From an uncultured Clostridia bacterium (GTDB lineage Bacteria > Bacillota > Clostridia > Saccharofermentanales > DTU023): DNA of 64,000 bases. The position numbers were made by a program, and so were the translations under genes. Where the stretch lies: positions 38,890 through 102,889 of the forward strand of contig CAMJYM010000002.1 in assembly GCA_946220865.1 (NCBI GenBank), read 5' to 3'. Below the pieces are notes generated by a model. It was not told where the DNA came from. It did not search any database and worked only from the letters and a program-made list of their open reading frames with translations. The stretch's first letter is position 1. Every line of letters begins with the position of its first letter. Positions 1 to 64,000 of the stretch are shown here, piece by piece.

Positions 1-1
1 A

Positions 2-475
2 ATGAAGTTGGGGAACAAGGAGCTGCCCATTCTTTTCTGGCTGGCCCTGCGAAAGCTCCTGCGGGGCGGAAAATCACTTGCCCCTACACTGAAACCTTTT
101 GATGAGACACCCGATTTTGAGAACAGCAACTGCCTCTCTTATGAACGCTATATCACTTATTTTAAGATGCGGGTTGAGAATCCGGCTTATCGCACCCAGG
201 TAGGGACAAGCGCCTGGGCCTATGCCAGCATCCTGGGAACACGCAAGGCTCTGAGAGAGGCCGGCAGAATCAGAACACCGATCTTACTATTGCAGGCCGG
301 GCTGGATAGGATGGTTGACAACACGGCTCACGAGGCCTTTATCCAGAAAGTCAAAGGACAAAGCCAGATTGAGTTTGTCGCTTTTCCCACAAGCAAGCAT
401 GAGCTCTACAGCGATAGTGACGCGGTCATTTTGCGTTTTTATCGCCAAATTCTGGCTTTTCTTGAAGAAACATAA
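2..475 (+). CDS. alpha/beta hydrolase (lysophospholipase/monoacylglycerol-lipase-like), C-terminal part; 5' end lies outside the window
   Basis: The ORF is open to the window edge. The C-terminal 157 aa include ...PILLLQAGLDRMVD... and ...PTSKHELYSDSD..., the Asp/His region typical of this hydrolase class. It sits in tandem with a full-length paralogue. Confidence 0.65.
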   Translation: MKLGNKELPILFWLALRKLLRGGKSLAPTLKPFDETPDFENSNCLSYERYITYFKMRVENPAYRTQVGTSAWAYASILGTRKALREAGRIRTPILLLQAGLDRMVDNTAHEAFIQKVKGQSQIEFVAFPTSKHELYSDSDAVILRFYRQILAFLEET

Positions 476-487
476 GGAAGGATCACT

Positions 488-1405
488 ATGCCTGTTCAAA
501 TGAGTGAATTTCATTACCCCTCTTCCGATGGGAAGTCTCAAATCCACGCCATGCTCTGGCAGCCAACTGTAGCAAGTGAGGCAAAGGGAGAGCCGGAAGC
601 TTCCGCAGGGAAAACCCGCGGTCTGATTCAGCTGGTTCACGGAGTTAATGAGTACATCGGCCGCTACGATCCCCTGGCCCGTTTTTTAGCAGAGCAGGGT
701 TTTATCGTTTTTGGTGAAGATCACCTGGGTCATGGCAAAAGCGGCAGCTTCGCTCAAACGCCGCAGGGGGCGGACGTTTTTATTCCCCAGGACAGCATCC
801 AGCTGGCTCTGCTCATGAAAGCCAGGTTTGCCCCTGCCCAGGGAGAGAAAGCCCTGCCCTTTATTCTCTTTGGCCATTCACTGGGCTCTGCGATCGCGCG
901 GATTATGGCGTCAGAAAAAGCTTTAGAACTTGCCGGCCTCATTCTCTGCGGCACGGTTCACGTTCCCTCCTTCGGTCGTCTGCTCCTCCCTCATGAGCGA
1001 AAAAACAGCGGCAACACGAAGATCGTCGGAAACAGCATTCCCCTCTCCTGGCTAAGTTTTGACAGGAAAAATCAAGAAGCCTACGCCGCTGATCCTTCGA
1101 TCAGCCACAGAGTGGCCAGTGGTCTGAACGCAACGACCCGCAGCATTGTTATGCAAGCCTGCCGCAACGGCTGGGCCGACGCGATAGACGTGAATCTTCC
1201 TGTTTTCGTGATCTCGGGAAAACACGATCCCTTCGGCCTTTTCGGCTATGCTCCAAAGCGCTGCCACAAGGATCTGGAAAGGCACGGCTGCCAACAGCTC
1301 AAGCTTAAAATCTATGAAGAAGGACGTCACGAAATCTTCAATGAAAGTCGGATCAAAGCTGAGGTTTATCAGGATATTCTGAGCTTCTGCGAAGCCTGTC
1401 TCTGA
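488..1405 (+). CDS. alpha/beta hydrolase (lysophospholipase-like)
   Basis: 305-aa ORF with a purine-rich AAGGAAGGA just upstream of ATG 488. It has HGVNEY...HLGHGKS, a GHSLGS nucleophile elbow (GxSxG) and a C-terminal GRHEIFNES His motif. Confidence 0.85.
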   Translation: MPVQMSEFHYPSSDGKSQIHAMLWQPTVASEAKGEPEASAGKTRGLIQLVHGVNEYIGRYDPLARFLAEQGFIVFGEDHLGHGKSGSFAQTPQGADVFIPQDSIQLALLMKARFAPAQGEKALPFILFGHSLGSAIARIMASEKALELAGLILCGTVHVPSFGRLLLPHERKNSGNTKIVGNSIPLSWLSFDRKNQEAYAADPSISHRVASGLNATTRSIVMQACRNGWADAIDVNLPVFVISGKHDPFGLFGYAPKRCHKDLERHGCQQLKLKIYEEGRHEIFNESRIKAEVYQDILSFCEACL

Positions 1406-1477
1406 TGCGCCTCAACTTTCAGGATAATTCCTGCAAAGCCCCCTCAACCCACAGATAAAAGCTTGTTGCGAGTCCCC

Positions 1478-4400
1478 TCAACTTTCGAGAAAAAGTTTGC
1501 GCAGCTCCAGCGCCATGTTTTCCGGAGGCTTTGCTCCGTCTTTGAGCAGGAGGAAGGGTTTGCGCCCAGCAGAGAAGCGCAGGCGTCCGGCGACACGTTC
1601 GTTTTGCAGAAGATGCAGGAAGGCGTTGTTCGCGGCCTGATCCTCTTTTAACTGGAAAATCAGGTCATCCCCCTGACGTCCGACCCGCTCGATGCCCGCG
1701 GCAGCGGCTTTAACGCGGGTGAGGGCAATATCCAGCAGGTTCATCACGGCCTGGGGCGGATCTCCAAAGCGGTCAATCAGTTCATCCACAAACTCGTGCC
1801 AGTCTTCATCCGTGCGCAGGGCCAGGGCACGGCGGTAGAGGTCCATGCGCTGTCCTTCGTCCTCAATAAAGTCCGCGGGAATCCAGGCATCGACCTGCAG
1901 ATCGATGAGGGCTTCCTCAGGCAGGCGAGATGTTTCCGCCTGACCCTGAGCCTCCTTAATTTCTTCATCCAGCATGCGGCAGTAGAGATCATAGCCAATA
2001 GCCTCAAGATGCCCGGACTGTTCACCTCCGAGAAGATTGCCGGCGCCGCGGACTTCCAGGTCGCGCAGGGCGATGCGAAAGCCGGAGCCGAGTTCGGTAA
2101 AGTCCCGGATAGCCGCAAGACGCTTGCGCGCGTCTTCGTTGAGCATGCGATCCGGGCGGTAGCTGATGTAGGCGTAAGCCTGACGCTCACTGCGGCCCAC
2201 GCGGCCGCGGATCTGGTAAAGTTGAGCGAGGCCGAGCCGGTCTGCATTCTCCACAATAATCGTATTAACGTTGGGCATGTCAATGCCCGACTCGATAATC
2301 GTCGTACAGACCAGAAGGTCGAAGTCCCCGCGGGCGAAGCCGTTAACCGCTTCTTCCAGCCGGCGCTCAGACATCTGCCCGTGAGCATAGGTGATACGCG
2401 CACCGGGCAGTCGCTCGGCCAGCTCCGCTGCCTTCCCGGCCAGTTTACGGGTGTCGTTGTAGAGATAAAAAACCTGGCCGCCACGGGATATTTCGCGCAG
2501 GATGGCCTCATTGATAATACCCTCGTCATACTCCATCACGTAGGTTTGAACCGGGCGTCGGTCCTCAGGTCCTTCCTCAAGCAGGGAGATATCGCGAATG
2601 CCGGAGAGGGACATGTGCAAAGTTCTCGGGATGGGGGTCGCCGTCAATGTGAGCACATCAACGTGAGGGTAGCGCGCTTTGAGCATCTCCTTATGGTCGA
2701 CCCCGAAGCGCTGTTCCTCGTCGACCACGAGCAGGCCCAGATTGCGGAACTGCAGTTCTTTGGAGAGCACGCTGTGCGTGCCGATGAGAATGTCAACCGC
2801 ACCATTTTTCACATCACGCAGAATCTCCTGCCGTTTCTGTCCGCTGACAAAGCGCGTCAGCAGGCGCACTCGCAGCGGGAAGTGTTCCAGGCGCTGAGTG
2901 AGGCTATCCAGATGTTGTTGGGCCAGCACGGTGGTGGGGACGAGCATGGCCCCCTGCAGGCCATCCATGACGCACTTGAAGAGCGCCCGGAAGGCCACTT
3001 CTGTTTTGCCGAAGCCAACATCGCCGCAGAGCAGGCGATCCATAACCTTGGGCGACTCCATATCGGCCTTGATTTCGCCGATTGCCCGCAGCTGATCTTC
3101 CGTCTCCGTATAGGGGAAAGCTTCTTCAAACTCTTCCTGCCAGACCGTATCCGGGCTGAAGCTATGCCCGGTCTCTTTGCGACGACTGGCATAGACCTTG
3201 ACCAGATCCGTGGCCAGCTTTTTGATGGATTCGCGGGCCCTGGCCTTCTTCTTTTCCCATTCCGGACTGCCCAGTTTGCTGAGCCTCGGCTTCTTGCCAT
3301 CGACCGCGATATACTTTTGAATTTCGTCGAGTTTATCGACAGGAATATAGAGTGAATCTTCACCGTCATAAGCAATGTGCAGGTAGTCGCGGCGAACCCC
3401 TTCGTTGACCAGGCTCTCCAGACCGAGATAGCGGCCGATCCCATGGATGTCATGAACCACATATTCCCCGGGCACAAGGTCGCTGAAAAGGGTGATCGGA
3501 GCGCCGTCACGCTGCCTGCGGCGAGCTTTTTTCTCGCTGCCGAAGAGGTTACGGTTGCCGAGAATGGCCAGGCGGGCATCTCTCCAGATAAAGCCATCAC
3601 TGAGGTCGAGATCAGTGACAGGCAGAGTGAGAGATTCCTCGTTGAGCACTTCCCGCAGACGCTGCCGCCGTTTTTCACCGCTCGCACAGAGCACCAGGCT
3701 CCAGCCCTCATCACGCCAGCGCCGGAGATCCTGAAAAAGCAGTTTTTCGTGGCCGCGATATTGATCGGCCGCATGGCTTTGCACCTGCAGCGTAATGCCG
3801 CCTGGGAGGCCGTTACCCGAAGAGGGAATCTGTGCGAGGGTGAGCGTATGCCCATAGCGATCAAGCGCTTTGGCCACATCCGCTGGTCCGCGGTGGCGCG
3901 ATAGCGAAAAGGGCATAATTTTATGTTTGAGCAGGAGTTCTTCGGCTTCCAGATGAAACTGCGCTTCAAATTCATCTAAACGGCTGCGCAGGGCGAAAGC
4001 TTCGTCCAACACGAGGAGCGCGCCGAGCTGCTTGCCATAGTCCAGCAAAGAAGCCTCTTCCTTGAAGAGCAGGGGCTCCCAGCGCGCAACACCGGCGAGC
4101 GGCAGGCCTTCTTCTACGGCCGAGGCATCTTCTTCAACCCAGCGCATGAGCTCCGTCCCATCCGCGCGGCTGCCGCCCTGGCGGAGGATCTCCTGGACGG
4201 CCTTTTCCCCTTCTTCCCGCATACGTGCGGCCAGAGAACGCTGTTCATCTGGAGCGACACGCCACTCACGCAGCGGTGGCAGGGTAATAGTTTCGACCGA
4301 ACGAACGCTGCGCTGACTGGCCGTGTCAAAAAGGCGAATATCCTCAATTTCCGTATCAAAAAAAGAAAGCCGGACACCGAAACATTTGCCGCTCAGCTCA

Positions 4401-5044
4401 GCTTCCGCCTTGCCTTCAGACGTCCCTCCTTCGCCCCTGCCGAGCAGAGGCAGACCAATGTCGATGAGTTCTCCGCGCACGGCAAACTGACCGGCCGTCT
4501 CTATGCTGCGGCAGCGTTCAAAAGCGAGTTCGCTGAGCTGCTCAAGGAAGGCCTCACGGTCCAGATTCCGGCCCTTTTTCAGCTCAATTTCAGCAGCCTG
4601 GAAGGCCGAAACAGGAGGCAAAAGTTCCACCAGAACGGGAGCAGGGACGATCAGCACTCCGGTCTTTCCCTGCAGAAAGCTGGAGAGCAGCATCAGCCGC
4701 TCCATCTCCGCCTCGCGGCTCTTAATACCTGCAGCGACAAAGTCGTGCGGCAGGCTGTAAAAAATGGCCGCGCCTTTCTGCGTCAAGGCATTGAAATCTT
4801 CGAGAGCACGACGTGCCCGAAGAATATCCGGAACCACATAAAGCAGTGGAGCTTCGCCTGCAAGGGTCAGAGCAGCCAGAATTTTGGCGCTGTCATCCAG
4901 TCCGGAGAGGTTGACGGGGCCCTTATTTTGAGCGCGCAAATGCCCGGCCGCCCCGGCCAGGCGCTCATCCCTGAGAAGGGCTTGCTGCAGACGTGTCTGC
5001 AGATTTTCCTGTGTCTGATCAGCGCTCTTCATTTCCGCCTTCAT
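1478..5044 (-). CDS. mfd: transcription-repair coupling factor Mfd
   Basis: Motifs seen: CarD-like GEYVVHDIHGIGRYLG, Walker A GDVGFGKTEV, DEEQRFG box and helicase motif VI QLYQIRGRVGRS. The ORF is open to 5191. I place the start at ATG 5044 (MKAEMKSADQ...) because the 49 upstream codons are Arg/Lys-rich read-through overlapping the pth 3' end. Confidence 0.93.
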   Translation of the reverse strand: MKAEMKSADQTQENLQTRLQQALLRDERLAGAAGHLRAQNKGPVNLSGLDDSAKILAALTLAGEAPLLYVVPDILRARRALEDFNALTQKGAAIFYSLPHDFVAAGIKSREAEMERLMLLSSFLQGKTGVLIVPAPVLVELLPPVSAFQAAEIELKKGRNLDREAFLEQLSELAFERCRSIETAGQFAVRGELIDIGLPLLGRGEGGTSEGKAEAELSGKCFGVRLSFFDTEIEDIRLFDTASQRSVRSVETITLPPLREWRVAPDEQRSLAARMREEGEKAVQEILRQGGSRADGTELMRWVEEDASAVEEGLPLAGVARWEPLLFKEEASLLDYGKQLGALLVLDEAFALRSRLDEFEAQFHLEAEELLLKHKIMPFSLSRHRGPADVAKALDRYGHTLTLAQIPSSGNGLPGGITLQVQSHAADQYRGHEKLLFQDLRRWRDEGWSLVLCASGEKRRQRLREVLNEESLTLPVTDLDLSDGFIWRDARLAILGNRNLFGSEKKARRRQRDGAPITLFSDLVPGEYVVHDIHGIGRYLGLESLVNEGVRRDYLHIAYDGEDSLYIPVDKLDEIQKYIAVDGKKPRLSKLGSPEWEKKKARARESIKKLATDLVKVYASRRKETGHSFSPDTVWQEEFEEAFPYTETEDQLRAIGEIKADMESPKVMDRLLCGDVGFGKTEVAFRALFKCVMDGLQGAMLVPTTVLAQQHLDSLTQRLEHFPLRVRLLTRFVSGQKRQEILRDVKNGAVDILIGTHSVLSKELQFRNLGLLVVDEEQRFGVDHKEMLKARYPHVDVLTLTATPIPRTLHMSLSGIRDISLLEEGPEDRRPVQTYVMEYDEGIINEAILREISRGGQVFYLYNDTRKLAGKAAELAERLPGARITYAHGQMSERRLEEAVNGFARGDFDLLVCTTIIESGIDMPNVNTIIVENADRLGLAQLYQIRGRVGRSERQAYAYISYRPDRMLNEDARKRLAAIRDFTELGSGFRIALRDLEVRGAGNLLGGEQSGHLEAIGYDLYCRMLDEEIKEAQGQAETSRLPEEALIDLQVDAWIPADFIEDEGQRMDLYRRALALRTDEDWHEFVDELIDRFGDPPQAVMNLLDIALTRVKAAAAGIERVGRQGDDLIFQLKEDQAANNAFLHLLQNERVAGRLRFSAGRKPFLLLKDGAKPPENMALELRKLFLES

Positions 5045-5852
5045 CGCTGCCCCTCTGGCCTGCCTGGCTCTCCTTTTTGCTGCAGCTCTGCTTGACCTTA
5101 TGGCTTTCCCACTTTTGGCCATCCGCCCGGCCTTCAAGCTCAGCCGTCTTTTTCTCCTGTTTGTCGACCTTCGCTCTCTGCGCTTCTCCATTCATGCGGC
5201 TCATGGCCCGTGCAGGGCCTTCTTTGATGATGAACTCCACCGCATCGGCTGCAGCTGTCATCGCGGCAAAGGCGGTCTCAGCTTTCTCATCAGGGATGCG
5301 TTGCAGGACAAAGTCAACTATATCGATATGCTCAGGTTTGGGGCCATAGCCAAGGCGCACGCGCGGAAATTGCTCGCTGCCCAGGCAGGCTACAAGAGAA
5401 CGAAGGCCATTATGCGTACCGGCACTGCCGTGTTCGCGGATGCGCAGAGTTCCCAGAGGCAGATCAAAATCGTCAACGATAATAAGAATATGGTCCAGGG
5501 GGACTTTATAGAAACGTGCCCACTCCCGCACACATTCTCCCGACAGATTCATATAGGTCTGTGGCAGAAGAAAAATAACTTCCTGTCCATAGAGGCGGAC
5601 TTTACAGCCAAGGCCCTTGAATTTAAGGCGGTCGCAGCGAAATTTGTGGCGCTGGCTGAGAATTTCCATCACCATGAAGCCGAGGTTGTGCCAGGTTTTT
5701 TCATACTCACGGCCGGGATTTCCCAGGCCGACAACAAGCCAGGGAGTCTCCGCCCCGCCGGAACTCCTGAGCGCCTGTTCACTCACAGATCCCTGTTCCT
5801 GTCTTTGACGTCCACCCTGCTGACGATTTTTGAATTTTTCCCAAAAAGCCAT
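5019..5852 (-). CDS. pth: peptidyl-tRNA hydrolase with N- and C-terminal extensions
   Basis: The core runs LVVGLGNPGREYEKTWHNLGF ... SAGTHNGLRS. An AAGGAG RBS lies 6 nt upstream of ATG 5852. The gene sits directly upstream of mfd, the usual Firmicute order. Confidence 0.9.
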   Translation of the reverse strand: MAFWEKFKNRQQGGRQRQEQGSVSEQALRSSGGAETPWLVVGLGNPGREYEKTWHNLGFMVMEILSQRHKFRCDRLKFKGLGCKVRLYGQEVIFLLPQTYMNLSGECVREWARFYKVPLDHILIIVDDFDLPLGTLRIREHGSAGTHNGLRSLVACLGSEQFPRVRLGYGPKPEHIDIVDFVLQRIPDEKAETAFAAMTAAADAVEFIIKEGPARAMSRMNGEAQRAKVDKQEKKTAELEGRADGQKWESHKVKQSCSKKESQAGQRGSDEGGNEER

Positions 5853-5924
5853 CTTGACTCCTTATTCTTACTGCTGCGTGAAAGCTGTGAAGATTCCGCG
5901 TCCGTGAGTCGCTTCCACGAATCG

Positions 5925-6395
5925 CTATTTGTGATAAGGCTCGTTTCGCAGAATCCTGAACGAGCGATAGAGCTGTTCCAGAAGAATCAGACGGCTCATG
6001 AGGTGGGTAAACGTCAGGCGCGACAATGACCAGCGCTGATCAGCCCGCTCAAGGAGGCGCGGGGCGAGGCCATTTGATCCGCCGATAAGAAAGCAGATGC
6101 GGCTGCCTCCTTTGGTGAAAGCGGCATCGAGATGACGCGCGAAGTCTTCCGAGGATACCATATCCCCTTCTATGGCCAGAGCGATGAGCAAAGCATGAGC
6201 AGGGATTTGTTTTTCCAGTCGCCCGGCTTCCTGCTCTCTGGCTTCAGAAGGCCCCAGAGAATCCGGCGCATCGGCGACTTCGCGCAGCTCTATCCGGGCA
6301 TAAGGCGTAAGGCGCTTCACATATTCAGCGCAAGCTTCACGCAGCCACTTCTCCTTAAGTTTTCCTGCGCAGACAATGCTGACTTCCAATGGCAT
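5925..6395 (-). CDS. rlmH: 23S rRNA (pseudouridine1915-N3)-methyltransferase RlmH
   Basis: 157 aa starting MPLEVSIVCAGKLKEKWL..., with ...ICFLIGGSNGL... and ending ...RNEPYHK, a SPOUT/RlmH signature. The longer ORF to 6653 would overlap the upstream gene, so I rejected it as the start. Confidence 0.9.
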   Translation of the reverse strand: MPLEVSIVCAGKLKEKWLREACAEYVKRLTPYARIELREVADAPDSLGPSEAREQEAGRLEKQIPAHALLIALAIEGDMVSSEDFARHLDAAFTKGGSRICFLIGGSNGLAPRLLERADQRWSLSRLTFTHLMSRLILLEQLYRSFRILRNEPYHK

Positions 6396-6417
6396 TTGAA
6401 CTCTCCTGCTCCGAGCC

Positions 6418-7227
6418 TCAATCCAGCCGCACCAGCTCCGAAGCCTTGTAGCGCCGCGAAACATCCAGACGATAGTCGCTATTTTCAACAGCTCCGACAG
6501 CTTCCAGACCCTGCCGCACCACCAGACGCGCCATGTCCGGATAATTGTTTTCCCGGGAGAGATGAGAGAGCATGAACTGCTCCGTCCCTCCCTGGATGAG
6601 ATCGGCGCAAACCCGTGCGCAATCTTCATTGGAGAGGTGTCCTCTCTCCCCACGGATGCGTGCTTTTAAGGCGGCCGGGTAAGGGCCGCTGGCAAGCAGC
6701 TGCGGCTCGAAATTCGCTTCAATATAGACCAGGCGCGAGCCTCTGAGGTGACTCATGATGTGCTCCTGCATGATACCCAAATCTGTACAAATCGCCACCT
6801 TGCCGTGCTCGCTTTCGAGCGTATAGGCCATGGGATCCGCTGCATCGTGCGAAGTGCGAAAGGGCGTGATATGGAAGCCGCCAAGTTCGAAAGCTTCTTC
6901 GGGATAAATCAGATGAATCAGGTTCAAATCCACTTTGCCCAGACTTTGAGCAGCCGCTTCAAAGGTTTTACGATTCATGTAAACCGGCAGCTTGTATCGG
7001 CGCATGATCACCCCCAGGCCGGCGATGTGGTCCCGATGCTCGTGGGTGACGAGAATGCCGCTGATCGTGTGAATCAGGTCTTCGGGGAAAGAGATTTCCT
7101 GCAGAGCCGATACGAAGCTCCGGCCATTGATCCCCAGATCCACGATCACATGGCCATCAGGGCTGCAAAAAAGTGTGGAGTTGCCACTCGAACCGGAACG
7201 CAGGGCACAGCAGGAAAGTCCACTCAT
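6418..7227 (-). CDS. MBL-fold metallo-hydrolase (YycJ/WalJ-like)
   Basis: It carries the HxHxDH motif VTHEHRDHIAGLG. It lies between a WalRK-like TCS and rlmH, as yycJ does in Firmicutes. Confidence 0.85.
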   Translation of the reverse strand: MSGLSCCALRSGSSGNSTLFCSPDGHVIVDLGINGRSFVSALQEISFPEDLIHTISGILVTHEHRDHIAGLGVIMRRYKLPVYMNRKTFEAAAQSLGKVDLNLIHLIYPEEAFELGGFHITPFRTSHDAADPMAYTLESEHGKVAICTDLGIMQEHIMSHLRGSRLVYIEANFEPQLLASGPYPAALKARIRGERGHLSNEDCARVCADLIQGGTEQFMLSHLSRENNYPDMARLVVRQGLEAVGAVENSDYRLDVSRRYKASELVRLD

Positions 7228-7230
7228 CGC

Positions 7231-8520
7231 TTACCAGACAGGCCTGACGCCCGCAGCCCCGACTTCCTCAATGTCTGCTCCGATGGCATGCAGTTTATCA
7301 AGAAAGTTCTCGTAACCACGCTGGATGGGATAAATATTCTGCACTGTCGTCTCGCCTTCGGCCATGAGGCCGGCCATCACCATGGCCGCTCCGGCGCGCA
7401 GGTCCCGCGCCTCTACAGGAGCACCATGTAAGACGGAGCCACCCTGAACGACAGCGAGTTTGCCGGAAGTAATGATGTTCGCTCCCATGAGGCGCAGATA
7501 ACTGATGTATTGAAAACGGTTTTCATAGATATTTTCAATCATGCGCCCCGTTCCCTGAGCCTTGCAGAGCAAGGTCACAGCCTGGGGCTGGAGATCCGTA
7601 GGAAAGCCGGGGTAAGGCAGCGTCTTAAAGCTGGCCGCGCGAAGCGCTGCACCTTCCGGCATCGTGCAGCGGATATAGTCGCCACCCTCTTCGATGACAG
7701 CGCCCATTTCCTCCAGTTTGGCCGAGAGGGTCTCCATATGCTTGGGAATGATATTCTCCACGAGCAGGTCGCCGCCGGTCAGCGGAGCCATCATCATATA
7801 AGTTCCCGCCTCAATCTGATCGGGAATAATCGCATAGCTGATGTTACCGGGCAAAACAGGGCGCCCTTCAATGCGGATCACATCCGTACCAGCGCCGCGA
7901 ATATTCGCGCCCATCGCATTAAGGAAGTTGGCCACATCGACGATATGCGGCTCACGTGCCGCATTGTCAATGACCGTCATCCCGGGCACATGCACTGCCG
8001 CGAGCATAATGTTAATGGTCGCGCCAACCGAAACCTGATCAAGAAAAATACCTGCTCCCTCAAGTTTATCTGCGCTCAGCGAGATAATCCCATCCTGTTC
8101 CATCTCAAAGTGGGCCCCAAGGGCTTCAAAACCCTTAATGTGCAGGTCAATGGGACGAGAGCCCAGATCACAGCCTCCGGGCAGATACATGCGGGCGGCG
8201 TTAAAACGGCCGAGAAAAGCTCCCAGAAGATAGTAAGAGCCACGGAATTTGCGCACAAGATCTATACAGGCCTCATGGGTCAGGACACTGCGCGGGTCAA
8301 TGCGGACTTCTCCAGGACCACGCATATCCACCTCTGCACCCAATTCACTGCAGATACTGAGGAGCAGCTTGATATCGCTGACATCGGGAAGGTTCTCAAT
8401 AACGCTGGGGCCGTCGGCCGCCATGGCTGCAGCAATAATGCCGAGAGCAGCATTTTTCGAGCCGCCGATACGCACTTTGCCTTCCAGTCTGTTACCGCCG
8501 CGGATGATATATGAGCTCAC
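7231..8520 (-). CDS. murA: UDP-N-acetylglucosamine 1-carboxyvinyltransferase
   Basis: 429 aa beginning SYIIRGGNRLEGKVRIGGSKNAALGIIAA..., with ...LPGGCDLGSRPIDLH... (catalytic Cys loop). GTG start at 8520 with GGAG upstream. Confidence 0.95.
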   Translation of the reverse strand: MSSYIIRGGNRLEGKVRIGGSKNAALGIIAAAMAADGPSVIENLPDVSDIKLLLSICSELGAEVDMRGPGEVRIDPRSVLTHEACIDLVRKFRGSYYLLGAFLGRFNAARMYLPGGCDLGSRPIDLHIKGFEALGAHFEMEQDGIISLSADKLEGAGIFLDQVSVGATINIMLAAVHVPGMTVIDNAAREPHIVDVANFLNAMGANIRGAGTDVIRIEGRPVLPGNISYAIIPDQIEAGTYMMMAPLTGGDLLVENIIPKHMETLSAKLEEMGAVIEEGGDYIRCTMPEGAALRAASFKTLPYPGFPTDLQPQAVTLLCKAQGTGRMIENIYENRFQYISYLRLMGANIITSGKLAVVQGGSVLHGAPVEARDLRAGAAMVMAGLMAEGETTVQNIYPIQRGYENFLDKLHAIGADIEEVGAAGVRPVW

Positions 8521-8659
8521 AGGTTAAGTCTCCTTCATTTTAGCTGCAGCCAACAAAGTCCGAAACGCCAAAAGGCGGGCGACCCAATTTCGGGGCCGAC
8601 CTTGCCTGCAATGTCAATACTTTATCGGAAGCAGGAGCGCATCCAGCCTGGCCTGCACC

Positions 8660-10033
8660 CTACTCTCCCGTGCTTTTCGCTGTGGCCTTAAGCTTGTTCA
8701 TCTGTTCAAGCTTCGCCAAAAGTGTACCTTTATCTTCTTCACTCAAGCTTGCCCATTTTGCCACAATTCCGAGTCTATGGGCAAGTTCCTCCAGATCTCT
8801 GGTCGCTGCTTCAGCCAGGCGAGATCCGTCACTGCCATTATGCATGAGGTCAAAGAGGGTACTGCGCATCATCTTGGCAGCGCTGGGGAACATGACAGTA
8901 AATTCACTGCCCCGGGTCAGGGTCGAGCTGACGCTGATCGTCCCCTGATGCAGCTCCACAAGTTCGCGAACGATAGCCAGGCCCAGGCCTCGCCCTCCAT
9001 TATGGCGTGAACGGGAGTCATCGACGCGATAAAAACGTTCGAAGATATGCTTCTGATCTTCTTCTGAAATGCCACACCCATCGTCTTTAACCTTGACGTA
9101 GACTTCGTCCCGCAGACAGCCGACATAGACCTGGATTTCACCCATCTCCCGCCCATATTTAATGGCGTTCGAGATAAGATTGACGACAATGCGGTCAAGC
9201 TGCGTGCGGTCAGCATAAACTGGCGGCACCTGAGAAACCACGTGGCAAGTCATGCGAATTTTTTTGGGCTTGGTCTGGTCCTGCATACGCTCCACAATCA
9301 GCTTGATGAGCCTGGCAAAGTCCAGCGCCTCGACATGCAGACTCCGGTTGATGCTGTTTTCGTCCAGGCTGGAAAGAAGGTAGAGATCATCGATCAATTT
9401 CTCCATCAGGATGGAGTCGTCATAAATTTTGCTGACATCTTTTTTGATCTGAGCAGGTGTTTTCTCCGCAATACCCCAGTCAATGAGCGATTCAGAATAA
9501 GATTTTATCGTGGTGAGCGGCGTCCGCAGCTCGTGGGAAACGTTAGATACAAATTCCTTACGCTGCCGCTCCTCGCCAAATTGGCGCGTAACATCGCGCA
9601 GCATGGCAATATGGCTGTCGGCTGCCGATTGTTTTTCGCGCACGGCAAGAACTTTAAGATAAATCATGTTGCGGCCTTCGCGCAAAATGGCATCGGCACC
9701 GGACTTACCAAGGAAAAGTTGGGAGCGCAGGCTATTTTCCTCACCATAGCGATCGAGAAACTGAAGAAAATCCTGAGGGATATCTGACAAAAGCTCATGA
9801 GCGGCAGTATTTGAAATCGCCAGCTGATCCTTTTGATCATAGTAGAGTACACCCAGATCAATGGAAGAAAGAATCATCTTCGCCTGGCCTTCCTGTCGGG
9901 TCAGGCTCTGATTTTTTTCCGCCAGCTCTTGCTCCATTTGACGGCTTACATGTTTAATTTCATTTTTGCAGAGAAACCAGGCCAGAATGGAGACCACCGC
10001 AAAACTGGCCAGGACCGCGATTACAATTTCCAT
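8660..10033 (-). CDS. sensor histidine kinase (WalK/VicK-like, short form)
   Basis: It has an N-terminal TM helix, the HisKA H-box SHELRTPLT, and HATPase N/G boxes (NLISNAIKY, DDGCGI, GGRGLGLAI). A helical tail of about 75 aa follows the ATPase domain. Confidence 0.9.
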   Translation of the reverse strand: MEIVIAVLASFAVVSILAWFLCKNEIKHVSRQMEQELAEKNQSLTRQEGQAKMILSSIDLGVLYYDQKDQLAISNTAAHELLSDIPQDFLQFLDRYGEENSLRSQLFLGKSGADAILREGRNMIYLKVLAVREKQSAADSHIAMLRDVTRQFGEERQRKEFVSNVSHELRTPLTTIKSYSESLIDWGIAEKTPAQIKKDVSKIYDDSILMEKLIDDLYLLSSLDENSINRSLHVEALDFARLIKLIVERMQDQTKPKKIRMTCHVVSQVPPVYADRTQLDRIVVNLISNAIKYGREMGEIQVYVGCLRDEVYVKVKDDGCGISEEDQKHIFERFYRVDDSRSRHNGGRGLGLAIVRELVELHQGTISVSSTLTRGSEFTVMFPSAAKMMRSTLFDLMHNGSDGSRLAEAATRDLEELAHRLGIVAKWASLSEEDKGTLLAKLEQMNKLKATAKSTGE

Positions 10034-10038
10034 GCGGA

Positions 10039-10743
10039 CTAGGCCTCAGCACAATCCTTATTGAAGTAGTAGCCCACACCGCGTTTCGTCAGGAGATAGC
10101 GGTAGTTGTTCTGATCAGGTTCAACCTTTTCGCGCGTGCGGCGAACAGTCACATCCACCGTGCGGACATCGCCGTAATATTCGTAGCCCCAGACTTTTTC
10201 CAACAGCGTCTCGCGCGAAAAAACCTGACCGGCATAACGAGCCAGAAAGCGCAGCAGCTCAAATTCACGCAGGGTCAGAGGGAGTGTCTCACCCCCGCGG
10301 GTCACTTCATAGGCTTCCTGATCGATGACCAGGTCACCAAAGACCAACTGGTGATCATCGCTATGATCCGTTTCCGCATAATTGATGCGGCGAATTTGCG
10401 CCTTGACGCGCGCCATGACCTCACGCACACTGAAGGGCTTCGTAATGTAGTCGTCTGCTCCAAGTTCCAGGCCAAGAACCTTGTCGATTTCTTCCGACTT
10501 CGCCGTCAGCATGATAATGGGAACAGAACTATGCAGGCGGACTTTGCGGCAAACATCAAAGCCATCCATCCCAGGCAGCATACAGTCCAGTAAAATCAGA
10601 TCAGGATTCTCATTCAGGGCCAGCTGCAGGGCCTGATGACCATCATAGGCGGCAATGACCTCGTAACCATTACGTTCCAGATTCGCAGTCAGAATATCGA
10701 CAATATTACTCTCATCATCGACAACCAAAACTTTTGCAGCCAT
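10039..10743 (-). CDS. OmpR/PhoB-family response regulator (WalR-like)
   Basis: The receiver domain shows VLVVDDE...DLILLDCMLPGMDG...LTAK. A C-terminal winged helix shows ...RTVDVTVRRTREKVE...LLTKRGVGY. Its stop lies 5 nt from the kinase start. Confidence 0.92.
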   Translation of the reverse strand: MAAKVLVVDDESNIVDILTANLERNGYEVIAAYDGHQALQLALNENPDLILLDCMLPGMDGFDVCRKVRLHSSVPIIMLTAKSEEIDKVLGLELGADDYITKPFSVREVMARVKAQIRRINYAETDHSDDHQLVFGDLVIDQEAYEVTRGGETLPLTLREFELLRFLARYAGQVFSRETLLEKVWGYEYYGDVRTVDVTVRRTREKVEPDQNNYRYLLTKRGVGYYFNKDCAEA

Positions 10744-10983
10744 GAACAGCCTCCTTGACTTTCCTCACTTCAATAACACTCGCGCTGCTGCGCAGATTTC
10801 TGCCCCTCAGCCTGACTCAAAACAGACTCCCATCCATGCGTGGGCTTCTGCCCCTACGGAGACTCCTGCCTTCCGGGGCTTGTTAAGGGCAGGTCTTCAA
10901 ACTTCATCTATTGTAACATAAGCTGCACAGGCTTCGCTCACTTTACTCACGGCATAAATTCAACTACAATACAAAAGCGCCTT

Positions 10984-11058
10984 GCCCCAGTGGCCTAATG
11001 GATAAGGCAGCAGTTTCCGGAGCTGCTGATACGGGTTCAATTCCTGTCTGGGGCGCCA
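10984..11058 (+). tRNA. tRNA-Arg (anticodon CCG)
   Basis: Cloverleaf folded by hand: acceptor GCCCCAG/CTGGGGC; D stem GCCT/AGGC; anticodon stem GCAGT/GCTGC with loop TTCCGGA (anticodon CCG); T stem ACGGG/CCTGT with loop TTCAATT; discriminator G; encoded CCA. Confidence 0.9.
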
Positions 11059-11061
11059 GCG

Positions 11062-11097
11062 AGGTCTCCTCACAGCAGTGTAGGAGACCTTTTTTTC
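11062..11097 (+). terminator. Rho-independent terminator after tRNA-Arg
   Basis: Perfect 9-bp stem AGGTCTCCT/AGGAGACCT with an 11-nt loop, followed by TTTTTTC. Confidence 0.75.
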
Positions 11098-11214
11098 TTC
11101 TTGATAAGCACATCCTTACGCTCATGAAATGCACATTTCCAAACGTATCAAAGCAACACATTAGACTCATAAAAGGAAATCTTCCTGCTCATCACAGCAA
11201 ATCACAAGGTAACG

Positions 11215-11440
11215 ATGAAGCTCCGCGGACTTGTCCTCTGTGTCATCGTTCATGTCCCGGCTTTCGGCCTCTTCGGCTATGCTTTGATGCGCTGTCTGAA
11301 TGATCTGGCCGGGCACGGTTGCAAGCGACTCGAACTGAAAATCTATGCCGCTGGGCATCATGAAATTTTTAATGAAAGTCAAACAAAAGCAGGGGTTTAG
11401 CAGAATATTCTGAGCTGGTGTGGGTCGCTGCTTTAATCGG
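11215..11440 (+). pseudogene. remnant of an alpha/beta hydrolase paralogue (internally deleted 3' fragment)
   Basis: It translates to LRGLVLCVIVHVPAFGLFGYALMRCLNDLAGHGCKRLELKIYAAGHHEIFNESQTKAGV*. This aligns with two separated parts of the 488-1405 product (LAGLILCGTVHVPSFG... and ...FGLFGYAPKRCHKDLERHGCQQLKLKIYEEGRHEIFNESRIKAEV). The N-terminal roughly 150 aa, including the GxSxG Ser, are absent, and a premature stop precedes the conserved Q(D/N)ILS tail. Confidence 0.75.
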
Positions 11441-12026
11441 TCCATTGGGCCAGCTCCGCCTCGACGGAGTCTTCTGTCTCCTGCATGGCCGTCAGCGTTT
11501 TCTCAAAGAGTTCACTGAGCTCCCAGCCCAGCTGTTCGGCTCCCCGGCTGATCGTCGGCCGATCGCAGCCCGCGGCAAAGGACTTGTCCTTGAATTTTTT
11601 CTTGACGCTCTTCACGTCCATATCCTTTGTACTTTTGGAAGGACGGACAAGCGAGGCAGACCAGATCAGACCGGTGAGCTCATCGACGGCAAAAAGGACT
11701 TTTTCCATCTCTTTTTCCGGCTTCACATCGCTGCAGGAGCCGTAGCCATGAGAAACCACGGCATGAATCAGCTCGTCGGAGTAGCCCTTCTCCTGGAGGA
11801 TTTCCCGGGCTTTCTGACAGTGCTGCTCAGGGAACTTTTCAAAATCAATATCGTGCAGGATGCCCGCCTGTTCCCAAAACTTAGCTTCATTTTCATATCC
11901 CAGCTTTTTCGCCAGATTCGACATGACAGCTCCAACCGTCAGGGCATGACGTAAATGAAAGGGATCCTGATTGTATTCGCGCAAATCCGCGATGACTTCG
12001 TCTCGGCTTTTCATCATTTCCTGCAC
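11433..12026 (-). CDS. HD/HDIG-domain metal-dependent phosphohydrolase
   Basis: 197 aa with ...LRHALTVGAVM... and ...GILHDIDFEKF... (H...HD...D pattern). Confidence 0.8.
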   Translation of the reverse strand: MQEMMKSRDEVIADLREYNQDPFHLRHALTVGAVMSNLAKKLGYENEAKFWEQAGILHDIDFEKFPEQHCQKAREILQEKGYSDELIHAVVSHGYGSCSDVKPEKEMEKVLFAVDELTGLIWSASLVRPSKSTKDMDVKSVKKKFKDKSFAAGCDRPTISRGAEQLGWELSELFEKTLTAMQETEDSVEAELAQWTD

Positions 12027-12268
12027 TTCGCTTTCCTTGATTTGATTTTATTGTATCATTTCCGGAAACTAAGCATGAATCACGTTCAAAGCTGAATATC
12101 CGGCAGAATTGGTATGTCATAGTCGAAAGATCAATAAATCGGATTCGAGGGTGTGGACAAAATTTTAAGGTGTGGAGGTTTTACCCGATTGAGGACCAAC
12201 CTCAGTGCCGTAAAGCTCGGCTGGATGCCTGCTTTAGTTTCGGATTTTTAGAATTTCAAACAAAATTT

Positions 12269-12282
12269 CGATTAGTGGATGG
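12269..12282. repeat. inverted copy of the repeat core (CGATTAGTGGATGG = reverse complement of CCATCCACTAATCG)
   Basis: It matches positions 2-15 of the 27-nt repeat units located 37 nt away, in the opposite orientation. Confidence 0.7.
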
Positions 12283-12318
12283 TTAGTCTTGGCAAACTAA
12301 GACCCAGATCATTCATTA

Positions 12319-12457
12319 CCCACCCACTACTGGAGAACTTGCACGCCAAACCATCCACTACTGGGATTCTTGCACAAGGGCCCATCCATTAGTCGCTAAG
12401 TTGCATTAAATTCAGAAAAACCAAAGGAAAACCACCCATTACTCGAAACGTTGCACG
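12319..12457. repeat. four degenerate 27-nt direct repeats (iteron-like array)
   Basis: Units: 12319 CCCACCCACTACTGGAGAACTTGCACG; 12350 ACCATCCACTACTGGGATTCTTGCACA; 12381 CCCATCCATTAGTCGCTAAGTTGCATT; 12431 ACCACCCATTACTCGAAACGTTGCACG. Start-to-start spacing is 31, 31 and 50 nt. The invariant core is CCA-y-CCA-y-TA-s-T-s-G ... TTGCA. Confidence 0.8.
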
Positions 12458-12479
12458 AAAAAGGGTAGCTACCTGGCGC

Positions 12480-12506
12480 AAAAAAGGACGTCCCTGAGGA
12501 CGTCCT
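12480..12506 (-). terminator. Rho-independent terminator of rpmB
   Basis: On the minus strand, a 9-bp stem AGGACGTCC/GGACGTCCT with a 4-nt loop is followed by TTTTT. It lies 60 nt downstream of the rpmB stop. Confidence 0.75.
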
Positions 12507-12567
12507 GAATTTCTGCCTTAAAACTGTGAGGCGCAGCGCTAAGAAGCGCAACGCTGCGAGCTGCAGT

Positions 12568-12765
12568 TTACGCGCGTTTTACCGCACCGGAACGGAGGCA
12601 GCGAGTGCAGACATGCATCGTCTGAGGAACTCCATCGACCAGCACACGGACACGCTTGACATTGGCTTTCTGCTCCACTTTCGCGCGGCGTGAAATCTGA
12701 GAACGAGTGATGCGAATCTTTCTGCCAAAAAACATATCCTTTTCGCAAATATCACATTTGGCCAT
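12568..12765 (-). CDS. rpmB: 50S ribosomal protein L28
   Basis: MAKCDICEKDMFFGRKIRITRSQISRRAKVEQKANVKRVRVLVDGVPQTMHVCTRCLRSGAVKRA follows the L28 pattern, including the CxxC...CxxC pairs. Confidence 0.92.
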   Translation of the reverse strand: MAKCDICEKDMFFGRKIRITRSQISRRAKVEQKANVKRVRVLVDGVPQTMHVCTRCLRSGAVKRA

Positions 12766-13042
12766 TATTTCCACCTCCTGTTAGTTTTTCAAATCAGCGT
12801 TCATTAAGATATCACAACTCAGCGAAGCGTGCAAGTGCGATTTTAAGAACGCGGGCACTTTATGCTTCAATGGAGTACCCCTGACAAACAGACATCTGGC
12901 TCAGATGGTATATTGCTGTTTGTGCTCAAAATGAAATCTAGTATAGCGATCTCTAAATGAATAGGCACTAAGATTTCGTCAAATACCTGATATTCAGGCA
13001 TTTGACAAAAATATAATATCTAGCTAATTAAAAACAAAAATA

Positions 13043-13318
13043 CTAATTCTCGTAAATCTCTCTGCGATGACCAACAGCGAGGGCCAGGATGATGAGTTTG
13101 TCATCATCAATGATGCAAATAAGGCGATAATCACCTATGCGATACCTCCACTGCCCCTTTCTATTGCCGGCCAGAGCTTTACCCAGTAAACGCGGGTTCG
13201 CTGTCTCCGTTAGATTCTTCTCAATCCAGCCTCGCAAAATTCTTTGAGTATATTTGTCACATTTTCTAAATTCTTTTTTAAACCGTTCCGTGACCTCAAG
13301 CCTGTATTTCTGCATCAC
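13043..13318 (-). CDS. relE: type II toxin, RelE/StbE (ParE superfamily) mRNA interferase
   Basis: 91 aa: ...YRLEVTERFKKEFRKCDKYTQRILRGWIEKNL...GNRKGQWRYRIGDYRLICIIDDDKLIILALAVGHRREIY. It overlaps the upstream antitoxin ORF by 23 nt. Confidence 0.85.
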   Translation of the reverse strand: MMQKYRLEVTERFKKEFRKCDKYTQRILRGWIEKNLTETANPRLLGKALAGNRKGQWRYRIGDYRLICIIDDDKLIILALAVGHRREIYEN

Positions 13319-13529
13319 ACTCTCTCCAGAAATCAGCTATTGAGGTCGATTTGCAGCCACTTTCAACATAGTCCTGATAGGCTTCATCGGCCAGTACAAG
13401 ATCATACTCATCCTCAATGCGTTCAAACAAAGCGCGCTTAAAGGCTTCACCCAGAGAAATTGCATGAAGCCTTGCATAACTTTCTGCAAGAGCTTTTTCT
13501 TCCTCTGTTAAACGAATGGAAAAGGCCAT
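13296..13529 (-). CDS. relB: type II antitoxin (RelB/RHH-type)
   Basis: MAFSIRLTEEEKALAESYARLHAISLGEAFKRALFERIEDEYD... looks like a ribbon-helix-helix N-terminus. A strong RBS GGAAGGAGG precedes ATG 13529. The longer start at 13559 would fall inside the predicted promoter. Confidence 0.75.
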   Translation of the reverse strand: MAFSIRLTEEEKALAESYARLHAISLGEAFKRALFERIEDEYDLVLADEAYQDYVESGCKSTSIADFWRECDAEIQA

Positions 13530-13557
13530 AACGCACCCCTCCTTCCTGCTGTAGTTC

Positions 13558-13586
13558 ATTGTACTGCACCGTATATAAACTGTCCA
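13558..13586 (-). promoter_or_regulatory. sigma-A-type promoter for relBE
   Basis: Minus strand: TGGACA, 17 nt, TACAAT. The -10 lies about 30 nt upstream of the antitoxin ATG. Confidence 0.45.
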
Positions 13587-13621
13587 CTTACCTGCCTCCG
13601 AGCAGTGAAACCTTCTCTCGT

Positions 13622-15016
13622 TTATCGAACAGGCGATACTGTGTGGCTTCCGATATTCACGGGAGACTGACTCTGGAACAGGGCGTGCTCTCTCGTTTCC
13701 ATTTTTTCTTCGCGCAGAATCTTCAGCGTTCCCCCCTCGCTGCTCAGCAGGTAGCTTATCAAACCATTGGGCAGAGGGCCTATTCCCGTTTTAACTTCAC
13801 GTCCGTCGATACGGACGAGGTGTTCCTCATAAACCGATATAAAAACAAAGGGGCCGAAGCGTTTGACCTCCATATCCTGATAACGGTGCAGCAACATTTC
13901 CGGATAATAAGGTGCTTCTGACGCTACGCTGGCCTCAGGGCATTTCTCATGTTCGCGTTGAAGCAAATAGCTCAGTCCCTTCCAAGTGCTCGACTCCTTT
14001 TGCACGAAGGTCGTTAATTGAGAAAGGTCACTCTCAGGATTTTGCAGCATTTTTTCCAATGTCGAGTGGTAGGACAACAGAAAATCTTGTATTTTGTCAC
14101 GTTCGTCCTTCTGTGTGACGGGAATAACGCCTTGATCCTCCTTAAGCATGAAACCATTCTGCCGGAAATAATCTTTCATCTGGCTGCGGGAAGTCTTATA
14201 AAAGAACGACTCAAAGGTTTCGCGCTGCTCCTGGGAAAGGCTCGCAAAAAGCTTCTCCATGTGATCTTTGAAGGAATCCGAAGTGGAGACCGGCGCTTCT
14301 TCATCCGCCTGCATCTCACAAATTTTCAACTGCCCCTGTCGCAGCTCCAGCTCGTAGTGCTTATAACCGCTCCTCAGGAGCGGATATTCGGGATAGGCAT
14401 AGATCCCATTTTTCAGGGCATAGGCCTTGACCTCCTGAGGCCAGGAGGCCAGGTCATGCTCTTCAAAGACATCGGCTGTAATGCGATTCTCAGACCTTTC
14501 AATGTGCCATTTTTTATACAAACTGCCCTGGAATTCCACCAGGTCCGCATCGACAAGTTCGGGATGCTCAAACAGCTGGCATTTCGTGCGCAACACATCA
14601 TCCAGCAACACATTCTGCATGATGCGCATTTTTTCGTCCTCCAAATCCAGATAGCGGCCTATCTCCTCTTCGCTGACGTCCAGCTCATTTGTCATGAGGA
14701 CCACGCTGCGATGAAACGAACGAATAAAATCTTTGACCTCTTCATCCGTCACATCATCAAGGGGCCGAACACTGGTCACCGGGCTTCCGGAGCACGCGCC
14801 GCTGGCTAACCCGGCAGAAGCAACGTGCTGCTTGCCGCCATTAGTAAGCCTGAGAGCCGAAGTTTCAGTTCGTTCAGCAGAAGAGCCACCGTTTCGGCCA
14901 TCGCTACCCGCCGAAGCAAAACAATCTCCTGCCTTCCCCTGGAGCGCAATAATGAGAATAAAGCAGCACAGGAGCAAGACAGCAACTTTCAGAAAATCCT
15001 TATGAACATTCATCAT
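13622..15016 (-). CDS. hypothetical secreted or membrane-anchored protein
   Basis: 464-aa ORF with an N-terminal hydrophobic helix (FLKVAVLLLCCFILIIAL) and a Gly/Ser-rich linker. I recognise no motif. It is AT-richer than its neighbours, and its 3' end is duplicated at 15262-15417. Confidence 0.7.
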   Translation of the reverse strand: MMNVHKDFLKVAVLLLCCFILIIALQGKAGDCFASAGSDGRNGGSSAERTETSALRLTNGGKQHVASAGLASGACSGSPVTSVRPLDDVTDEEVKDFIRSFHRSVVLMTNELDVSEEEIGRYLDLEDEKMRIMQNVLLDDVLRTKCQLFEHPELVDADLVEFQGSLYKKWHIERSENRITADVFEEHDLASWPQEVKAYALKNGIYAYPEYPLLRSGYKHYELELRQGQLKICEMQADEEAPVSTSDSFKDHMEKLFASLSQEQRETFESFFYKTSRSQMKDYFRQNGFMLKEDQGVIPVTQKDERDKIQDFLLSYHSTLEKMLQNPESDLSQLTTFVQKESSTWKGLSYLLQREHEKCPEASVASEAPYYPEMLLHRYQDMEVKRFGPFVFISVYEEHLVRIDGREVKTGIGPLPNGLISYLLSSEGGTLKILREEKMETREHALFQSQSPVNIGSHTVSPVR

Positions 15017-15261
15017 AAGCCCCCTTGTGTTTTGATTCCCTCAAAACTTCCATGGCCGAGCCACGCTGGCGCAAAAACAGCTTTAACTAAAGATCCGTTC
15101 AAAGCTCAGGAGAAGCGCTTCAAGTTTTTGCGCTTCCTCAAGGCTTAAGTTGCCCATGGTCTTCCTTCTTATTTTCTACACATGTTCTGCAAAGTTTATC
15201 TTCTGATATTTTAACGCATCATTAAGTAGATCAGGTAACTTTCGTCGTTTTAATCTCTCTA

Positions 15262-15417
15262 CGGACAGGCGATGCTGATGGGCTTCCGATATTCACGGGC
15301 GACTGACTCTGAAACAGGGCGTGCTCTCTCGTTTCCATTTTTTCTTCGCGCAGAATTTTCAGCGTTCTCCCCCTCACTGCTCAGCAGGTAGTTCATCAAG
15401 CCATTGGGCAGAGGGAC
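15262..15417 (-). pseudogene. orphan 3'-terminal fragment of a paralogue of the 13622-15016 gene
   Basis: About 155 nt are roughly 90% identical by eye (about 13 mismatches plus a 1-nt indel) to 13626-13780. A stop codon is retained at the equivalent position (CTA at 15259-15261 = TAG). There is no upstream coding continuation. Confidence 0.7.
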
Positions 15418-15453
15418 ACATGGTAAAAATCTATAGAGGCTATATGGTCTTGC

Positions 15454-16971
15454 TCAGAGGATTTCCAGGCGGCCCTCGCTGATAAGCTGGCCGCTGGCGC
15501 GATCGAAGAGCAGGAGGTTGTCGCCGCTGAAACGAAAGTCGATGTCGTCGCCGATGGCGAAGTCATCGGAGCCGAAGATGACAGCGGTCAGCAGGTAGGA
15601 ACCGTAACGAATTTTTAGGGTGTTTTCACGACCGCTGGGCATGGATCCGTGGATTTCGCCGCGGAGGGCTTTCGTTTTTTGTCTCTCTTTATCTGTTTCT
15701 ACCCCATCAGCACTTGCGAGCTGAATACGCTCGGCTGAGTTCGCGGCAGACTTTTCTGTCTGCGCAGCCTTCTGAGAGGGCTCCAAACCGTTTTCTATTG
15801 TCGCTCTCAGTTCTGTGGAATCGACGTGATGGCGCTGCTCGCGGATCATTTCCGGACGAATGCCGAGGACAAAGTCCGGAGCCTCAACTTTTTCACTTCC
15901 TGTAGAAGCTTCGTCGTCAAGACGTTCGAGAGGATAGGCAAAGGGTAAATCTTTGTTAGATTTTTCCACATAGCCTTTTTTCCGGGTTCGGAGCAGCTTT
16001 TCTTTTTCTGTGGCTTCAGCGTCTGCGGCTCGTTGCTCTTCCCAGGCCATGAGGTCGAGTGGGTCTTTGGGGGTAAAGCGCAGCTTAACATCATCGAAAA
16101 CCTGAAGATCGATGGACTTATCAGGATTCTGCATAAAACGATGTCGCTCGCCGACAGGATCCTCAGCAGGCTGGTCGCTGACAGCAGCCTTTTCGCTGAT
16201 ATTTTTCGCTTCGATAAAATTGATGGAGGGGTTACCGACAAAGTCCGCCACAAAGAGATTGACCGGCTTGTGGTAGAGTTCCAGCGGTCTGGCGTATTGC
16301 TGCAGGGTGCCGTTATTGATTAAGGCGATTTTTGTCGCCAGGGTCATGGCTTCCATCTGATCATGCGTGACATAAACGAAGGTCGCCCCCGTTTCGACGT
16401 GGAGGCGCTGGAGTTCGTAGCGCATCTCCAGGCGCAGCTTGGCATCCAGGTTGGAGAGAGGTTCATCCATGAAGAAAACGGAGGGACGTGGCGCGAGAGT
16501 TCTGGCGATGGCCACACGCTGCTGCTGACCACCGGAAAGTTCTGCCGGATAGCGCTTCATAAACATGCTGATTTTGACAATCCTGGCGACCTCCTCGACG
16601 CGCTGGTCAATCTCCTCTTTGCTCAGCTTTTTTCCGTCGACACGAATATTGCTGAGGCCAAAGGCGATGTTCTGATAAACCGTCATATTGGGCCAGAGGG
16701 CATAATTTTGGAAAAGAAAGCCGACCCGACGCTTGTTTGGGCCAATATTGATGCCGGCAGCACTGTCAAAGACCACGCGGTCACCGATGGTGATACGGCC
16801 CTCCGTGGGTGTTTCCAGACCCGCAATCATACGCAGCGTGGTGGTTTTTCCACAGCCCGATGGTCCGAGCAAAGTCACAAAGGAATTATCATCGATGACG
16901 AGATTCAAATGATCAATGGAGTAGAAATCACCCCAGCGTTTTGTCACATTTTCCAGAATAATTTTAGACAT
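15454..16971 (-). CDS. ABC transporter ATP-binding protein (MalK/PotA-like) with an enlarged C-terminal domain
   Basis: Walker A GPSGCGKTT, signature LSGGQQQRVAIAR, Walker B VFFMDEPLSNLD, H-loop VTHDQ. I chose the start MSKIILENV at 16971. About 250 aa follow the NBD, against about 120-130 in typical homologues. Confidence 0.9.
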   Translation of the reverse strand: MSKIILENVTKRWGDFYSIDHLNLVIDDNSFVTLLGPSGCGKTTTLRMIAGLETPTEGRITIGDRVVFDSAAGINIGPNKRRVGFLFQNYALWPNMTVYQNIAFGLSNIRVDGKKLSKEEIDQRVEEVARIVKISMFMKRYPAELSGGQQQRVAIARTLAPRPSVFFMDEPLSNLDAKLRLEMRYELQRLHVETGATFVYVTHDQMEAMTLATKIALINNGTLQQYARPLELYHKPVNLFVADFVGNPSINFIEAKNISEKAAVSDQPAEDPVGERHRFMQNPDKSIDLQVFDDVKLRFTPKDPLDLMAWEEQRAADAEATEKEKLLRTRKKGYVEKSNKDLPFAYPLERLDDEASTGSEKVEAPDFVLGIRPEMIREQRHHVDSTELRATIENGLEPSQKAAQTEKSAANSAERIQLASADGVETDKERQKTKALRGEIHGSMPSGRENTLKIRYGSYLLTAVIFGSDDFAIGDDIDFRFSGDNLLLFDRASGQLISEGRLEIL

Positions 16972-17086
16972 GTCCGTCTCCTGCGAATTTATTAACTTTG
17001 CGCCGCTCCGGGCGCTGACGACCGTGTTGCACTGCTGAGCAAAAGATATCGCCCGGCGTGCCAAAGACCACCGGCGATACTGCGGA

Positions 17087-18916
17087 TCAGTTTCCTGCAG
17101 TTTTATCGAGGCTTGCGCCGGTCAGAACATTGACCACGGTATTGGTGATCAAAAGAGTCACAATGAGAATGAGGTTGATGCCGCTTGAGAAAGCGTAAAG
17201 CCCCATTTCATCGAAATAATCAAGTGTCGTTGAGAGGATAAAACCCTGAACGCAGAGCAGCATAAAGAGGGAAAGCTCGCGCAGGCAGGTCATAAAGGGC
17301 AGCATAAAGCCGCTGATGATGGAGTTTTTCTGCAGCGGAATGATGATCCTGCCCATGCGCTTAAACCAGGAAATATTGTGGATCACCGCGGATTCCTCGA
17401 TCTCCGGTGAGATCTGCAGCATGGAGTTCAGCACGTTACGGCTGGCAAAGGGAATGTACTTAATGGTTCCGGCAATAATCAGGAGCGTAAAGGTATTGAA
17501 CAAGTTGATGTGTTCGTTGGAAAAGAGCACGAAAAAGGCGGCGCCGACGGCGATCGAGGGCATGAGATAAGGCAGAAAGGCCATGTTGTTGACATAATTA
17601 GCTAAGCGCGTGCGGCGGCGTTTCGATACCGCATAGCCAATAATCGTGCCGATGGTTCCCGCCAGAAGCGCACAGGCGACCGAAACCACCAGTGTACCGA
17701 CAAAAGCCCGCCAGATGGTGTCGTTGTAGAGAATCCCCTGTTGGCCATACATGCCGTTTTCGGTGATGTTCTCGTTCGTATTCCACCACTTCAGGGTCAG
17801 GTTCTGGGTGTTGCCCGTATAGAGGAAGGAGTAATCGCCCGGGTTCGGCAGAAAAGTCTCAAAAGCAAAGGAGACGATGGGGAAAAGGCTCACAAAGAAG
17901 GTGAGTAAGATAAGAATCCAGGCGACGACATGACGGCCTGCTTTGCCCAGATTGATTTTGGAAATCTGGCCGGACTTTCCGCTGACCGTTGTGTAATTTT
18001 TACGGCTCTTGAGGGCCGACTGATTTACAATCATGATGCTCACGCCGAAGACCATCATGATCACGGCGAGGATGCTGGCTTCACCGGTATACTTGGAGTT
18101 CATTGTGACGTATTTTGTGGCCAAAGTGGTGAAGTTAAGGTAGTGCGGAACAGGGTAGCTGCCCATGGCGCTGCCAAAAACCAGGAGGATCGTCGAGAGA
18201 ATGGCGGGTCTCACCATCGGAAGCGTGATGCGGGTGAGAATTCTCCAGCGCGGCGTATCGAGAATGGTTGCCGCTTCCTCCAGGTTGGCATCCATATTGC
18301 GGAAGATGCTGCCAATCAGCGTAAAGGCGAAGGGCGCATAGTGCAGGCCCAGCACCATCACACTGGGGAAAAGGCCGCGGCACCACCAGACCGGCATCTG
18401 CAGACCAAAGAGCGAGGCCAGAAGGCCGTTAGAGGTTCCCGTGACCGCATTGGAGTTAAAGAGGTTCTGCCAGACTACGGCGAGGGTCCACTGCGGCATG
18501 ATGTAGGGGAAAATAAAGATGGAGCTGATATAACGCTTACAGGCCAGGTTGGTCCGCGTAATCAGGAAAGCCACGATGCCGCCAAAGAGCAGGGCTACCA
18601 CGCAGGTTCCTACGGCCAGCAGGAGGGTGTTGGCCAGAGGAATCCAGAGGTTGGTTTTGGCCAGGCGGCTGGTGAAGAGATCCACGTAGTTCACCAGCGT
18701 GTATCCCGACGCTTTCTTGGTGAGAAACTGATCGATGGTCCCCTGATGAATCTTGAAGGTGTCCCTGACAATGGCCACAATCGGCAGAATCGTGGTGATC
18801 GTCAGAATCACGGACATCAGGACCAGGATAACGTTATGGGGAAGCGAAAAAAATGTTTTGAGTTTATTCAGCCTGACCCGGAAAACCGAAGTCTGGGCCG
18901 CATATTCTTGATTCAT
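17087..18916 (-). CDS. ABC transporter permease, fused double MalFG-type (FbpB/ThiP-like)
   Basis: About 610 aa with roughly 12 hydrophobic segments in two homologous halves. An AAGGAGAGG RBS precedes ATG 18916; the ORF is open to 18943. Confidence 0.87.
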   Translation of the reverse strand: MNQEYAAQTSVFRVRLNKLKTFFSLPHNVILVLMSVILTITTILPIVAIVRDTFKIHQGTIDQFLTKKASGYTLVNYVDLFTSRLAKTNLWIPLANTLLLAVGTCVVALLFGGIVAFLITRTNLACKRYISSIFIFPYIMPQWTLAVVWQNLFNSNAVTGTSNGLLASLFGLQMPVWWCRGLFPSVMVLGLHYAPFAFTLIGSIFRNMDANLEEAATILDTPRWRILTRITLPMVRPAILSTILLVFGSAMGSYPVPHYLNFTTLATKYVTMNSKYTGEASILAVIMMVFGVSIMIVNQSALKSRKNYTTVSGKSGQISKINLGKAGRHVVAWILILLTFFVSLFPIVSFAFETFLPNPGDYSFLYTGNTQNLTLKWWNTNENITENGMYGQQGILYNDTIWRAFVGTLVVSVACALLAGTIGTIIGYAVSKRRRTRLANYVNNMAFLPYLMPSIAVGAAFFVLFSNEHINLFNTFTLLIIAGTIKYIPFASRNVLNSMLQISPEIEESAVIHNISWFKRMGRIIIPLQKNSIISGFMLPFMTCLRELSLFMLLCVQGFILSTTLDYFDEMGLYAFSSGINLILIVTLLITNTVVNVLTGASLDKTAGN

Positions 18917-19108
18917 CGGTGGCCTCTCCTTCTCCCCTCTCATAAAAAATCTTCGGAGAGGCCGCCTGTGGACGGCCGCCTCTCCGAGATTCAGGTCATC
19001 CCGGCCTTTGACAGACCGGGATGATTGCGGCTGAGGGTCTCAAGTTCAGATAAGGCAATAGAAAAAGAAAGAATCGAGGCCCTCACCCCTGTAAGATAGA
19101 CTAAACGC

Positions 19109-20437
19109 TTATTTACCGCTGTATTTATCCAGCAGCTCAATCCAGCTGCCCACGGTGAAAGCCACGGAAGCGCAGTATTCAGGATCTTCGAGAACGAGTT
19201 TGCCCTGATCGACCCACCAGTCGTAACCGCGGTCGTTCATGACATCGTAGACGTTCTTATCGCCTTCATAACCGCCTTTGGCGTGCTGATATTCTTCTTC
19301 AGTTTCTTTTGCGACGACAGGATTGGCCGAATAACCGCCCATGTCCTTACCCCAGGCGGAGAAACCGTCTTTCGTGCAGGTCATGTAAGCGATGAAAGCG
19401 CAGGCTGTCCAGGGCAGCGGGCTATTTTTGGTCACAAAGAGGTAGTGCTTATAGCCGTAGCCGCCGATGCCCTTATAGCCATCGTTATAAGCGGCAACCT
19501 GAACGTTGTTACGGGAGACGGAATCAGATTCTTCTACTGAACGCAGCTTGGAGTAAACCAGGAGGCCAAATTGATCCGTGGCGGATTTATCAACCAGGGT
19601 ATTGCAGATCGGGCCGTCATCGGTGACAGGGTTATAGCTCTCCACCCACAGTTTGATCCAGGCCAGGCCGTATTTGCTGACTTCTTCGAGACCAAGAGCT
19701 TCGGTTTCCCCGGCCATCTCGTCAATCGTCGGCTGGAAATAAGCCTTCTGTTCATCCGGGAGCGCGTCAAAAGCTTCTTTCAGGCAGGTACTGTAATCTT
19801 CACGCGTGAGCATGTAAAGGAAATTCTTGCCGACGATTTCAGAATCGATGTCCATGTAGAGGCCATGTTCGCCTTCAGCGACAAAGTCCCAGCAGTTCAT
19901 GTATTTCTTTTCGCCGGTCGTGTTGTACATGAAAACTTTATTCAGAGTCTGCAGAGGCAGGAAACCTTTGTATTCTTCAGCCGTCGTCTTGTTGGCTTCA
20001 GCCCAGTCCTTGGGGATGAAGGTTTTCAGAATGCCGGGTTCGACCATTTTGCTCTGGATCTGGTTGCCATCCTGAATCAGCGTCATGGTAAAGGTGCCAG
20101 TCTTTTTGAGTGAATCCGCAGTCAGCTGATCGAAGATCTTATTGTTCTTCGGCTGCTGCCATTCGAAATCCATTTTGTAAGACGGGTCGATCGTCTGGAG
20201 ATATGCGACAAAAAGCGGCAGGGCCGTTTTGCCGCGGCTGGAGTTGCCTACACCATAGAAGGTCGCGCCATTAGATTCCTCGATCGCCTTTTTGGCAAGC
20301 TCTTCAAGGCTCATGCCCTGAGCTTCAGCGATAATTTTGTCGACCTCCGACTCCTCAGCCTGAACCGCAGGAGCGGGAAGCAGCAGAAACGACAGAGCGA
20401 GGGCTAATGTTAAGAATAGTGACAGGGTCTTTTTCAT
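19109..20437 (-). CDS. ABC transporter periplasmic-type substrate-binding protein
   Basis: Signal peptide MKKTLSLFLTLALALSFLLLPAPAVQA. 442 aa. It is the first gene of the SBP-permease-ATPase operon. Confidence 0.85.
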   Translation of the reverse strand: MKKTLSLFLTLALALSFLLLPAPAVQAEESEVDKIIAEAQGMSLEELAKKAIEESNGATFYGVGNSSRGKTALPLFVAYLQTIDPSYKMDFEWQQPKNNKIFDQLTADSLKKTGTFTMTLIQDGNQIQSKMVEPGILKTFIPKDWAEANKTTAEEYKGFLPLQTLNKVFMYNTTGEKKYMNCWDFVAEGEHGLYMDIDSEIVGKNFLYMLTREDYSTCLKEAFDALPDEQKAYFQPTIDEMAGETEALGLEEVSKYGLAWIKLWVESYNPVTDDGPICNTLVDKSATDQFGLLVYSKLRSVEESDSVSRNNVQVAAYNDGYKGIGGYGYKHYLFVTKNSPLPWTACAFIAYMTCTKDGFSAWGKDMGGYSANPVVAKETEEEYQHAKGGYEGDKNVYDVMNDRGYDWWVDQGKLVLEDPEYCASVAFTVGSWIELLDKYSGK

Positions 20438-20470
20438 ATAAACACCTTCCTTTGTTCTATTTGTGAAGTA

Positions 20471-20499
20471 ATTTTACGGGAAAGCCAGTGTTTTTTCAA
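20471..20499 (-). promoter_or_regulatory. candidate sigma-A promoter of the ABC importer operon
   Basis: Minus strand: TTGAAA, 17 nt, TAAAAT. It ends about 33 nt upstream of ATG 20437. Confidence 0.4.
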
Positions 20500-20551
20500 T
20501 GTAATTCACAAAAAACGGCGCCGGATTTGGAGGGTCATGTTAAGGTTTTGT

Positions 20552-20582
20552 AAAAAAGCCCGTTCAGCAGAACTGAGCGGGC
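20552..20582 (-). terminator. Rho-independent terminator of the urocanase gene
   Basis: Minus strand: a 10-bp stem GCCCGCTCAG/CTGAACGGGC (one G-U pair) with a 5-nt loop, then TTTTTT. Confidence 0.7.
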
Positions 20583-20687
20583 CGATGAGCCGTGAAGGAC
20601 TTAAAAGCCTGGGGTTCTTCTCGTGGGCGGATTTCTCACTGAAGAGCAGACATTTAAGCCGCTAAGGCTTCAACTTATACCGTTTTT

Positions 20688-22709
20688 CTAAAAGAGTTTG
20701 GCGACTGCTTCTTTGACCAGCTTTTCGTCGGCCAGCCAGGGCAGCGTAATGGTGCCGTCCGTATGCTTTTTATTGAATTCGATGGCCACTTCCATGGCAT
20801 GCTCGTTGCGGGCCCAGCTGCGTCTGGCTACGCCGCCCATAACATCCCAGGACATCGAGAGGCGGATGATTTCGTCGACCCTCTCAGAGCCGTCGAGCAG
20901 GAGGCCGAAGCCGCTGTTGATGACTTTGCCGATGCCAACGCCACCGCCGTTATGAATGGTGCAGTAAGTCATGCCACGGGCAGCATTGCCGGCGTAGCAC
21001 TGCGTCGCCATATCCGCACAGACACGCGAACCGTCGTAGATATTAGAGGTCTCACGGAAAGGCGAGTCGGTTCCGGCCACATCGTGGTGGTCACGGCCGA
21101 TCATCACCGGGCCGATCTTGCCCTCACGCACCAGCTTGTTGAAGGCCAGGGCAATGTTCATGCGCCCTTCTTCATCCTGATAAAGAATACGGGCCTGGGT
21201 GCCGACGACGAGCTTATTCTTTTCTGCATCACGGATCCAGATATAGTTGTCGCGATCTTGATAGCGGCGATTCGGGTCGATGGCGGACATGGCAGCCTGG
21301 TCAGTGGCGATCAGATCCTCATGCTTGCCGGAAAGGCAGACCCATCTGAAAGGTCCATAACCATAGTCAAAGAGCAGCGGTCCCATGATGTCTTCCACGT
21401 AGCTCGGCCAGATAAAGCCGTCTTTGTCGTCCACCCCATTGCGGGAAATTTCACTGACACCGCTGTCAAAAATGGCCTTCATGAAGGAGTTGCCGTAGTC
21501 AAAGAAATAGGTGCCGCGGCTGACCAGCTCCCGGATCAGTTCAAAGTGATGCCGCAGGGTCGAGTCCACGCGTTTTTTGAAGCCTTCGTGATCTTCCGCC
21601 AGCATCCTGGTTCTCTCAGCGAAAGTCAAACCCTCCGGGCAATAGCCGCCATCATAGACGTTGTGGCAGGAGGTCTGATCGGAGAGTAGGTCGACGTGGA
21701 TCTGATTTTTGACGATGTAGTCGAGAAGAACGACGATGTTGCCATGATAAGCGATAGACATGGGTTCTTTTTTCGCCAGATATTCCCTGGCGATCGCAAA
21801 CACTTCATCCAGTGAATCCGTGACCCTCGAAATCCAGCCCTGTTCCAGGCGGGTCTCAATGCGGGAGCGATCTACTTCAGCCACAATGCCCACGGCATGG
21901 GCAATTTCGGCTGCTTTCCCCTGAGCGCCGCTCATACCGCCCAGACCGGAAGTCACAAAGAGTTTGCCGCTCAGATCTTCCTTCGGCCCAAGGCCCAGTT
22001 TCAGACGCCCGGCGTTGAGAATCGTGTTAAAGGTGCCGTGCACAATGCCCTGGGGTCCGATATACATCCAGCCGCCAGCCGTCATCTGACCATAGTTGGT
22101 CACGCCCATTTCCTCGGCAATTTCCCAATCCTCATGATTGTCATATTCACCGATGAGAATGCCGTTGGTCATAATGACGCGCGGTGAATTCTTTCTGGAG
22201 CGGAAAAGGCCGAGAGGATGGCCGGATTCCATGACCAGGGTTTGCTCGTCGGTCATGTTTTCCAGGTATTTTTTGATCAGGCGGTACTGCATCCAGTCAT
22301 GGCAGACTGAGCCGGTCTCACCGTAGGTCACAAGCTCATACGGATAAAGGGCCACTTCAAAATCGAGGTTGTTGTCGATCATCACCTGAATGGCTTTGCC
22401 GGCCAGGCACTTGCCCTTATATTCGTCGAGCGGTTTGCCGTAAATGCGGCCCTCCGGCCGGAAACGGTAGCCATAGATGCGGCCCCGCGTTTTGAGTTCT
22501 TCCAGAAACTCGGGAATAAGTTCCCTGTGAAATTTTTCCGGAACATATCTTAGGGCGTTTTTCAGAGCAATCTCGGTCTGCTGCTGATTGAGCCTGAAAC
22601 CGCGGTCCGGAGCCCTGCGGATACCCGGGTCAAAGGCAGGCTTCGGCGGAAGCTCATCGAAATCGAGACAGATTCTCATGGCTGCTTCACTTTGCTGATT
22701 TTTAATCAT
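20688..22709 (-). CDS. hutU: urocanate hydratase family protein (long, about 670-aa form)
   Basis: Segments characteristic of urocanase: ...VTYGETGSVCHDWMQY..., ...TSGLGGMSGAQGKAA..., ...HNGGGVGIGK.... A GGAGGTG RBS lies 8 nt upstream of ATG 22709. Confidence 0.88.
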   Translation of the reverse strand: MIKNQQSEAAMRICLDFDELPPKPAFDPGIRRAPDRGFRLNQQQTEIALKNALRYVPEKFHRELIPEFLEELKTRGRIYGYRFRPEGRIYGKPLDEYKGKCLAGKAIQVMIDNNLDFEVALYPYELVTYGETGSVCHDWMQYRLIKKYLENMTDEQTLVMESGHPLGLFRSRKNSPRVIMTNGILIGEYDNHEDWEIAEEMGVTNYGQMTAGGWMYIGPQGIVHGTFNTILNAGRLKLGLGPKEDLSGKLFVTSGLGGMSGAQGKAAEIAHAVGIVAEVDRSRIETRLEQGWISRVTDSLDEVFAIAREYLAKKEPMSIAYHGNIVVLLDYIVKNQIHVDLLSDQTSCHNVYDGGYCPEGLTFAERTRMLAEDHEGFKKRVDSTLRHHFELIRELVSRGTYFFDYGNSFMKAIFDSGVSEISRNGVDDKDGFIWPSYVEDIMGPLLFDYGYGPFRWVCLSGKHEDLIATDQAAMSAIDPNRRYQDRDNYIWIRDAEKNKLVVGTQARILYQDEEGRMNIALAFNKLVREGKIGPVMIGRDHHDVAGTDSPFRETSNIYDGSRVCADMATQCYAGNAARGMTYCTIHNGGGVGIGKVINSGFGLLLDGSERVDEIIRLSMSWDVMGGVARRSWARNEHAMEVAIEFNKKHTDGTITLPWLADEKLVKEAVAKLF

Positions 22710-22862
22710 TGAATTTCACCTCCGGAAAAAATAAGATGCTTTTTAAGCAATAAAACATTCAAAGTATCTAAACAAACTTGATTCTCTTTGCATCTTACGC
22801 TAATCAAAGCACTAATCAAAGAGGAAAACAAGGATGACGAAAGGGAGAGGCTGTCCGCTCGT

Positions 22863-24239
22863 ATGCGTATTTTACTGGGAGATATTGGCTCTACATACAG
22901 TAAATTGACCCTGGTCGATCTGGAGAAACAGCAGGTGCTGGCCCAATCCTCAGCCTGCACTACCATAGAAAGCTCGGTTATGGTGGGCGTTCAGCTCGCC
23001 CTGTCTCAGCTGCAGGCAAGACTTTTGCCTCAGCCTCCCGAGCCGCTTTACCAACAGGCTCTCTTTTGTTCTTCTGCGGCCGGTGGTCTGAAAATGGTCG
23101 CTATTGGCCTCAGCAAGGGACTTACGGCAGAAGCAGCAAAGCGCTCCGCTCTGGGAGCTGGTGCGAGGATGCTCAAAACTTTTCACTACTTTCTCAGTGA
23201 CGACGATCTCGCCGAGATCAATCGTCTGAAAGCCGATATCATCCTGCTCGCCGGGGGAACCGACTACGGCAATACGGACAATATTCTCAGCAATGCGAAA
23301 AAGCTGCTGGAGCTTGAGTCCTCGCCGCCTGTAGTCGTCGCCGGTAATGTCGAAGTTGCCGAGGAAGTCTCCCGCATTCTTTCCGTCAAATTTCCGGTTT
23401 ATCTGAGCGAAAATGTCATGCCCGCTGTGAATGAGATTAACCCGGATCCCGTGAGACGAGTGATTCGTCAGGTTTTTATGTCCACCATCACAAAAGCGAA
23501 AGGCCTTTCTGAACTGAGCAGAAAAGTCGGGCCCGTCCTCATGCCGACGCCCGATGCCGTGCTTGAGGCCGCTAAACTTCTTTCACGGGGAACGGAGAAA
23601 ACAGCAGGGCTGGGTGATCTCCTCCTGATCGACATCGGCGGGGCCACCACCGATGTGCACAGCATAGGCGAAGGACTGCCTGATCCGGATTTACTGAGAA
23701 AAAACCTGATCCGTTTTGAAGGTCTGAGAGAACCTTTGGCCAAGCGCACGGTGGAAGGCGATCTGGGCCTGCGTTATTCCGCGCAAAGCCTTTACGAAAG
23801 CCTGAGTGAAGAGAGGCTGCGCGCAGCCTTACCCTACGATTATACTGAGGCCTGCGCCTTCCGGGCGCAGCACGTGGATTTTATTCCGGATACAGCCGAA
23901 GAAATCGCCGTTGATCAAAAACTCGCTCACTTCTGCGCTGTAAAAGCTTTACAGCGGCACGTCGGCAGTCTGCGCAGCGAGTTCCGGCAAAAATCCAATG
24001 TCACCGTTCAAAAGGGCAAAGATCTTTCCCGCTTTGGACTGATTCTTGGCACCGGCGGCGTGCTGGTCCACTCTCCTGATCCGCAGAAAATTCTGCAGGT
24101 TGAAGCTGCTCCTCTGCTCCCTCAGGCGCCTTGTTACGCCGTCGACAAGCTCTATCTTATTTCAGCCATGGGGCTGCTCAGTACCGTGGATGCGGAAGCC
24201 GCTCTGAAGATTCTGAAGGACGATCTCCTGTTCTTATAA
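22863..24239 (+). CDS. GlmL/MutL-family ASKHA ATPase (glutamate-mutase-reactivase-like)
   Basis: I chose the start MRILLGDIGSTYSKLTLVD (actin-like phosphate-1 motif). A second motif is LLIDIGGATTDVHS. The RBS is weak, so the start is uncertain (ORF open from 22788). Confidence 0.72.
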   Translation: MRILLGDIGSTYSKLTLVDLEKQQVLAQSSACTTIESSVMVGVQLALSQLQARLLPQPPEPLYQQALFCSSAAGGLKMVAIGLSKGLTAEAAKRSALGAGARMLKTFHYFLSDDDLAEINRLKADIILLAGGTDYGNTDNILSNAKKLLELESSPPVVVAGNVEVAEEVSRILSVKFPVYLSENVMPAVNEINPDPVRRVIRQVFMSTITKAKGLSELSRKVGPVLMPTPDAVLEAAKLLSRGTEKTAGLGDLLLIDIGGATTDVHSIGEGLPDPDLLRKNLIRFEGLREPLAKRTVEGDLGLRYSAQSLYESLSEERLRAALPYDYTEACAFRAQHVDFIPDTAEEIAVDQKLAHFCAVKALQRHVGSLRSEFRQKSNVTVQKGKDLSRFGLILGTGGVLVHSPDPQKILQVEAAPLLPQAPCYAVDKLYLISAMGLLSTVDAEAALKILKDDLLFL

Positions 24240-24269
24240 TCCTGTGAAAGTAACCCTATGAAGGGCTGA

Positions 24270-25160
24270 TCAGCGCCGTGACTTATCGGAGAGCAGAAGC
24301 ATCTCCCGCAGAATTTTCCAGGTCGCCGCGTTGGAGATGCCGCTGGTATCGCAGGGCGGCGAAAGTTCCATGATGTCGAAAGCGATAATGTTCAGCGGTG
24401 CAAGCGAGAAGAGCGCCCCCATGAGCTCCTTAAAGCTGACGCCTCCGGCTTCGGGGGTGCCGGTTCCCGGCATGACCGAGGGGTCGAGAACATCCACGTC
24501 GATGGTCACATAAACCGGCACGTCAGGCTGCTTTTTCATGAGGGCGGCAACGCTTGCAGGGCAGGCGTCCACATCGAAGCAGTGAAAATCCAGGTGCTTG
24601 CGGCCGTAGATAAATTCATCGCCGCCGCCTGAGCGGATGCCGAAGGAATGAATGCGCCCGTCCTCCCCGATCATATCCTGACATTTGCGGATGACATTGG
24701 CATGAGAAAGCTCCTGGCCGAGAAAGCGTTCACGCAGGTCGGTATGGGCATCAAAGTGAAAGATATGCAGATCCGGAGCTTTTTGCAGGACAGCTTTAAC
24801 CGTTCCCTGAGTGAGCAGGTGCTCTCCGCCGATCATCACCGGACGCTTGCCATCGGCCAGAATTCTGGTGGTCCGGCGCTCGAGGATATCCAACATCTCC
24901 TGAGGATTGCCCAGCGGGGCAAAGACGTCCCCCAGATCGCAAACCTTCAGCTCACTCATATCGCGATCGAGATAAGGGCTGTAGGTTTCAAAGCCGATGA
25001 GGGAATCCGCTCTCAGCGCATTCGGAGCAAAGCGCGTGCCCGGCCGAAAGGAAGCCGTGCTGTCAAAAGGCGCCCCGAAGATCACCGTATCGGCTTCTTC
25101 GTAGCTGGCGTCACAACCCAGAAAATGCGGTCTTGTCATCTCGTCCAAAAATTCGTTCAT
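24270..25160 (-). CDS. speB: agmatinase (ureohydrolase family)
   Basis: Mn-binding motifs GGEHLLT, HFDAHTDL and TIDVDVLDPSVMPGTGTPEAGG. It lies immediately downstream of speE. Confidence 0.9.
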   Translation of the reverse strand: MNEFLDEMTRPHFLGCDASYEEADTVIFGAPFDSTASFRPGTRFAPNALRADSLIGFETYSPYLDRDMSELKVCDLGDVFAPLGNPQEMLDILERRTTRILADGKRPVMIGGEHLLTQGTVKAVLQKAPDLHIFHFDAHTDLRERFLGQELSHANVIRKCQDMIGEDGRIHSFGIRSGGGDEFIYGRKHLDFHCFDVDACPASVAALMKKQPDVPVYVTIDVDVLDPSVMPGTGTPEAGGVSFKELMGALFSLAPLNIIAFDIMELSPPCDTSGISNAATWKILREMLLLSDKSRR

Positions 25161-25162
25161 GA

Positions 25163-26011
25163 TCAGAGATCTCCCAAAAGTTTTTTAACATAATTCGGCA
25201 GGGCAAAACAGCCGACATGCAGGTCTGTGTTGTAATAGCGGGTCTTGAGGCCGCGGGCATTCCAGCGGGCGGCGTCGAGATTGGCAATAGGGTCCAGTTG
25301 CTTGGATATAAAGCCAAAAAGCCAGTGACCCGAGGGGTAGGTGGGAATATGCACCTGATAAATGCGGTTGATCGGGAATACGGCTTTGGTGTTGCGGTGG
25401 ATTTCCCGGACGACACGCGCATCCTGCTTGTAATAGGGGCTTTCATGCTGATTGACGAGAATCCCATCATCGTTCAGAGCCTTAAAGCAGTTGCCGTAAA
25501 ACTCACGTGTAAACAGGCTCTCGTTCGAGCCGAAGGGGTCTGAAGAATCCACAATAATCAGGTCGTAGAGCTCGCTGGTACTGCGCACATAGCGCAGACC
25601 ATTTTCGATAATCAGGTGCAGACGGGGGTCGGAAAAGCCCGTAGCCATTTTGGGCAGGTATTTCTGGGCCGCTTTGACGAGCACTTCGTTCATTTCCACA
25701 AGATCAATCCGCTCAATTTCCGGATAGCGGCAGATTTCGCGCAGGGTGCCTCCATCTCCCCCGCCGATGATGAGCACACGGCGGACATTCGGATGCACGG
25801 CCATGGGAACATGGGCAATCATCTCATGGTAAATAAATTCATCCTTTTCGGTGAGCAGGATACTGCCATCCAGCACGAGAACTTTGCCAAATTCCGGGCT
25901 GGTATAAAGGTCAATGCGCTGATAGTCCGTCTCGCGCGAAAACATTTGTTTATCCACTTCCACCTGAAAGCGAACGTGCTTAGTGTGGGGTTCCGAAAAC
26001 CAGAAGTTCAA
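25163..26011 (-). CDS. speE: spermidine synthase
   Basis: LVLDG...LTEKDEFIYHEMIAH...VLIIGGGDGGTLRE...DLIIVDSSDP. TTG start with GAGGAGGA 9 nt upstream. Confidence 0.92.
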   Translation of the reverse strand: MNFWFSEPHTKHVRFQVEVDKQMFSRETDYQRIDLYTSPEFGKVLVLDGSILLTEKDEFIYHEMIAHVPMAVHPNVRRVLIIGGGDGGTLREICRYPEIERIDLVEMNEVLVKAAQKYLPKMATGFSDPRLHLIIENGLRYVRSTSELYDLIIVDSSDPFGSNESLFTREFYGNCFKALNDDGILVNQHESPYYKQDARVVREIHRNTKAVFPINRIYQVHIPTYPSGHWLFGFISKQLDPIANLDAARWNARGLKTRYYNTDLHVGCFALPNYVKKLLGDL

Positions 26012-26014
26012 CGC

Positions 26015-27652
26015 TTAGTCCTCCTCGCGGCGGCTTTCTTCAATCTCACGTAGACTTTCTTCCCAATCGCGAGCCTCTTCCTCGCGAAGTTCGGGGTTGC
26101 TTTCCTGGTGAGCAACGTCGGAAACCGCAAATTCCGCGCGTGTTTCTGCCATAACATTAAGTTTTTTCAGTTCGATATCTTCTGTTCCGCTCATCTGGCT
26201 GCCCTTCGCCTTGGCGTAGGCGATATAATCGAGCGCCTTACGCGTCACCAGCTCGCCGGGAGCCAAAATAGGAATGCCCGGAGGATAGCACATGACAAAT
26301 TCGGTGCAGATGCGCCCCTCACATTCTTTGAAGGGAAGCTGAATACTTGGCGAATAAAAGGCATCAGCCGGCGACAACATTACCTCCGGCTCCACATATT
26401 CACTGGCCAGAAGCCCCTCCGGACCCTTCCCGTAAAGGCGCTTGATTTCCGAGAGAGCTGCGATCAGGCGTTCAATCGCCAGAGGGCGGTCACCCATGGA
26501 AAGGATGGCCAGGATATTGCCAAGGTCTCCGAATTCGATCTGAATATTATAGTCGTCGCGTAAAATATCATAGACCTCAATACCGGCCAGGCCCATAGCC
26601 CGGGTATGAATGGAGAGCTTGGTCAAATCGAAATCATAAAAATCATCGCCATTGCAGCACTCTTTGCCGAAAGCATTGTAGCCCCCGATCGCATTGATTT
26701 CACCCCTGGCATAGGCCGCATATTCATTGAGGCGATGAAAAGTGTCTTCTCCCCGCAATGCCAGATTGCGGCGGGAAATATCCAGTGAAGACATGAGCAG
26801 ATAAGAAGCGGAGGTGGTCTGACTCAGGTTGAGGATCATGCGGATATAACCCAGATTCCCTTTCATGCCCTTACCAGCAAGTAAAATCGAACTCTGGGTC
26901 AGCGAGCCCCCGGTTTTGTGCAGACTGACCGCCGCCATGTCCGCTCCAGCCGCCATGGCGGATACCGGCAGCTCAGGCGAAAAATAGAAGTGCGTTCCGT
27001 GAGCTTCATCGACGAGCACTTTAATCCCCGCCTTATGGGCCACCTTGACCATTTCCGTCAAATGACCGCAGACTCCGTAATAGGTCGGATTATTGATAAG
27101 CACCGCTTTGGCTTCCGGATGGGCTTCAATGGCCTCGCGCAATTTTTCCACACTCATGGCGAGGGGAATACCCAGCTCTTCATCCAGGCCGGGATCAACA
27201 TAGACCGGGATAGCATGGGCCAGGATCAGAGCGTTGATGGCACTGCGGTGGACGTTGCGGGGAAGAATGACCGAGTCGCCCGGGCGGGTCACCGTCATAA
27301 TCATGGCCTGCACGGCCATCGAAGTCCCGTTGACGATAAAGTAGGCTGCTTCGGCGCCAAAAACGTCGGCTGCCAGCTTTTCGGCCTCTTTGATGACACT
27401 CACTGGATGGATGAGGTTATCCAGCATCTTCATCGAATTGGCATCCACCGACAGGCAATCCGAGCCGAGAAAATCGGTAAGCTCAGGATTGCCCGGACCC
27501 TTTTTATGTCCGGGCACATCAAAAGAAACCATGCGCATTTTTTTATAGCGCTGCAGTGCTTTTAAGAGCGGTGCTTTGGTCTGATCAAGCTGATAGCGTT
27601 CCTTGAGCACTTCCTTGGGAGCCGTTTTTCTCCTCAGTATTTTATTTTCCAT
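26015..27652 (-). CDS. speA: Orn/Lys/Arg decarboxylase family protein (probable arginine decarboxylase)
   Basis: Fold-I PLP enzyme with VSLHKTGGSLTQSS (PLP Lys). It sits in line with speE-speB. I chose the start MENKILRRK at 27652. It has an acidic C-terminal tail. Confidence 0.85.
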   Translation of the reverse strand: MENKILRRKTAPKEVLKERYQLDQTKAPLLKALQRYKKMRMVSFDVPGHKKGPGNPELTDFLGSDCLSVDANSMKMLDNLIHPVSVIKEAEKLAADVFGAEAAYFIVNGTSMAVQAMIMTVTRPGDSVILPRNVHRSAINALILAHAIPVYVDPGLDEELGIPLAMSVEKLREAIEAHPEAKAVLINNPTYYGVCGHLTEMVKVAHKAGIKVLVDEAHGTHFYFSPELPVSAMAAGADMAAVSLHKTGGSLTQSSILLAGKGMKGNLGYIRMILNLSQTTSASYLLMSSLDISRRNLALRGEDTFHRLNEYAAYARGEINAIGGYNAFGKECCNGDDFYDFDLTKLSIHTRAMGLAGIEVYDILRDDYNIQIEFGDLGNILAILSMGDRPLAIERLIAALSEIKRLYGKGPEGLLASEYVEPEVMLSPADAFYSPSIQLPFKECEGRICTEFVMCYPPGIPILAPGELVTRKALDYIAYAKAKGSQMSGTEDIELKKLNVMAETRAEFAVSDVAHQESNPELREEEARDWEESLREIEESRREED

Positions 27653-27699
27653 CGCTCTCCCCTGATCTCCCCCTTTAATGAGTATTTTTGCCGGCTGGC

Positions 27700-29340
27700 T
27701 TATTTCATCTGCTTCGCCAGATTGGCAAAGATATTCTGGCACTCCCCGGGGAGCTGGTTGAAGTCGTTCAGCGACGTAACATAGCTCTGGCGGCTCTCCA
27801 GGGCTGCCTTGAGCGCACTGCGGTAAGCCGCATCATCAAACGGAGGCTCGAAGCCGGGGATATCCGCGTAGTCGATATCTTTCAGATCGCCAAAGGGTTT
27901 CCAGCTGACGGTTCCATCGACTATGCTCTCCACTGCGGCGAGGGTATCTTCTTTTTTGACTTTCTTATCGAGGAAAAAGCCGGTGTTGAGGATATAACAA
28001 TCGACGCCGTTGTCCATCAGCGCTTTGAAACGCTCGTAATCCATCTTCAGCGCATAGGTGCGGAAGGGGTTGGCATAGGGCTCAATGACCAGAGCGTTGG
28101 GGTCGACGCCTTTGGCCAGGCGTTCGGCGGAACTGCGCTTGGTCGCCAGGGTGGCACCGAAAAGGGAGCCAAGATCGCTCTTTTTAACGTGCAGCAGCGG
28201 CGGCAGCGTCGGATCCTTCATGATCCAGCAGATGCCATTGACTTCGGCGTCAATCTTATCGACGCGGTTGGGGCTCCAGAGCTTGGATTTGATCGCGCGG
28301 CCATTGCCATTGCGCAGATCCTGGGTCACCGGCACGATTTTGCCTTCATCATCCAGGGTCGCGCCGCAGTTCTGCAAAGTAAGCAGGTAAGTGTTATCCG
28401 GGCTGGCGCAGGGATAATCCTGCGTTTTATCAAAGTAGGTCGGCTCCATCGCCACGGAATATTTGTCCTTGATATTGATGACAAAGGCATCGTCGTGCAG
28501 GACTTTAATGCCGTATTTGCCGTTATGCTTAGCATGCGTGATGGAGGACTTGCCGGAACCGGAAAGACCGAAGACAGAGAGCACATATTTGGAACCGTCT
28601 TTTCGGGTAATTTCCTTCTGGCCGCCGTGGCAGGAGGCAAAGCCGTGACGGGCGGCAACGGCCCAGCCCAGGGTCAGCGTGCCTTTTTTGTGCTCGCCAA
28701 AGTAACGCATGCCGAGCAGAGCGGCGCAGTTGTGTTCGGGGTCGAAATAGGTCAGGCCGAGGGGATGTTCGGGATGCTTCCACTGGGGATCCGAGAACAC
28801 GTAGATGTCGCCCTCATTTTCGATGGGTCTTGACTGCTTATAGCGTTTTTCGTATTCCGCGGTAAGCGGCTGGAAGTTGAGCATCCAGTTGTAGAGAATG
28901 TTCTCCTCCCCTTCCGGAATCAGGAGATGTGCCCGAAGCATAAAGTCTTCATCCAGGCCGATGATGCAGGTGGCATGATAGAGCGTTTGATAGCGGCAAT
29001 CATAGACCGCATCCATCACCTTCTTATTGAGGTCGGCGGGATCCACACCCTGCTGGCCGATGATACGCCGGGCTGCAGCGCAGCGTCCGGTAACCGAGCC
29101 ATCGTTAAAGAGCAGCACTTTGGCGTCGGAGGGCAGGCCCATAAAGCCAGGATTATAGACAGGAAGGTCCGTAACAATGGTGCCGGGAGACTCTACAGCG
29201 AGATAGTAGGCTTCGGCCAGACTTTTAATTTCGACGACATTGTTGCCGTAAAAGGGTGTACGTACAATCGTGCGCAGGGCGCTGGCCATGGGATTTACAA
29301 GGGTGATTTCACTGCGGGAATTTTGATTTCTGGTTGACAT
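27700..29340 (-). CDS. pckA: phosphoenolpyruvate carboxykinase (ATP)
   Basis: Kinase-1a loop FGLSGSGKSSIT, plus ...GRAIKSKLW... and other PEPCK-like segments. Start MSTRNQ at 29340 with GGAG upstream. Confidence 0.85.
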   Translation of the reverse strand: MSTRNQNSRSEITLVNPMASALRTIVRTPFYGNNVVEIKSLAEAYYLAVESPGTIVTDLPVYNPGFMGLPSDAKVLLFNDGSVTGRCAAARRIIGQQGVDPADLNKKVMDAVYDCRYQTLYHATCIIGLDEDFMLRAHLLIPEGEENILYNWMLNFQPLTAEYEKRYKQSRPIENEGDIYVFSDPQWKHPEHPLGLTYFDPEHNCAALLGMRYFGEHKKGTLTLGWAVAARHGFASCHGGQKEITRKDGSKYVLSVFGLSGSGKSSITHAKHNGKYGIKVLHDDAFVINIKDKYSVAMEPTYFDKTQDYPCASPDNTYLLTLQNCGATLDDEGKIVPVTQDLRNGNGRAIKSKLWSPNRVDKIDAEVNGICWIMKDPTLPPLLHVKKSDLGSLFGATLATKRSSAERLAKGVDPNALVIEPYANPFRTYALKMDYERFKALMDNGVDCYILNTGFFLDKKVKKEDTLAAVESIVDGTVSWKPFGDLKDIDYADIPGFEPPFDDAAYRSALKAALESRQSYVTSLNDFNQLPGECQNIFANLAKQMK

Positions 29341-29471
29341 AAGACTCCTTCTATCTTTCTCCTGCCGCCTTTTTCGTTTCGCGGGCCTGGTTTTGCTTGA
29401 CGAGCACACAGCCCAAGGCGGAGTTTTTAAGACACTGTCACTGGCCGTGTTTGAGGGCCAGGGTTTCAGGA

Positions 29472-30734
29472 TTATTTTTCTGCGGCTTCGGCTATGGCCA
29501 GGCGCACACAGAGGGCATAGAGTTCTGCAGCTTCACGAATCTCCGGGAGCTCCGGATACGAGGGCGCAATACGCTGAAAATTATCGTGCGGATTTTTGCT
29601 GTAAGGGAAGGGATTTCCAGCCGGGGTCAGTTTTAGTCCGGCTTCAGCGGCCAGTTCACAGGCTCGGGACGCCGTGCCATCGGGCAGTGTTACGCCGATA
29701 AAATAGCCCCCCAGAGGTTTCGTCCAGGAAACCCCCGTAACATCTCCAAGTTCCCGCTCCATAACTTCCTCAAAAACTTCGAATTTTGGACGCAGCAGCT
29801 CTGCCAGGCGGACCATGTGCGCCTTCAGGGCAGCAAAGTCTGGGAAAAAGTGAGCATGACGCAGTTGATTAACCTTATCGCAGCAGATCATCTGGATTTT
29901 CTGCTGCTGTCTGAACCATTCGAGATTTGCCGGAGAGGCGGCGAAGGCCGCAATGCCGCCGCCCGCCATGGTGATTTTCGAGCTTGACGCAAAGCAGAAC
30001 ACACGGTCAGGATGACCGGCCTCAGCACAGAGGTCCAGGATATTTGGGAGTTTGGCCTGTTTTTCGGCCTCAGGATAAAGGTGATGGACGCTGTAAGCGT
30101 TGTCCCAGAAAATGCGGAAATCCGGAGCGGCCGTTTTCATGGAGGCCAGGCGTCGGCAGACCTCTTCAGAATATGTTGCTCCCGTGGGGTTGCTGTATTT
30201 GGGCACACACCAGATGCAGAGAATATCGGGGTCCGTCTTCACCAGACGTTCAACCTCGTCCATATCGGGACCATCATCCTTCATGGCGATTGGGATAAGT
30301 TCGTAGCCTAAACCCTCCGTCATCTGAAAGTGACGGTCGTAACCGGGACAGGGGCAGAGACATTTACGTTTTTTCTTTTCAAACCAGGGCTTTTCAGCGC
30401 CCGGCGCCGTTGTCAGGAGGAGACGGGTGTGTACATCGTACATGATCGTAAGGCTGGACGTTCCGCCGATGACCACCGCGTCAACGGGCAGGCCGAGCAT
30501 GGCTGCCATAAGCTCGCGGGCTTCAATCAGGCCGGAAAGTTCCCCATAGTTACGGCTATCTACCCCTTCGCGGGAAAGATAGTTCTGTCCATCCACAGAG
30601 GTCAGAAAAGCTGCAGAGAGATCGAGTTGGGCGGGTGCAGGCTTACCTCTCGCCATATTCAGCTTAAGATTGCGGGCTTTGATCTCGTTATACGCCTGCA
30701 GGGCAGAAAGGTCTTTTGCTTGATTCATGCTCAT
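29472..30734 (-). CDS. class I/II PLP-dependent aminotransferase
   Basis: 420 aa with ...NMARGKPAPAQLDLS..., ...PKYSNPTG... and ...ASSSKITMAGGGIAAF (Lys motif). AGGAG lies 5 nt upstream of the ATG. Confidence 0.85.
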   Translation of the reverse strand: MSMNQAKDLSALQAYNEIKARNLKLNMARGKPAPAQLDLSAAFLTSVDGQNYLSREGVDSRNYGELSGLIEARELMAAMLGLPVDAVVIGGTSSLTIMYDVHTRLLLTTAPGAEKPWFEKKKRKCLCPCPGYDRHFQMTEGLGYELIPIAMKDDGPDMDEVERLVKTDPDILCIWCVPKYSNPTGATYSEEVCRRLASMKTAAPDFRIFWDNAYSVHHLYPEAEKQAKLPNILDLCAEAGHPDRVFCFASSSKITMAGGGIAAFAASPANLEWFRQQQKIQMICCDKVNQLRHAHFFPDFAALKAHMVRLAELLRPKFEVFEEVMERELGDVTGVSWTKPLGGYFIGVTLPDGTASRACELAAEAGLKLTPAGNPFPYSKNPHDNFQRIAPSYPELPEIREAAELYALCVRLAIAEAAEK

Positions 30735-30928
30735 TTGCTCCTGATTCCGTTAACCCGCAAAGCCGAGTTCTGCGGGGTTTCACACAAGGATTTGAAAAAT
30801 TTGTGAAAAAAGGAAAAACTTCAAGTCTTTCCAAGCAGAAGTATAGAAGAGTTTTAATAAAGCGGCAAGCATCCCGCTTTCTTTATCGAAAAGCCCGAAA
30901 AGGGGCGCCCCTCCTCTGCAAAAGATGA

Positions 30929-30958
30929 GAAAAAGGCCATTACGAAGCCGTAACAGCC
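30929..30958 (-). terminator. candidate terminator after the FAD-dependent protein gene
   Basis: GGCTGTTACG/CGTAATGGCC stem (two internal mismatches), then TTTTT on the minus strand. It lies 28 nt from the stop. Confidence 0.45.
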
Positions 30959-30985
30959 TTTTTTATGTATGGCTCAGAACTGTGA

Positions 30986-32521
30986 CTAAGGGAGTTCGCT
31001 GAGTACGGCCGTGCCGGCTTTCAGACCTGAGGCCCCGGCCTGAGAGAGTCCACGGGTAATCCCTGCTCCATCTCCAATGGCATAAAAGCCCGGTAACTCC
31101 GTCTCAAAATTGGCATCCAGGGAGAGGCGCGCACTGTAGAATTTAACCTCCACGCCATAAAGCAGGGTATCCGCGTTCGCTGTCCCCGGAGCAAGCTTAT
31201 CCAGAACCTGAAGCATCTCGATGATATTGTCGATATGCCGCTTGGGGAGAACCAGCGAGAGGTCACCAGGCGTGGCCTGCAGGGTAGGTCGGACAAAGCT
31301 CTTGAGCATACGGTGAGCCGTGGTGCGGCGGCCATCGAGAAGGTCGCCCAGGCGCTGCATAATCACGCCGCCACCCAGCATATTGGAGAGCGAAGCAATG
31401 TGTTTGCCATAGCGATAGGGTTCATTAAAGGGCTCGGTAAAACGGTTGGAAACCAGCAGGGCGAAGTTGGTGTTCTCACTGCGTCTCTGAGGATCTTCAA
31501 AGCTGTGACCGTTGACTGTGATAATGCCATCCGTGTTTTCGGCCACGACATAACCATAAGGATTCATGCAGAAGGTCCGCACGATATCACGATACTGGCG
31601 CGTTTGATACTTCAGCTTGGCCTCATACATGGCATCCGTGATGTCTTTAAAAACAAGAGCGGGGAGCTCGACACGCACCCCCAGGTCGACCTGATTGTTG
31701 GCCATGGGCAGCCCCAGCTTTGCACATTGCGCCGAAAACCATTCGGCGCCGGCGCGACCCGGCGCCGCAATGAGTTTTGTTGCACAGATCTCCCCGCGAT
31801 TGGTTTTGAGCAAAAACTGATCGGGACAGTCCTGCTCCTGACGTTTTGGGGACGAACTCAGCGACGCTGGGCGTGAAGAGGGTTTTTCCTGCTCCGCATC
31901 GGAGGCGCAGAGGGCTTCCCGGGACCGCTTCTCCGCCTTTATTCCCGCATTGGTCACAGCCAGCGGCTGACCGTTTTTCAAAGGGATGATTTCTTCGACA
32001 CGGGTATCGAAAAGCAGCTCAGCCCGTTCGTTCAAATAATCGTACTGGTGAATCAGAACTTCGCGGTTGCGATCCGTCCCGAGATGTTTACAACGGGCAT
32101 TAAGCAGGTGGATATCCAGGCCAAGCGCCTTTTTACGGATCAGCTCGGCCTCCGGGGTAAAGGTGGAATGAACGTCCTTCGATGCACCGAAAGTGACATT
32201 GATTTTATCTACTTCGCTGATCAGCTCCATCACTTCCTGATCTGACAGATAGTCCGTAAGCCAGCCGCCAAATTCTGTGGTGAAATTAAATTTGCCATCC
32301 GAAAAAGCGCCTGCCCCGCCGAAACCGCGCATGATTGCACAGATTTTACAGTGCACGCAGGAGCTGACCTTTCCCGTGATAATGGGGCAGCTGCGCTGAC
32401 GAATATCCAGGCCCTGTTCCACCACGACAACTTTGAGATCAGGCCGCTCACTGACGACTTTATACGCGGCAAAAATGCCGGCTATACCGGCGCCGATAAT
32501 CGCAAGATCAACGTTTTTCAT
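30986..32521 (-). CDS. NAD(P)/FAD-dependent oxidoreductase (COG2509-type FAD-dependent protein)
   Basis: N-terminal Rossmann motif DLAIIGAGIAGIFAA, C-terminal ...GFYAIGDGAGITRG.... It contains a low-complexity Ser/Pro/Glu insert. Confidence 0.82.
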   Translation of the reverse strand: MKNVDLAIIGAGIAGIFAAYKVVSERPDLKVVVVEQGLDIRQRSCPIITGKVSSCVHCKICAIMRGFGGAGAFSDGKFNFTTEFGGWLTDYLSDQEVMELISEVDKINVTFGASKDVHSTFTPEAELIRKKALGLDIHLLNARCKHLGTDRNREVLIHQYDYLNERAELLFDTRVEEIIPLKNGQPLAVTNAGIKAEKRSREALCASDAEQEKPSSRPASLSSSPKRQEQDCPDQFLLKTNRGEICATKLIAAPGRAGAEWFSAQCAKLGLPMANNQVDLGVRVELPALVFKDITDAMYEAKLKYQTRQYRDIVRTFCMNPYGYVVAENTDGIITVNGHSFEDPQRRSENTNFALLVSNRFTEPFNEPYRYGKHIASLSNMLGGGVIMQRLGDLLDGRRTTAHRMLKSFVRPTLQATPGDLSLVLPKRHIDNIIEMLQVLDKLAPGTANADTLLYGVEVKFYSARLSLDANFETELPGFYAIGDGAGITRGLSQAGASGLKAGTAVLSELP

Positions 32522-32637
32522 CTTATCCTCTCCTCGTCAACAGCAAAGCAGCCGCTGTTGAGCCGTATTCAAACATGTAACCTGGTTTATTGTAAGTTTT
32601 TTACTCAGGAAGCGCCAGGCCTGATGGTCTGGGCGGC

Positions 32638-34068
32638 TCAGGCTAAAGCGAGGCTGAGCAAAAGCACCGCTGCCAGAGCGGCCAGACCCTCCAGCAGGGA
32701 AGCCAGTGTCACCGTGCGGGCAGCCTGTTCCGTACTGAGACCTCCCAGGCGGGCGATCACCCAGAAATAAGAGTCATTCGCGTGTGTCACCGTCATCGCA
32801 CCTGCACCAATAGCAAGAACCGTGAGACATCGCAGGATGGGACTATCCAGTCCCAGAGTCGGCAGAATCGCCTGAACCATTCCCGCCGTCGTGACCAAAG
32901 CCACCGTCGAAGAACCCTGGGCCGTCTTGAGCAGGGCCGCAAGCAGGAAAGGAAAGCAGAGTCCAAGGCCGGAAAACGTCTGGGCACTCTGAGCCAGCCT
33001 CTCCGCTACCCCTGAAGCCACAATGACATGCCCTAAAGCGCCGCCAGCCGCAGTAATGCAGAGAATGGGCCCGGCCGTTCTCAGACCTTTCTCTGTGAGT
33101 TCGCCAAGTTCTCGTCTCCTGCCACAACTCAGGGCCAGGACAAAAGCTGCGATCAGGCCAAGTGCCAGAGCCAGCTCAGGCTGAGATAAAAAGCTCAGAA
33201 ACTCCAGAATAAGAGGATGTTTGTCGATTGCATCAGGGGCTTCAGCAAGGCGAACAAAAACCCCGAGAGACATCAGCAGGAGCGGCAGGAAAAGGGGGAT
33301 AAAACTAAGCAGCGCCGAAGGGGCCTCACTTGCCTCTTCATGGCCTCTTTCAGCAACACCATCTGCAGCCATTTCAGGGTTATCCCGGCTGTGATGCTGC
33401 GGCTCGTCTTCGGCAACATTCATTTTTTTGCCCTGATGCAGCGAAAAAAAATAGACCGTGCTCAGCGCCGGGATAGAAACGAGCACTCCAAGGAGAAAGA
33501 TCAGGGGGAGCTGCCCGCTGACCCCAAGCGCCGCAGCCGCCGCGATGGGGCCTGCCGCCGGAGGGATGAGGTTGTGAGACGTGAAAAGTCCGGAAGAGAG
33601 ACAAGTGGTGAGCGCCACGGAAGAATGGCCGCTACGCCTGACCATGGCCTTACGTACCGGATTCAGGAGGACAAAAGCGCTGTCACAGAAAACCGCCAGC
33701 GAAACAATCCAGCCCGTGAGCAGGGCAGCCAGCTCGGGATGTGCCGGCCCCACAAGCTTCAGGACGACTTCTGCAATACGCAGAGCTGCCCCGCTTAACT
33801 CCAGGATCGCGCCGATCAGAGTGCCAAAAATAATGACCAGACCAATATCCCGAAGCGTACCAGCAAAGCCCTCACGGATCACCGAAAGGACCCCCGGCAA
33901 GAGGCCGCTGTCTGTCGCAGTGTCTAACAGGGGCAATCCAGCGAGCAGAGCCAGACACAAAGAAAGGGCCAGAAGAGCCAGAAAAGGGTGGATCTTTCCC
34001 TTGCCGATCGCCAGCACCAGAAAGCCCAACCCGGCCATAAAGACTAATGCAAAGCCTGCCAGACTCAT
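32638..34068 (-). CDS. GntP-family permease
   Basis: 476 aa, highly hydrophobic multi-pass, with a central hydrophilic loop. Sequence segments are typical of gluconate:H+ symporter-family proteins. Confidence 0.8.
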   Translation of the reverse strand: MSLAGFALVFMAGLGFLVLAIGKGKIHPFLALLALSLCLALLAGLPLLDTATDSGLLPGVLSVIREGFAGTLRDIGLVIIFGTLIGAILELSGAALRIAEVVLKLVGPAHPELAALLTGWIVSLAVFCDSAFVLLNPVRKAMVRRSGHSSVALTTCLSSGLFTSHNLIPPAAGPIAAAAALGVSGQLPLIFLLGVLVSIPALSTVYFFSLHQGKKMNVAEDEPQHHSRDNPEMAADGVAERGHEEASEAPSALLSFIPLFLPLLLMSLGVFVRLAEAPDAIDKHPLILEFLSFLSQPELALALGLIAAFVLALSCGRRRELGELTEKGLRTAGPILCITAAGGALGHVIVASGVAERLAQSAQTFSGLGLCFPFLLAALLKTAQGSSTVALVTTAGMVQAILPTLGLDSPILRCLTVLAIGAGAMTVTHANDSYFWVIARLGGLSTEQAARTVTLASLLEGLAALAAVLLLSLALA

Positions 34069-34215
34069 CTTCTGCCCCCCTCATTCTTTTGGATTAATAG
34101 CCTTTTTTCATTTTGACAAGCCCGCGTCCGCTTGGCAAGTGGCAGGACTTCTGTCAACACAGTGGCCCTTGCTATAATAGGCCTGAAATATGCAGCGAAG
34201 AGAGGCCGTAATTCG

Positions 34216-37212
34216 ATGGTCAGAGAGAAAAAAGGGCAGGAACAAACGGGGCAGGAACATGCTGAGCTTCAACGCGCTTCCCGAAACCTTTATGGTTTTG
34301 AGCTGGAAGCCGAAGAGAGCATAGAGGAATGGCAGTCCGAGGCCCGAATCTACCGTCATAAAAGCACAGGAGCCAAACTGCTTCAGCTCGCGTGCCATGA
34401 TAAAAATAAAGTTTTCGGAGTACTCTTTAACACACAGGCCAATAATGACAGCGGGGTCGCCCATATCATTGAACACTCGGTTTTTAATGGCTCCGAAAAC
34501 TACCCTCTCCGCGAGCCTTTCGCCGTGCTCGAAAAAAATTCGCTCAACAGTTTCATGAATGCGATGACCTTTGCCGATCGCACGTTCTATCCTGTCGCTT
34601 CCTATCACGAAAAGGATTTCCTCACCTGCGTTGAGGTTTATCTGGATGCGGTCTTTCACCCGCTTTGCCTCAAAAATGAGGCCATCTTTCGACAGGAAGG
34701 TCTCCGTCTGGAAGTGAATGACGACGGCGAGCCCCAATTTAACGGCGTCGTTTACAATGAAATGAAAGGCGTCCTCAGCGATCCAGCAGTTCTGCTCTGG
34801 CGCGAGAGTTCCAAACTCCTTTATGACAACAACTATCGCTGGAATTCGGGAGGGGATCCGAAGGCCATTCGAGAACTCTCTTACGAGGACTTCAAAGCCT
34901 TTTACCACAAATTCTATGATCCGGGCAACGCCTGTTTTCTGGTGTATGGCGACATTGATTTAAAGAAAGTTGCCGAGCGCATTGATAAGAGCCTCCAAAG
35001 CAATAAAAAAAGCTTGCCCCTTCCTCCTGTCCCTCCAGTCCCCCTGGCAAGCCCGCTGCACTCCCCTCTCAGGGGCTCTGTCCCGGCCAGTTCAAGTGAC
35101 GGAAAATCCATGACCCTTTTACAATTTGTGGGAACTCATGAACCTGATCTTGACGATGAAGACAGTCTGGAAGTCGCAAGTCTCGCCCTTTTTTCCCTGG
35201 AATCTTCGCCCCTGCGCAGGGCCTTGATCGAAAGCGGTTTTTGTGAGGATGTTTCAGAGGGACCCTCTCAAAGTCAACGCGACCTGGCCAGCACCGTTTT
35301 GCTCTCCGGGACCCGCGAAAGCAATCCTGAAAAGGTCTCAAAAGTCTTTTTTAAGGCGCTGGCTGACTTCCTGAAAGAATCTCCGGAAAAACGCCGCGAA
35401 CTCTTTCTTGCCGCCTACAGTCTTCTCAGTTTTCAGTTGCGCGAAGCCGACAGCGGGTCCCTGCCTCGAGGGCTGCTGCTCTCACTTTCGCCCATGCTCG
35501 CCTGGCCAGATGGAGTTTCTCCTTTTGCGCACCTCCACTATGAAGAGCGTCTGCAAAGGCTCAAAGCGAAGATTGAAAGCGGCAAAATGGAGGCGTGGAT
35601 TTCCGAGTTCTTTTTGAATAATCCCTTTCATGCAGTGGTCACCCAGATTCCCGTGGATCCTGAAAGCTTTGCTGCGGCCGCTGCACAGGAAGAAAAGGCC
35701 GCAGCAGCAGCCCGTTGGGAAGAGCTGAGGAAGAGCGGACAAGAGCGTGAAATAAAAGCCAATCGGGCCATGAAAACCTGGCAGGAGAGTGAGGACAAGC
35801 CTGAAATTCTGGCCCGTATCCCCCTGCTGCAGCTGTCAGATTTAGCCCGTGAAAACGCTTTTCGCGAAGCTTCTGCAGAAAAAATTCTGTACCCGGGAGA
35901 TCCGGACCACAACAGTTTCCAACTGCTGCACTACAATATTTTTACCTCCGGCATCCTCTACCTCAATTTTTCCTTCCCCCTGGAGAATCTCAGCCCTCAG
36001 GACCTCTTCCATCTTGGCATTCTTAAAGAAGTCCTGGGACGTGTAGATACACGCTCTCACAGCTATGCTGAACTCACCAATCAGCTCTTCCTGAAAAGCG
36101 GCGGCCTCAGTTGTGGCCTTGATTTTTATCCGACAGCTTCCTTTCTCAGTTTTTCTCTTAAAGTTCTGCCGGAAAATCTGGAAGCAGCTTTAAATCTTCT
36201 TGAAGAGATCCTTCTCTTCTCCAGACTGGATAGTCGGGAACGCATCGCTCAGATTCTTCAAAAAGAGCTGCTTGACCGCAGGCTTGACCTCATTTCCTGC
36301 GGCCACAGTGCCGCCATGCAAGTCGTAGCCTCCCACTACGACCCGCTTGTGCTCGCCGATTCACAGAGTGACGGCTTCAGCTTTTATGAAAATCTGCGCC
36401 AATATTTGCAGAACGCCGATCAGAAAAAACAGCTTCCGGATTTCAGCGAAGCTTTGCAGGAGCTGCTGGATCGTGTGCTCTGTAAATATCGCGTGCACGT
36501 CGATTTCATCGGTGAAGAAAAAGCCAAGCCGGCGCTTATCACCGCCCTGCAAAACATGTTGTCCCGTTTCCCGCTCGCCGCAGCCAATCATCCAAATGAA
36601 GAAGCGCCCTCTGCGAAGCGCAGCTCGGACGGTAATCCCGCCTACATTATCCCCGGTCACGTCCAATATGCTGCTCTGGGCGGTCGCTTTGATTCGCAGT
36701 CTTCAGAGGAAGCTTTCGATGGCTGCTGGCACCTTGTACGCAATCTTCTGCAGAAAGATTATCTCTGGACGCGCCTGCGAGTGGAAGGCGGCGCTTACGG
36801 CGGGGGTTGTCAGATCTCCCGCAGAGGCGGACTGCTTTTTTACAGTTACCGGGACCCGCACTGCCGGGAAAGCCTGGAGACTTTCAGAAAGGCCGCTGAA
36901 TGGCTATGCCATATTCATCTTTCCAGCGAAGAACTGCGCGGTCTTATCATCGGGACCATTGCCGATTTTGATCGTCCCTGTTCCCCTGCTCTTGAGGGAA
37001 ATCTGGCCATCGCCCGGCATTATAAAGGGCTCAGCCTGGCACAGCTGCAGCGCGAACGCGAAGCTGTTCTCAGCTGTAATTTGCAGAAAATTCGCAGCAA
37101 AGCAGAAATCCTGGACAAAGTCCTTCAGCAGAATCACTTCGCCGTTTTCGGCAGCGAAAAAGTGATCAAAGAAAATGCCGAACTCTTTTCTGAGGTCAAA
37201 AACCTCTTCTGA
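34216..37212 (+). CDS. M16C (PreP-like) insulinase-family zinc peptidase
   Basis: Inverted zinc motif HIIEH (HxxEH) near the N-terminus. About 1000 aa, typical for M16C. I chose the start MVREKK at 34216. Confidence 0.87.
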   Translation: MVREKKGQEQTGQEHAELQRASRNLYGFELEAEESIEEWQSEARIYRHKSTGAKLLQLACHDKNKVFGVLFNTQANNDSGVAHIIEHSVFNGSENYPLREPFAVLEKNSLNSFMNAMTFADRTFYPVASYHEKDFLTCVEVYLDAVFHPLCLKNEAIFRQEGLRLEVNDDGEPQFNGVVYNEMKGVLSDPAVLLWRESSKLLYDNNYRWNSGGDPKAIRELSYEDFKAFYHKFYDPGNACFLVYGDIDLKKVAERIDKSLQSNKKSLPLPPVPPVPLASPLHSPLRGSVPASSSDGKSMTLLQFVGTHEPDLDDEDSLEVASLALFSLESSPLRRALIESGFCEDVSEGPSQSQRDLASTVLLSGTRESNPEKVSKVFFKALADFLKESPEKRRELFLAAYSLLSFQLREADSGSLPRGLLLSLSPMLAWPDGVSPFAHLHYEERLQRLKAKIESGKMEAWISEFFLNNPFHAVVTQIPVDPESFAAAAAQEEKAAAAARWEELRKSGQEREIKANRAMKTWQESEDKPEILARIPLLQLSDLARENAFREASAEKILYPGDPDHNSFQLLHYNIFTSGILYLNFSFPLENLSPQDLFHLGILKEVLGRVDTRSHSYAELTNQLFLKSGGLSCGLDFYPTASFLSFSLKVLPENLEAALNLLEEILLFSRLDSRERIAQILQKELLDRRLDLISCGHSAAMQVVASHYDPLVLADSQSDGFSFYENLRQYLQNADQKKQLPDFSEALQELLDRVLCKYRVHVDFIGEEKAKPALITALQNMLSRFPLAAANHPNEEAPSAKRSSDGNPAYIIPGHVQYAALGGRFDSQSSEEAFDGCWHLVRNLLQKDYLWTRLRVEGGAYGGGCQISRRGGLLFYSYRDPHCRESLETFRKAAEWLCHIHLSSEELRGLIIGTIADFDRPCSPALEGNLAIARHYKGLSLAQLQREREAVLSCNLQKIRSKAEILDKVLQQNHFAVFGSEKVIKENAELFSEVKNLF

Positions 37213-37237
37213 TTCAGCTGGTATCTTCGAAAAACGC

Positions 37238-37702
37238 TTAGCTGATTTTGCCAGTCCTGGAAGGCCTGGCCGCATTCATCCACTCTTCGTGATCACGGTC
37301 AGAGGCCAATTCAGCCAGACTGATCGAGGAGAACAGCTTTTCTATTTTTTCCTGTACCCCCTGATAAAAGCGGCGCACGGGACAGTGATCTGCAGCACAG
37401 CGGCTGCAGTACGCGTCTTTCTCCAGACAACGGCTAATATAGCTGCTCTGTTCCATCACCCGAATGACATCAAAAAGGGTCATGGTTTCAGCCGGTCGAG
37501 CAAGACGGTAACCCCCGTTCACTCCTGGTTTAACAACGATTAGGCCGGCTTCGGAAAGTTTATTGCCGATTTTATACAAAAAGCTCCGCGGGACAACCAA
37601 TTGCTCAGCGAGTTCGCTTGAGGTAATGAGATTCTCTCCCTCCCTCATACTGAGGTACAGCATAATCCGAACGGCATAATCTGTGGTGATATTGAGTTGC
37701 AT
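37238..37702 (-). CDS. Rrf2-family transcriptional regulator (Cys-containing, possibly Fe-S)
   Basis: MQLNITTDYAVRIMLYL...SSELAEQLVVPRSFLYKIGNKLSEAGLI (wHTH), followed by a Cys cluster CLEKDAYCSRCAADHC. Confidence 0.88.
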   Translation of the reverse strand: MQLNITTDYAVRIMLYLSMREGENLITSSELAEQLVVPRSFLYKIGNKLSEAGLIVVKPGVNGGYRLARPAETMTLFDVIRVMEQSSYISRCLEKDAYCSRCAADHCPVRRFYQGVQEKIEKLFSSISLAELASDRDHEEWMNAARPSRTGKIS

Positions 37703-37816
37703 GCTGAAACCTTTCCTGAAAGGTCTTCATTCACAAAGACATTTTCGACCATTTTAAGGCTAAGCAGGCGGGACTGCAAATCGAGACATGAAAGCGCTCT
37801 AAATGTCTAAAACTCC

Positions 37817-37852
37817 TAATGAAATTTATTATGAAACTTGTTATGAAACTTC
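37817..37852. repeat. three tandem 12-mers (TAATGAAATTTA / TTATGAAACTTG / TTATGAAACTTC)
   Basis: They are read directly in the spacer between the divergent Rrf2 gene and the thioredoxin-fold gene. Confidence 0.7.
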
Positions 37853-38102
37853 GCTTTATGTCGTCATGGAAATGTTCGTGGAAAAATGATCGATTTTACA
37901 GCAGGAGCCAGCCCATAGGCAAAGACGCCGTCTTCGCTTATAATTGAGAATAATAAAATATAGATTTCTTATGCAGCCGTTCGCTTTGCCACGTAAACTG
38001 CGCCGTTTGAGCCGTTACGTGCAGATGTGTATGAGCTGCAAAGCAACAGAAACCCAACCAGAATTTAAAGGTGAAGCTGCCGCTTCCGAATTGGAGGAAA
38101 AA

Positions 38103-39344
38103 ATGAAGATGATTTCCCTGAAAAGCGCTTTTTGCTTAGTTTTGAGCTTTGTGCTCAGCTGCAGTCTGCTCCTGAGCGCAAAAACTCTTGTCGTTTCAGC
38201 CGAAGCGAATGAAAGCCAAAGCAAAGAAGCTGGCGAAACCTCCTCAAGTGAAAAAAAAGGAGAAAAAGACGTGAGTGAAAAAACAGATCCCCGCACCCTG
38301 AGTGCAGAAGAACGCGAAAAAGGCGTTCTCTGTGTCTGGCCTCTCGGTCTGAAGTATGAGCTCCCCGAGATTCTCAAGGACGAACACGTCAAAGTTCGCA
38401 CAGACGGAATTCATGCCGATGAAGAGGATCGCCTCTACACCAGCCGGGGCTTCTACTTCCGTCCCCAGGCAACCCTTGATCTCGCCAAAGACATTCGTTT
38501 TGAGTACGATGTCACGGAGAATCGTGAGAACTACCAAAAACGCATGGACAAAGAAGTCCTGCCGTTCGATCTTCCCCTGTTCAAGGTGGTGAACCTGCGC
38601 AGCGACAAACTGCCCGAAAGTGAAGAAGAACGCGAAAAGCTCCTCCGCGAAGAACTGGAGAAGGCTTCTGATTTTGTGACGACTCCTGTCAAAGAGATCA
38701 AGAAACTTCTCGAAGAAGATGGCCTGAGCCAATATCTCCTGGTTTTTGCAGATCCTGAAACACCGCTGGCCACTCCGGAGGATGCCGAACTCTTTAAAAA
38801 AGTTCGTAAGGTCTGTGAAGAGCTGCTGAAAAACATGCAGAGCTTCCGTGCAGAGAAGAGTGAAGAAAGTTTCCCCAAGGTCAAAAAATGGACCTTTGAA
38901 GGCACAGACTACAATTTGAGCGATGAGCCGATCACCGATGCCATCCTCAAAAATGCCAAGCTGACCTATGTGGTCTACTGGACGACCTGGTGCCCCGATT
39001 GCCACAACGAGCTGAAATTCCTCGGAGAACAGCTGGATTTCCTCAAAGAGCATGATATTCAGCTGCTCGGCATCGTCAAAGACGTCAAGGCCGAAGAAAT
39101 TGACGAAGACGTGCTGGCTGAAGCGCATAAGGTCATTGACGAGCGCGGGCTGACTGACGCTATGCCCGTCATGCTGGACTCTGACGAGCTGGAAGATGGT
39201 CTCTTTATCCGCGCACTCAATATTCCTACGACCTTCTTTGTGGATGGTGAGGGCAAGATTTACCGCGCCTACGTTGAACCTGACACGTCCAAATGGCAGG
39301 ATGAGGCCCTCGCTATTCTCGCCGAGATGGACGCGAAGAAATAG
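38103..39344 (+). CDS. exported thioredoxin-fold (TlpA/redoxin-like) protein with a long N-terminal non-Trx region
   Basis: GGAGG lies 8 nt upstream of ATG 38103. Signal peptide MKMISLKSAFCLVLSFVLSCSLLLSA. The C-terminal domain carries YVVYWTTWCPDCHNE (CxxC). Confidence 0.82.
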   Translation: MKMISLKSAFCLVLSFVLSCSLLLSAKTLVVSAEANESQSKEAGETSSSEKKGEKDVSEKTDPRTLSAEEREKGVLCVWPLGLKYELPEILKDEHVKVRTDGIHADEEDRLYTSRGFYFRPQATLDLAKDIRFEYDVTENRENYQKRMDKEVLPFDLPLFKVVNLRSDKLPESEEEREKLLREELEKASDFVTTPVKEIKKLLEEDGLSQYLLVFADPETPLATPEDAELFKKVRKVCEELLKNMQSFRAEKSEESFPKVKKWTFEGTDYNLSDEPITDAILKNAKLTYVVYWTTWCPDCHNELKFLGEQLDFLKEHDIQLLGIVKDVKAEEIDEDVLAEAHKVIDERGLTDAMPVMLDSDELEDGLFIRALNIPTTFFVDGEGKIYRAYVEPDTSKWQDEALAILAEMDAKK

Positions 39345-39431
39345 CGTTCTGCTGCCGCAAGATGTTCCGGAACCCACCCCCAGAGTTTTCACAGCGGGGT
39401 GAAGCCGAGGATTTTTCACCGTGTATTCTCT

Positions 39432-39472
39432 GGGCCAGGGCTTGTCAATCGACAAACCCCGGCCCTTTTCTC
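39432..39472 (+). terminator. Rho-independent terminator
   Basis: GGGCCAGGGCTTGTC/GACAAACCCCGGCCC (13 of 15 pairs) with a 4-nt loop, then TTTTCTC. Confidence 0.6.
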
Positions 39473-39541
39473 GAAGCCCGGCAGCTACCCTGTGCTTCTC
39501 AGGCACAGACTGCTAAAGCACAAAAATCAGGAAGGGGATTT

Positions 39542-40441
39542 ATGGAAAAGCAGGATAAACACAATCTATGGATTGGCGTGCTCTTTCTCACGGCAGCCAT
39601 ATGGGGAACCGGTTTTATTGCCACCAAGATGGCCGTCGATGTTGGCTACAGCTCCTCCTTTATGATGCTGACACGCTTTCTGATCTCCGCACTCGTCCTC
39701 ATTCCCTTCCTTCGTAAAGAATTTCGGGAACTGAACAAAATAAACTGGGGCGGAGGCTTTCTGGTCGGCCTGGTCCTCTTTTTGGGCTATGCTTTTCAGA
39801 CTGAGGGCATCCGCAGCTGCACGCCTTCCATGAATGCCTTACTCACGGCCACCAGCATTCTCTTTCTTCCCTTTGCGGTGTGGCTGCTCTTTAAACAGCG
39901 TCCGGCCAGGTTTGTGTTTATCTGCTGCGCAATTGCCTTCATCGGCATTCTGCTGCTGACCCTGGATTTGCACACCATGCAGTTCCATTTTGGAATTGGG
40001 GAAATTCTGACCCTGCTCGGGGCTTTTCTCTTCGCCTGGCACTCAGCTCTCATCGCCTGGTTTGCCCAGCGCGGCAGCCCGACCATGATTCATTTCATGC
40101 AAATGCTCTTTGCCTGCCTTTTATCCGCCATCTGGTTTATCTTCGCCGATGGTCGTCTCGAGCTCTTCCGCCCCAACAAAGGGATGCTGCTCATTCTCTG
40201 GCTGGCTCTGCCCTGCACGCTCCTGGCCTTCTGGCTGCAGAGCCTGGCGCAACGCTATGTCCACCCCTCTCAGTCCGCGATGATTCTCTCGACCGAAAGT
40301 CTTTTTGCGTCATTGTTCTCTGTGCTTTTCGGTTTCGATGCGCTGCGTCTGAACCTCCTGCTCGGCGGCGGCATACTGCTCAGCGCCATCTTCAGCCTGG
40401 AGCTCAGGGAACGCCGCGCGGCGAAGGAAAAGAAAACTTAA
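39542..40441 (+). CDS. EamA/DMT-family transporter
   Basis: About 300 aa with 10 hydrophobic segments. It starts MEKQDKHNLWIGVLFLTAAIWGTGFIATK, and its two-halves organisation is typical of EamA proteins. Confidence 0.83.
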   Translation: MEKQDKHNLWIGVLFLTAAIWGTGFIATKMAVDVGYSSSFMMLTRFLISALVLIPFLRKEFRELNKINWGGGFLVGLVLFLGYAFQTEGIRSCTPSMNALLTATSILFLPFAVWLLFKQRPARFVFICCAIAFIGILLLTLDLHTMQFHFGIGEILTLLGAFLFAWHSALIAWFAQRGSPTMIHFMQMLFACLLSAIWFIFADGRLELFRPNKGMLLILWLALPCTLLAFWLQSLAQRYVHPSQSAMILSTESLFASLFSVLFGFDALRLNLLLGGGILLSAIFSLELRERRAAKEKKT

Positions 40442-40452
40442 AGGGGCGTCCT

Positions 40453-41583
40453 TTATGCGCGTGGCAAACTGAGGAGCATGCAAGTTCCCTCTGCGGAGCT
40501 GGTCTCCACCTGCACGGAGCCGCCATGCAGTCTTGCAATCTCCCAGACGAGGGAGAGGCCGAGACCCACACCGCCATAGTCCCGGCTGCGGGATTGATCC
40601 ACTCTGAAAAAAGGCTGAAAAACGCTCTGCTGAAGCTCCGACGGTATGCCTTTGCCGCTGTCTCTCACGCGAATGTCGACTTCTTTTTCCATCGGGACAA
40701 TGGAGACAAGAACGCTCCCATTGGGGCGGTTGTATTTGATGGCATTTTCGCAGAGATTGAAGAGCAGCCGGTAGATCAGGGGATCACTGCCGCTGACGCA
40801 GGCGTCGCCCTCTCTTTCAAGGCTGATTTTATTTTTTTCCGCCAGCGGAGTAAGGTCCGTAAAAATTTCCTCAATCATGGGCAGGAGCTGGATCGTATCT
40901 TTACGCTCAACATTCTGAAAATGGCTCATTTCCAGCAGGATACCCGTCATCTGGCTCATCCGTTCGGTCTGCTCCCGCATCAAGCGGAGGAAGTCCCTGC
41001 TCTCTTCCGAAAGATCGGGGTGTTCCGCCGAAAAAAGCTCGATCTGAGCCTGCAACAGGGCCAGCGGGGTACGCAGCTCGTGAGCGGCATTGCCCGTAAA
41101 CTGGCGTTGCGCAGCAAAAGCGCGATTCAGGCGCTCCAGCATCTGGTTGAAAGAGCGGCTGAGCTGGCGAAATTCGGGCAGGAGATCTTCGTTAATCTTC
41201 ATATCACCCAGATTATTCAGCTGAACTTTCTCCACCTGAGCGACAAAACTGTGCAAGGGCTTCAAAGCATGCCCGCTGACAAACCAGGCTAATATCCCGC
41301 TCAGAACTGTCACGACAGCCGTGATGAGCCAAGAGTTCATAAAGAACGAGGTCTGAGCTCCCTGGATAATAATGGTCAGCCCTTCTTCCGTTCCTGTGGC
41401 CTCCGGGTCAAAAAAGGCTGTCTCCCCTTCGTTGGTGTCACTGTAACCTTGAATGGATTTACCAATTCTATCCATGGTGCGAATGCCGGAGAAGCCTAAG
41501 AGCAACTGCATAGCCACGCAAGTCAGGCAAATCAGCAAGGCGGTCATCAGGGTCATCCGCCACTGCAAAGAAAGTCGCTTCAT
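40453..41583 (-). CDS. sensor histidine kinase (two TM helices, HAMP, HisKA, HATPase)
   Basis: H-box AHELRTPLALL, N box LCENAIKYN, G boxes RDSGKGIP and GGVGLGLSLV. Confidence 0.9.
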   Translation of the reverse strand: MKRLSLQWRMTLMTALLICLTCVAMQLLLGFSGIRTMDRIGKSIQGYSDTNEGETAFFDPEATGTEEGLTIIIQGAQTSFFMNSWLITAVVTVLSGILAWFVSGHALKPLHSFVAQVEKVQLNNLGDMKINEDLLPEFRQLSRSFNQMLERLNRAFAAQRQFTGNAAHELRTPLALLQAQIELFSAEHPDLSEESRDFLRLMREQTERMSQMTGILLEMSHFQNVERKDTIQLLPMIEEIFTDLTPLAEKNKISLEREGDACVSGSDPLIYRLLFNLCENAIKYNRPNGSVLVSIVPMEKEVDIRVRDSGKGIPSELQQSVFQPFFRVDQSRSRDYGGVGLGLSLVWEIARLHGGSVQVETSSAEGTCMLLSLPRA

Positions 41584-42257
41584 GACTCTTCCCCTCCCAT
41601 GAGATAACCCTCGCCAATACGATTATGAATCGGATCGTAGCCCAGCGCCGCGCGCAGCTTCTTTCGCAAAGAGGAAATATGCACCCGAATGGAGTTACTG
41701 AAATTATCCACGCTGTTATCCCAGACATGCTCGATCAGCTCTTCCTGGCTGACAGGACGCCCCTGATGCACCAGCAGGTATTCCAGAATACCTGTTTCCT
41801 TGCGGGTGAGCGAGAGGAGCTTTCCACGTACTGAAGCCGACCTGGCCCGGGTATCAAAGCAAAGCTCTCCGCAGCTCAGCTGCACGCTTTGCTGGGCAAA
41901 ACGCCGCAGAGTCAGACTGCGGATACGGGCCTCCAGCTCGGCCAGATGAAAGGGTTTGGCCAGGTAGTCATTGGCACCGGCATCCAACCCTGCCACCTTA
42001 TCTTCCACCTCACTACGGGCAGATAGAATCAGCACCCGCGTCTCCTGGTCGGTCTCCCGCAGAGTCCGCAGGACCGTCATCCCATCCTTCAGCGGCAGGT
42101 TGAGATCCAGCACAACCAGATCATAGTGTTCGACGTCCAGCAGCTCCAGGGCCGCCTCCCCGTCATAGCAATAATCCACACTATAGGCAAGACGCCGCAG
42201 GCTGCGAACAATGGTCTCACAAAGTTCGCGTTCATCTTCAACGACTAAGAGATGCAT
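41580..42257 (-). CDS. OmpR-family response regulator
   Basis: MHLLVVEDE...DLVVLDLNLPLKDG...LSAR, plus the winged helix ...IRVHISSLRKKL. It overlaps the kinase gene by 4 nt. Confidence 0.92.
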   Translation of the reverse strand: MHLLVVEDERELCETIVRSLRRLAYSVDYCYDGEAALELLDVEHYDLVVLDLNLPLKDGMTVLRTLRETDQETRVLILSARSEVEDKVAGLDAGANDYLAKPFHLAELEARIRSLTLRRFAQQSVQLSCGELCFDTRARSASVRGKLLSLTRKETGILEYLLVHQGRPVSQEELIEHVWDNSVDNFSNSIRVHISSLRKKLRAALGYDPIHNRIGEGYLMGGEES

Positions 42258-42495
42258 GAAAAACCTCGCTCATCGACTTTCGCTCAGGGGCCTGAAAAAT
42301 CCATAGATTTAGAACCACGCCGATAAAAACCTGAGCCTTCAAGCTGATCTCTCATCTAAATTTATAAGAGGGTTCTGCTTGTGATTATAACAAAGCTGTC
42401 GACGCTCAAGTAAAAGCTCCATTTTCTTAACAGAAACTTTATGCCCGTTGCGTTAGGATAGGCACAGAAACTGAAAAACAGAAAGGATCACGTAG

Positions 42496-42642
42496 ATGAA
42501 GCACGGAAAAAAAGTAGCGCTGCAGGCGCTACTCCTGGCCATTGGAGTCACCTTCTTATGTCTTGGCGCCCTGCGTGGCGAGACGGCAACGGTTTTAAGC
42601 AAAGCCATCAAATTATGTTTGGAGTGTGTGGGCATTGGCTAA
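42496..42642 (+). CDS. 48-aa membrane micro-protein with C-terminal CXXC (not in the supplied ORF track)
   Basis: ATG 42496 is preceded by GAAAGGA. It translates to MKHGKKVALQALLLAIGVTFLCLGALRGETATVLSKAIKLCLECVGIG*. Its stop lies 17 nt inside the next ORF. Confidence 0.6.
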   Translation: MKHGKKVALQALLLAIGVTFLCLGALRGETATVLSKAIKLCLECVGIG

Positions 42643-43564
42643 AAAATTTTCAGGCCTTTCACAGGCGATATCTCGTTCTCGAACCTGGATCCAGGCAGGA
42701 GCAACGTTTCTGACAAATATGCATCTGCCCAATTTTCTCAAAGGGCAACTTTATCAGGGACCAGGCAAAAAACTCTGCGTCCCCGGGCTCAACTGCTATT
42801 CCTGCCCTGCAGCCTCAGGAGCCTGTCCCATCGGAGCCTTTCAGGCGGTGGTCGGATCGTCGAAGTTCAGTTTTTCCTACTATGTCACAGGCTTTCTCAT
42901 CCTGCTGGGCGTCTTGCTGGGCCGCTTCATCTGCGGCTTCCTCTGCCCATTCGGCTGGTTTCAGGAGCTGCTGCACAAAATTCCCAGCAAAAAGTTTTCG
43001 ACCAAAAAGCTCAAAGCTCTGACCTGGCTAAAATATGCCATTTTACTGCTGATGGTCGTGCTCCTGCCCATGCTTCTGGTGAACGACGTTGGTATGGGCG
43101 ACCCCTACTTCTGCAAATACCTCTGCCCCCAAGGCGTGCTGGAGGGAGCCATCCCGCTCTCTTTAGCCAATACAGGCATTCGCTCGGCCCTCGGCTCACT
43201 CTTTGCCTGGAAATTCACCATTCTGCTGACTGTGATTGTCCTGAGCATTCTCTTTTACCGCCCCTTCTGCAAATGGCTTTGCCCGCTGGGCGCCTTTTAT
43301 GCCCTGCTGAACAAAGCCTCACTCTTTCAGATGAAGGTCGACAAAGACCGCTGCATTTCCTGTGGCAAATGCGCCAGGGTCTGCAAGATGGATGTCGACG
43401 TGACCAAAACGCCCAATCACAGCGAGTGCATTCGCTGCGGCATGTGTATCAACGCCTGTCCCACCAACGCCGTTAGTTTTCGCTGTTGTTTTGGTCAGGC
43501 TGAAGATAAGCCCTCGAAGATTAGCCCTCAAAGACAAGTGTCACAGGGACATGAATGTCTATAA
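42626..43564 (+). CDS. integral-membrane 4Fe-4S polyferredoxin (NapH/MauN/COG0348-like)
   Basis: NCYSCPAASGACP; three CxxxCPxG motifs (CGFLCPFG, CKYLCPQG, CKWLCPLG); two ferredoxin motifs CISCGKCARVC and CIRCGMCINACP; several TM segments. GTG start at 42626. Confidence 0.85.
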   Translation: MWALAKKFSGLSQAISRSRTWIQAGATFLTNMHLPNFLKGQLYQGPGKKLCVPGLNCYSCPAASGACPIGAFQAVVGSSKFSFSYYVTGFLILLGVLLGRFICGFLCPFGWFQELLHKIPSKKFSTKKLKALTWLKYAILLLMVVLLPMLLVNDVGMGDPYFCKYLCPQGVLEGAIPLSLANTGIRSALGSLFAWKFTILLTVIVLSILFYRPFCKWLCPLGAFYALLNKASLFQMKVDKDRCISCGKCARVCKMDVDVTKTPNHSECIRCGMCINACPTNAVSFRCCFGQAEDKPSKISPQRQVSQGHECL

Positions 43565-43601
43565 AGAAAAGTCATGTACAAAAGAAAAAGGAGTTCTCAA
43601 C

Positions 43602-44579
43602 ATGAATACAAAAAAATTAAGCATCAAAAAAGTCCTCATGCTGCTACTGGCCTTCGTGCTGGTCTTTAATCTGAGCGCCTGCAGCGGAAAAGGCGGAAAA
43701 AACGACAGCCAAAGTGCAAAAGCGAGTGAAGCCCAGGCCGAGCCTAAGAATCTCGACGAGGCCGTGGCCTTGCATAAAGACCTGATGTCCCAGGAAAATG
43801 CGATTCTCTCCATCAACACCGAACTTTGGGAAAAAGTTTTTATCGAAGCCGACAAAGGCATGGTCATGTCGGAGGATGGCAAAAATTACGGGGATTTTCT
43901 GCTGAAAACCATTGAGTCCAGTAAGTCTAAATTTAAAGCAGACGAGCTGAAACTGCTGAAGGAAGGCGCAGAAAAAATTCGGGATATCGAAAGTCAATTA
44001 ACTGTTCTGGAAGAAAAATTCCCGGAAGTCGCCCGCAAATCTCTGGATAGTGAGATGAGCGTGCCAGCGGACAGTTCTATGAACATTGCCAAGGATCAGG
44101 CTGCAGACGAGTCGCAGAAGTTCCCTGCCTTCGAGGGCAAGGATCTTGATGGAAAAGATGTCAGCAGCGACAAACTCTTCTCCGGCAACGCTGTGACCGT
44201 CGTCAACTTCTGGTTTACCACCTGCAGTCCCTGCGTGGGTGAACTGGGCGATCTGGAGGAATTGAATAAAGAGCTGGCCAAAAAAGGCGGTGCGGTCATA
44301 GGCATCAACTCTTTTACCCTGGACGGCCAGAAAGAAGCGATTAAAGAGGCGAAGGAGCTTCTGTCCAAAAAGGGCGTCAGCTATCAGAACGTGTATTTTG
44401 ACTCCGACAGCAAAGCTGGTGAATTTACCGGCAAGGTCTTTGCCTACCCCACCACCTATGTTGTCGACCGCAACGGCAAGATCGTTGGCGAGCCCATCGT
44501 AGGAGGCATCAACAACAAAGCTCAAAGGGAAAAGCTGCAGTCTCTCATCGACGAGGCCCTGGGAGCGGATAAAAAATAA
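43602..44579 (+). CDS. TlpA/ResA-like thiol-disulfide oxidoreductase lipoprotein
   Basis: AAAGGAG RBS. MNTKKLSIKKVLMLLLAFVLVFNLSAC (lipobox LSAC). C-terminal thioredoxin fold with VVNFWFTTCSPCVGE. Confidence 0.85.
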   Translation: MNTKKLSIKKVLMLLLAFVLVFNLSACSGKGGKNDSQSAKASEAQAEPKNLDEAVALHKDLMSQENAILSINTELWEKVFIEADKGMVMSEDGKNYGDFLLKTIESSKSKFKADELKLLKEGAEKIRDIESQLTVLEEKFPEVARKSLDSEMSVPADSSMNIAKDQAADESQKFPAFEGKDLDGKDVSSDKLFSGNAVTVVNFWFTTCSPCVGELGDLEELNKELAKKGGAVIGINSFTLDGQKEAIKEAKELLSKKGVSYQNVYFDSDSKAGEFTGKVFAYPTTYVVDRNGKIVGEPIVGGINNKAQREKLQSLIDEALGADKK

Positions 44580-44698
44580 GGAAAAACAAAGCGAAAGAAA
44601 AGCAGGGGCAAGCGCAAGACAGTGCAGCTATGCCATGCATGGCAGGTTCAACGCTGTTTGACCACCATGCAACCAACTATTCGTTCAAGTTTTTCAAC

Positions 44699-44734
44699 AA
44701 GTGGCCTGAGTCCTGCCCAGGCCACTTGTTTTTA
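44699..44734 (+). terminator. Rho-independent terminator of the redox operon
   Basis: AAGTGGCCTG/CAGGCCACTT perfect 10-bp stem, then GTTTTTA. Confidence 0.72.
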
Positions 44735-44858
44735 TCTCCAAACACGGCTCTCAAGGATAGCAAGACCCAATCTCAAGAACAGCAGAACCGAAGTAAAACA
44801 GGGCAAGAAAGCTGACCAGGGATGAATTCCGGCTTTATGCCCTCTTTCTTGCCCAAGT

Positions 44859-45473
44859 TCAGACCGATTCTGCTTGTGTATCCCGATCTTGACCGGATTT
44901 GCGAGGCAAAAAAATGAAAGCCAGGATCATCAAAATCAGCCAGATGGCGCCAATAATAAAAAGCCAGGGTCTGCGTGCAACAGGAATAAGGAAATAAGCC
45001 GCAACTAAAGCCGCCCCTGCTAAAATTTTCGCAAGAATGGAAAGGCGGGCAAAATGGGGCTTCGAAACAAAGCGGAAAAATTGATGTTTCGCTTTGGCCA
45101 ATAGCTGAGGCAGAGGCCAGACTAAAATAAAAAGGGTCGTTAAAATAAGTGCCCAAAGCCAGGCCAAAGGTCGCCACAAACGGCCCCAGATGCTTGCTTC
45201 CGTCGGAGTCATGCGGGTCCACAGGCGGCGCTGCAAGCCCCAAAAGGTCAGCTCCGGATTCTCACTTTCAGCAGGAGCGCCTGCTGGCTCCGCCACCGGC
45301 GTCGTTTCTTCACTTTCCATTTGATATTCAATGGCCGGCGGGTCGGAAATCGGGTCAGCCTGAGCCACGGCAGGCACAGATCCTGTCAGGCGGGCGGCCA
45401 TAGCCAGACTCAGGACCGCAACGAGCACTTTTTCTTTTTTATTTTTAAGATTCTTGAAATCTACGATATTCAT
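44859..45473 (-). CDS. hypothetical membrane protein (signal peptide, Pro/Glu-rich linker, Trp/Arg-rich multi-TM C-terminus)
   Basis: 204-aa ORF with ...KVLVAVLSLAMAARLTGSVPAVAQA..., then ...FWGLQRRLWTRM...IWGRLWRPLAWLWALIL.... I recognise no family. Confidence 0.55.
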   Translation of the reverse strand: MNIVDFKNLKNKKEKVLVAVLSLAMAARLTGSVPAVAQADPISDPPAIEYQMESEETTPVAEPAGAPAESENPELTFWGLQRRLWTRMTPTEASIWGRLWRPLAWLWALILTTLFILVWPLPQLLAKAKHQFFRFVSKPHFARLSILAKILAGAALVAAYFLIPVARRPWLFIIGAIWLILMILAFIFLPRKSGQDRDTQAESV

Positions 45474-45636
45474 AATGGCTGCCTTCTTTCTTGTTTATTT
45501 TTATGCTTATATTTTTCTTCTCATATCCAACAGATGGCTTCGTGGTCATAGACGGTGAAGAGTGTATTTTAAGGGACTAAACTCTCTTAGTCCAGCCTGT
45601 AGATCTTTTACTCAGTTCAGGCCAACTGTTTTCAGT

Positions 45637-46764
45637 TCAGCCCAGCTGATTTAAGCTGCGCGTGCGGCTCACAATCACGGCGAGAAGGAAATAGAGTATG
45701 GCGAAGAGGAAGAGCACTATGGCGTTGCGGGCGAAGTCGATGCCTTCAAGAGCCAGGTTGTAGTAATACAGCGGGAAGAGTTTTGCGACATTTAAAGCCG
45801 ACGGATTGATGTAGTCCAAACCCGTCATGGTTCCGGAGATAAAGGCCAGTGCCAGAGGGGCCATGCTGCCAATGGTCGTGTTGAGCGATTCTTTGCTGCT
45901 CAGATTGTTGACCAGATAGCCCGCAGCCATGGCCACGAAGCAGAGCAGGGCAAAGCAAAGCAGGAAGTGGGCGAAAGCCGCGCCATCTTCGATATGAGGA
46001 AAAAAGATAAAGCTTCCACAGCTGAAAAAGAGAAAGAGAAAGAACGTGAGCAGGGAGAGGCCAAGTATGATCTGACTGTGGTAGCGCCAAGGTCTGAAAC
46101 TTGAAACAACTCTGCGGGCACGGTTTTTGCTTTCATTAAAATTGGCAAGACAGAGCGAAAAGCTGGAGATCACAATGCAGAGAATAATGTAACCCGCAAA
46201 GCGGAAAAAAATTTTAAGCCAGGTTTGCTGGAATTTTTCGTTACGTTGATGACGGCCCACAAAGTGCAGCGTGCTGTTATCGCCGAGAATTTTTGTGACC
46301 GCCTGGCTGTCAATTTTGCCATCCTGCAGCGAGGCGCGGGCAAAGCGAAGATATTTGCTGATTTCCGGTTCAAGTTGCCAGGACGATTGACCCAGGGGAT
46401 TGCGTACCAGTTCAACGGCCTTCTCGTTGCGACTCACGTGTTTTTCAAAGTCAGGCAGAATCTTGATGGCGGCTTCAATGCCGGACGAAGTCACAAATTC
46501 ATAAAGCTCCTGATCGCTGCCGTCAAAATTGACTGCAATAAAGCGAGAATTCAGATACGCGGCAAAAGCTTTTGAAGCCTCCGTCTGATCCAGATCCTGC
46601 ACGTGAATACGAATGGCGTATGGTTCATCAGGATCAAGGCTCGCGGGTTGTGTCGCAGGACTGCTGGCATTCAGAGCGCTGATAAGAAAAAAGATCAGAC
46701 TGTAGGAGAGGATAAGGGGGATACTGCGGCGCAGCAGGCGCAAAAAAGTTTTGAAGATAATCAT
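45637..46764 (-). CDS. ABC-2-type transporter permease
   Basis: 375 aa with an N-terminal TM helix, a large extracytoplasmic loop and five C-terminal TM segments. It is the third gene of the ATPase-permease-permease operon. Confidence 0.78.
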   Translation of the reverse strand: MIIFKTFLRLLRRSIPLILSYSLIFFLISALNASSPATQPASLDPDEPYAIRIHVQDLDQTEASKAFAAYLNSRFIAVNFDGSDQELYEFVTSSGIEAAIKILPDFEKHVSRNEKAVELVRNPLGQSSWQLEPEISKYLRFARASLQDGKIDSQAVTKILGDNSTLHFVGRHQRNEKFQQTWLKIFFRFAGYIILCIVISSFSLCLANFNESKNRARRVVSSFRPWRYHSQIILGLSLLTFFLFLFFSCGSFIFFPHIEDGAAFAHFLLCFALLCFVAMAAGYLVNNLSSKESLNTTIGSMAPLALAFISGTMTGLDYINPSALNVAKLFPLYYYNLALEGIDFARNAIVLFLFAILYFLLAVIVSRTRSLNQLG

Positions 46765-46775
46765 ACCAGCACCTC

Positions 46776-47906
46776 TTAAAGCTCCTCATAGCGGCTTTTG
46801 CCGAGAATCAACACGGCCGGAATCAGGAAAAGCAGGGCAAAGGCTGTCATCTTCAGGACAACAGGGAGGGCATCGGCCAGCTTACCCGTCAGGTTAACCC
46901 GCGTCAGCCCCTGACTGAGGATGTTGAGGGGATTCATTTTCAGCAGCCAGGGAGCTCGTCTCTGCAGAGCATTGGGAATGTCCATGCCCATCATGCCGCT
47001 GAGAAACGCCAGTGCGTTAAAAACAAAGATGCCGACCAGGGTCTTGGCCCCCGCACTGATCTTCAAAGTCCCGAAGAAAATGCCCAGGGCAATGCCAAAG
47101 AGCCCGCCCATGAGAAGGATGACCACACTGGGCAGGAGATAATGAATTAAGTTCAGCCCAAGCCCATATTCGACCAGCAGAAGCTGCAGAATGACGGATA
47201 ACGCCGTTCCCACGAGCGCCATCAGGACACCGGCGATGATGCCCCGTCCTTTGCGCTGCGGGGCAATGACGTTGCGCTGAGCCAGTGTCGACTGATTGGC
47301 CTGAAAAAGGCCGGTCGTTTCGCTTGCGCCGAAATAGCCGTAGAGGGAGAAACAGGCCAGTACCGTGTAAAAGATGCGCTGAAACTCGTCCAGCTCAGCT
47401 TTCTCGGTCTGCAGCATATTTTCGCTGCTCTGGCCGATGACCCGCAGGCGTTCCTGGATTTTGTTCTCAATGGCCTTCTGCCCTTTCAGCACATCTCCCA
47501 GCTGAATGCTGGACGAGACCAGTTGCGAGATTTGTCGATACTCATTGATGACACTGCGGGCGATTTGCTGATCCAGTCCATCCTGGCTGATATCGAGGTC
47601 GAGATCCTCTCTCACAAAAGCGGTGATCTCTTTATTTTCGAGAGCAGACACCGCCTCCTCTTCGCTGAGCAGCTTCAGACTGATCAGATCAAGGCCCTCG
47701 TCCATGGCCTGAAGCCCTTTGAGCTGCGGGTTTTGCGCATCCACACCCAGGACAATATGGTGCTCCTCAACATCCCTGAAACCGGCAAAAGCAAAATTCA
47801 TGCAGATCATAAACAGGAGAGGAAAAAAGATCATCCAAAAGATCGTGCTGCGTGCACGGTAAGCGTCCTTCAGGAAAAAAGCGCTGTTGCGCAGAATGCT
47901 TTTCAT
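46776..47906 (-). CDS. ABC-2-type transporter permease
   Basis: 376 aa with the same architecture as the neighbouring permease. Its start overlaps the ATPase stop. Confidence 0.8.
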   Translation of the reverse strand: MKSILRNSAFFLKDAYRARSTIFWMIFFPLLFMICMNFAFAGFRDVEEHHIVLGVDAQNPQLKGLQAMDEGLDLISLKLLSEEEAVSALENKEITAFVREDLDLDISQDGLDQQIARSVINEYRQISQLVSSSIQLGDVLKGQKAIENKIQERLRVIGQSSENMLQTEKAELDEFQRIFYTVLACFSLYGYFGASETTGLFQANQSTLAQRNVIAPQRKGRGIIAGVLMALVGTALSVILQLLLVEYGLGLNLIHYLLPSVVILLMGGLFGIALGIFFGTLKISAGAKTLVGIFVFNALAFLSGMMGMDIPNALQRRAPWLLKMNPLNILSQGLTRVNLTGKLADALPVVLKMTAFALLFLIPAVLILGKSRYEEL

Positions 47907-48856
47907 CAGTCTCTCAGCTCCTTTCCCGTAAGTTCAAGAAAGACATCATTCAGGGTGGGCCGTTCACTGTAGAGCTGAGTGTATTCGAGACCTTGCTCCT
48001 GAATGTAGTGCAGGAGATGGAGCAGATTATTGTTGCTTTTGGCAAATTTCAAGGTATAGCGTGTCTCGCCGCTGCCGGGATCCTTGTCCTCAGAAAATTC
48101 CAGCAGCTGCGGCAGCTGAGAAATTCCTTCGCGGAACGCTTCGCTATTGTGCTGCAGAGAGAGATGGATCTTCTCCGAAGTTTCTATGCTGCTGAGCAGT
48201 TCTTCGGTGCTGCCGCTGACCAGGTTCTTCCCCTTGTCCATGATAATGATGCGGCTGCAGATCTGCTGCGCCTCTTCCAGGTAGTGTGTCGTATACACCA
48301 CCGTAGTTCCCTCTGCATTCATTTTCTGGACCTGTTCCAGGATAAAATTGCGGCTTTGGGCATCGACGGCCACCGTAGGTTCGTCAAGAAAGAGCAGCTC
48401 AGGCTTGTGGGCAATGCCGCAGGCGATGTTGAGACGCCGCTTGAGACCTCCGGACAATTTACGAGGATAAAACTTTTCATAACCTTCAAGACCGGTAACG
48501 TGAATAGCCTCATCAATCAGGCCTTTGCGGCGCTTTTTGTCATCTACATACAAACCGCAGAAATAATCAATATTTTCACGCACCGTCAGATTTTCCATCA
48601 GCGCCAGCTCCTGAGGCACAACGCCGATCCGTGCCTTAATATCCCAGGCATCCGGACGCATCTCCTGGCCAAAAAGTTTAATCTCCCCCTGATCGTATTT
48701 AAGCAGGGCAAGGATACAGTTAATCAGGGTCGTTTTGCCCGAGCCGTTTGGCCCTAGAAGGCCCACAATCTCGCCTTCTTTCACCGTAAAATCGAAGTGA
48801 TCCAAAGCGAGCACTTCCTTATACCGTTTGACACATTGGCTGACTTCTATAATCAT
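47906..48856 (-). CDS. ABC transporter ATP-binding protein (CcmA/DrrA-like with C-terminal accessory domain)
   Basis: Walker A GPNGSGKTT, signature LSGGLKRRLNIA, Walker B LLFLDEPTVAVD, H-loop TTHYLEE. Confidence 0.92.
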   Translation of the reverse strand: MIIEVSQCVKRYKEVLALDHFDFTVKEGEIVGLLGPNGSGKTTLINCILALLKYDQGEIKLFGQEMRPDAWDIKARIGVVPQELALMENLTVRENIDYFCGLYVDDKKRRKGLIDEAIHVTGLEGYEKFYPRKLSGGLKRRLNIACGIAHKPELLFLDEPTVAVDAQSRNFILEQVQKMNAEGTTVVYTTHYLEEAQQICSRIIIMDKGKNLVSGSTEELLSSIETSEKIHLSLQHNSEAFREGISQLPQLLEFSEDKDPGSGETRYTLKFAKSNNNLLHLLHYIQEQGLEYTQLYSERPTLNDVFLELTGKELRD

Positions 48857-49054
48857 GCTTGATTCCTTTCAAAAGGCTCTTAAAAAACTCTCAAAAAGCT
48901 TTGCTTTAAACGCGCAGGGCTAAGCCTCAGCTCTGCGTTCCCAGAATACCCCTGCGAATGCAGGAGCCTGGACGGCGCAACGATCCAAATCAGTTTAGGT
49001 TTACCCTATAAATCCAGTCAAGACTCTGAATGTTAAATAAGTTTTAGCCCTTGA

Positions 49055-49099
49055 TAAAAAAGCTCCTGCACGACTGAAATGATCCGTCATGTAAGAGCT
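49055..49099 (-). terminator. candidate terminator of the SPFH/ZnR/TPM operon
   Basis: Minus strand: a 14-bp stem AGCTCTTACATGAC/GTCGTGCAGGAGCT (1 mismatch, 2 G-U pairs), then TTTTTTAT. It lies about 80 nt after the stop. Confidence 0.45.
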
Positions 49100-49180
49100 A
49101 AAGAGCAGGATCGTACGCTGGAGAAACCCCAAATGAAACCCTTCAAAGAAGCTGTAAAACCTTTCGCTGCCGTGCTGCTT

Positions 49181-50092
49181 CTAAAAGCTGGCGCCACCTC
49201 CGCCATGCGTGCCGCCGCTGGAGCCAATATGCGTACTGCTGCGGCCAGAAGAACCAGAGAACCCTCCCGATGAACTTTCCTTGACAATGGGAATCACCTG
49301 AACCCTGGTGTCGATAAGTTCGTCATCCAGTTGATTCATCGAGACGATACCGTTGGCGGCAATGCTGTAATACAAAGGACGAAATTTCGACTTATAGTCT
49401 CTCTTTTTTTTCATAAAGAAGAGGCCACCGCTGCCCAGACCTCCCAAAGCGCCAAGACCCAGCTCTCCAGGATTGAGGTCACGTGGAAGCGGAACCGCCG
49501 CTTCTGTGCCTGGACGTGGAGCCCTGGGGTCAAAATCGAGATAAGTTCCCTCTTCTCTGAACTGATTAGCCTGGACGCCGCGCGCAAGGAAACCTTCGGT
49601 CTTAGCGAACATCTTTCTCGCCATCGCCGCGACATCGCCCGCTTTCAGATCGGGCAGACCCGCGTCGAGGATCTCCTGGATATAAAGGTCGGGCAGAATG
49701 TCGATCAAGCGACCCGATGTGGAAAAATAAAGCTGCCGGTGTTCGAGGTCCAGCACAATGACACCGCCATCCGCATTGATGCGTCCCATCCACTCATCGA
49801 AAAAATCGTCCGCATAGTCCATCGTCGATTTTCCCTCGGTATCCTCGGTCGTCACGAGGAGAATGTCCTGCTGGTATTCTTTGGCGATCTGAGCCGTTCT
49901 CTCTTCGAATTCAACCCTCTCCTCTACGCTCAGTTTTTCGGCAAAGTCAAAGACACGCTGAGCGCGACACTCGGCTTCTTCCGCCAGAACAGGCCGGCAG
50001 GCAGACAACAGTGAGATGCTGAGCAGGACGAGCATCATCATCAGGAGAGTCCGGACAATCCAGCCCGGCCTTTGTTTTCTCAACGCTTTCAT
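49181..50092 (-). CDS. TPM-domain membrane protein (YdjH/YgcG-like)
   Basis: N-terminal TM or signal segment. TPM-like core ...VFDFAEKLSVEERVEFEERTAQIAKEYQQDILLVTT.... A second TM segment (LGLGALGGLGSGGLFFM). Gly/Ser-rich tail ...SSSGGFSGSSGRSS...GGGGASF. Confidence 0.8.
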   Translation of the reverse strand: MKALRKQRPGWIVRTLLMMMLVLLSISLLSACRPVLAEEAECRAQRVFDFAEKLSVEERVEFEERTAQIAKEYQQDILLVTTEDTEGKSTMDYADDFFDEWMGRINADGGVIVLDLEHRQLYFSTSGRLIDILPDLYIQEILDAGLPDLKAGDVAAMARKMFAKTEGFLARGVQANQFREEGTYLDFDPRAPRPGTEAAVPLPRDLNPGELGLGALGGLGSGGLFFMKKKRDYKSKFRPLYYSIAANGIVSMNQLDDELIDTRVQVIPIVKESSSGGFSGSSGRSSTHIGSSGGTHGGGGASF

Positions 50093-50107
50093 ATCGGTTC
50101 CCTCTCC

Positions 50108-51229
50108 TTAAAAGAAATAGTACAAAAGCAGCAGGAGCAGGATCACGACCAGAAGACCAATGCCCAGGCTGCTCAGGCCAAGTTTTTTCTGATCCAGCGG
50201 CAGCTCGCCAAAGGCCTCGCCGGTCTGTCCGTTCAGCGCGTAGACATAAGTTTTTCCAACGAATTTATAGGTCATGATCCAGACAGGCAGTAAGACGGTG
50301 AGCGGCTTATCCACCTTATTGACGTGCTCATCTCTGTCCAGCCTTACTTTGTCAAAACGGTCCATGCTCTGCCTGGCGATTTCAGTTCCATAGGCTTCCA
50401 TGCGCTGCTCAAACCGGGCGCGCACTTCGTCCTCATTCACCGTGCGCGTCTCCGCAAAAAAGCCGCTGAGGTAGGGTAGCGCAAAGGGTTTAAGTTCCTC
50501 CAGCTGATACCTGGCGACACTCTCGACAAGTTCAGGATCCACTTTATCCGATTTAAGATAGGCCATTTCCAGCATATTGGGCAGTTTTACCTCGCCCTGA
50601 CGGCTGAAGCGATAAACGGAGGTCGTAATGCGCTCTTCATTCGAAAAGCGCCTGCTCTCCGAAATTTCACCCTGACCCTGCAAATCCAGCTCTACTGTGC
50701 CCTCTGCCAGCCAGAAAGGCAGGTAGATGCCCGTCAGCTTTTCCAGCTGAGACCGGCTGGTAAAGGCCCTCGGAACATAAGTCTTTTTACCGGCCCAGGA
50801 GAGCAGTATCTTTTCCGCCTCCTCCCGGCTGATCTTAAAAGGCAGAATGAACTGCGGCTGAAATTCGCCCGATACCCTATCCTCGAGAATGATGGGATTA
50901 TGGCAGTAGTAGCAGCTCGTCGCCGCCGTTGTATCGTCGGTCACCACCTCGGCCCCGCAGCTCTGGCAGTGATAGCTGCGCATACAGGCCTTTTCGGAAC
51001 TGGAGGGACCCTGCTCAGCAGACTGTTCCGTGCCTTCACCGCCCATCTGGCGCTGCCTGCGTTCGGCTTCGCGCGCCGTGGCCGCCTCTCGCCCCCTGGC
51101 ATTAAAGGCTTCGACCTCTTCAACCGTAAAGTGACTGCGGCAAAAATCACAGTTCACCTGAGCACTTTCCGGTGAAAAGCTGAGGGGTGCGCCGCAATTG
51201 GGGCATTTGTAACTAACAGTGCTCATCAC
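50108..51229 (-). CDS. double zinc-ribbon, C-terminally membrane-anchored protein (YdjG-like)
   Basis: CPNC...CDFC and CQSC...CYYC pairs near the N-terminus. Conserved-looking ...GIYLPFWL... core. C-terminal TM helix LGIGLLVVILLLLLLYYFF. Confidence 0.75.
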   Translation of the reverse strand: MMSTVSYKCPNCGAPLSFSPESAQVNCDFCRSHFTVEEVEAFNARGREAATAREAERRQRQMGGEGTEQSAEQGPSSSEKACMRSYHCQSCGAEVVTDDTTAATSCYYCHNPIILEDRVSGEFQPQFILPFKISREEAEKILLSWAGKKTYVPRAFTSRSQLEKLTGIYLPFWLAEGTVELDLQGQGEISESRRFSNEERITTSVYRFSRQGEVKLPNMLEMAYLKSDKVDPELVESVARYQLEELKPFALPYLSGFFAETRTVNEDEVRARFEQRMEAYGTEIARQSMDRFDKVRLDRDEHVNKVDKPLTVLLPVWIMTYKFVGKTYVYALNGQTGEAFGELPLDQKKLGLSSLGIGLLVVILLLLLLYYFF

Positions 51230-51294
51230 ATGACTCCTGTAACATCTACAGCCTGGCTCTCAACTCGCGGCCTCTTCACCTGTTTTGCTCTGGC

Positions 51295-52527
51295 TTAATC
51301 CAGCTTTTGCCCGCATTCAGGGCAGAATTTAGGTCTGGGTTCGCCCAGTGCATGGCCACAGTTCGGGCAGAATCCTCCGACCTGGGCTTCGGGACGTTTC
51401 GCGCCACAGTTAGAACAGAATTTTCCACCCGCGTTTTGAGCCTGGCATTGGGGGCAAGTCCAGACATCTGCAGCAGCGGCGTTCGCTGCAGCGCCGCCGT
51501 GCTGACCGGCTCCATTCCCGGCTTCCCGCTGCATCTGAGCCTGATTGGCCTGAGAGGCCATGCCCATCATGTTGCCTCCGGCATTCATGCCGATACCCAT
51601 GCCCATAAAGGTCGCTCCAGCTCCGGCCTCGTTGGAGCCTGCTGCCTCGAGGCCGCGGGCGATAGAACCCTGCACATAGCCTTCGCGCACATTGGGATCA
51701 CCCAGCATCGCGCCTTTGTTGCGCATATTGATGAGTTCTTTGGATTCATCATCATAGCTGATGCTGCTGATGCCGACGGAAACGACCTCAATGCCGCGCA
51801 GTTTCGTCCAGTCCTCATCCAGCGTGTTGTCCATATAGCGCGAAAGTTCGCGCATTTTAGAGGTCACCTGAGAAATACGAATGCCATCGACGGACATCTG
51901 ATTCATCGAGCTTTGCAGAGCCTCCAGAAATTCCGCGAGGTACTGCTCGTTGATCTCGTCGATGTGGACGTTGCGGGCGTTGCGCGGCAGGGCCTGCTGG
52001 TAAAAGAGAATCGGATCCACCACGCGGATCGAATAGGTGCCAAAGCAGCGCAGAAAGAGTTCCGCGTTGTAGAAATTATCAAAATATTGCAGGGGGTTCG
52101 GCGTACCAAATTTAATGCCTTTGATTTCCTGCAGATTGATGTAGTACACGACCTGTTTCGTGGGGTTTGCGCCGCCAAATTTAAAACGCTGCCAGCTCTC
52201 CTTCACCGAGTCCTTCAAGGAGCCGTTAAAAAGCGAGGGCAATGAGGAATTATCCACTTTAAAAACACCGGGTTCTGCAGCATAATCCACGATTTTGCCA
52301 TTATCGACGAGTAGAGCCGCCTGCATATCGTAGACATGGATCAGCGAGCCATTGGAAATGGCATCCTCTGTCCCCCGGGTGTTACTGTCACGGCGGTCGC
52401 CTTTGCGCACCCGCACCCCTTCACAGCACACCACGCCCTCGCCCATTTCGGCAGGCTCGATAGCCTCCAGCCACTGGTCGCCCAGGCTGCCACCCACGGC
52501 GCCCGCAAATGCTTTAATAAGTCCCAT
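51295..52527 (-). CDS. SPFH/band-7-like protein with C-terminal double zinc ribbon (YdjI/COG4260-like)
   Basis: GGAGG RBS before ATG 52527. MGLIKAFAGAVGGSLGDQWLE... followed by an SPFH-like core. A Gly/Ala/Met/Asn-rich linker. C-terminal CPQC..CSNC and CPNC..CPEC. Confidence 0.83.
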   Translation of the reverse strand: MGLIKAFAGAVGGSLGDQWLEAIEPAEMGEGVVCCEGVRVRKGDRRDSNTRGTEDAISNGSLIHVYDMQAALLVDNGKIVDYAAEPGVFKVDNSSLPSLFNGSLKDSVKESWQRFKFGGANPTKQVVYYINLQEIKGIKFGTPNPLQYFDNFYNAELFLRCFGTYSIRVVDPILFYQQALPRNARNVHIDEINEQYLAEFLEALQSSMNQMSVDGIRISQVTSKMRELSRYMDNTLDEDWTKLRGIEVVSVGISSISYDDESKELINMRNKGAMLGDPNVREGYVQGSIARGLEAAGSNEAGAGATFMGMGIGMNAGGNMMGMASQANQAQMQREAGNGAGQHGGAAANAAAADVWTCPQCQAQNAGGKFCSNCGAKRPEAQVGGFCPNCGHALGEPRPKFCPECGQKLD

Positions 52528-52946
52528 CTTAAACCTCCCAAATTGCACAGGGCGGCCACCTGTGGCCGTCGTTAAAAGGCAACAATAATAATTTTAATCA
52601 TAATAACAAAAAGCTTTTCACATTGCAGTAAATCCCACGTTGTAGAAAATCAACTTCAAAGAAAAACACGCTGCGGAAAGGCTCCCGCAGCAGAAATATC
52701 GCGTTGTAAAAATAGCCTGCCGCAGGGAGCTCATGTCGCAAAGATGCCTTCGTCAGAGCTTTTATACCATCGTTAAAAAGCTTGCAGGCACTCATCAAAG
52801 CCTTTAAACCTTCGACAAAGCCAGTATAATTATTGTCAAAACCTTCAAAATTGTTTGAGAGTTCTGTTTTTTTGTCGTGAAAAGCGTATAATGAACGAAG
52901 TTAGACGAAATATGTCCACTTTGATAAGTTGATAAGGAGGATTGCT

Positions 52947-54863
52947 ATGCTGTATCAATGCACTGAAGCGCATGAAGCGTTCCGGAAGAAGGTTCGCAGC
53001 TTTGCTGAAGGAGAAATCAAGTCACTCGCTTTCAGCCTGGATCAGAACGATCAGTTCCCGGACGAGATCGTCAAAAAGATGGGTGAGCTCGGCCTGATGG
53101 GGATTCCCTATCCGAAGGAATATGGCGGCGCCGGCCTCGATGCCATTTACTACGCCATCGCCGTTGAAGAACTCTCCCGCGTGGATGGCGGGGTCGGCGT
53201 GATCTGCTCCGCCCACACCTCACTCGGCAGCTATCCTATCGCCGCCTTCGGCACGGAAGAGCAGAAAAAGAAATATCTGACTCCCCTGGCCAAAGGTGAA
53301 AAGCTCGGTGCTTTCGGTCTGACCGAGCCCAATGCCGGCTCCGACGCCGGCGGCACAGAAACGATTGCCGAACTCGACGGGGACTACTATATCCTTAACG
53401 GCGGCAAAGTTTTCATCACGAACGCACCCAAAGCCGACACTTATGTCGTTTTTGCCGTGACCACTCCGGGCATCGGCGTCAAAGGCATTTCCGCCTTCAT
53501 TGTAGAAAAAGGCTGGGAGGGGTTCAGCTTCAGCGATCCCTACGACAAGATGGGCATCCGCTCCTCCTCTACAGCTGAACTTATGTTCAACAACGTCAAA
53601 GTGCCTAAGGAAAACCTGCTCGGCAAAGAGGGCCAGGGCTTCCGCATTGCCATGGAGACCCTCGATGGCGGCCGTATCGGCATTGCCTCTCAGGCTCTCG
53701 GCATCGGCCAGGGCGCCTATGAAGCGGCTCTCGCTTACGCCAAAGAGCGCGTCCAATTTGGCAAACCCATCGCCTTCCAGCAAAACCTCAGCTTTAAGCT
53801 CGCCGATATGGCGACCCAGCTGCGTGCTTCCCGCCTGATGATCTACTCCGCAGCCGAGCTGAAGAGCAATCACCAGCCTTACAGCATGGAAGCCGCCATG
53901 GCCAAACTTTATGCCTCCGACTGCACCCACAAGATTGTCGACGAAGCCCTGCAAATTCATGGCGGCAGCGGCTTCATCAAGGGCATTGATGTCGAGCGCT
54001 TCTATCGCGACGCCAAGATCACGATGATCTACGAAGGCACCAACGAAATCATGCGGCTCGTCATTGCCAATCACATCATTGGCCGCCCGCCGAAAAAGGC
54101 CAGGGCTGTCGTTGAAAAAGCTGAGCCCATTACCGGCATCCGCAAAAACCAGATTTTCACAGGTACGCCCCAGGAAGCTGTCAACCAGCTCGTCGCCGCT
54201 CTGAAAAAAGACGGTTATGACTTCAGCGTCGGCATTCCTGTCGATACCCCCATCGTCGATGCCGAACGTGTCGTCTCTGTCGGCAAGGGCATTGGTGACA
54301 AGGCCAACATGGACGTTGCGAGAAAGCTCGCTCACGCGGCTGGCGCGGCCCTCGGCTCCTCCCGTCCCGTCGCCGAAACGCTGAAATACCTCCCGCTCAA
54401 CCGTTATGTCGGCATGTCCGGCCAGAAATTCCGCGGTAACCTCTACTTTGCCCTCGGTATCTCCGGCGCCAACCAGCACCTCCGTGGCATTAAGGATGCC
54501 AGCACGATCGTCGCCATCAACACCAACGCAGGCGCACCCATTTTCAAGAACTGCGATTACGGCATCGTCGGCGATATGCACGAGATCATGCCGCTGCTTA
54601 TTAAAGCCTTTGGCGAAGGCGAGAAGAAGCCCGCTCCGGCCTTCAAGCGCAAGAGAAGAGTCCTGCCGAAGAAGCTGGCTCCTGTCGGCGTCTGGGTCTG
54701 CATGGGCTGCGGACACGAGTACGATCCCAAATACGGCGATCCCGAAAACGGCGTCGCACCAGGTACCGAATTTGAGCGCATCCCGGACGACTGGGTCTGC
54801 CCCGAATGCAACAAGGAAAAATCGCACTACATTAAAGTTCAGTTCCAGAAGAACCGCAGCTAA
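52947..54863 (+). CDS. tri-domain fusion: acyl-CoA dehydrogenase + ETF-alpha C-terminal (FAD) domain + rubredoxin
   Basis: AAGGAGG RBS. The ACAD region runs [13 protein letters not shown]...IYEGTNEI. The ETF-alpha-like region is [34 protein letters not shown]...[34 protein letters not shown]...[15 protein letters not shown]. The rubredoxin region is [12 protein letters not shown]...DDWVCPEC. Confidence 0.9.
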
Positions 54864-54894
54864 TTGAGCACAGCAAATTGAGAAAGGAAATCTT

Positions 54895-56115
54895 ATGAAC
54901 AACGTTCGCAAAGTCTGTGATGATCTTTACTGGGTCGGTGCCAATGACCACCGCACCGCCCTTTTCGAAAACATTTTCCCCATCCCCCGCGGCGTGTCCT
55001 ACAACTCCTACGTGCTGCTGGACGAAAAAACCGCGGTCTTCGATTCCGTCGACTGGAATTATGGCAATGAGTACCTGCACAATGTTGAAGAGACCCTTGC
55101 TGGCCGTCCACTCGATTACATCATCGTCAACCATATGGAGCCGGATCACTGTGCCTCCATCGGCCTGATTCATCAAGTCCATCCGGAAGCCACCATTGTC
55201 TCCACCGAGCAGGCCTTCCAGATGATGGATCAATTCCAGTTTGATTTTGGCGATGCGAAAAAGCAGGTTGTCAATGAATTTGACACCCTCTCGCTCGGCA
55301 AACACAATCTGCTCTTTGTCTACGCCCCCATGGTTCACTGGCCCGAGGTCATGATGACCTTTGACACGACCAATGGCGTGCTCTTCTCGGCCGACGCTTT
55401 CGGCACCTTCGGCGCTCTGGACGGCGTGCTCTTCAACGACGAAGTCAACTTTGAGCGCGACTGGCTGCCCGATGCCCGCCGTTACCTCACCAACATCGTT
55501 GGCAAGTACGGACCGCAAGTTCAGGCCATTCTCGCCAAAGCCGGCACCATCGACATCAAAATGCTCTGCCCGCTGCACGGTCCGGTCTGGAGAAGCAATC
55601 TCGGCTGGTTCATCGACAAATACGACAAATGGAGCAAATACGAACCCGAAGAAAAGGGCGTCATGATCGCTTATGCCTCCATGTACGGCCACACGGCCTA
55701 CACGGCCCAGGTTCTCGCCTCTCTGCTGCATGAGCGCGGCGTGCACAATGTCGTCGTCTACGACGTCTCCAACACCCATATGTCGCAGCTCGTTTCCGAG
55801 ACCTTCCGTCTCAGTCATGTCGTGCTGGCCTCAGTGACCTACAACCTCGGCATCTACCCCATCATGCACAACTACCTCATGGATCTGGCCGCCCTCAACG
55901 TGCAGAACCGCACCTTCGCCCTGATTGAAAACGGCACCTGGGCCGCTAAATCCGGCGACCTCATGGAAGAACTGCTCAACACGCAGTGCAAGACCATGGA
56001 CATCATGAGTGACCGTGTCACCGTCAATTCCGCCCTCAACGAAGGCAATCGCAGCGACATGGAAGCCCTTGCCGACGCCCTCGCCGAAGACATCCTCGGC
56101 AAAAAGAGCAAGTAA
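54895..56115 (+). CDS. fprA: FprA-family class A flavodiiron protein (O2/NO reductase)
   Basis: MBL-like diiron motif NHMEPDH, plus a C-terminal flavodoxin domain (VMIAYASMYGHTAYTAQ...). It starts 31 nt after the fusion gene. Confidence 0.92.
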   Translation: MNNVRKVCDDLYWVGANDHRTALFENIFPIPRGVSYNSYVLLDEKTAVFDSVDWNYGNEYLHNVEETLAGRPLDYIIVNHMEPDHCASIGLIHQVHPEATIVSTEQAFQMMDQFQFDFGDAKKQVVNEFDTLSLGKHNLLFVYAPMVHWPEVMMTFDTTNGVLFSADAFGTFGALDGVLFNDEVNFERDWLPDARRYLTNIVGKYGPQVQAILAKAGTIDIKMLCPLHGPVWRSNLGWFIDKYDKWSKYEPEEKGVMIAYASMYGHTAYTAQVLASLLHERGVHNVVVYDVSNTHMSQLVSETFRLSHVVLASVTYNLGIYPIMHNYLMDLAALNVQNRTFALIENGTWAAKSGDLMEELLNTQCKTMDIMSDRVTVNSALNEGNRSDMEALADALAEDILGKKSK

Positions 56116-57220
56116 GCCTCAGCCTCCATAAAGCTGAACAAAAGGACTGTCCCTCAAAAACACGAAAGTGCTGAGGGGCAGTCCTCTTTTTATGCACGGC
56201 AATCTCAGACTGCCCCCTTACGCAATCAATGGAAAAAATATTGTGGTAACAATAGTTTTTTAATGAAGAACTCTTATCTCGCGTCATGTCAAAGGCTCCG
56301 TCAAAAGCCAGATAAGTCTGTGAAAGGGGTACATAAAGAATTTCTATTTCATAACCTTCCTCTAATTCAATGAACAAGTGGAAGTTCCCTTTTTGCAAGT
56401 TCGCAGCAGTCTTATCATCTTCGGACAGCGCCTCAATCTCACCCTCTGTGCCTATTATCTCAGAGCGTAAGCTAATGCTTTCTTCGGTCACTTTACTGAA
56501 GTCGTAAGATTCACGTTTCAACTGGCTGACTTTTTCATGATTACTGGGTAAACCTTGCCATCTTAAGTCATTTAAAACCTGCTGCAAACGTTGACATTGT
56601 TTGTCGTAACCTATATTTTTGCAATCCCTGATATTTTCTATTATTTTCACAATTGTATTTTGTTCTTTGATCAGGCGGATCAGTGAACCGTCCTGACCTC
56701 GAACCTCAATTTTTATCACCTTTTGTGGACATTCGTACTTCATTAATGCAGCATTAATGGTGGTTCCCTCCGGGATGCTGATCTTATATCCCTTTGTGCA
56801 TATGAGGTGATATGAGCCTTGGTTCTTCAATATAAGAATCGCATTGCTCCTGGGATAATTTGCATAACGATATACTTTACTTCCTACTAGTTCCCGACAC
56901 GCTCCTACTGGTGCGCTCGTGACATCTCCAACATATTCCCCGATATCCTTATCACATATTGAAATATCTTCTTCTCTTAAAGGCAGATTAAACCGAAGTC
57001 GATCTTCACGAGTGGCCACACGATATTCCAGGTCATCAAGATGATCAATATGAAGAGGACCTATCCCTGACGGGAGTACCAAATCCTTGTCGCACAAAAG
57101 CATGGTGTCGGAATGATGATGACAGGATGTACAAATTTCCTCAAACAAAATAAAGAGTGCCCCCAAGGCTATGAGAAAACATATAAATAATAAGATGCGT
57201 TTTGAACCTTGTTTTATCAT
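56036..57220 (-). CDS. hypothetical membrane-anchored protein in an AT-rich islet; 3' end doubtful
   Basis: I prefer ATG 57220 (MIKQGSKRILLFICFLIALGALFILF = TM anchor). The ORF has no stop until 56036, so it reads through the fprA terminator and 80 nt antisense into fprA. I recognise no family. Confidence 0.5.
   Translation of the reverse strand: MIKQGSKRILLFICFLIALGALFILFEEICTSCHHHSDTMLLCDKDLVLPSGIGPLHIDHLDDLEYRVATREDRLRFNLPLREEDISICDKDIGEYVGDVTSAPVGACRELVGSKVYRYANYPRSNAILILKNQGSYHLICTKGYKISIPEGTTINAALMKYECPQKVIKIEVRGQDGSLIRLIKEQNTIVKIIENIRDCKNIGYDKQCQRLQQVLNDLRWQGLPSNHEKVSQLKRESYDFSKVTEESISLRSEIIGTEGEIEALSEDDKTAANLQKGNFHLFIELEEGYEIEILYVPLSQTYLAFDGAFDMTRDKSSSLKNYCYHNIFSIDCVRGQSEIAVHKKRTAPQHFRVFEGQSFCSALWRLRLTCSFCRGCLRRGRRQGLPCRCDCLR
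56143..56192 (+). terminator. Rho-independent terminator after fprA (A-run upstream, possibly bidirectional)
   Basis: AGGACTGTCCCTCA/TGAGGGGCAGTCCT 14-bp stem (one G-U pair) with a 15-nt loop, then CTTTTTA. It is preceded by AACAAAA. Confidence 0.75.
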
Positions 57221-57227
57221 ATATATT

Positions 57228-57353
57228 TTATATTCGTGAAAATAATGCTTTCTTAAAAAAGGTACATTCAGTAGCAGCTCTAACAACATGTTGTCCCGAT
57301 CCAAATACGACTAAAACGAGCAAAAAACAGAGAATAGCTCTAAATATTTTCAT
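57228..57353 (-). CDS. candidate 41-aa hydrophobic micro-ORF
   Basis: AGGAGGAGGG lies 4 nt upstream of ATG 57353. It translates to MKIFRAILCFLLVLVVFGSGQHVVRAATECTFFKKALFSRI*. Its stop lies 8 nt before ATG 57220 of the next ORF. Confidence 0.3.
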   Translation of the reverse strand: MKIFRAILCFLLVLVVFGSGQHVVRAATECTFFKKALFSRI

Positions 57354-57531
57354 TTTACCCTCCTCCTAAAATGTAAAAAAGCTTGCTAACATTTTGAAAT
57401 ACTTAACAATAAAATTTTAAAAAATATTATATACTATTTTATTATTTGCTGTCGAATATAGCTTGGAACTCATCATTTTATGTTTCACAGCTGCTCAGGC
57501 AGTAGCAATACTATTAAATTTCGTCTAAAAT

Positions 57532-57602
57532 GGAATCAGATTCCGGAATTGACGGAAAATTGAATGGGAATCTTAAATGAACCGAGCGTTGAATCAGATT
57601 CC
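57532..57602. promoter_or_regulatory. two copies of the palindrome (G)GAATCAGATTCC, about 59 bp apart, upstream of the ATPase gene
   Basis: GGAATCAGATTCC at 57532-57544 and GAATCAGATTCC at 57591-57602. The second copy ends 15 nt before ATG 57618. Confidence 0.4.
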
Positions 57603-57617
57603 TGAAGGACACAACAT

Positions 57618-58838
57618 ATGACATATATCAGGCGCGAAATCGAAGAACACGTTAAAACTTTAGTTCATTCTTTTAAGGTCGTATTGGTAACCGGACCTCG
57701 GCAGGTTGGCAAATCGACCTTATTAAAGGAATTGTTTCAAGACCAATATCGCTATGTCAGTTTAGACGACATCAATGAAGTTCAAAGCGCACGTCTGGAT
57801 CCTAAACTCTTTTTCATTAACCACCCGGGAAAACTGATTATTGACGAAATTCAGCTTTGCCCGGAACTTTTCCCTGAAATCAAACGCCTCGTCGACCAGA
57901 GCGAAAACAGTGGACAGTTTATTCTGACGGGCTCTCAGACTTTTTCTCTCATGGCCAATGTCAGCGAAAGTCTGGCAGGCCGGGTGGGGTTAATCGAACT
58001 CAAGCCCTTATCGACGCGGGAGATCCAGGGAAAGGGAAAAAACGCACCTTTCAAGCCCTCCATGGAAAAAATAAACTCAATCGTACCTGAGATCTCATAC
58101 CCTGAACTTTGGAAAATCATTCACCGGGGTTCCCTTCCTGAACTTTACCGCCAGCCGTCACTCCCAGCCGAAAGTTATTACGCTTCCTATGTCTCAACCT
58201 TTATTCAAAGGGACGTCCGGCAAATAACTGCGATTCAGAATTTAAGTCTGTTTAATCGCTTTATTTCTGTTCTGGCTGCACGAATAAGCCAGGAGCTCAA
58301 TTATTCCAGCATCGCTCAGGAAGTTGGGGTCGACCAGAAAACGATTAAATCCTGGATAGGCATACTGGAAGCAAGTGGTATTGTTTATATTATCCAGACC
58401 TTTTCAAACAATCTGCTCAAACGCGTCACCAAAGCTCCTGTCCTGTACTTTTTTGACACAGGTCTCGCTGCCTATCTTGGACGGTGGAAAACTCCGGAAA
58501 CTTTGCAGAACGGAGCCTATTCGGGCGCTATTTTAGAAAATTACTGTGTCTCAGAAATCATCAAATCCTACAGCAACCAAGGTGTCGTCCATTATCCCCT
58601 GTTTTTCTATCGCGACAAAGATCAAAGGGAAATTGACTTGATTATTGAAGAATCAGGTACCCTTTATCCCATAGAAATCAAGTCATCCGCCAGCCCTCAG
58701 CCAGCCATGACCCGGCATATGGCCATTCTGGAAAAAGCCCAGGGTTATAAGCTCGGCCTAAAGACCATCCTGGCCCAGGTCGATCGTTATTACTTACTGA
58801 GTGAAAACACCCTCGTCTGCCCGATTAAAGATATTTAA
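57618..58838 (+). CDS. AAA+ ATPase of the COG1373/DUF4143 type with a C-terminal PD-(D/E)xK-like motif
   Basis: Walker A GPRQVGKST, Walker B LIIDEIQ, C-terminal ...YRDKDQREIDLIIEESGTLYPIEIKSS (D...ExK). Confidence 0.85.
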   Translation: MTYIRREIEEHVKTLVHSFKVVLVTGPRQVGKSTLLKELFQDQYRYVSLDDINEVQSARLDPKLFFINHPGKLIIDEIQLCPELFPEIKRLVDQSENSGQFILTGSQTFSLMANVSESLAGRVGLIELKPLSTREIQGKGKNAPFKPSMEKINSIVPEISYPELWKIIHRGSLPELYRQPSLPAESYYASYVSTFIQRDVRQITAIQNLSLFNRFISVLAARISQELNYSSIAQEVGVDQKTIKSWIGILEASGIVYIIQTFSNNLLKRVTKAPVLYFFDTGLAAYLGRWKTPETLQNGAYSGAILENYCVSEIIKSYSNQGVVHYPLFFYRDKDQREIDLIIEESGTLYPIEIKSSASPQPAMTRHMAILEKAQGYKLGLKTILAQVDRYYLLSENTLVCPIKDI

Positions 58839-58951
58839 CTGGCCGACCCGCCTGTTTCGGACAACCTGCCTCAACGTGCTTTTTTACCTTCGCAGTAGAA
58901 CGTTCTGATGAATAAGCTCCACATAAGAACTCATGGGTACTCAACTGACGT

Positions 58952-59443
58952 CTACATTTTTGCCTGCGTCAGATCGGCAAAGCGAAACGCAAACGCCGCG
59001 GCCAGCGCCCTGGGTTCCACCTCCATCTGAAAGCCGATTTTCCCGGCACTGACCAGAATCGTGGGCTGATCTTCGGCACTTGCATCAATAACCGTAGGGA
59101 ACTCCTTTTTCATGCCCAGCGGTGAGCAGCCTCCATGAACATAGCCCGTCGTCGGCAGCAGATCTTTTTGCTTCAACATGGCCACAGATTTTTCACCACA
59201 GGCCTGCGCCGCCTTTTTCAGGTCAAGCTCCCCGACGGCAGGAAGGACAAAAACATAGTGCTCGCCACTTTTTCCCAGCGTCACCAGTGTCTTAAAAACG
59301 CGCGCAGGATCCACACCCAGGACTCTCGCGACCTCTTCAGCCGAGAGGCTCGCTGTTCCCTCATAACTGTGAGGCGTATACGCCAGACCCGCCTGCTCAA
59401 GAAGCCGCATGGCATTCGTTTTCACAAAACCTTTTTTGGACAT
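58952..59443 (-). CDS. ybaK: Cys-tRNA(Pro)/Cys-tRNA(Cys) deacylase YbaK
   Basis: 163 aa: ...KTNAMRLLEQAGLAY...FKTLV...GYVHGGCSPLGMKK.... Confidence 0.87.
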   Translation of the reverse strand: MSKKGFVKTNAMRLLEQAGLAYTPHSYEGTASLSAEEVARVLGVDPARVFKTLVTLGKSGEHYVFVLPAVGELDLKKAAQACGEKSVAMLKQKDLLPTTGYVHGGCSPLGMKKEFPTVIDASAEDQPTILVSAGKIGFQMEVEPRALAAAFAFRFADLTQAKM

Positions 59444-59606
59444 AAAAAAGATCCTCCCTTTTTATCCCTTTGCTTAATAGGCATTTCCTTCCTGGCCTCT
59501 CTTAGCGTTCTTCTTTCCCTTATCTTATTCATAAAGCCTCCAGCGTCAATCTATTTGCTGGATCCTCCTTAAAAACGAGCTCAGAGGAGACTGTCATAAA
59601 TGATTA

Positions 59607-59640
59607 CAGAGAAACATAAGAGACAGAGAAACATAAGAGA
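59607..59640. repeat. perfect tandem duplication of a 17-mer (CAGAGAAACATAAGAGA x2, then a partial third unit)
   Basis: Read directly in the AT-rich spacer. Confidence 0.8.
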
Positions 59641-59903
59641 CAGCGAACCACTCCATACGCGGACAATTTATATAAGTGTTTTTATACATTCTCCAGATAA
59701 AAGAGCTTCGAAGCTAATAGACTTAAGTTTAGAAATACCTGAACTGTGAGGTCACCAAAAATGACGTTCAGAATGAACTATCGGACCACTGAAAAAACCC
59801 TCACAGCAGTTAAAACGTCAAAACACAGAATGTTTGAAGCAAAAATCAATAATACAGATTGCTTAAAGCAATAAGGTAACTCGCCAAAAAATTATAAGCC
59901 AAA

Positions 59904-59932
59904 TTGACAGAGATCAAACTTATCTCTAGAAT
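59904..59932 (+). promoter_or_regulatory. near-consensus sigma-A promoter of the peptide ABC importer operon
   Basis: TTGACA, 17 nt, TAGAAT. The spacer contains the inverted repeat GAGAT...ATCTC. This implies a leader of about 215 nt before ATG 60154. Confidence 0.5.
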
Positions 59933-60153
59933 ATAAAATTAAATGTGGGTATAAAATATCTCCCGAGAGGCTTAAATCATTGGTGTTAAAACAAATTTCG
60001 TAAGCGGTAAGAGATTCATAAAAACAGAATTTTGATAATTCAAGATTCTGCCACACTTACGGTCATTTGTTCTTTTAAATATGAATGCCTTTGCTGCTAT
60101 TAAGCTTTTAGGATGTACTTTAATACCCCGGGGAAACCTGAAAGGAGACGTGT

Positions 60154-62064
60154 ATGAAAAAAATCATCGTTTTACTTCTCTGTCTGCTCATGCTGGCGCC
60201 TGCCTGCCTGTTCGCTCCTGGAGTAAAAGCAGAAGAAATTAAGGATTGGGTTGAATATGAGCTTCAATCCAACGAAATGACCACCTTTAATATTTTCCAC
60301 ACTCACTCAGCCGTTGATTTTAACATTCTCACGAATGGTATTGACGCACTGCTCACGCACAATAATTATGGCCAGCTTCTGCCCAATATTGCCGATAAAT
60401 GGGAAACTCCCGATAATGGCAAAACCTGGAATTTCCATATTCGTGATGGTGTGACCTGGGTGGACATGAATGGTGAGTATAAGGCAGATGTCGTCGCTGA
60501 AGACTGGGTCTGGGGCTTGGAATGGGTGCTGAACTTCCACAAAAATGACTCATACAATACTTCCATGCCGATTGAGATGATTAAAGGAGCAAAAGAATAC
60601 TACGAGTATACCAAGGGGCTGGACGCTGAAGAAGCCAAAGCTCTGAAACTGGATAAATTCCTGGAAATGGTTGGCATTGAGGCTGTTGATAAAAATACAT
60701 TAAAGTATACGCTAAACAGTGAATATCCTTATTTCGCTACTCTGGCCACCTATGCCTGTCTCTATCCTGTTAGCGGTAAACTGCTCGAAGAAATAGGTGT
60801 TGATGGGTTCCGTGCGGCGACCAATGAAAACATCTGGTACAGCGGCCCCTATCTGGTGACAAGCTTTATCCATCAAAATGAAAAAGTTCTGAGCAAAAAT
60901 CCTTCCTACTGGAACAAGGAAGCTAAAGTTTTTGATACCATCACCATCAAGATGGTGGAGTCTGATGAAATGGCATTTCAGCTTCTGCAAACCGGTGAAA
61001 ACAACCGCTGTTTCCTTACTGAAGCCAATTTGCAGACGATCTGGAAAAACAAGGATAACGAATTCCATGACTACCTCGTGGAAAATCGTCCTTCTGTGAC
61101 CTCCATGCAGATTCACTTTAACTTTGACAAGCTTAACGAAGACGGCAGCAAGGATGAAAACTGGAATAAGGCCATTGGTAATCTGGCCTTCCGGCAGTGC
61201 TGGCTCTATGGCATTGATATGACACCTGCACTAAGCCGGGTTAATGCCATCAATCCGATTGGTTCCGCCAACTACACCTACTCTTCTCCTAACCTCGTCT
61301 ATGATGACAACGGCGTCGATTACCGCGATCTCGTTCTCGAACGTCTGAACATCAAGCCAGACCCGGATAAATTCGTCCGTTATGATGCCGAGAAGGCTGC
61401 AGCCCTGAAAAAGCAAGCAATGGAAGAACTCAGTGCCGAAGGCGTGACCTTCCCCGTTAAGGCTGTTTTCTATGTGAAGAGTGGCGATCAGACCGAGTTT
61501 GATACAGCCACCGTCTGGAAACATTTGATCAAAGACTCCCTGGGCGATGATTTTGTTGTCATGGAAATCAAGGAATTTGTCTCCTCCCGTAATGAAGAAG
61601 TGATCGAGCCACAGCTTTACGGTTTCTGCTTCAACGGCTGGAGCCCTGATTACGGCGATCCGATCAGTAACGTTGCCCAGGAAACCATCGGCGAAGACAA
61701 TGCCTTCTATTCTGTTGAGTACAGCAATATCAATAACGTTGACAAAGATACTGAACTGGTCAAAGAATACGAGGAATATACGCACATGGTGCGTGAAGCC
61801 GCTGCTATCAACGATGATATGAACGCCCGCTATCATAAATTCGCGGATGCCGAAGCCTATCTCGTCGAACACGCTTTTACCATTCCTTACTATGTCTCGG
61901 TGGCGTGGATGATTACCAATTTCAACGTCTATTCTAAGATTTATTCACCCTATGGTATTCAGGTGAACAGACGAGTCAACTGGGAGACCAGCACAGACTT
62001 TTATACGACTGAAGAATACAAAACTTTCAAAGAAGCCTTTGAAGCGGGAAAACCCGGGAAATAA
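60154..62064 (+). CDS. peptide/nickel-type (family 5) ABC substrate-binding protein
   Basis: Signal peptide MKKIIVLLLCLLMLAPACLFAPGVKA. 636 aa. It is followed by OppB/OppC-type permeases. Confidence 0.88.
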   Translation: MKKIIVLLLCLLMLAPACLFAPGVKAEEIKDWVEYELQSNEMTTFNIFHTHSAVDFNILTNGIDALLTHNNYGQLLPNIADKWETPDNGKTWNFHIRDGVTWVDMNGEYKADVVAEDWVWGLEWVLNFHKNDSYNTSMPIEMIKGAKEYYEYTKGLDAEEAKALKLDKFLEMVGIEAVDKNTLKYTLNSEYPYFATLATYACLYPVSGKLLEEIGVDGFRAATNENIWYSGPYLVTSFIHQNEKVLSKNPSYWNKEAKVFDTITIKMVESDEMAFQLLQTGENNRCFLTEANLQTIWKNKDNEFHDYLVENRPSVTSMQIHFNFDKLNEDGSKDENWNKAIGNLAFRQCWLYGIDMTPALSRVNAINPIGSANYTYSSPNLVYDDNGVDYRDLVLERLNIKPDPDKFVRYDAEKAAALKKQAMEELSAEGVTFPVKAVFYVKSGDQTEFDTATVWKHLIKDSLGDDFVVMEIKEFVSSRNEEVIEPQLYGFCFNGWSPDYGDPISNVAQETIGEDNAFYSVEYSNINNVDKDTELVKEYEEYTHMVREAAAINDDMNARYHKFADAEAYLVEHAFTIPYYVSVAWMITNFNVYSKIYSPYGIQVNRRVNWETSTDFYTTEEYKTFKEAFEAGKPGK

Positions 62065-62167
62065 GTTTTCTTAAGCTTCAACTTTTGCATTCTGCCGGTT
62101 CATGCTGAGCTGGCAGAATGCTCTTAACCTGAACCCGCATTGGCGGAACAATGAACAGGGAAACCAT

Positions 62168-63118
62168 ATGGCCATTTATATCTTGAAAAGGCTATTTCAG
62201 TCTTGCATTACCGTATTGATTATCGTGACACTCGTTTTCTTGATGTTACGTATGCTGCCGACAGACTACTATTTCACCGAAAACGAGCTGACCAAACTCA
62301 ACGAAGAACAAAAGCACGACATCCTAGAAGCCCAAGGTCTTCTGGATCCCCCACTGATTCAGCTTGGCCGCTTTTACAAAGACTTGCTGCAAGGAGATCT
62401 GGGCACCTCACGGCGCATCAAGAGCGGTCAGCCTGTGACCAAATTGATCGGAAAGAAGCTTGTTATATCCATGAAAATGGGTTTGATAGCCCTTGGCATT
62501 TCTTTGTTCGTCGGCGTGATCAGCGGAGTTTTTCAGGCTCTGCGCAAGGGCAGGCTATTTGATAAAATTGGTACAGCTTACACCATTTTTGCCAATGCGG
62601 TTCCCAAACTTGTATCGTATTCGCTTATTCTGGTACTGGGCGCACGTGTTTTCAACCTACCGTCCATGTTTACCTACCGTAATGTCGTGCGCTCAAGTAT
62701 TTTGCCAGTCATTTGCCTTTCTCTCGGCACGATAGCCAGTTATATGATTTGGACACGGCGTTATATGGTGGATGAACTCAGCAAAGACTATGTGCGTCTG
62801 GCCAAGATTAAAGGTTTGTCAGACCGGGCAATCGTCTTTAAGCACGTCCTTAAAAACGCGTTCGTTCCGCTGGTTCAATTTATTCCCGGCGCTTTTCTCT
62901 ACACTATGGGTGGATCTCTCCTCGTAGAGCGTTTCTTTTCTGTCCCTGGAATGGGAACTTTGCTCACAGATGCCATCAACCGTTATGATACGTCTGTCGT
63001 GCAAATTGTCATCATGTTCTACGCTGTTCTTGGCGTGCTCGGCGTTTTACTCGGAGACCTTCTCATGATTATGATCGATCCGCGTATTCGACTGACAAAT
63101 GATAAAGGAGCACGCTGA
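62168..63118 (+). CDS. ABC transporter permease (OppB/DppB-like)
   Basis: MAIYILKRLFQSCITVLIIVTLVFLMLRMLP is the typical OppB N-terminus. There is an EAA-like loop, and the protein ends ...IDPRIRL. Confidence 0.9.
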   Translation: MAIYILKRLFQSCITVLIIVTLVFLMLRMLPTDYYFTENELTKLNEEQKHDILEAQGLLDPPLIQLGRFYKDLLQGDLGTSRRIKSGQPVTKLIGKKLVISMKMGLIALGISLFVGVISGVFQALRKGRLFDKIGTAYTIFANAVPKLVSYSLILVLGARVFNLPSMFTYRNVVRSSILPVICLSLGTIASYMIWTRRYMVDELSKDYVRLAKIKGLSDRAIVFKHVLKNAFVPLVQFIPGAFLYTMGGSLLVERFFSVPGMGTLLTDAINRYDTSVVQIVIMFYAVLGVLGVLLGDLLMIMIDPRIRLTNDKGAR

Positions 63119-64000
63119 TGTTAAGTAATCATGATTTACATGCGACCGCACTTACCCCTGTTCCCCAGCTTAAAAATCTCACAGAGCTAAAGGAAGAGGA
63201 TTTATTCAGCAAAGTTTCCTATAATCCGGAAGCGGGAGAAATAGGAGGTTATTCCGGCTACTCCTATTGGAAATCGGTATGGACGACTTTTCTTCACAAT
63301 AAACTTGCGGTGGCCCTGCTGATCGTTTTTCTTGCCGTCTTCGTCTTTACATTTATTGCCGGCCCCATCGGAAAATATCAATATGACGAACTGATCCCCG
63401 ACAACAGCAAGATCTTCCTGCCCTCCAGCTCAGAATACTGGTTCGGCACGGACAATCTGGGGCGGGATTACTGGACGCAGGTCTGGTACGCGGCTCAAAC
63501 ATCCATCAAACTGGCTTTGACGGTCGGCCTGGGTGAAATTGTGCTGGGTGTGATCATCGGTCTGATCTGGGGATACGTCCGCAGCACCGACCGCTTTTTC
63601 ACTGAACTTTACAACATTATTGATAACATTCCCACCATTATCTATATGACGCTGATCGCCCTCCTGATCGGCCGCAGTTTCTGGATTATGGCCATATCCC
63701 TGATTTTACTGGATTGGCTCTACACTGCACGCAATGTACGCAACCTGGTCATGGTTTACCGTGACCGTGAATATAATCTCGCCTCCCGCTGTCTGGGAAC
63801 TAAAGTAAGCCGTATCCTTTACCGGAACATTCTGCCCTACCTTGTCAGTGTGATCATTCTGCGTCTGGCCCTCAGTATTCCAGGGACCATCGCCTGGGAA
63901 TCCACTCTCTCGTATCTGGGGCTGGGCCTCGATATGAGCACCCCTTCACTGGGGATACTACTGCGCAATGCCAGAGCCTATTTTATTGATTACCCCCATC
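63118..64000 (+). CDS. ABC transporter permease (OppC/DppC-like), 3' end outside the window
   Basis: The ATG overlaps the upstream stop (TGATG). My own translation gives ...YWFGTDNLGRDYWTQVWYAAQTSIKLAL.... The ORF is open to the window edge and is not in the supplied ORF track. Confidence 0.85.
   Translation, partial: MLSNHDLHATALTPVPQLKNLTELKEEDLFSKVSYNPEAGEIGGYSGYSYWKSVWTTFLHNKLAVALLIVFLAVFVFTFIAGPIGKYQYDELIPDNSKIFLPSSSEYWFGTDNLGRDYWTQVWYAAQTSIKLALTVGLGEIVLGVIIGLIWGYVRSTDRFFTELYNIIDNIPTIIYMTLIALLIGRSFWIMAISLILLDWLYTARNVRNLVMVYRDREYNLASRCLGTKVSRILYRNILPYLVSVIILRLALSIPGTIAWESTLSYLGLGLDMSTPSLGILLRNARAYFIDYPH

Follow-up and report, generated by a model that had tools for sequence, protein, structure and literature searches.

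The 64-kb stretch of DNA analysed here (the window) carries, in an uncultured Clostridiales bacterium, a pair of adjacent genes that very probably encodes an orthologue of butyryl-CoA:oxygen oxidoreductase (BOOR), a soluble terminal oxidase found in the cytoplasm of strict anaerobes. One gene specifies a fusion of an acyl-CoA dehydrogenase (ACAD), an ETF-alpha FAD domain and a rubredoxin, known from published work as BCR, and the other a class A flavodiiron protein (FDP). The assignment is drawn from the architecture of the fusion, its synteny, the identity of both proteins to Fusobacterium pairs and a set of invariant residues. Domain architecture, operon structure, residue conservation and cross-phylum synteny are direct results of the present comparison. 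Both the architecture and the adjacency have already been characterised, and the window itself adds nothing conceptually new, although the original prediction shows that the system can be recognised from sequence alone; what is gained is comparative, namely a near-obligate BCR-FDP synteny across four phyla, the invariant residues, a subset of loci linked to Rrf2 regulators, and rare variants that have no rubredoxin or no FDP. The features of the locus are as follows.

52803..52830, +, promoter-like site TTTAAA-16-TATAAT, a tentative candidate from a consensus scan (not enriched over shuffles)
52947..54863, +, BCR gene: ACAD, ETF-alpha FAD domain and rubredoxin, 638 aa (ORF, Pfam/NCBIfam, ribosome-binding site, homologue N-termini)
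52962..54077, +, ACAD module of the short-chain/butyryl-CoA dehydrogenase type (residues 6-377, Pfam; Glu363 in IYEGTNEI)
54144..54611, +, ETF-alpha domain II, the alpha-FAD domain (residues ~400-555; Pfam ETF_alpha 436-516)
54693..54827, +, rubredoxin module with Cys585/588/618/621 (residues 583-627, Pfam)
54864..54894, +, intergenic spacer of 31 nt with an AAAGGAA ribosome-binding site and no terminator (sequence and terminator scan)
54895..56115, +, class A flavodiiron protein (FDP/FprA), 406 aa (ORF, Pfam, NCBIfam, PDB; NCBI name 'FprA family A-type flavoprotein')
54997..55581, +, metallo-beta-lactamase-like diiron domain (residues 35-229; Pfam ODP 2e-18; alignment to 1ycf)
55660..56091, +, flavodoxin-like FMN domain (residues 256-399; NCBIfam flav_short 256-396)
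56143..56192, +, intrinsic terminator: AGGACTGTCCCTC...GAGGGGCAGTCCT hairpin, then CTTTTTAT (sequence; inner hairpin found in the scan)

The BCR open reading frame (52929..54863, +) begins at the first TTG. However, an AAGGAGG ribosome-binding site precedes the ATG at 52947 and the N-termini of all homologues (MLY/MLF...) agree with that start, so the product is taken to be 638 aa long. Its exact sequence is present at NCBI as a protein of a 'Clostridiales bacterium' MAG. The three-part fusion described in the original prediction was borne out by Pfam, which finds Acyl-CoA_dh_N (residues 6-118, 4e-42), Acyl-CoA_dh_M (122-217, 1e-24), Acyl-CoA_dh_1 (229-377, 5e-50), ETF_alpha PF00766 (436-516, 5e-24) and Rubredoxin (583-627, 1.7e-17); the motifs IYEGTNEI, DYGIVGD and CMGC...CPEC are all in place. 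For the ACAD module, the closest solved structure is C. difficile Bcd (5ol2_C, 1.3e-139 by sequence search), with which the AF2 model shares 59% identity at a target TM-score of 0.95 in a fold search. By sequence and by fold its nearest relatives (5ol2_C, 4l1f, 1buc, 1jqi) are all butyryl/short-chain enzymes, the nearest Bcds being the butyryl-CoA dehydrogenases of C. difficile and A. fermentans. Among NCBIfam models, acryloyl-CoA reductase AcrC scores highest with 471 bits, which is under its 640-bit cutoff, and no NCBIfam equivalog cutoff was reached for BCR.

The central segment had been described as 'ETF-alpha domain III'. The resemblance to an FAD domain holds, while the label does not, this C-terminal half of EtfA being conventionally called domain II. 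NCBIfam EtfA models span BCR residues 382-555, and the module aligns with residues 205-326 of EtfA 5ol2_A, approximately the only part of EtfA that is represented. Pfam and NCBIfam gave no match to EtfB or to ETF domain I, either in BCR or in the neighbouring proteins. A Lys/Pro-rich linker (residues 556-582) leads to the rubredoxin module, which matches rubredoxin structures at 1e-15 to 1e-17. The AF2 model of BCR has confident domains, with a pLDDT of 80-95 for the ETF module (residues 400-555), and a pTM of 0.60; the low-confidence tethers at 383-391 and 576-578 are what would be expected of mobile electron-carrying domains. Searches of the PDB by sequence and by fold matched Bcd, EtfA, rubredoxin and FDP chains only individually and returned no solved BOOR structure.

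The FDP begins 31 nt downstream of BCR, as had been noted, and combines ODP/Lactamase_B and flavodoxin matches in Pfam with the HMEPDH motif. It consists of the diiron and flavodoxin domains only and has no extra redox domain, the rubredoxin being carried by the dehydrogenase instead. Its closest solved relatives are the Moorella FDP (1ycf, 4e-47) and D. gigas ROO (1e5d, 5e-46), and from the 1ycf alignment the diiron ligands are H80, E82, D84, H85, H148, D167 and H228. The FMN loop reads S-M-Y-G-x-T and contains Tyr264. A single terminator, a 13-bp hairpin followed by a T-run, closes the gene pair as the original prediction had it, so that the two genes appear to form a bicistronic unit.

A scan of genome contigs, together with tblastn, yielded 35 full-length BCR loci. 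An FDP gene lies directly downstream on the same strand in 34 of them (33 complete, one cut by a contig end), usually at a spacing of 11-110 nt, so that the adjacency is conserved well beyond the window. These loci are distributed over Bacillota, Fusobacteriota, Spirochaetota and Synergistota and include Fusobacterium (L009, L029), Fusobacteriaceae (L016, L036), Brachyspira, Synergistaceae and many Clostridia. Compared with the Fusobacterium and Fusobacteriaceae pairs, the window proteins are 69-71% (BCR) and 61-66% (FDP) identical, and these pairs serve as proxies for FN1424/FN1423 of F. nucleatum. With the BCR of a Fusobacterium MAG as seed, a search returned only ~95%-identical 'Fusobacterium sp.' clusters, and the L029 cluster, when looked up, led to F. 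gastrosuis and F. russii. Long runs of the ACAD core are identical in the window BCR and its Fusobacterium counterparts. E363, R473, S491, H511 and the four cysteines C585/588/618/621 are invariant in all 36 BCR sequences, as are the seven diiron ligands and Tyr264 in all 34 FDPs. R473, S491 and H511 align with R249, T266 and H286 of human ETF-alpha, which contact FAD in the human ETF structure. The L029 FDP cluster also lists 'members' of 636-637 aa, which might have been read as an FDP fusion; their representative (P0255) is an ordinary BCR, and the grouping is presumably a clustering artefact.

The original prediction knew of no biochemical characterisation of this architecture, a statement overtaken by the publication of BOOR in 2024. 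According to the account of Bystrom & Wolthers (Biochemistry 2024, 63:2352) given in section 8 of PMC12288474, F. nucleatum FN1424, a BCR with the same three modules, and the FDP FN1423 assemble into an alpha4beta4 complex that takes electrons from butyryl-CoA and passes them to O2, yielding water (also PMC12630350, PMC12528894). The electron path that had been proposed for the window, from acyl-CoA through the ACAD FAD, the ETF-type FAD and rubredoxin to the FDP and O2 and not starting from NAD(P)H, is therefore supported: it is what biochemical work established for FN1424/FN1423, as these three papers summarise it. Bystrom & Wolthers gave the complex the name BOOR and found the pair in many Firmicutes; it is also described as widespread in gut Clostridia (PMC13404960). 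The fusion has been published as 'butyryl-CoA reductase', although the measured activity is an oxidation. PMC12288474 places the crotonyl/butyryl-CoA couple at about -10 mV and O2 reduction at +820 mV. The window pair shares with the F. nucleatum system the fusion of three modules (Bcd, the FAD domain from the C-terminal part of EtfA, and rubredoxin), the two-gene operon in which a class A FDP directly follows the fusion, and the cofactor and catalytic residues. It differs in its host, an uncultured member of the Clostridiales known here from sequence alone. The substrate, the water product, the stoichiometry of the complex and the lack of NO reductase activity may by analogy be transferred to the Clostridiales pair.

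On this model the ACAD module would use its own FAD to oxidise a short-chain acyl-CoA to the enoyl-CoA, with butyryl-CoA as the likeliest substrate, and the second FAD, on the tethered ETF-alpha domain II, would split the electron pair into single electrons. The C-terminal rubredoxin on its flexible Lys/Pro-rich linker would then pass these one by one to the FMN of the FDP, whose diiron site would reduce O2 to two H2O. As in F. nucleatum, BCR and FDP would be expected to assemble as alpha4beta4, a stoichiometry consistent with an ACAD tetramer and head-to-tail FDP dimers. The crotonyl-CoA formed could be reduced again by a bifurcating Bcd-EtfAB, and O2 removal would therefore carry no direct NAD(P)H cost and may even add to energy conservation; the 64-kb window contains no butyrate-pathway genes.

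Of the other ways to read the locus, a fortuitous adjacency of independent BCR and FDP genes can be regarded as effectively refuted by the synteny count. It could appeal to Allobaculum mucilyticum (L026), where a full-length BCR homologue has no FDP within 5 kb, yet the FDP is retained immediately downstream on the same strand in 34 of 35 loci from four phyla, the spacer in the window is 31 nt long and free of a terminator, and the orthologues co-purify as alpha4beta4 in the account of PMC12288474. The original prediction had raised the option that the fusion runs in reverse as an enoyl-CoA reductase fed by rubredoxin. We also give very little credence to this proposal, in which crotonyl- or acryloyl-CoA would be reduced and the FDP would be only a neighbour or safety valve. 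Typical rubredoxin potentials are close to that of the crotonyl/butyryl-CoA couple. With the couple at about -10 mV the first steps are accordingly reversible in principle, and both the AcrC model and the published name of the fusion point the same way. However, no reductant of rubredoxin is encoded nearby, neither NROR nor a ferredoxin-linked enzyme, and the sole conserved partner (34/35 loci) is a terminal oxidase, which this proposal leaves unexplained. As far as PMC12288474 describes it, the +820 mV of O2 reduction draws electrons forward through the chain and the activity measured for the orthologue is butyryl-CoA oxidation. We thus found no support for the reverse direction.

It is also quite improbable that the same complex serves physiologically in NO detoxification, as an acyl-CoA:NO oxidoreductase producing N2O, although NO had been put forward as an alternative acceptor. 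Many class A FDPs are able to reduce NO, the best NCBIfam and PDB matches of the window FDP carry the name 'nitric oxide reductase', and its Asp53 occupies the position of E. coli NorV Asp52, a residue of the NO-reductase type. Against this, the NorV models score far under their cutoff (206 vs 635 bits), and the F. nucleatum complex is without NO reductase activity in the account that PMC12288474 gives of it. An attempt to read O2/NO selectivity from second-sphere residues gave a mixed answer, since Asp53 is NorV-like while Tyr264 sits at the position of E. histolytica Tyr271. A tyrosine of the latter type protects an O2-reducing FDP in turnover, but second-sphere residues predict FDP selectivity poorly and caused no selectivity switch in the E. 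coli FDP (PMC13133992), so that both residues count as weak evidence on O2 versus NO. A BOOR-type complex that acts here on another acyl-CoA, such as propionyl-, valeryl-, isobutyryl- or isovaleryl-CoA from amino-acid fermentation, we consider unlikely. In its favour are the identity of only 59% between the ACAD module and a bona fide Bcd, the failure to reach an NCBIfam equivalog cutoff, and the genes for urocanase, a glutamate-mutase-associated MutL and an Orn/Lys/Arg decarboxylase in the window; the uniformly butyryl/short-chain nearest relatives and the invariant stretches of ACAD core shared with the Fusobacterium BCRs argue for butyryl-CoA.

The BOOR assignment sets the pair apart from several better known systems. 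Bifurcating Bcd/EtfAB complexes (C. difficile 5ol2, A. fermentans 4l1f/4kpu, C. kluyveri) share with it the ACAD, at 59% identity to C. difficile Bcd, and EtfA domain II, whose alpha-FAD shuttles electrons to and from Bcd. The window fusion, in contrast, has no EtfB, EtfA domain I, beta-FAD or NADH site and would thus not bifurcate; its electrons would exit by the fused rubredoxin, in the direction of acyl-CoA oxidation rather than crotonyl-CoA reduction. As in the NADH:rubredoxin oxidoreductase-rubredoxin-FDP chains of D. gigas (ROO) and C. acetobutylicum (FprA), rubredoxin would be the direct one-electron donor to an O2-reducing class A FDP, but here it is fused to the dehydrogenase and not free, and the reductant would be acyl-CoA (about -10 mV) in place of NAD(P)H (-320 mV). 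In Moorella thermoacetica a flavin reductase-rubredoxin fusion (Hrb) is encoded beside its class A FDP partner (PMC12288474); Hrb has an FMN-type NAD(P)H:flavin oxidoreductase domain where the window has an ACAD-ETF tandem, and the FDP of Moorella is active as an NO reductase. In E. coli NorV/NorW (class B), too, electrons pass through a rubredoxin that is covalently bound to an FDP core. In that case the fusion partner of the rubredoxin is the FDP and not a dehydrogenase, the donor is NADH via NorW, and the enzyme is selective for NO. More generally, multidomain FDPs of classes B-I bear their extra redox domain(s) on the FDP itself, unlike the window FDP, which has none.

Ten of the 35 full-length loci have an Rrf2 regulator gene ahead of the pair. 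The window pair differs from these in having no adjacent Rrf2 gene, nor is there a pseudogene remnant upstream of BCR. The sole Rrf2 gene of the window (37238-37702) was considered as a regulator of the pair and rejected, being 15 kb away and only 31-37% identical to the BCR-linked Rrf2 proteins; no operator shared between the window Rrf2 and BCR intergenic regions was found. Known RNA elements were absent from the 400-nt leader and the operon. The promoter-like site precedes the BCR start by about 115 nt, and a weak PerR/Fur-box-like match (52824-52838) coincides in part with its -10 element. Three of the four such matches in the window fall within 400 nt upstream of BCR, in the intergenic region, but all have 2-3 mismatches in AT-rich DNA and may serve as a lead rather than a finding.

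BOOR is a recently recognised means by which strict anaerobes detoxify O2 with a weak reductant, butyryl-CoA, and not NAD(P)H. It ties O2 exposure to a lower butyrate output and may allow energy conservation via Bcd-Etf/Rnf. A broader picture, which we consider rather unlikely, would have in this non-Fusobacterium host a general short-chain/branched acyl-CoA:O2 oxidoreductase, not specific for butyryl-CoA, that drains electrons from amino-acid fermentation, may be controlled in another way than the Rrf2-linked versions and, in relatives, has its FDP fed directly by the ETF-type FAD. Two related ACAD-ETF-alpha proteins (L030, L032) have no rubredoxin and adjoin FDPs, a hint that the ETF-type FAD may feed the FDP directly, in what would be an undescribed wiring.

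A fusion of acyl-CoA dehydrogenase (ACAD), the ETF-alpha FAD domain and rubredoxin (BCR), encoded next to a class A flavodiiron protein (FDP), is an architecture and gene arrangement already known as butyryl-CoA:oxygen oxidoreductase (BOOR), a name given by Bystrom and Wolthers in their study of F. nucleatum FN1424 and FN1423 (Biochemistry 2024, 63:2352, as summarised in PMC12288474). The original prediction, which was aware of no biochemical characterisation, had missed a characterised pair. According to the summary in that review (PMC12288474), FN1424 is a fusion of Bcd, the EtfA C-terminus and rubredoxin, called BCR, and FN1423 is a class A FDP adjoining it in a two-gene operon; section 8 of this review, by the same group, describes their assembly as an alpha4beta4 complex. 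The spread of BOOR in Firmicutes is also already reported, as PMC12288474 attributes it to many obligate anaerobes of this group, including gut butyrate producers, and similar descriptions are found in PMC12630350, PMC12528894 and the preprint PMC13404960. The window adds one more predicted orthologue, so far uncharacterised, from an uncultured Clostridiales bacterium. It shares the three-module fusion and the adjacent class A FDP with the F. nucleatum system, to which it can be linked by sequence through congeners, the syntenic pairs of Fusobacterium and Fusobacteriaceae being 69–71% (BCR) and 61–66% (FDP) identical to that of the window. The features of the pair are:

52929–54863, + strand: BCR open reading frame, counted from its first TTG
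52947, + strand: BCR start ATG, 3' of an AAGGAGG ribosome-binding site and matching the N-terminus of every homologue
54895–56115, + strand: FDP open reading frame, 406 aa, with ODP/metallo-beta-lactamase and flavodoxin domains (Pfam)
56143–56192, + strand: terminator 3' of the FDP gene, a 13-bp hairpin followed by a T-run

The ribosome-binding site and the agreement with homologue N-termini define a BCR product of 638 aa, the length originally predicted. Both genes are co-oriented and separated by exactly 31 nt, no terminator was found inside this spacer, and the single terminator for the pair lies where it had been expected. Database records contain both proteins in exactly the window sequence, named “acyl-CoA dehydrogenase family protein” and “FprA family A-type flavoprotein”, from an uncultured Clostridiales bacterium. 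All three predicted domains of BCR were matched by Pfam:

BCR residues 6–377: ACAD N, M and C domains (E-values 1e-24 to 5e-50)
BCR residues 436–516: ETF_alpha FAD-binding domain (5e-24)
BCR residues 583–627: rubredoxin (2e-17)

NCBIfam EtfA models widen the ETF-like part to residues 382–555. Every motif quoted in the original prediction is present, and its sole descriptive slip was the label “ETF-alpha domain III” for the FAD domain, which is ETF domain II.

The closest relatives of the ACAD module are the butyryl-CoA dehydrogenases of bifurcating Bcd-EtfAB complexes, with C. difficile 5ol2_C in first place both by sequence (1.3e-139) and against the AF2 model of BCR (59% identity, target TM-score 0.95), followed by A. 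fermentans 4l1f, M. elsdenii 1buc and rat and human SCAD. Unlike these complexes, BCR lacks EtfB, EtfA domain I and the NADH site, and so cannot bifurcate. No PDB chain with the full BCR architecture was found by sequence or by fold. In the AF2 model (mean pLDDT 82, pTM 0.60) the ACAD, ETF (about 400–555) and rubredoxin domains are confident, and an extra beta-alpha unit (402–421) lies ahead of the point where EtfA domain II canonically begins. The joining segments at 383–391 and 576–578 are of low confidence, in keeping with mobile, tethered electron carriers. The best solved relatives of the FDP are the Moorella FDP (1ycf) and the D. gigas rubredoxin:oxygen oxidoreductase (1e5d).

Residues of each cofactor site are conserved. 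All 36 BCR sequences compared keep the ACAD catalytic Glu363 (within IYEGTNEI) and the four rubredoxin cysteines. The ETF module aligns to C. difficile EtfA domain II (5ol2_A residues 205–326) and to human ETF-alpha, and its invariant Arg473, Ser491 and His511 are aligned with human alpha-Arg249, alpha-Thr266 and alpha-His286, which contact FAD in the human ETF structure. All seven diiron ligands of the FDP (H80, E82, D84, H85, H148, D167, H228) are invariant (34/34). Tyr264, also invariant, matches in position E. histolytica Tyr271, a residue that protects the O2-selective FDP of that species in turnover (PMC13133992). Asp53 lies at the position of E. coli NorV Asp52, a match to which we give little weight, since exchanging the residues at the Asp52 and Tyr271 positions in the E. 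coli enzyme leaves selectivity unchanged (PMC13133992).

The fusion is widespread: in a protein search with at least 8000 candidates, all 120 matches listed carry the three-module Pfam signature, at 64–80% identity apart from one 99% cluster. A locus scan with one genome per species gave 35 loci with full-length BCR. The adjacency count bore out the predicted pairing, with a co-directional FDP gene as the immediate downstream neighbour in 34 (33 complete, one cut by a contig end), mostly at gaps of 11–110 nt. Hosts include Clostridium, Anaerostipes, Lachnospiraceae, Oscillibacter, Flavonifractor, Faecalispora, Peptoniphilus and Anaerosalibacter, as well as Fusobacterium/Fusobacteriaceae, Brachyspira and Synergistaceae. 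The lone exception, in Allobaculum mucilyticum (L026:5001–6872), has no FDP within 5 kb and is the most divergent full-length homologue (58–60% identity).

Of several possible explanations for the pair we favour, as very likely, electron flow from acyl-CoA over the FADs and rubredoxin to the FDP and O2, as in BOOR. The ACAD FAD would oxidise butyryl-CoA or a close short-chain acyl-CoA, electrons would pass to the ETF-type FAD and be handed on singly, the Fe(Cys)4 centre would deliver them to the FMN of the FDP, and O2 would be reduced to 2 H2O at the diiron site. This carrier sequence, originally read from the domains, agrees with published BOOR biochemistry. For the window pair, the architecture, the operon, the conserved residues and the synteny are direct observations; its substrate and product, its stoichiometry and a lack of NO reduction would be as in the F. 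nucleatum orthologue, by analogy.

A different acyl-CoA substrate is unlikely, and would refine rather than contradict this scheme. NO as acceptor, an option of the original prediction, we regard as improbable, as PMC12288474 describes the F. nucleatum complex as having no NO reductase activity. Operation in reverse, as an enoyl-CoA reductase, is more improbable still: the potentials given in the same review (about -10 mV for the acyl-CoA couple vs +820 mV for O2/H2O) exert a large pull that makes the forward direction overwhelmingly likely. That BCR and FDP have independent, unrelated functions is scarcely credible.

ACAD-ETF-alpha proteins of two modules, lacking the rubredoxin (560–568 aa), are encoded by a Fusobacterium sp., a Tissierellia MAG and a Peptoniphilaceae genome (L025:5001–6683, L030:89–1774, L032:1602–3308). 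Two of the three genes adjoin an FDP (L030, 1886–3100; L032, a divergent FDP, 75–1292), suggesting wiring without rubredoxin or rubredoxin supplied in trans. Tandem internal duplications of ~33–47 residues in the ACAD or ETF modules of three homologues (P0018, P0075 and P0089 in BCR alignment A1; 669–684 aa) probably arose as artefacts when metagenome contigs were assembled; over-long homologues of 713–791 aa are also present.

The pair lies in an ordinary chromosomal neighbourhood, with genes for an SPFH/Band-7 protein with a double zinc ribbon, a zinc-ribbon protein without Pfam match, a TPM-domain protein and an ABC-2 transporter upstream on the opposite strand:

49181–52548, - strand: three genes immediately upstream (TPM-domain; 373-aa zinc-ribbon; SPFH/Band-7)
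56036–57304, - strand: 422-aa open reading frame without Pfam match, downstream of the FDP gene
57618–58838: DUF4143/AAA_14 ATPase

The latter two belong to a low-GC stretch (56000–58900; 40% GC vs about 52% for the window) that starts right after the terminator and looks like acquired DNA. The 3' end of the 422-aa frame crosses the hairpin of the terminator and reaches 80 nt into the FDP gene, and the stretch possibly includes a gene whose native stop has been lost. Other parts of the window encode Mfd, RlmH, an EPSP-synthase-family protein, urocanase, glutamate-mutase-associated MutL, polyamine-synthesis enzymes and transporters, a content compatible with an amino-acid-fermenting, Clostridium-like organism. 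Two further long frames lack any Pfam match at E<=1e-5 (13622–15016, - strand, 464 aa; 19109–20437, - strand, 442 aa).

Ten of the 35 full-length loci (L003, L007, L008, L010, L011, L015, L019, L022, L042, L076) and the truncated L037 have a co-directional Rrf2-family gene as the immediate upstream neighbour of BCR, about 100–500 nt away, in agreement with the preprint PMC13404960. Neither such a gene nor a remnant was found directly upstream of the window BCR. The sole Rrf2 gene of the window (37238–37702, - strand; 31–37% identical to BOOR-linked ones) is 15 kb away and adjoins AhpC/TSA-domain proteins. It is divergent from a gene whose 466-aa product has an AhpC/TSA-redoxin domain at its C-terminus (37944–39344, + strand), and the vicinity also holds genes for a two-component system, a Fer4_5 polyferredoxin-like protein and another protein with a redoxin domain:

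40453–42257, - strand; 42626–43564, + strand; 43491–44579, + strand: genes near the window Rrf2

This group, 10–15 kb from the pair, may be a thiol/redox-stress cluster.

No Rfam element was found in the 400-nt leader or the operon. Three of the four window matches to the PerR/Fur-box consensus TTATAATNATTATAA (<=3 mismatches) fall within 400 nt upstream of BCR, one overlapping the -10 of a promoter-like site:

52583–52606 and 52824–52838: weak PerR/Fur-box-like matches

We take these as no evidence of regulation, as the region is AT-rich and they may be due to chance. A perfect 7-bp inverted repeat (GCTGCGG...CCGCAGC, 52669–52692; a 10-bp stem counting G-T pairs), flanked by an A-run and a T-run, scores as a minus-strand terminator, but at a point where no gene of that strand ends. 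It may insulate the divergent SPFH and BCR genes from each other, or be a hairpin with a regulatory role.
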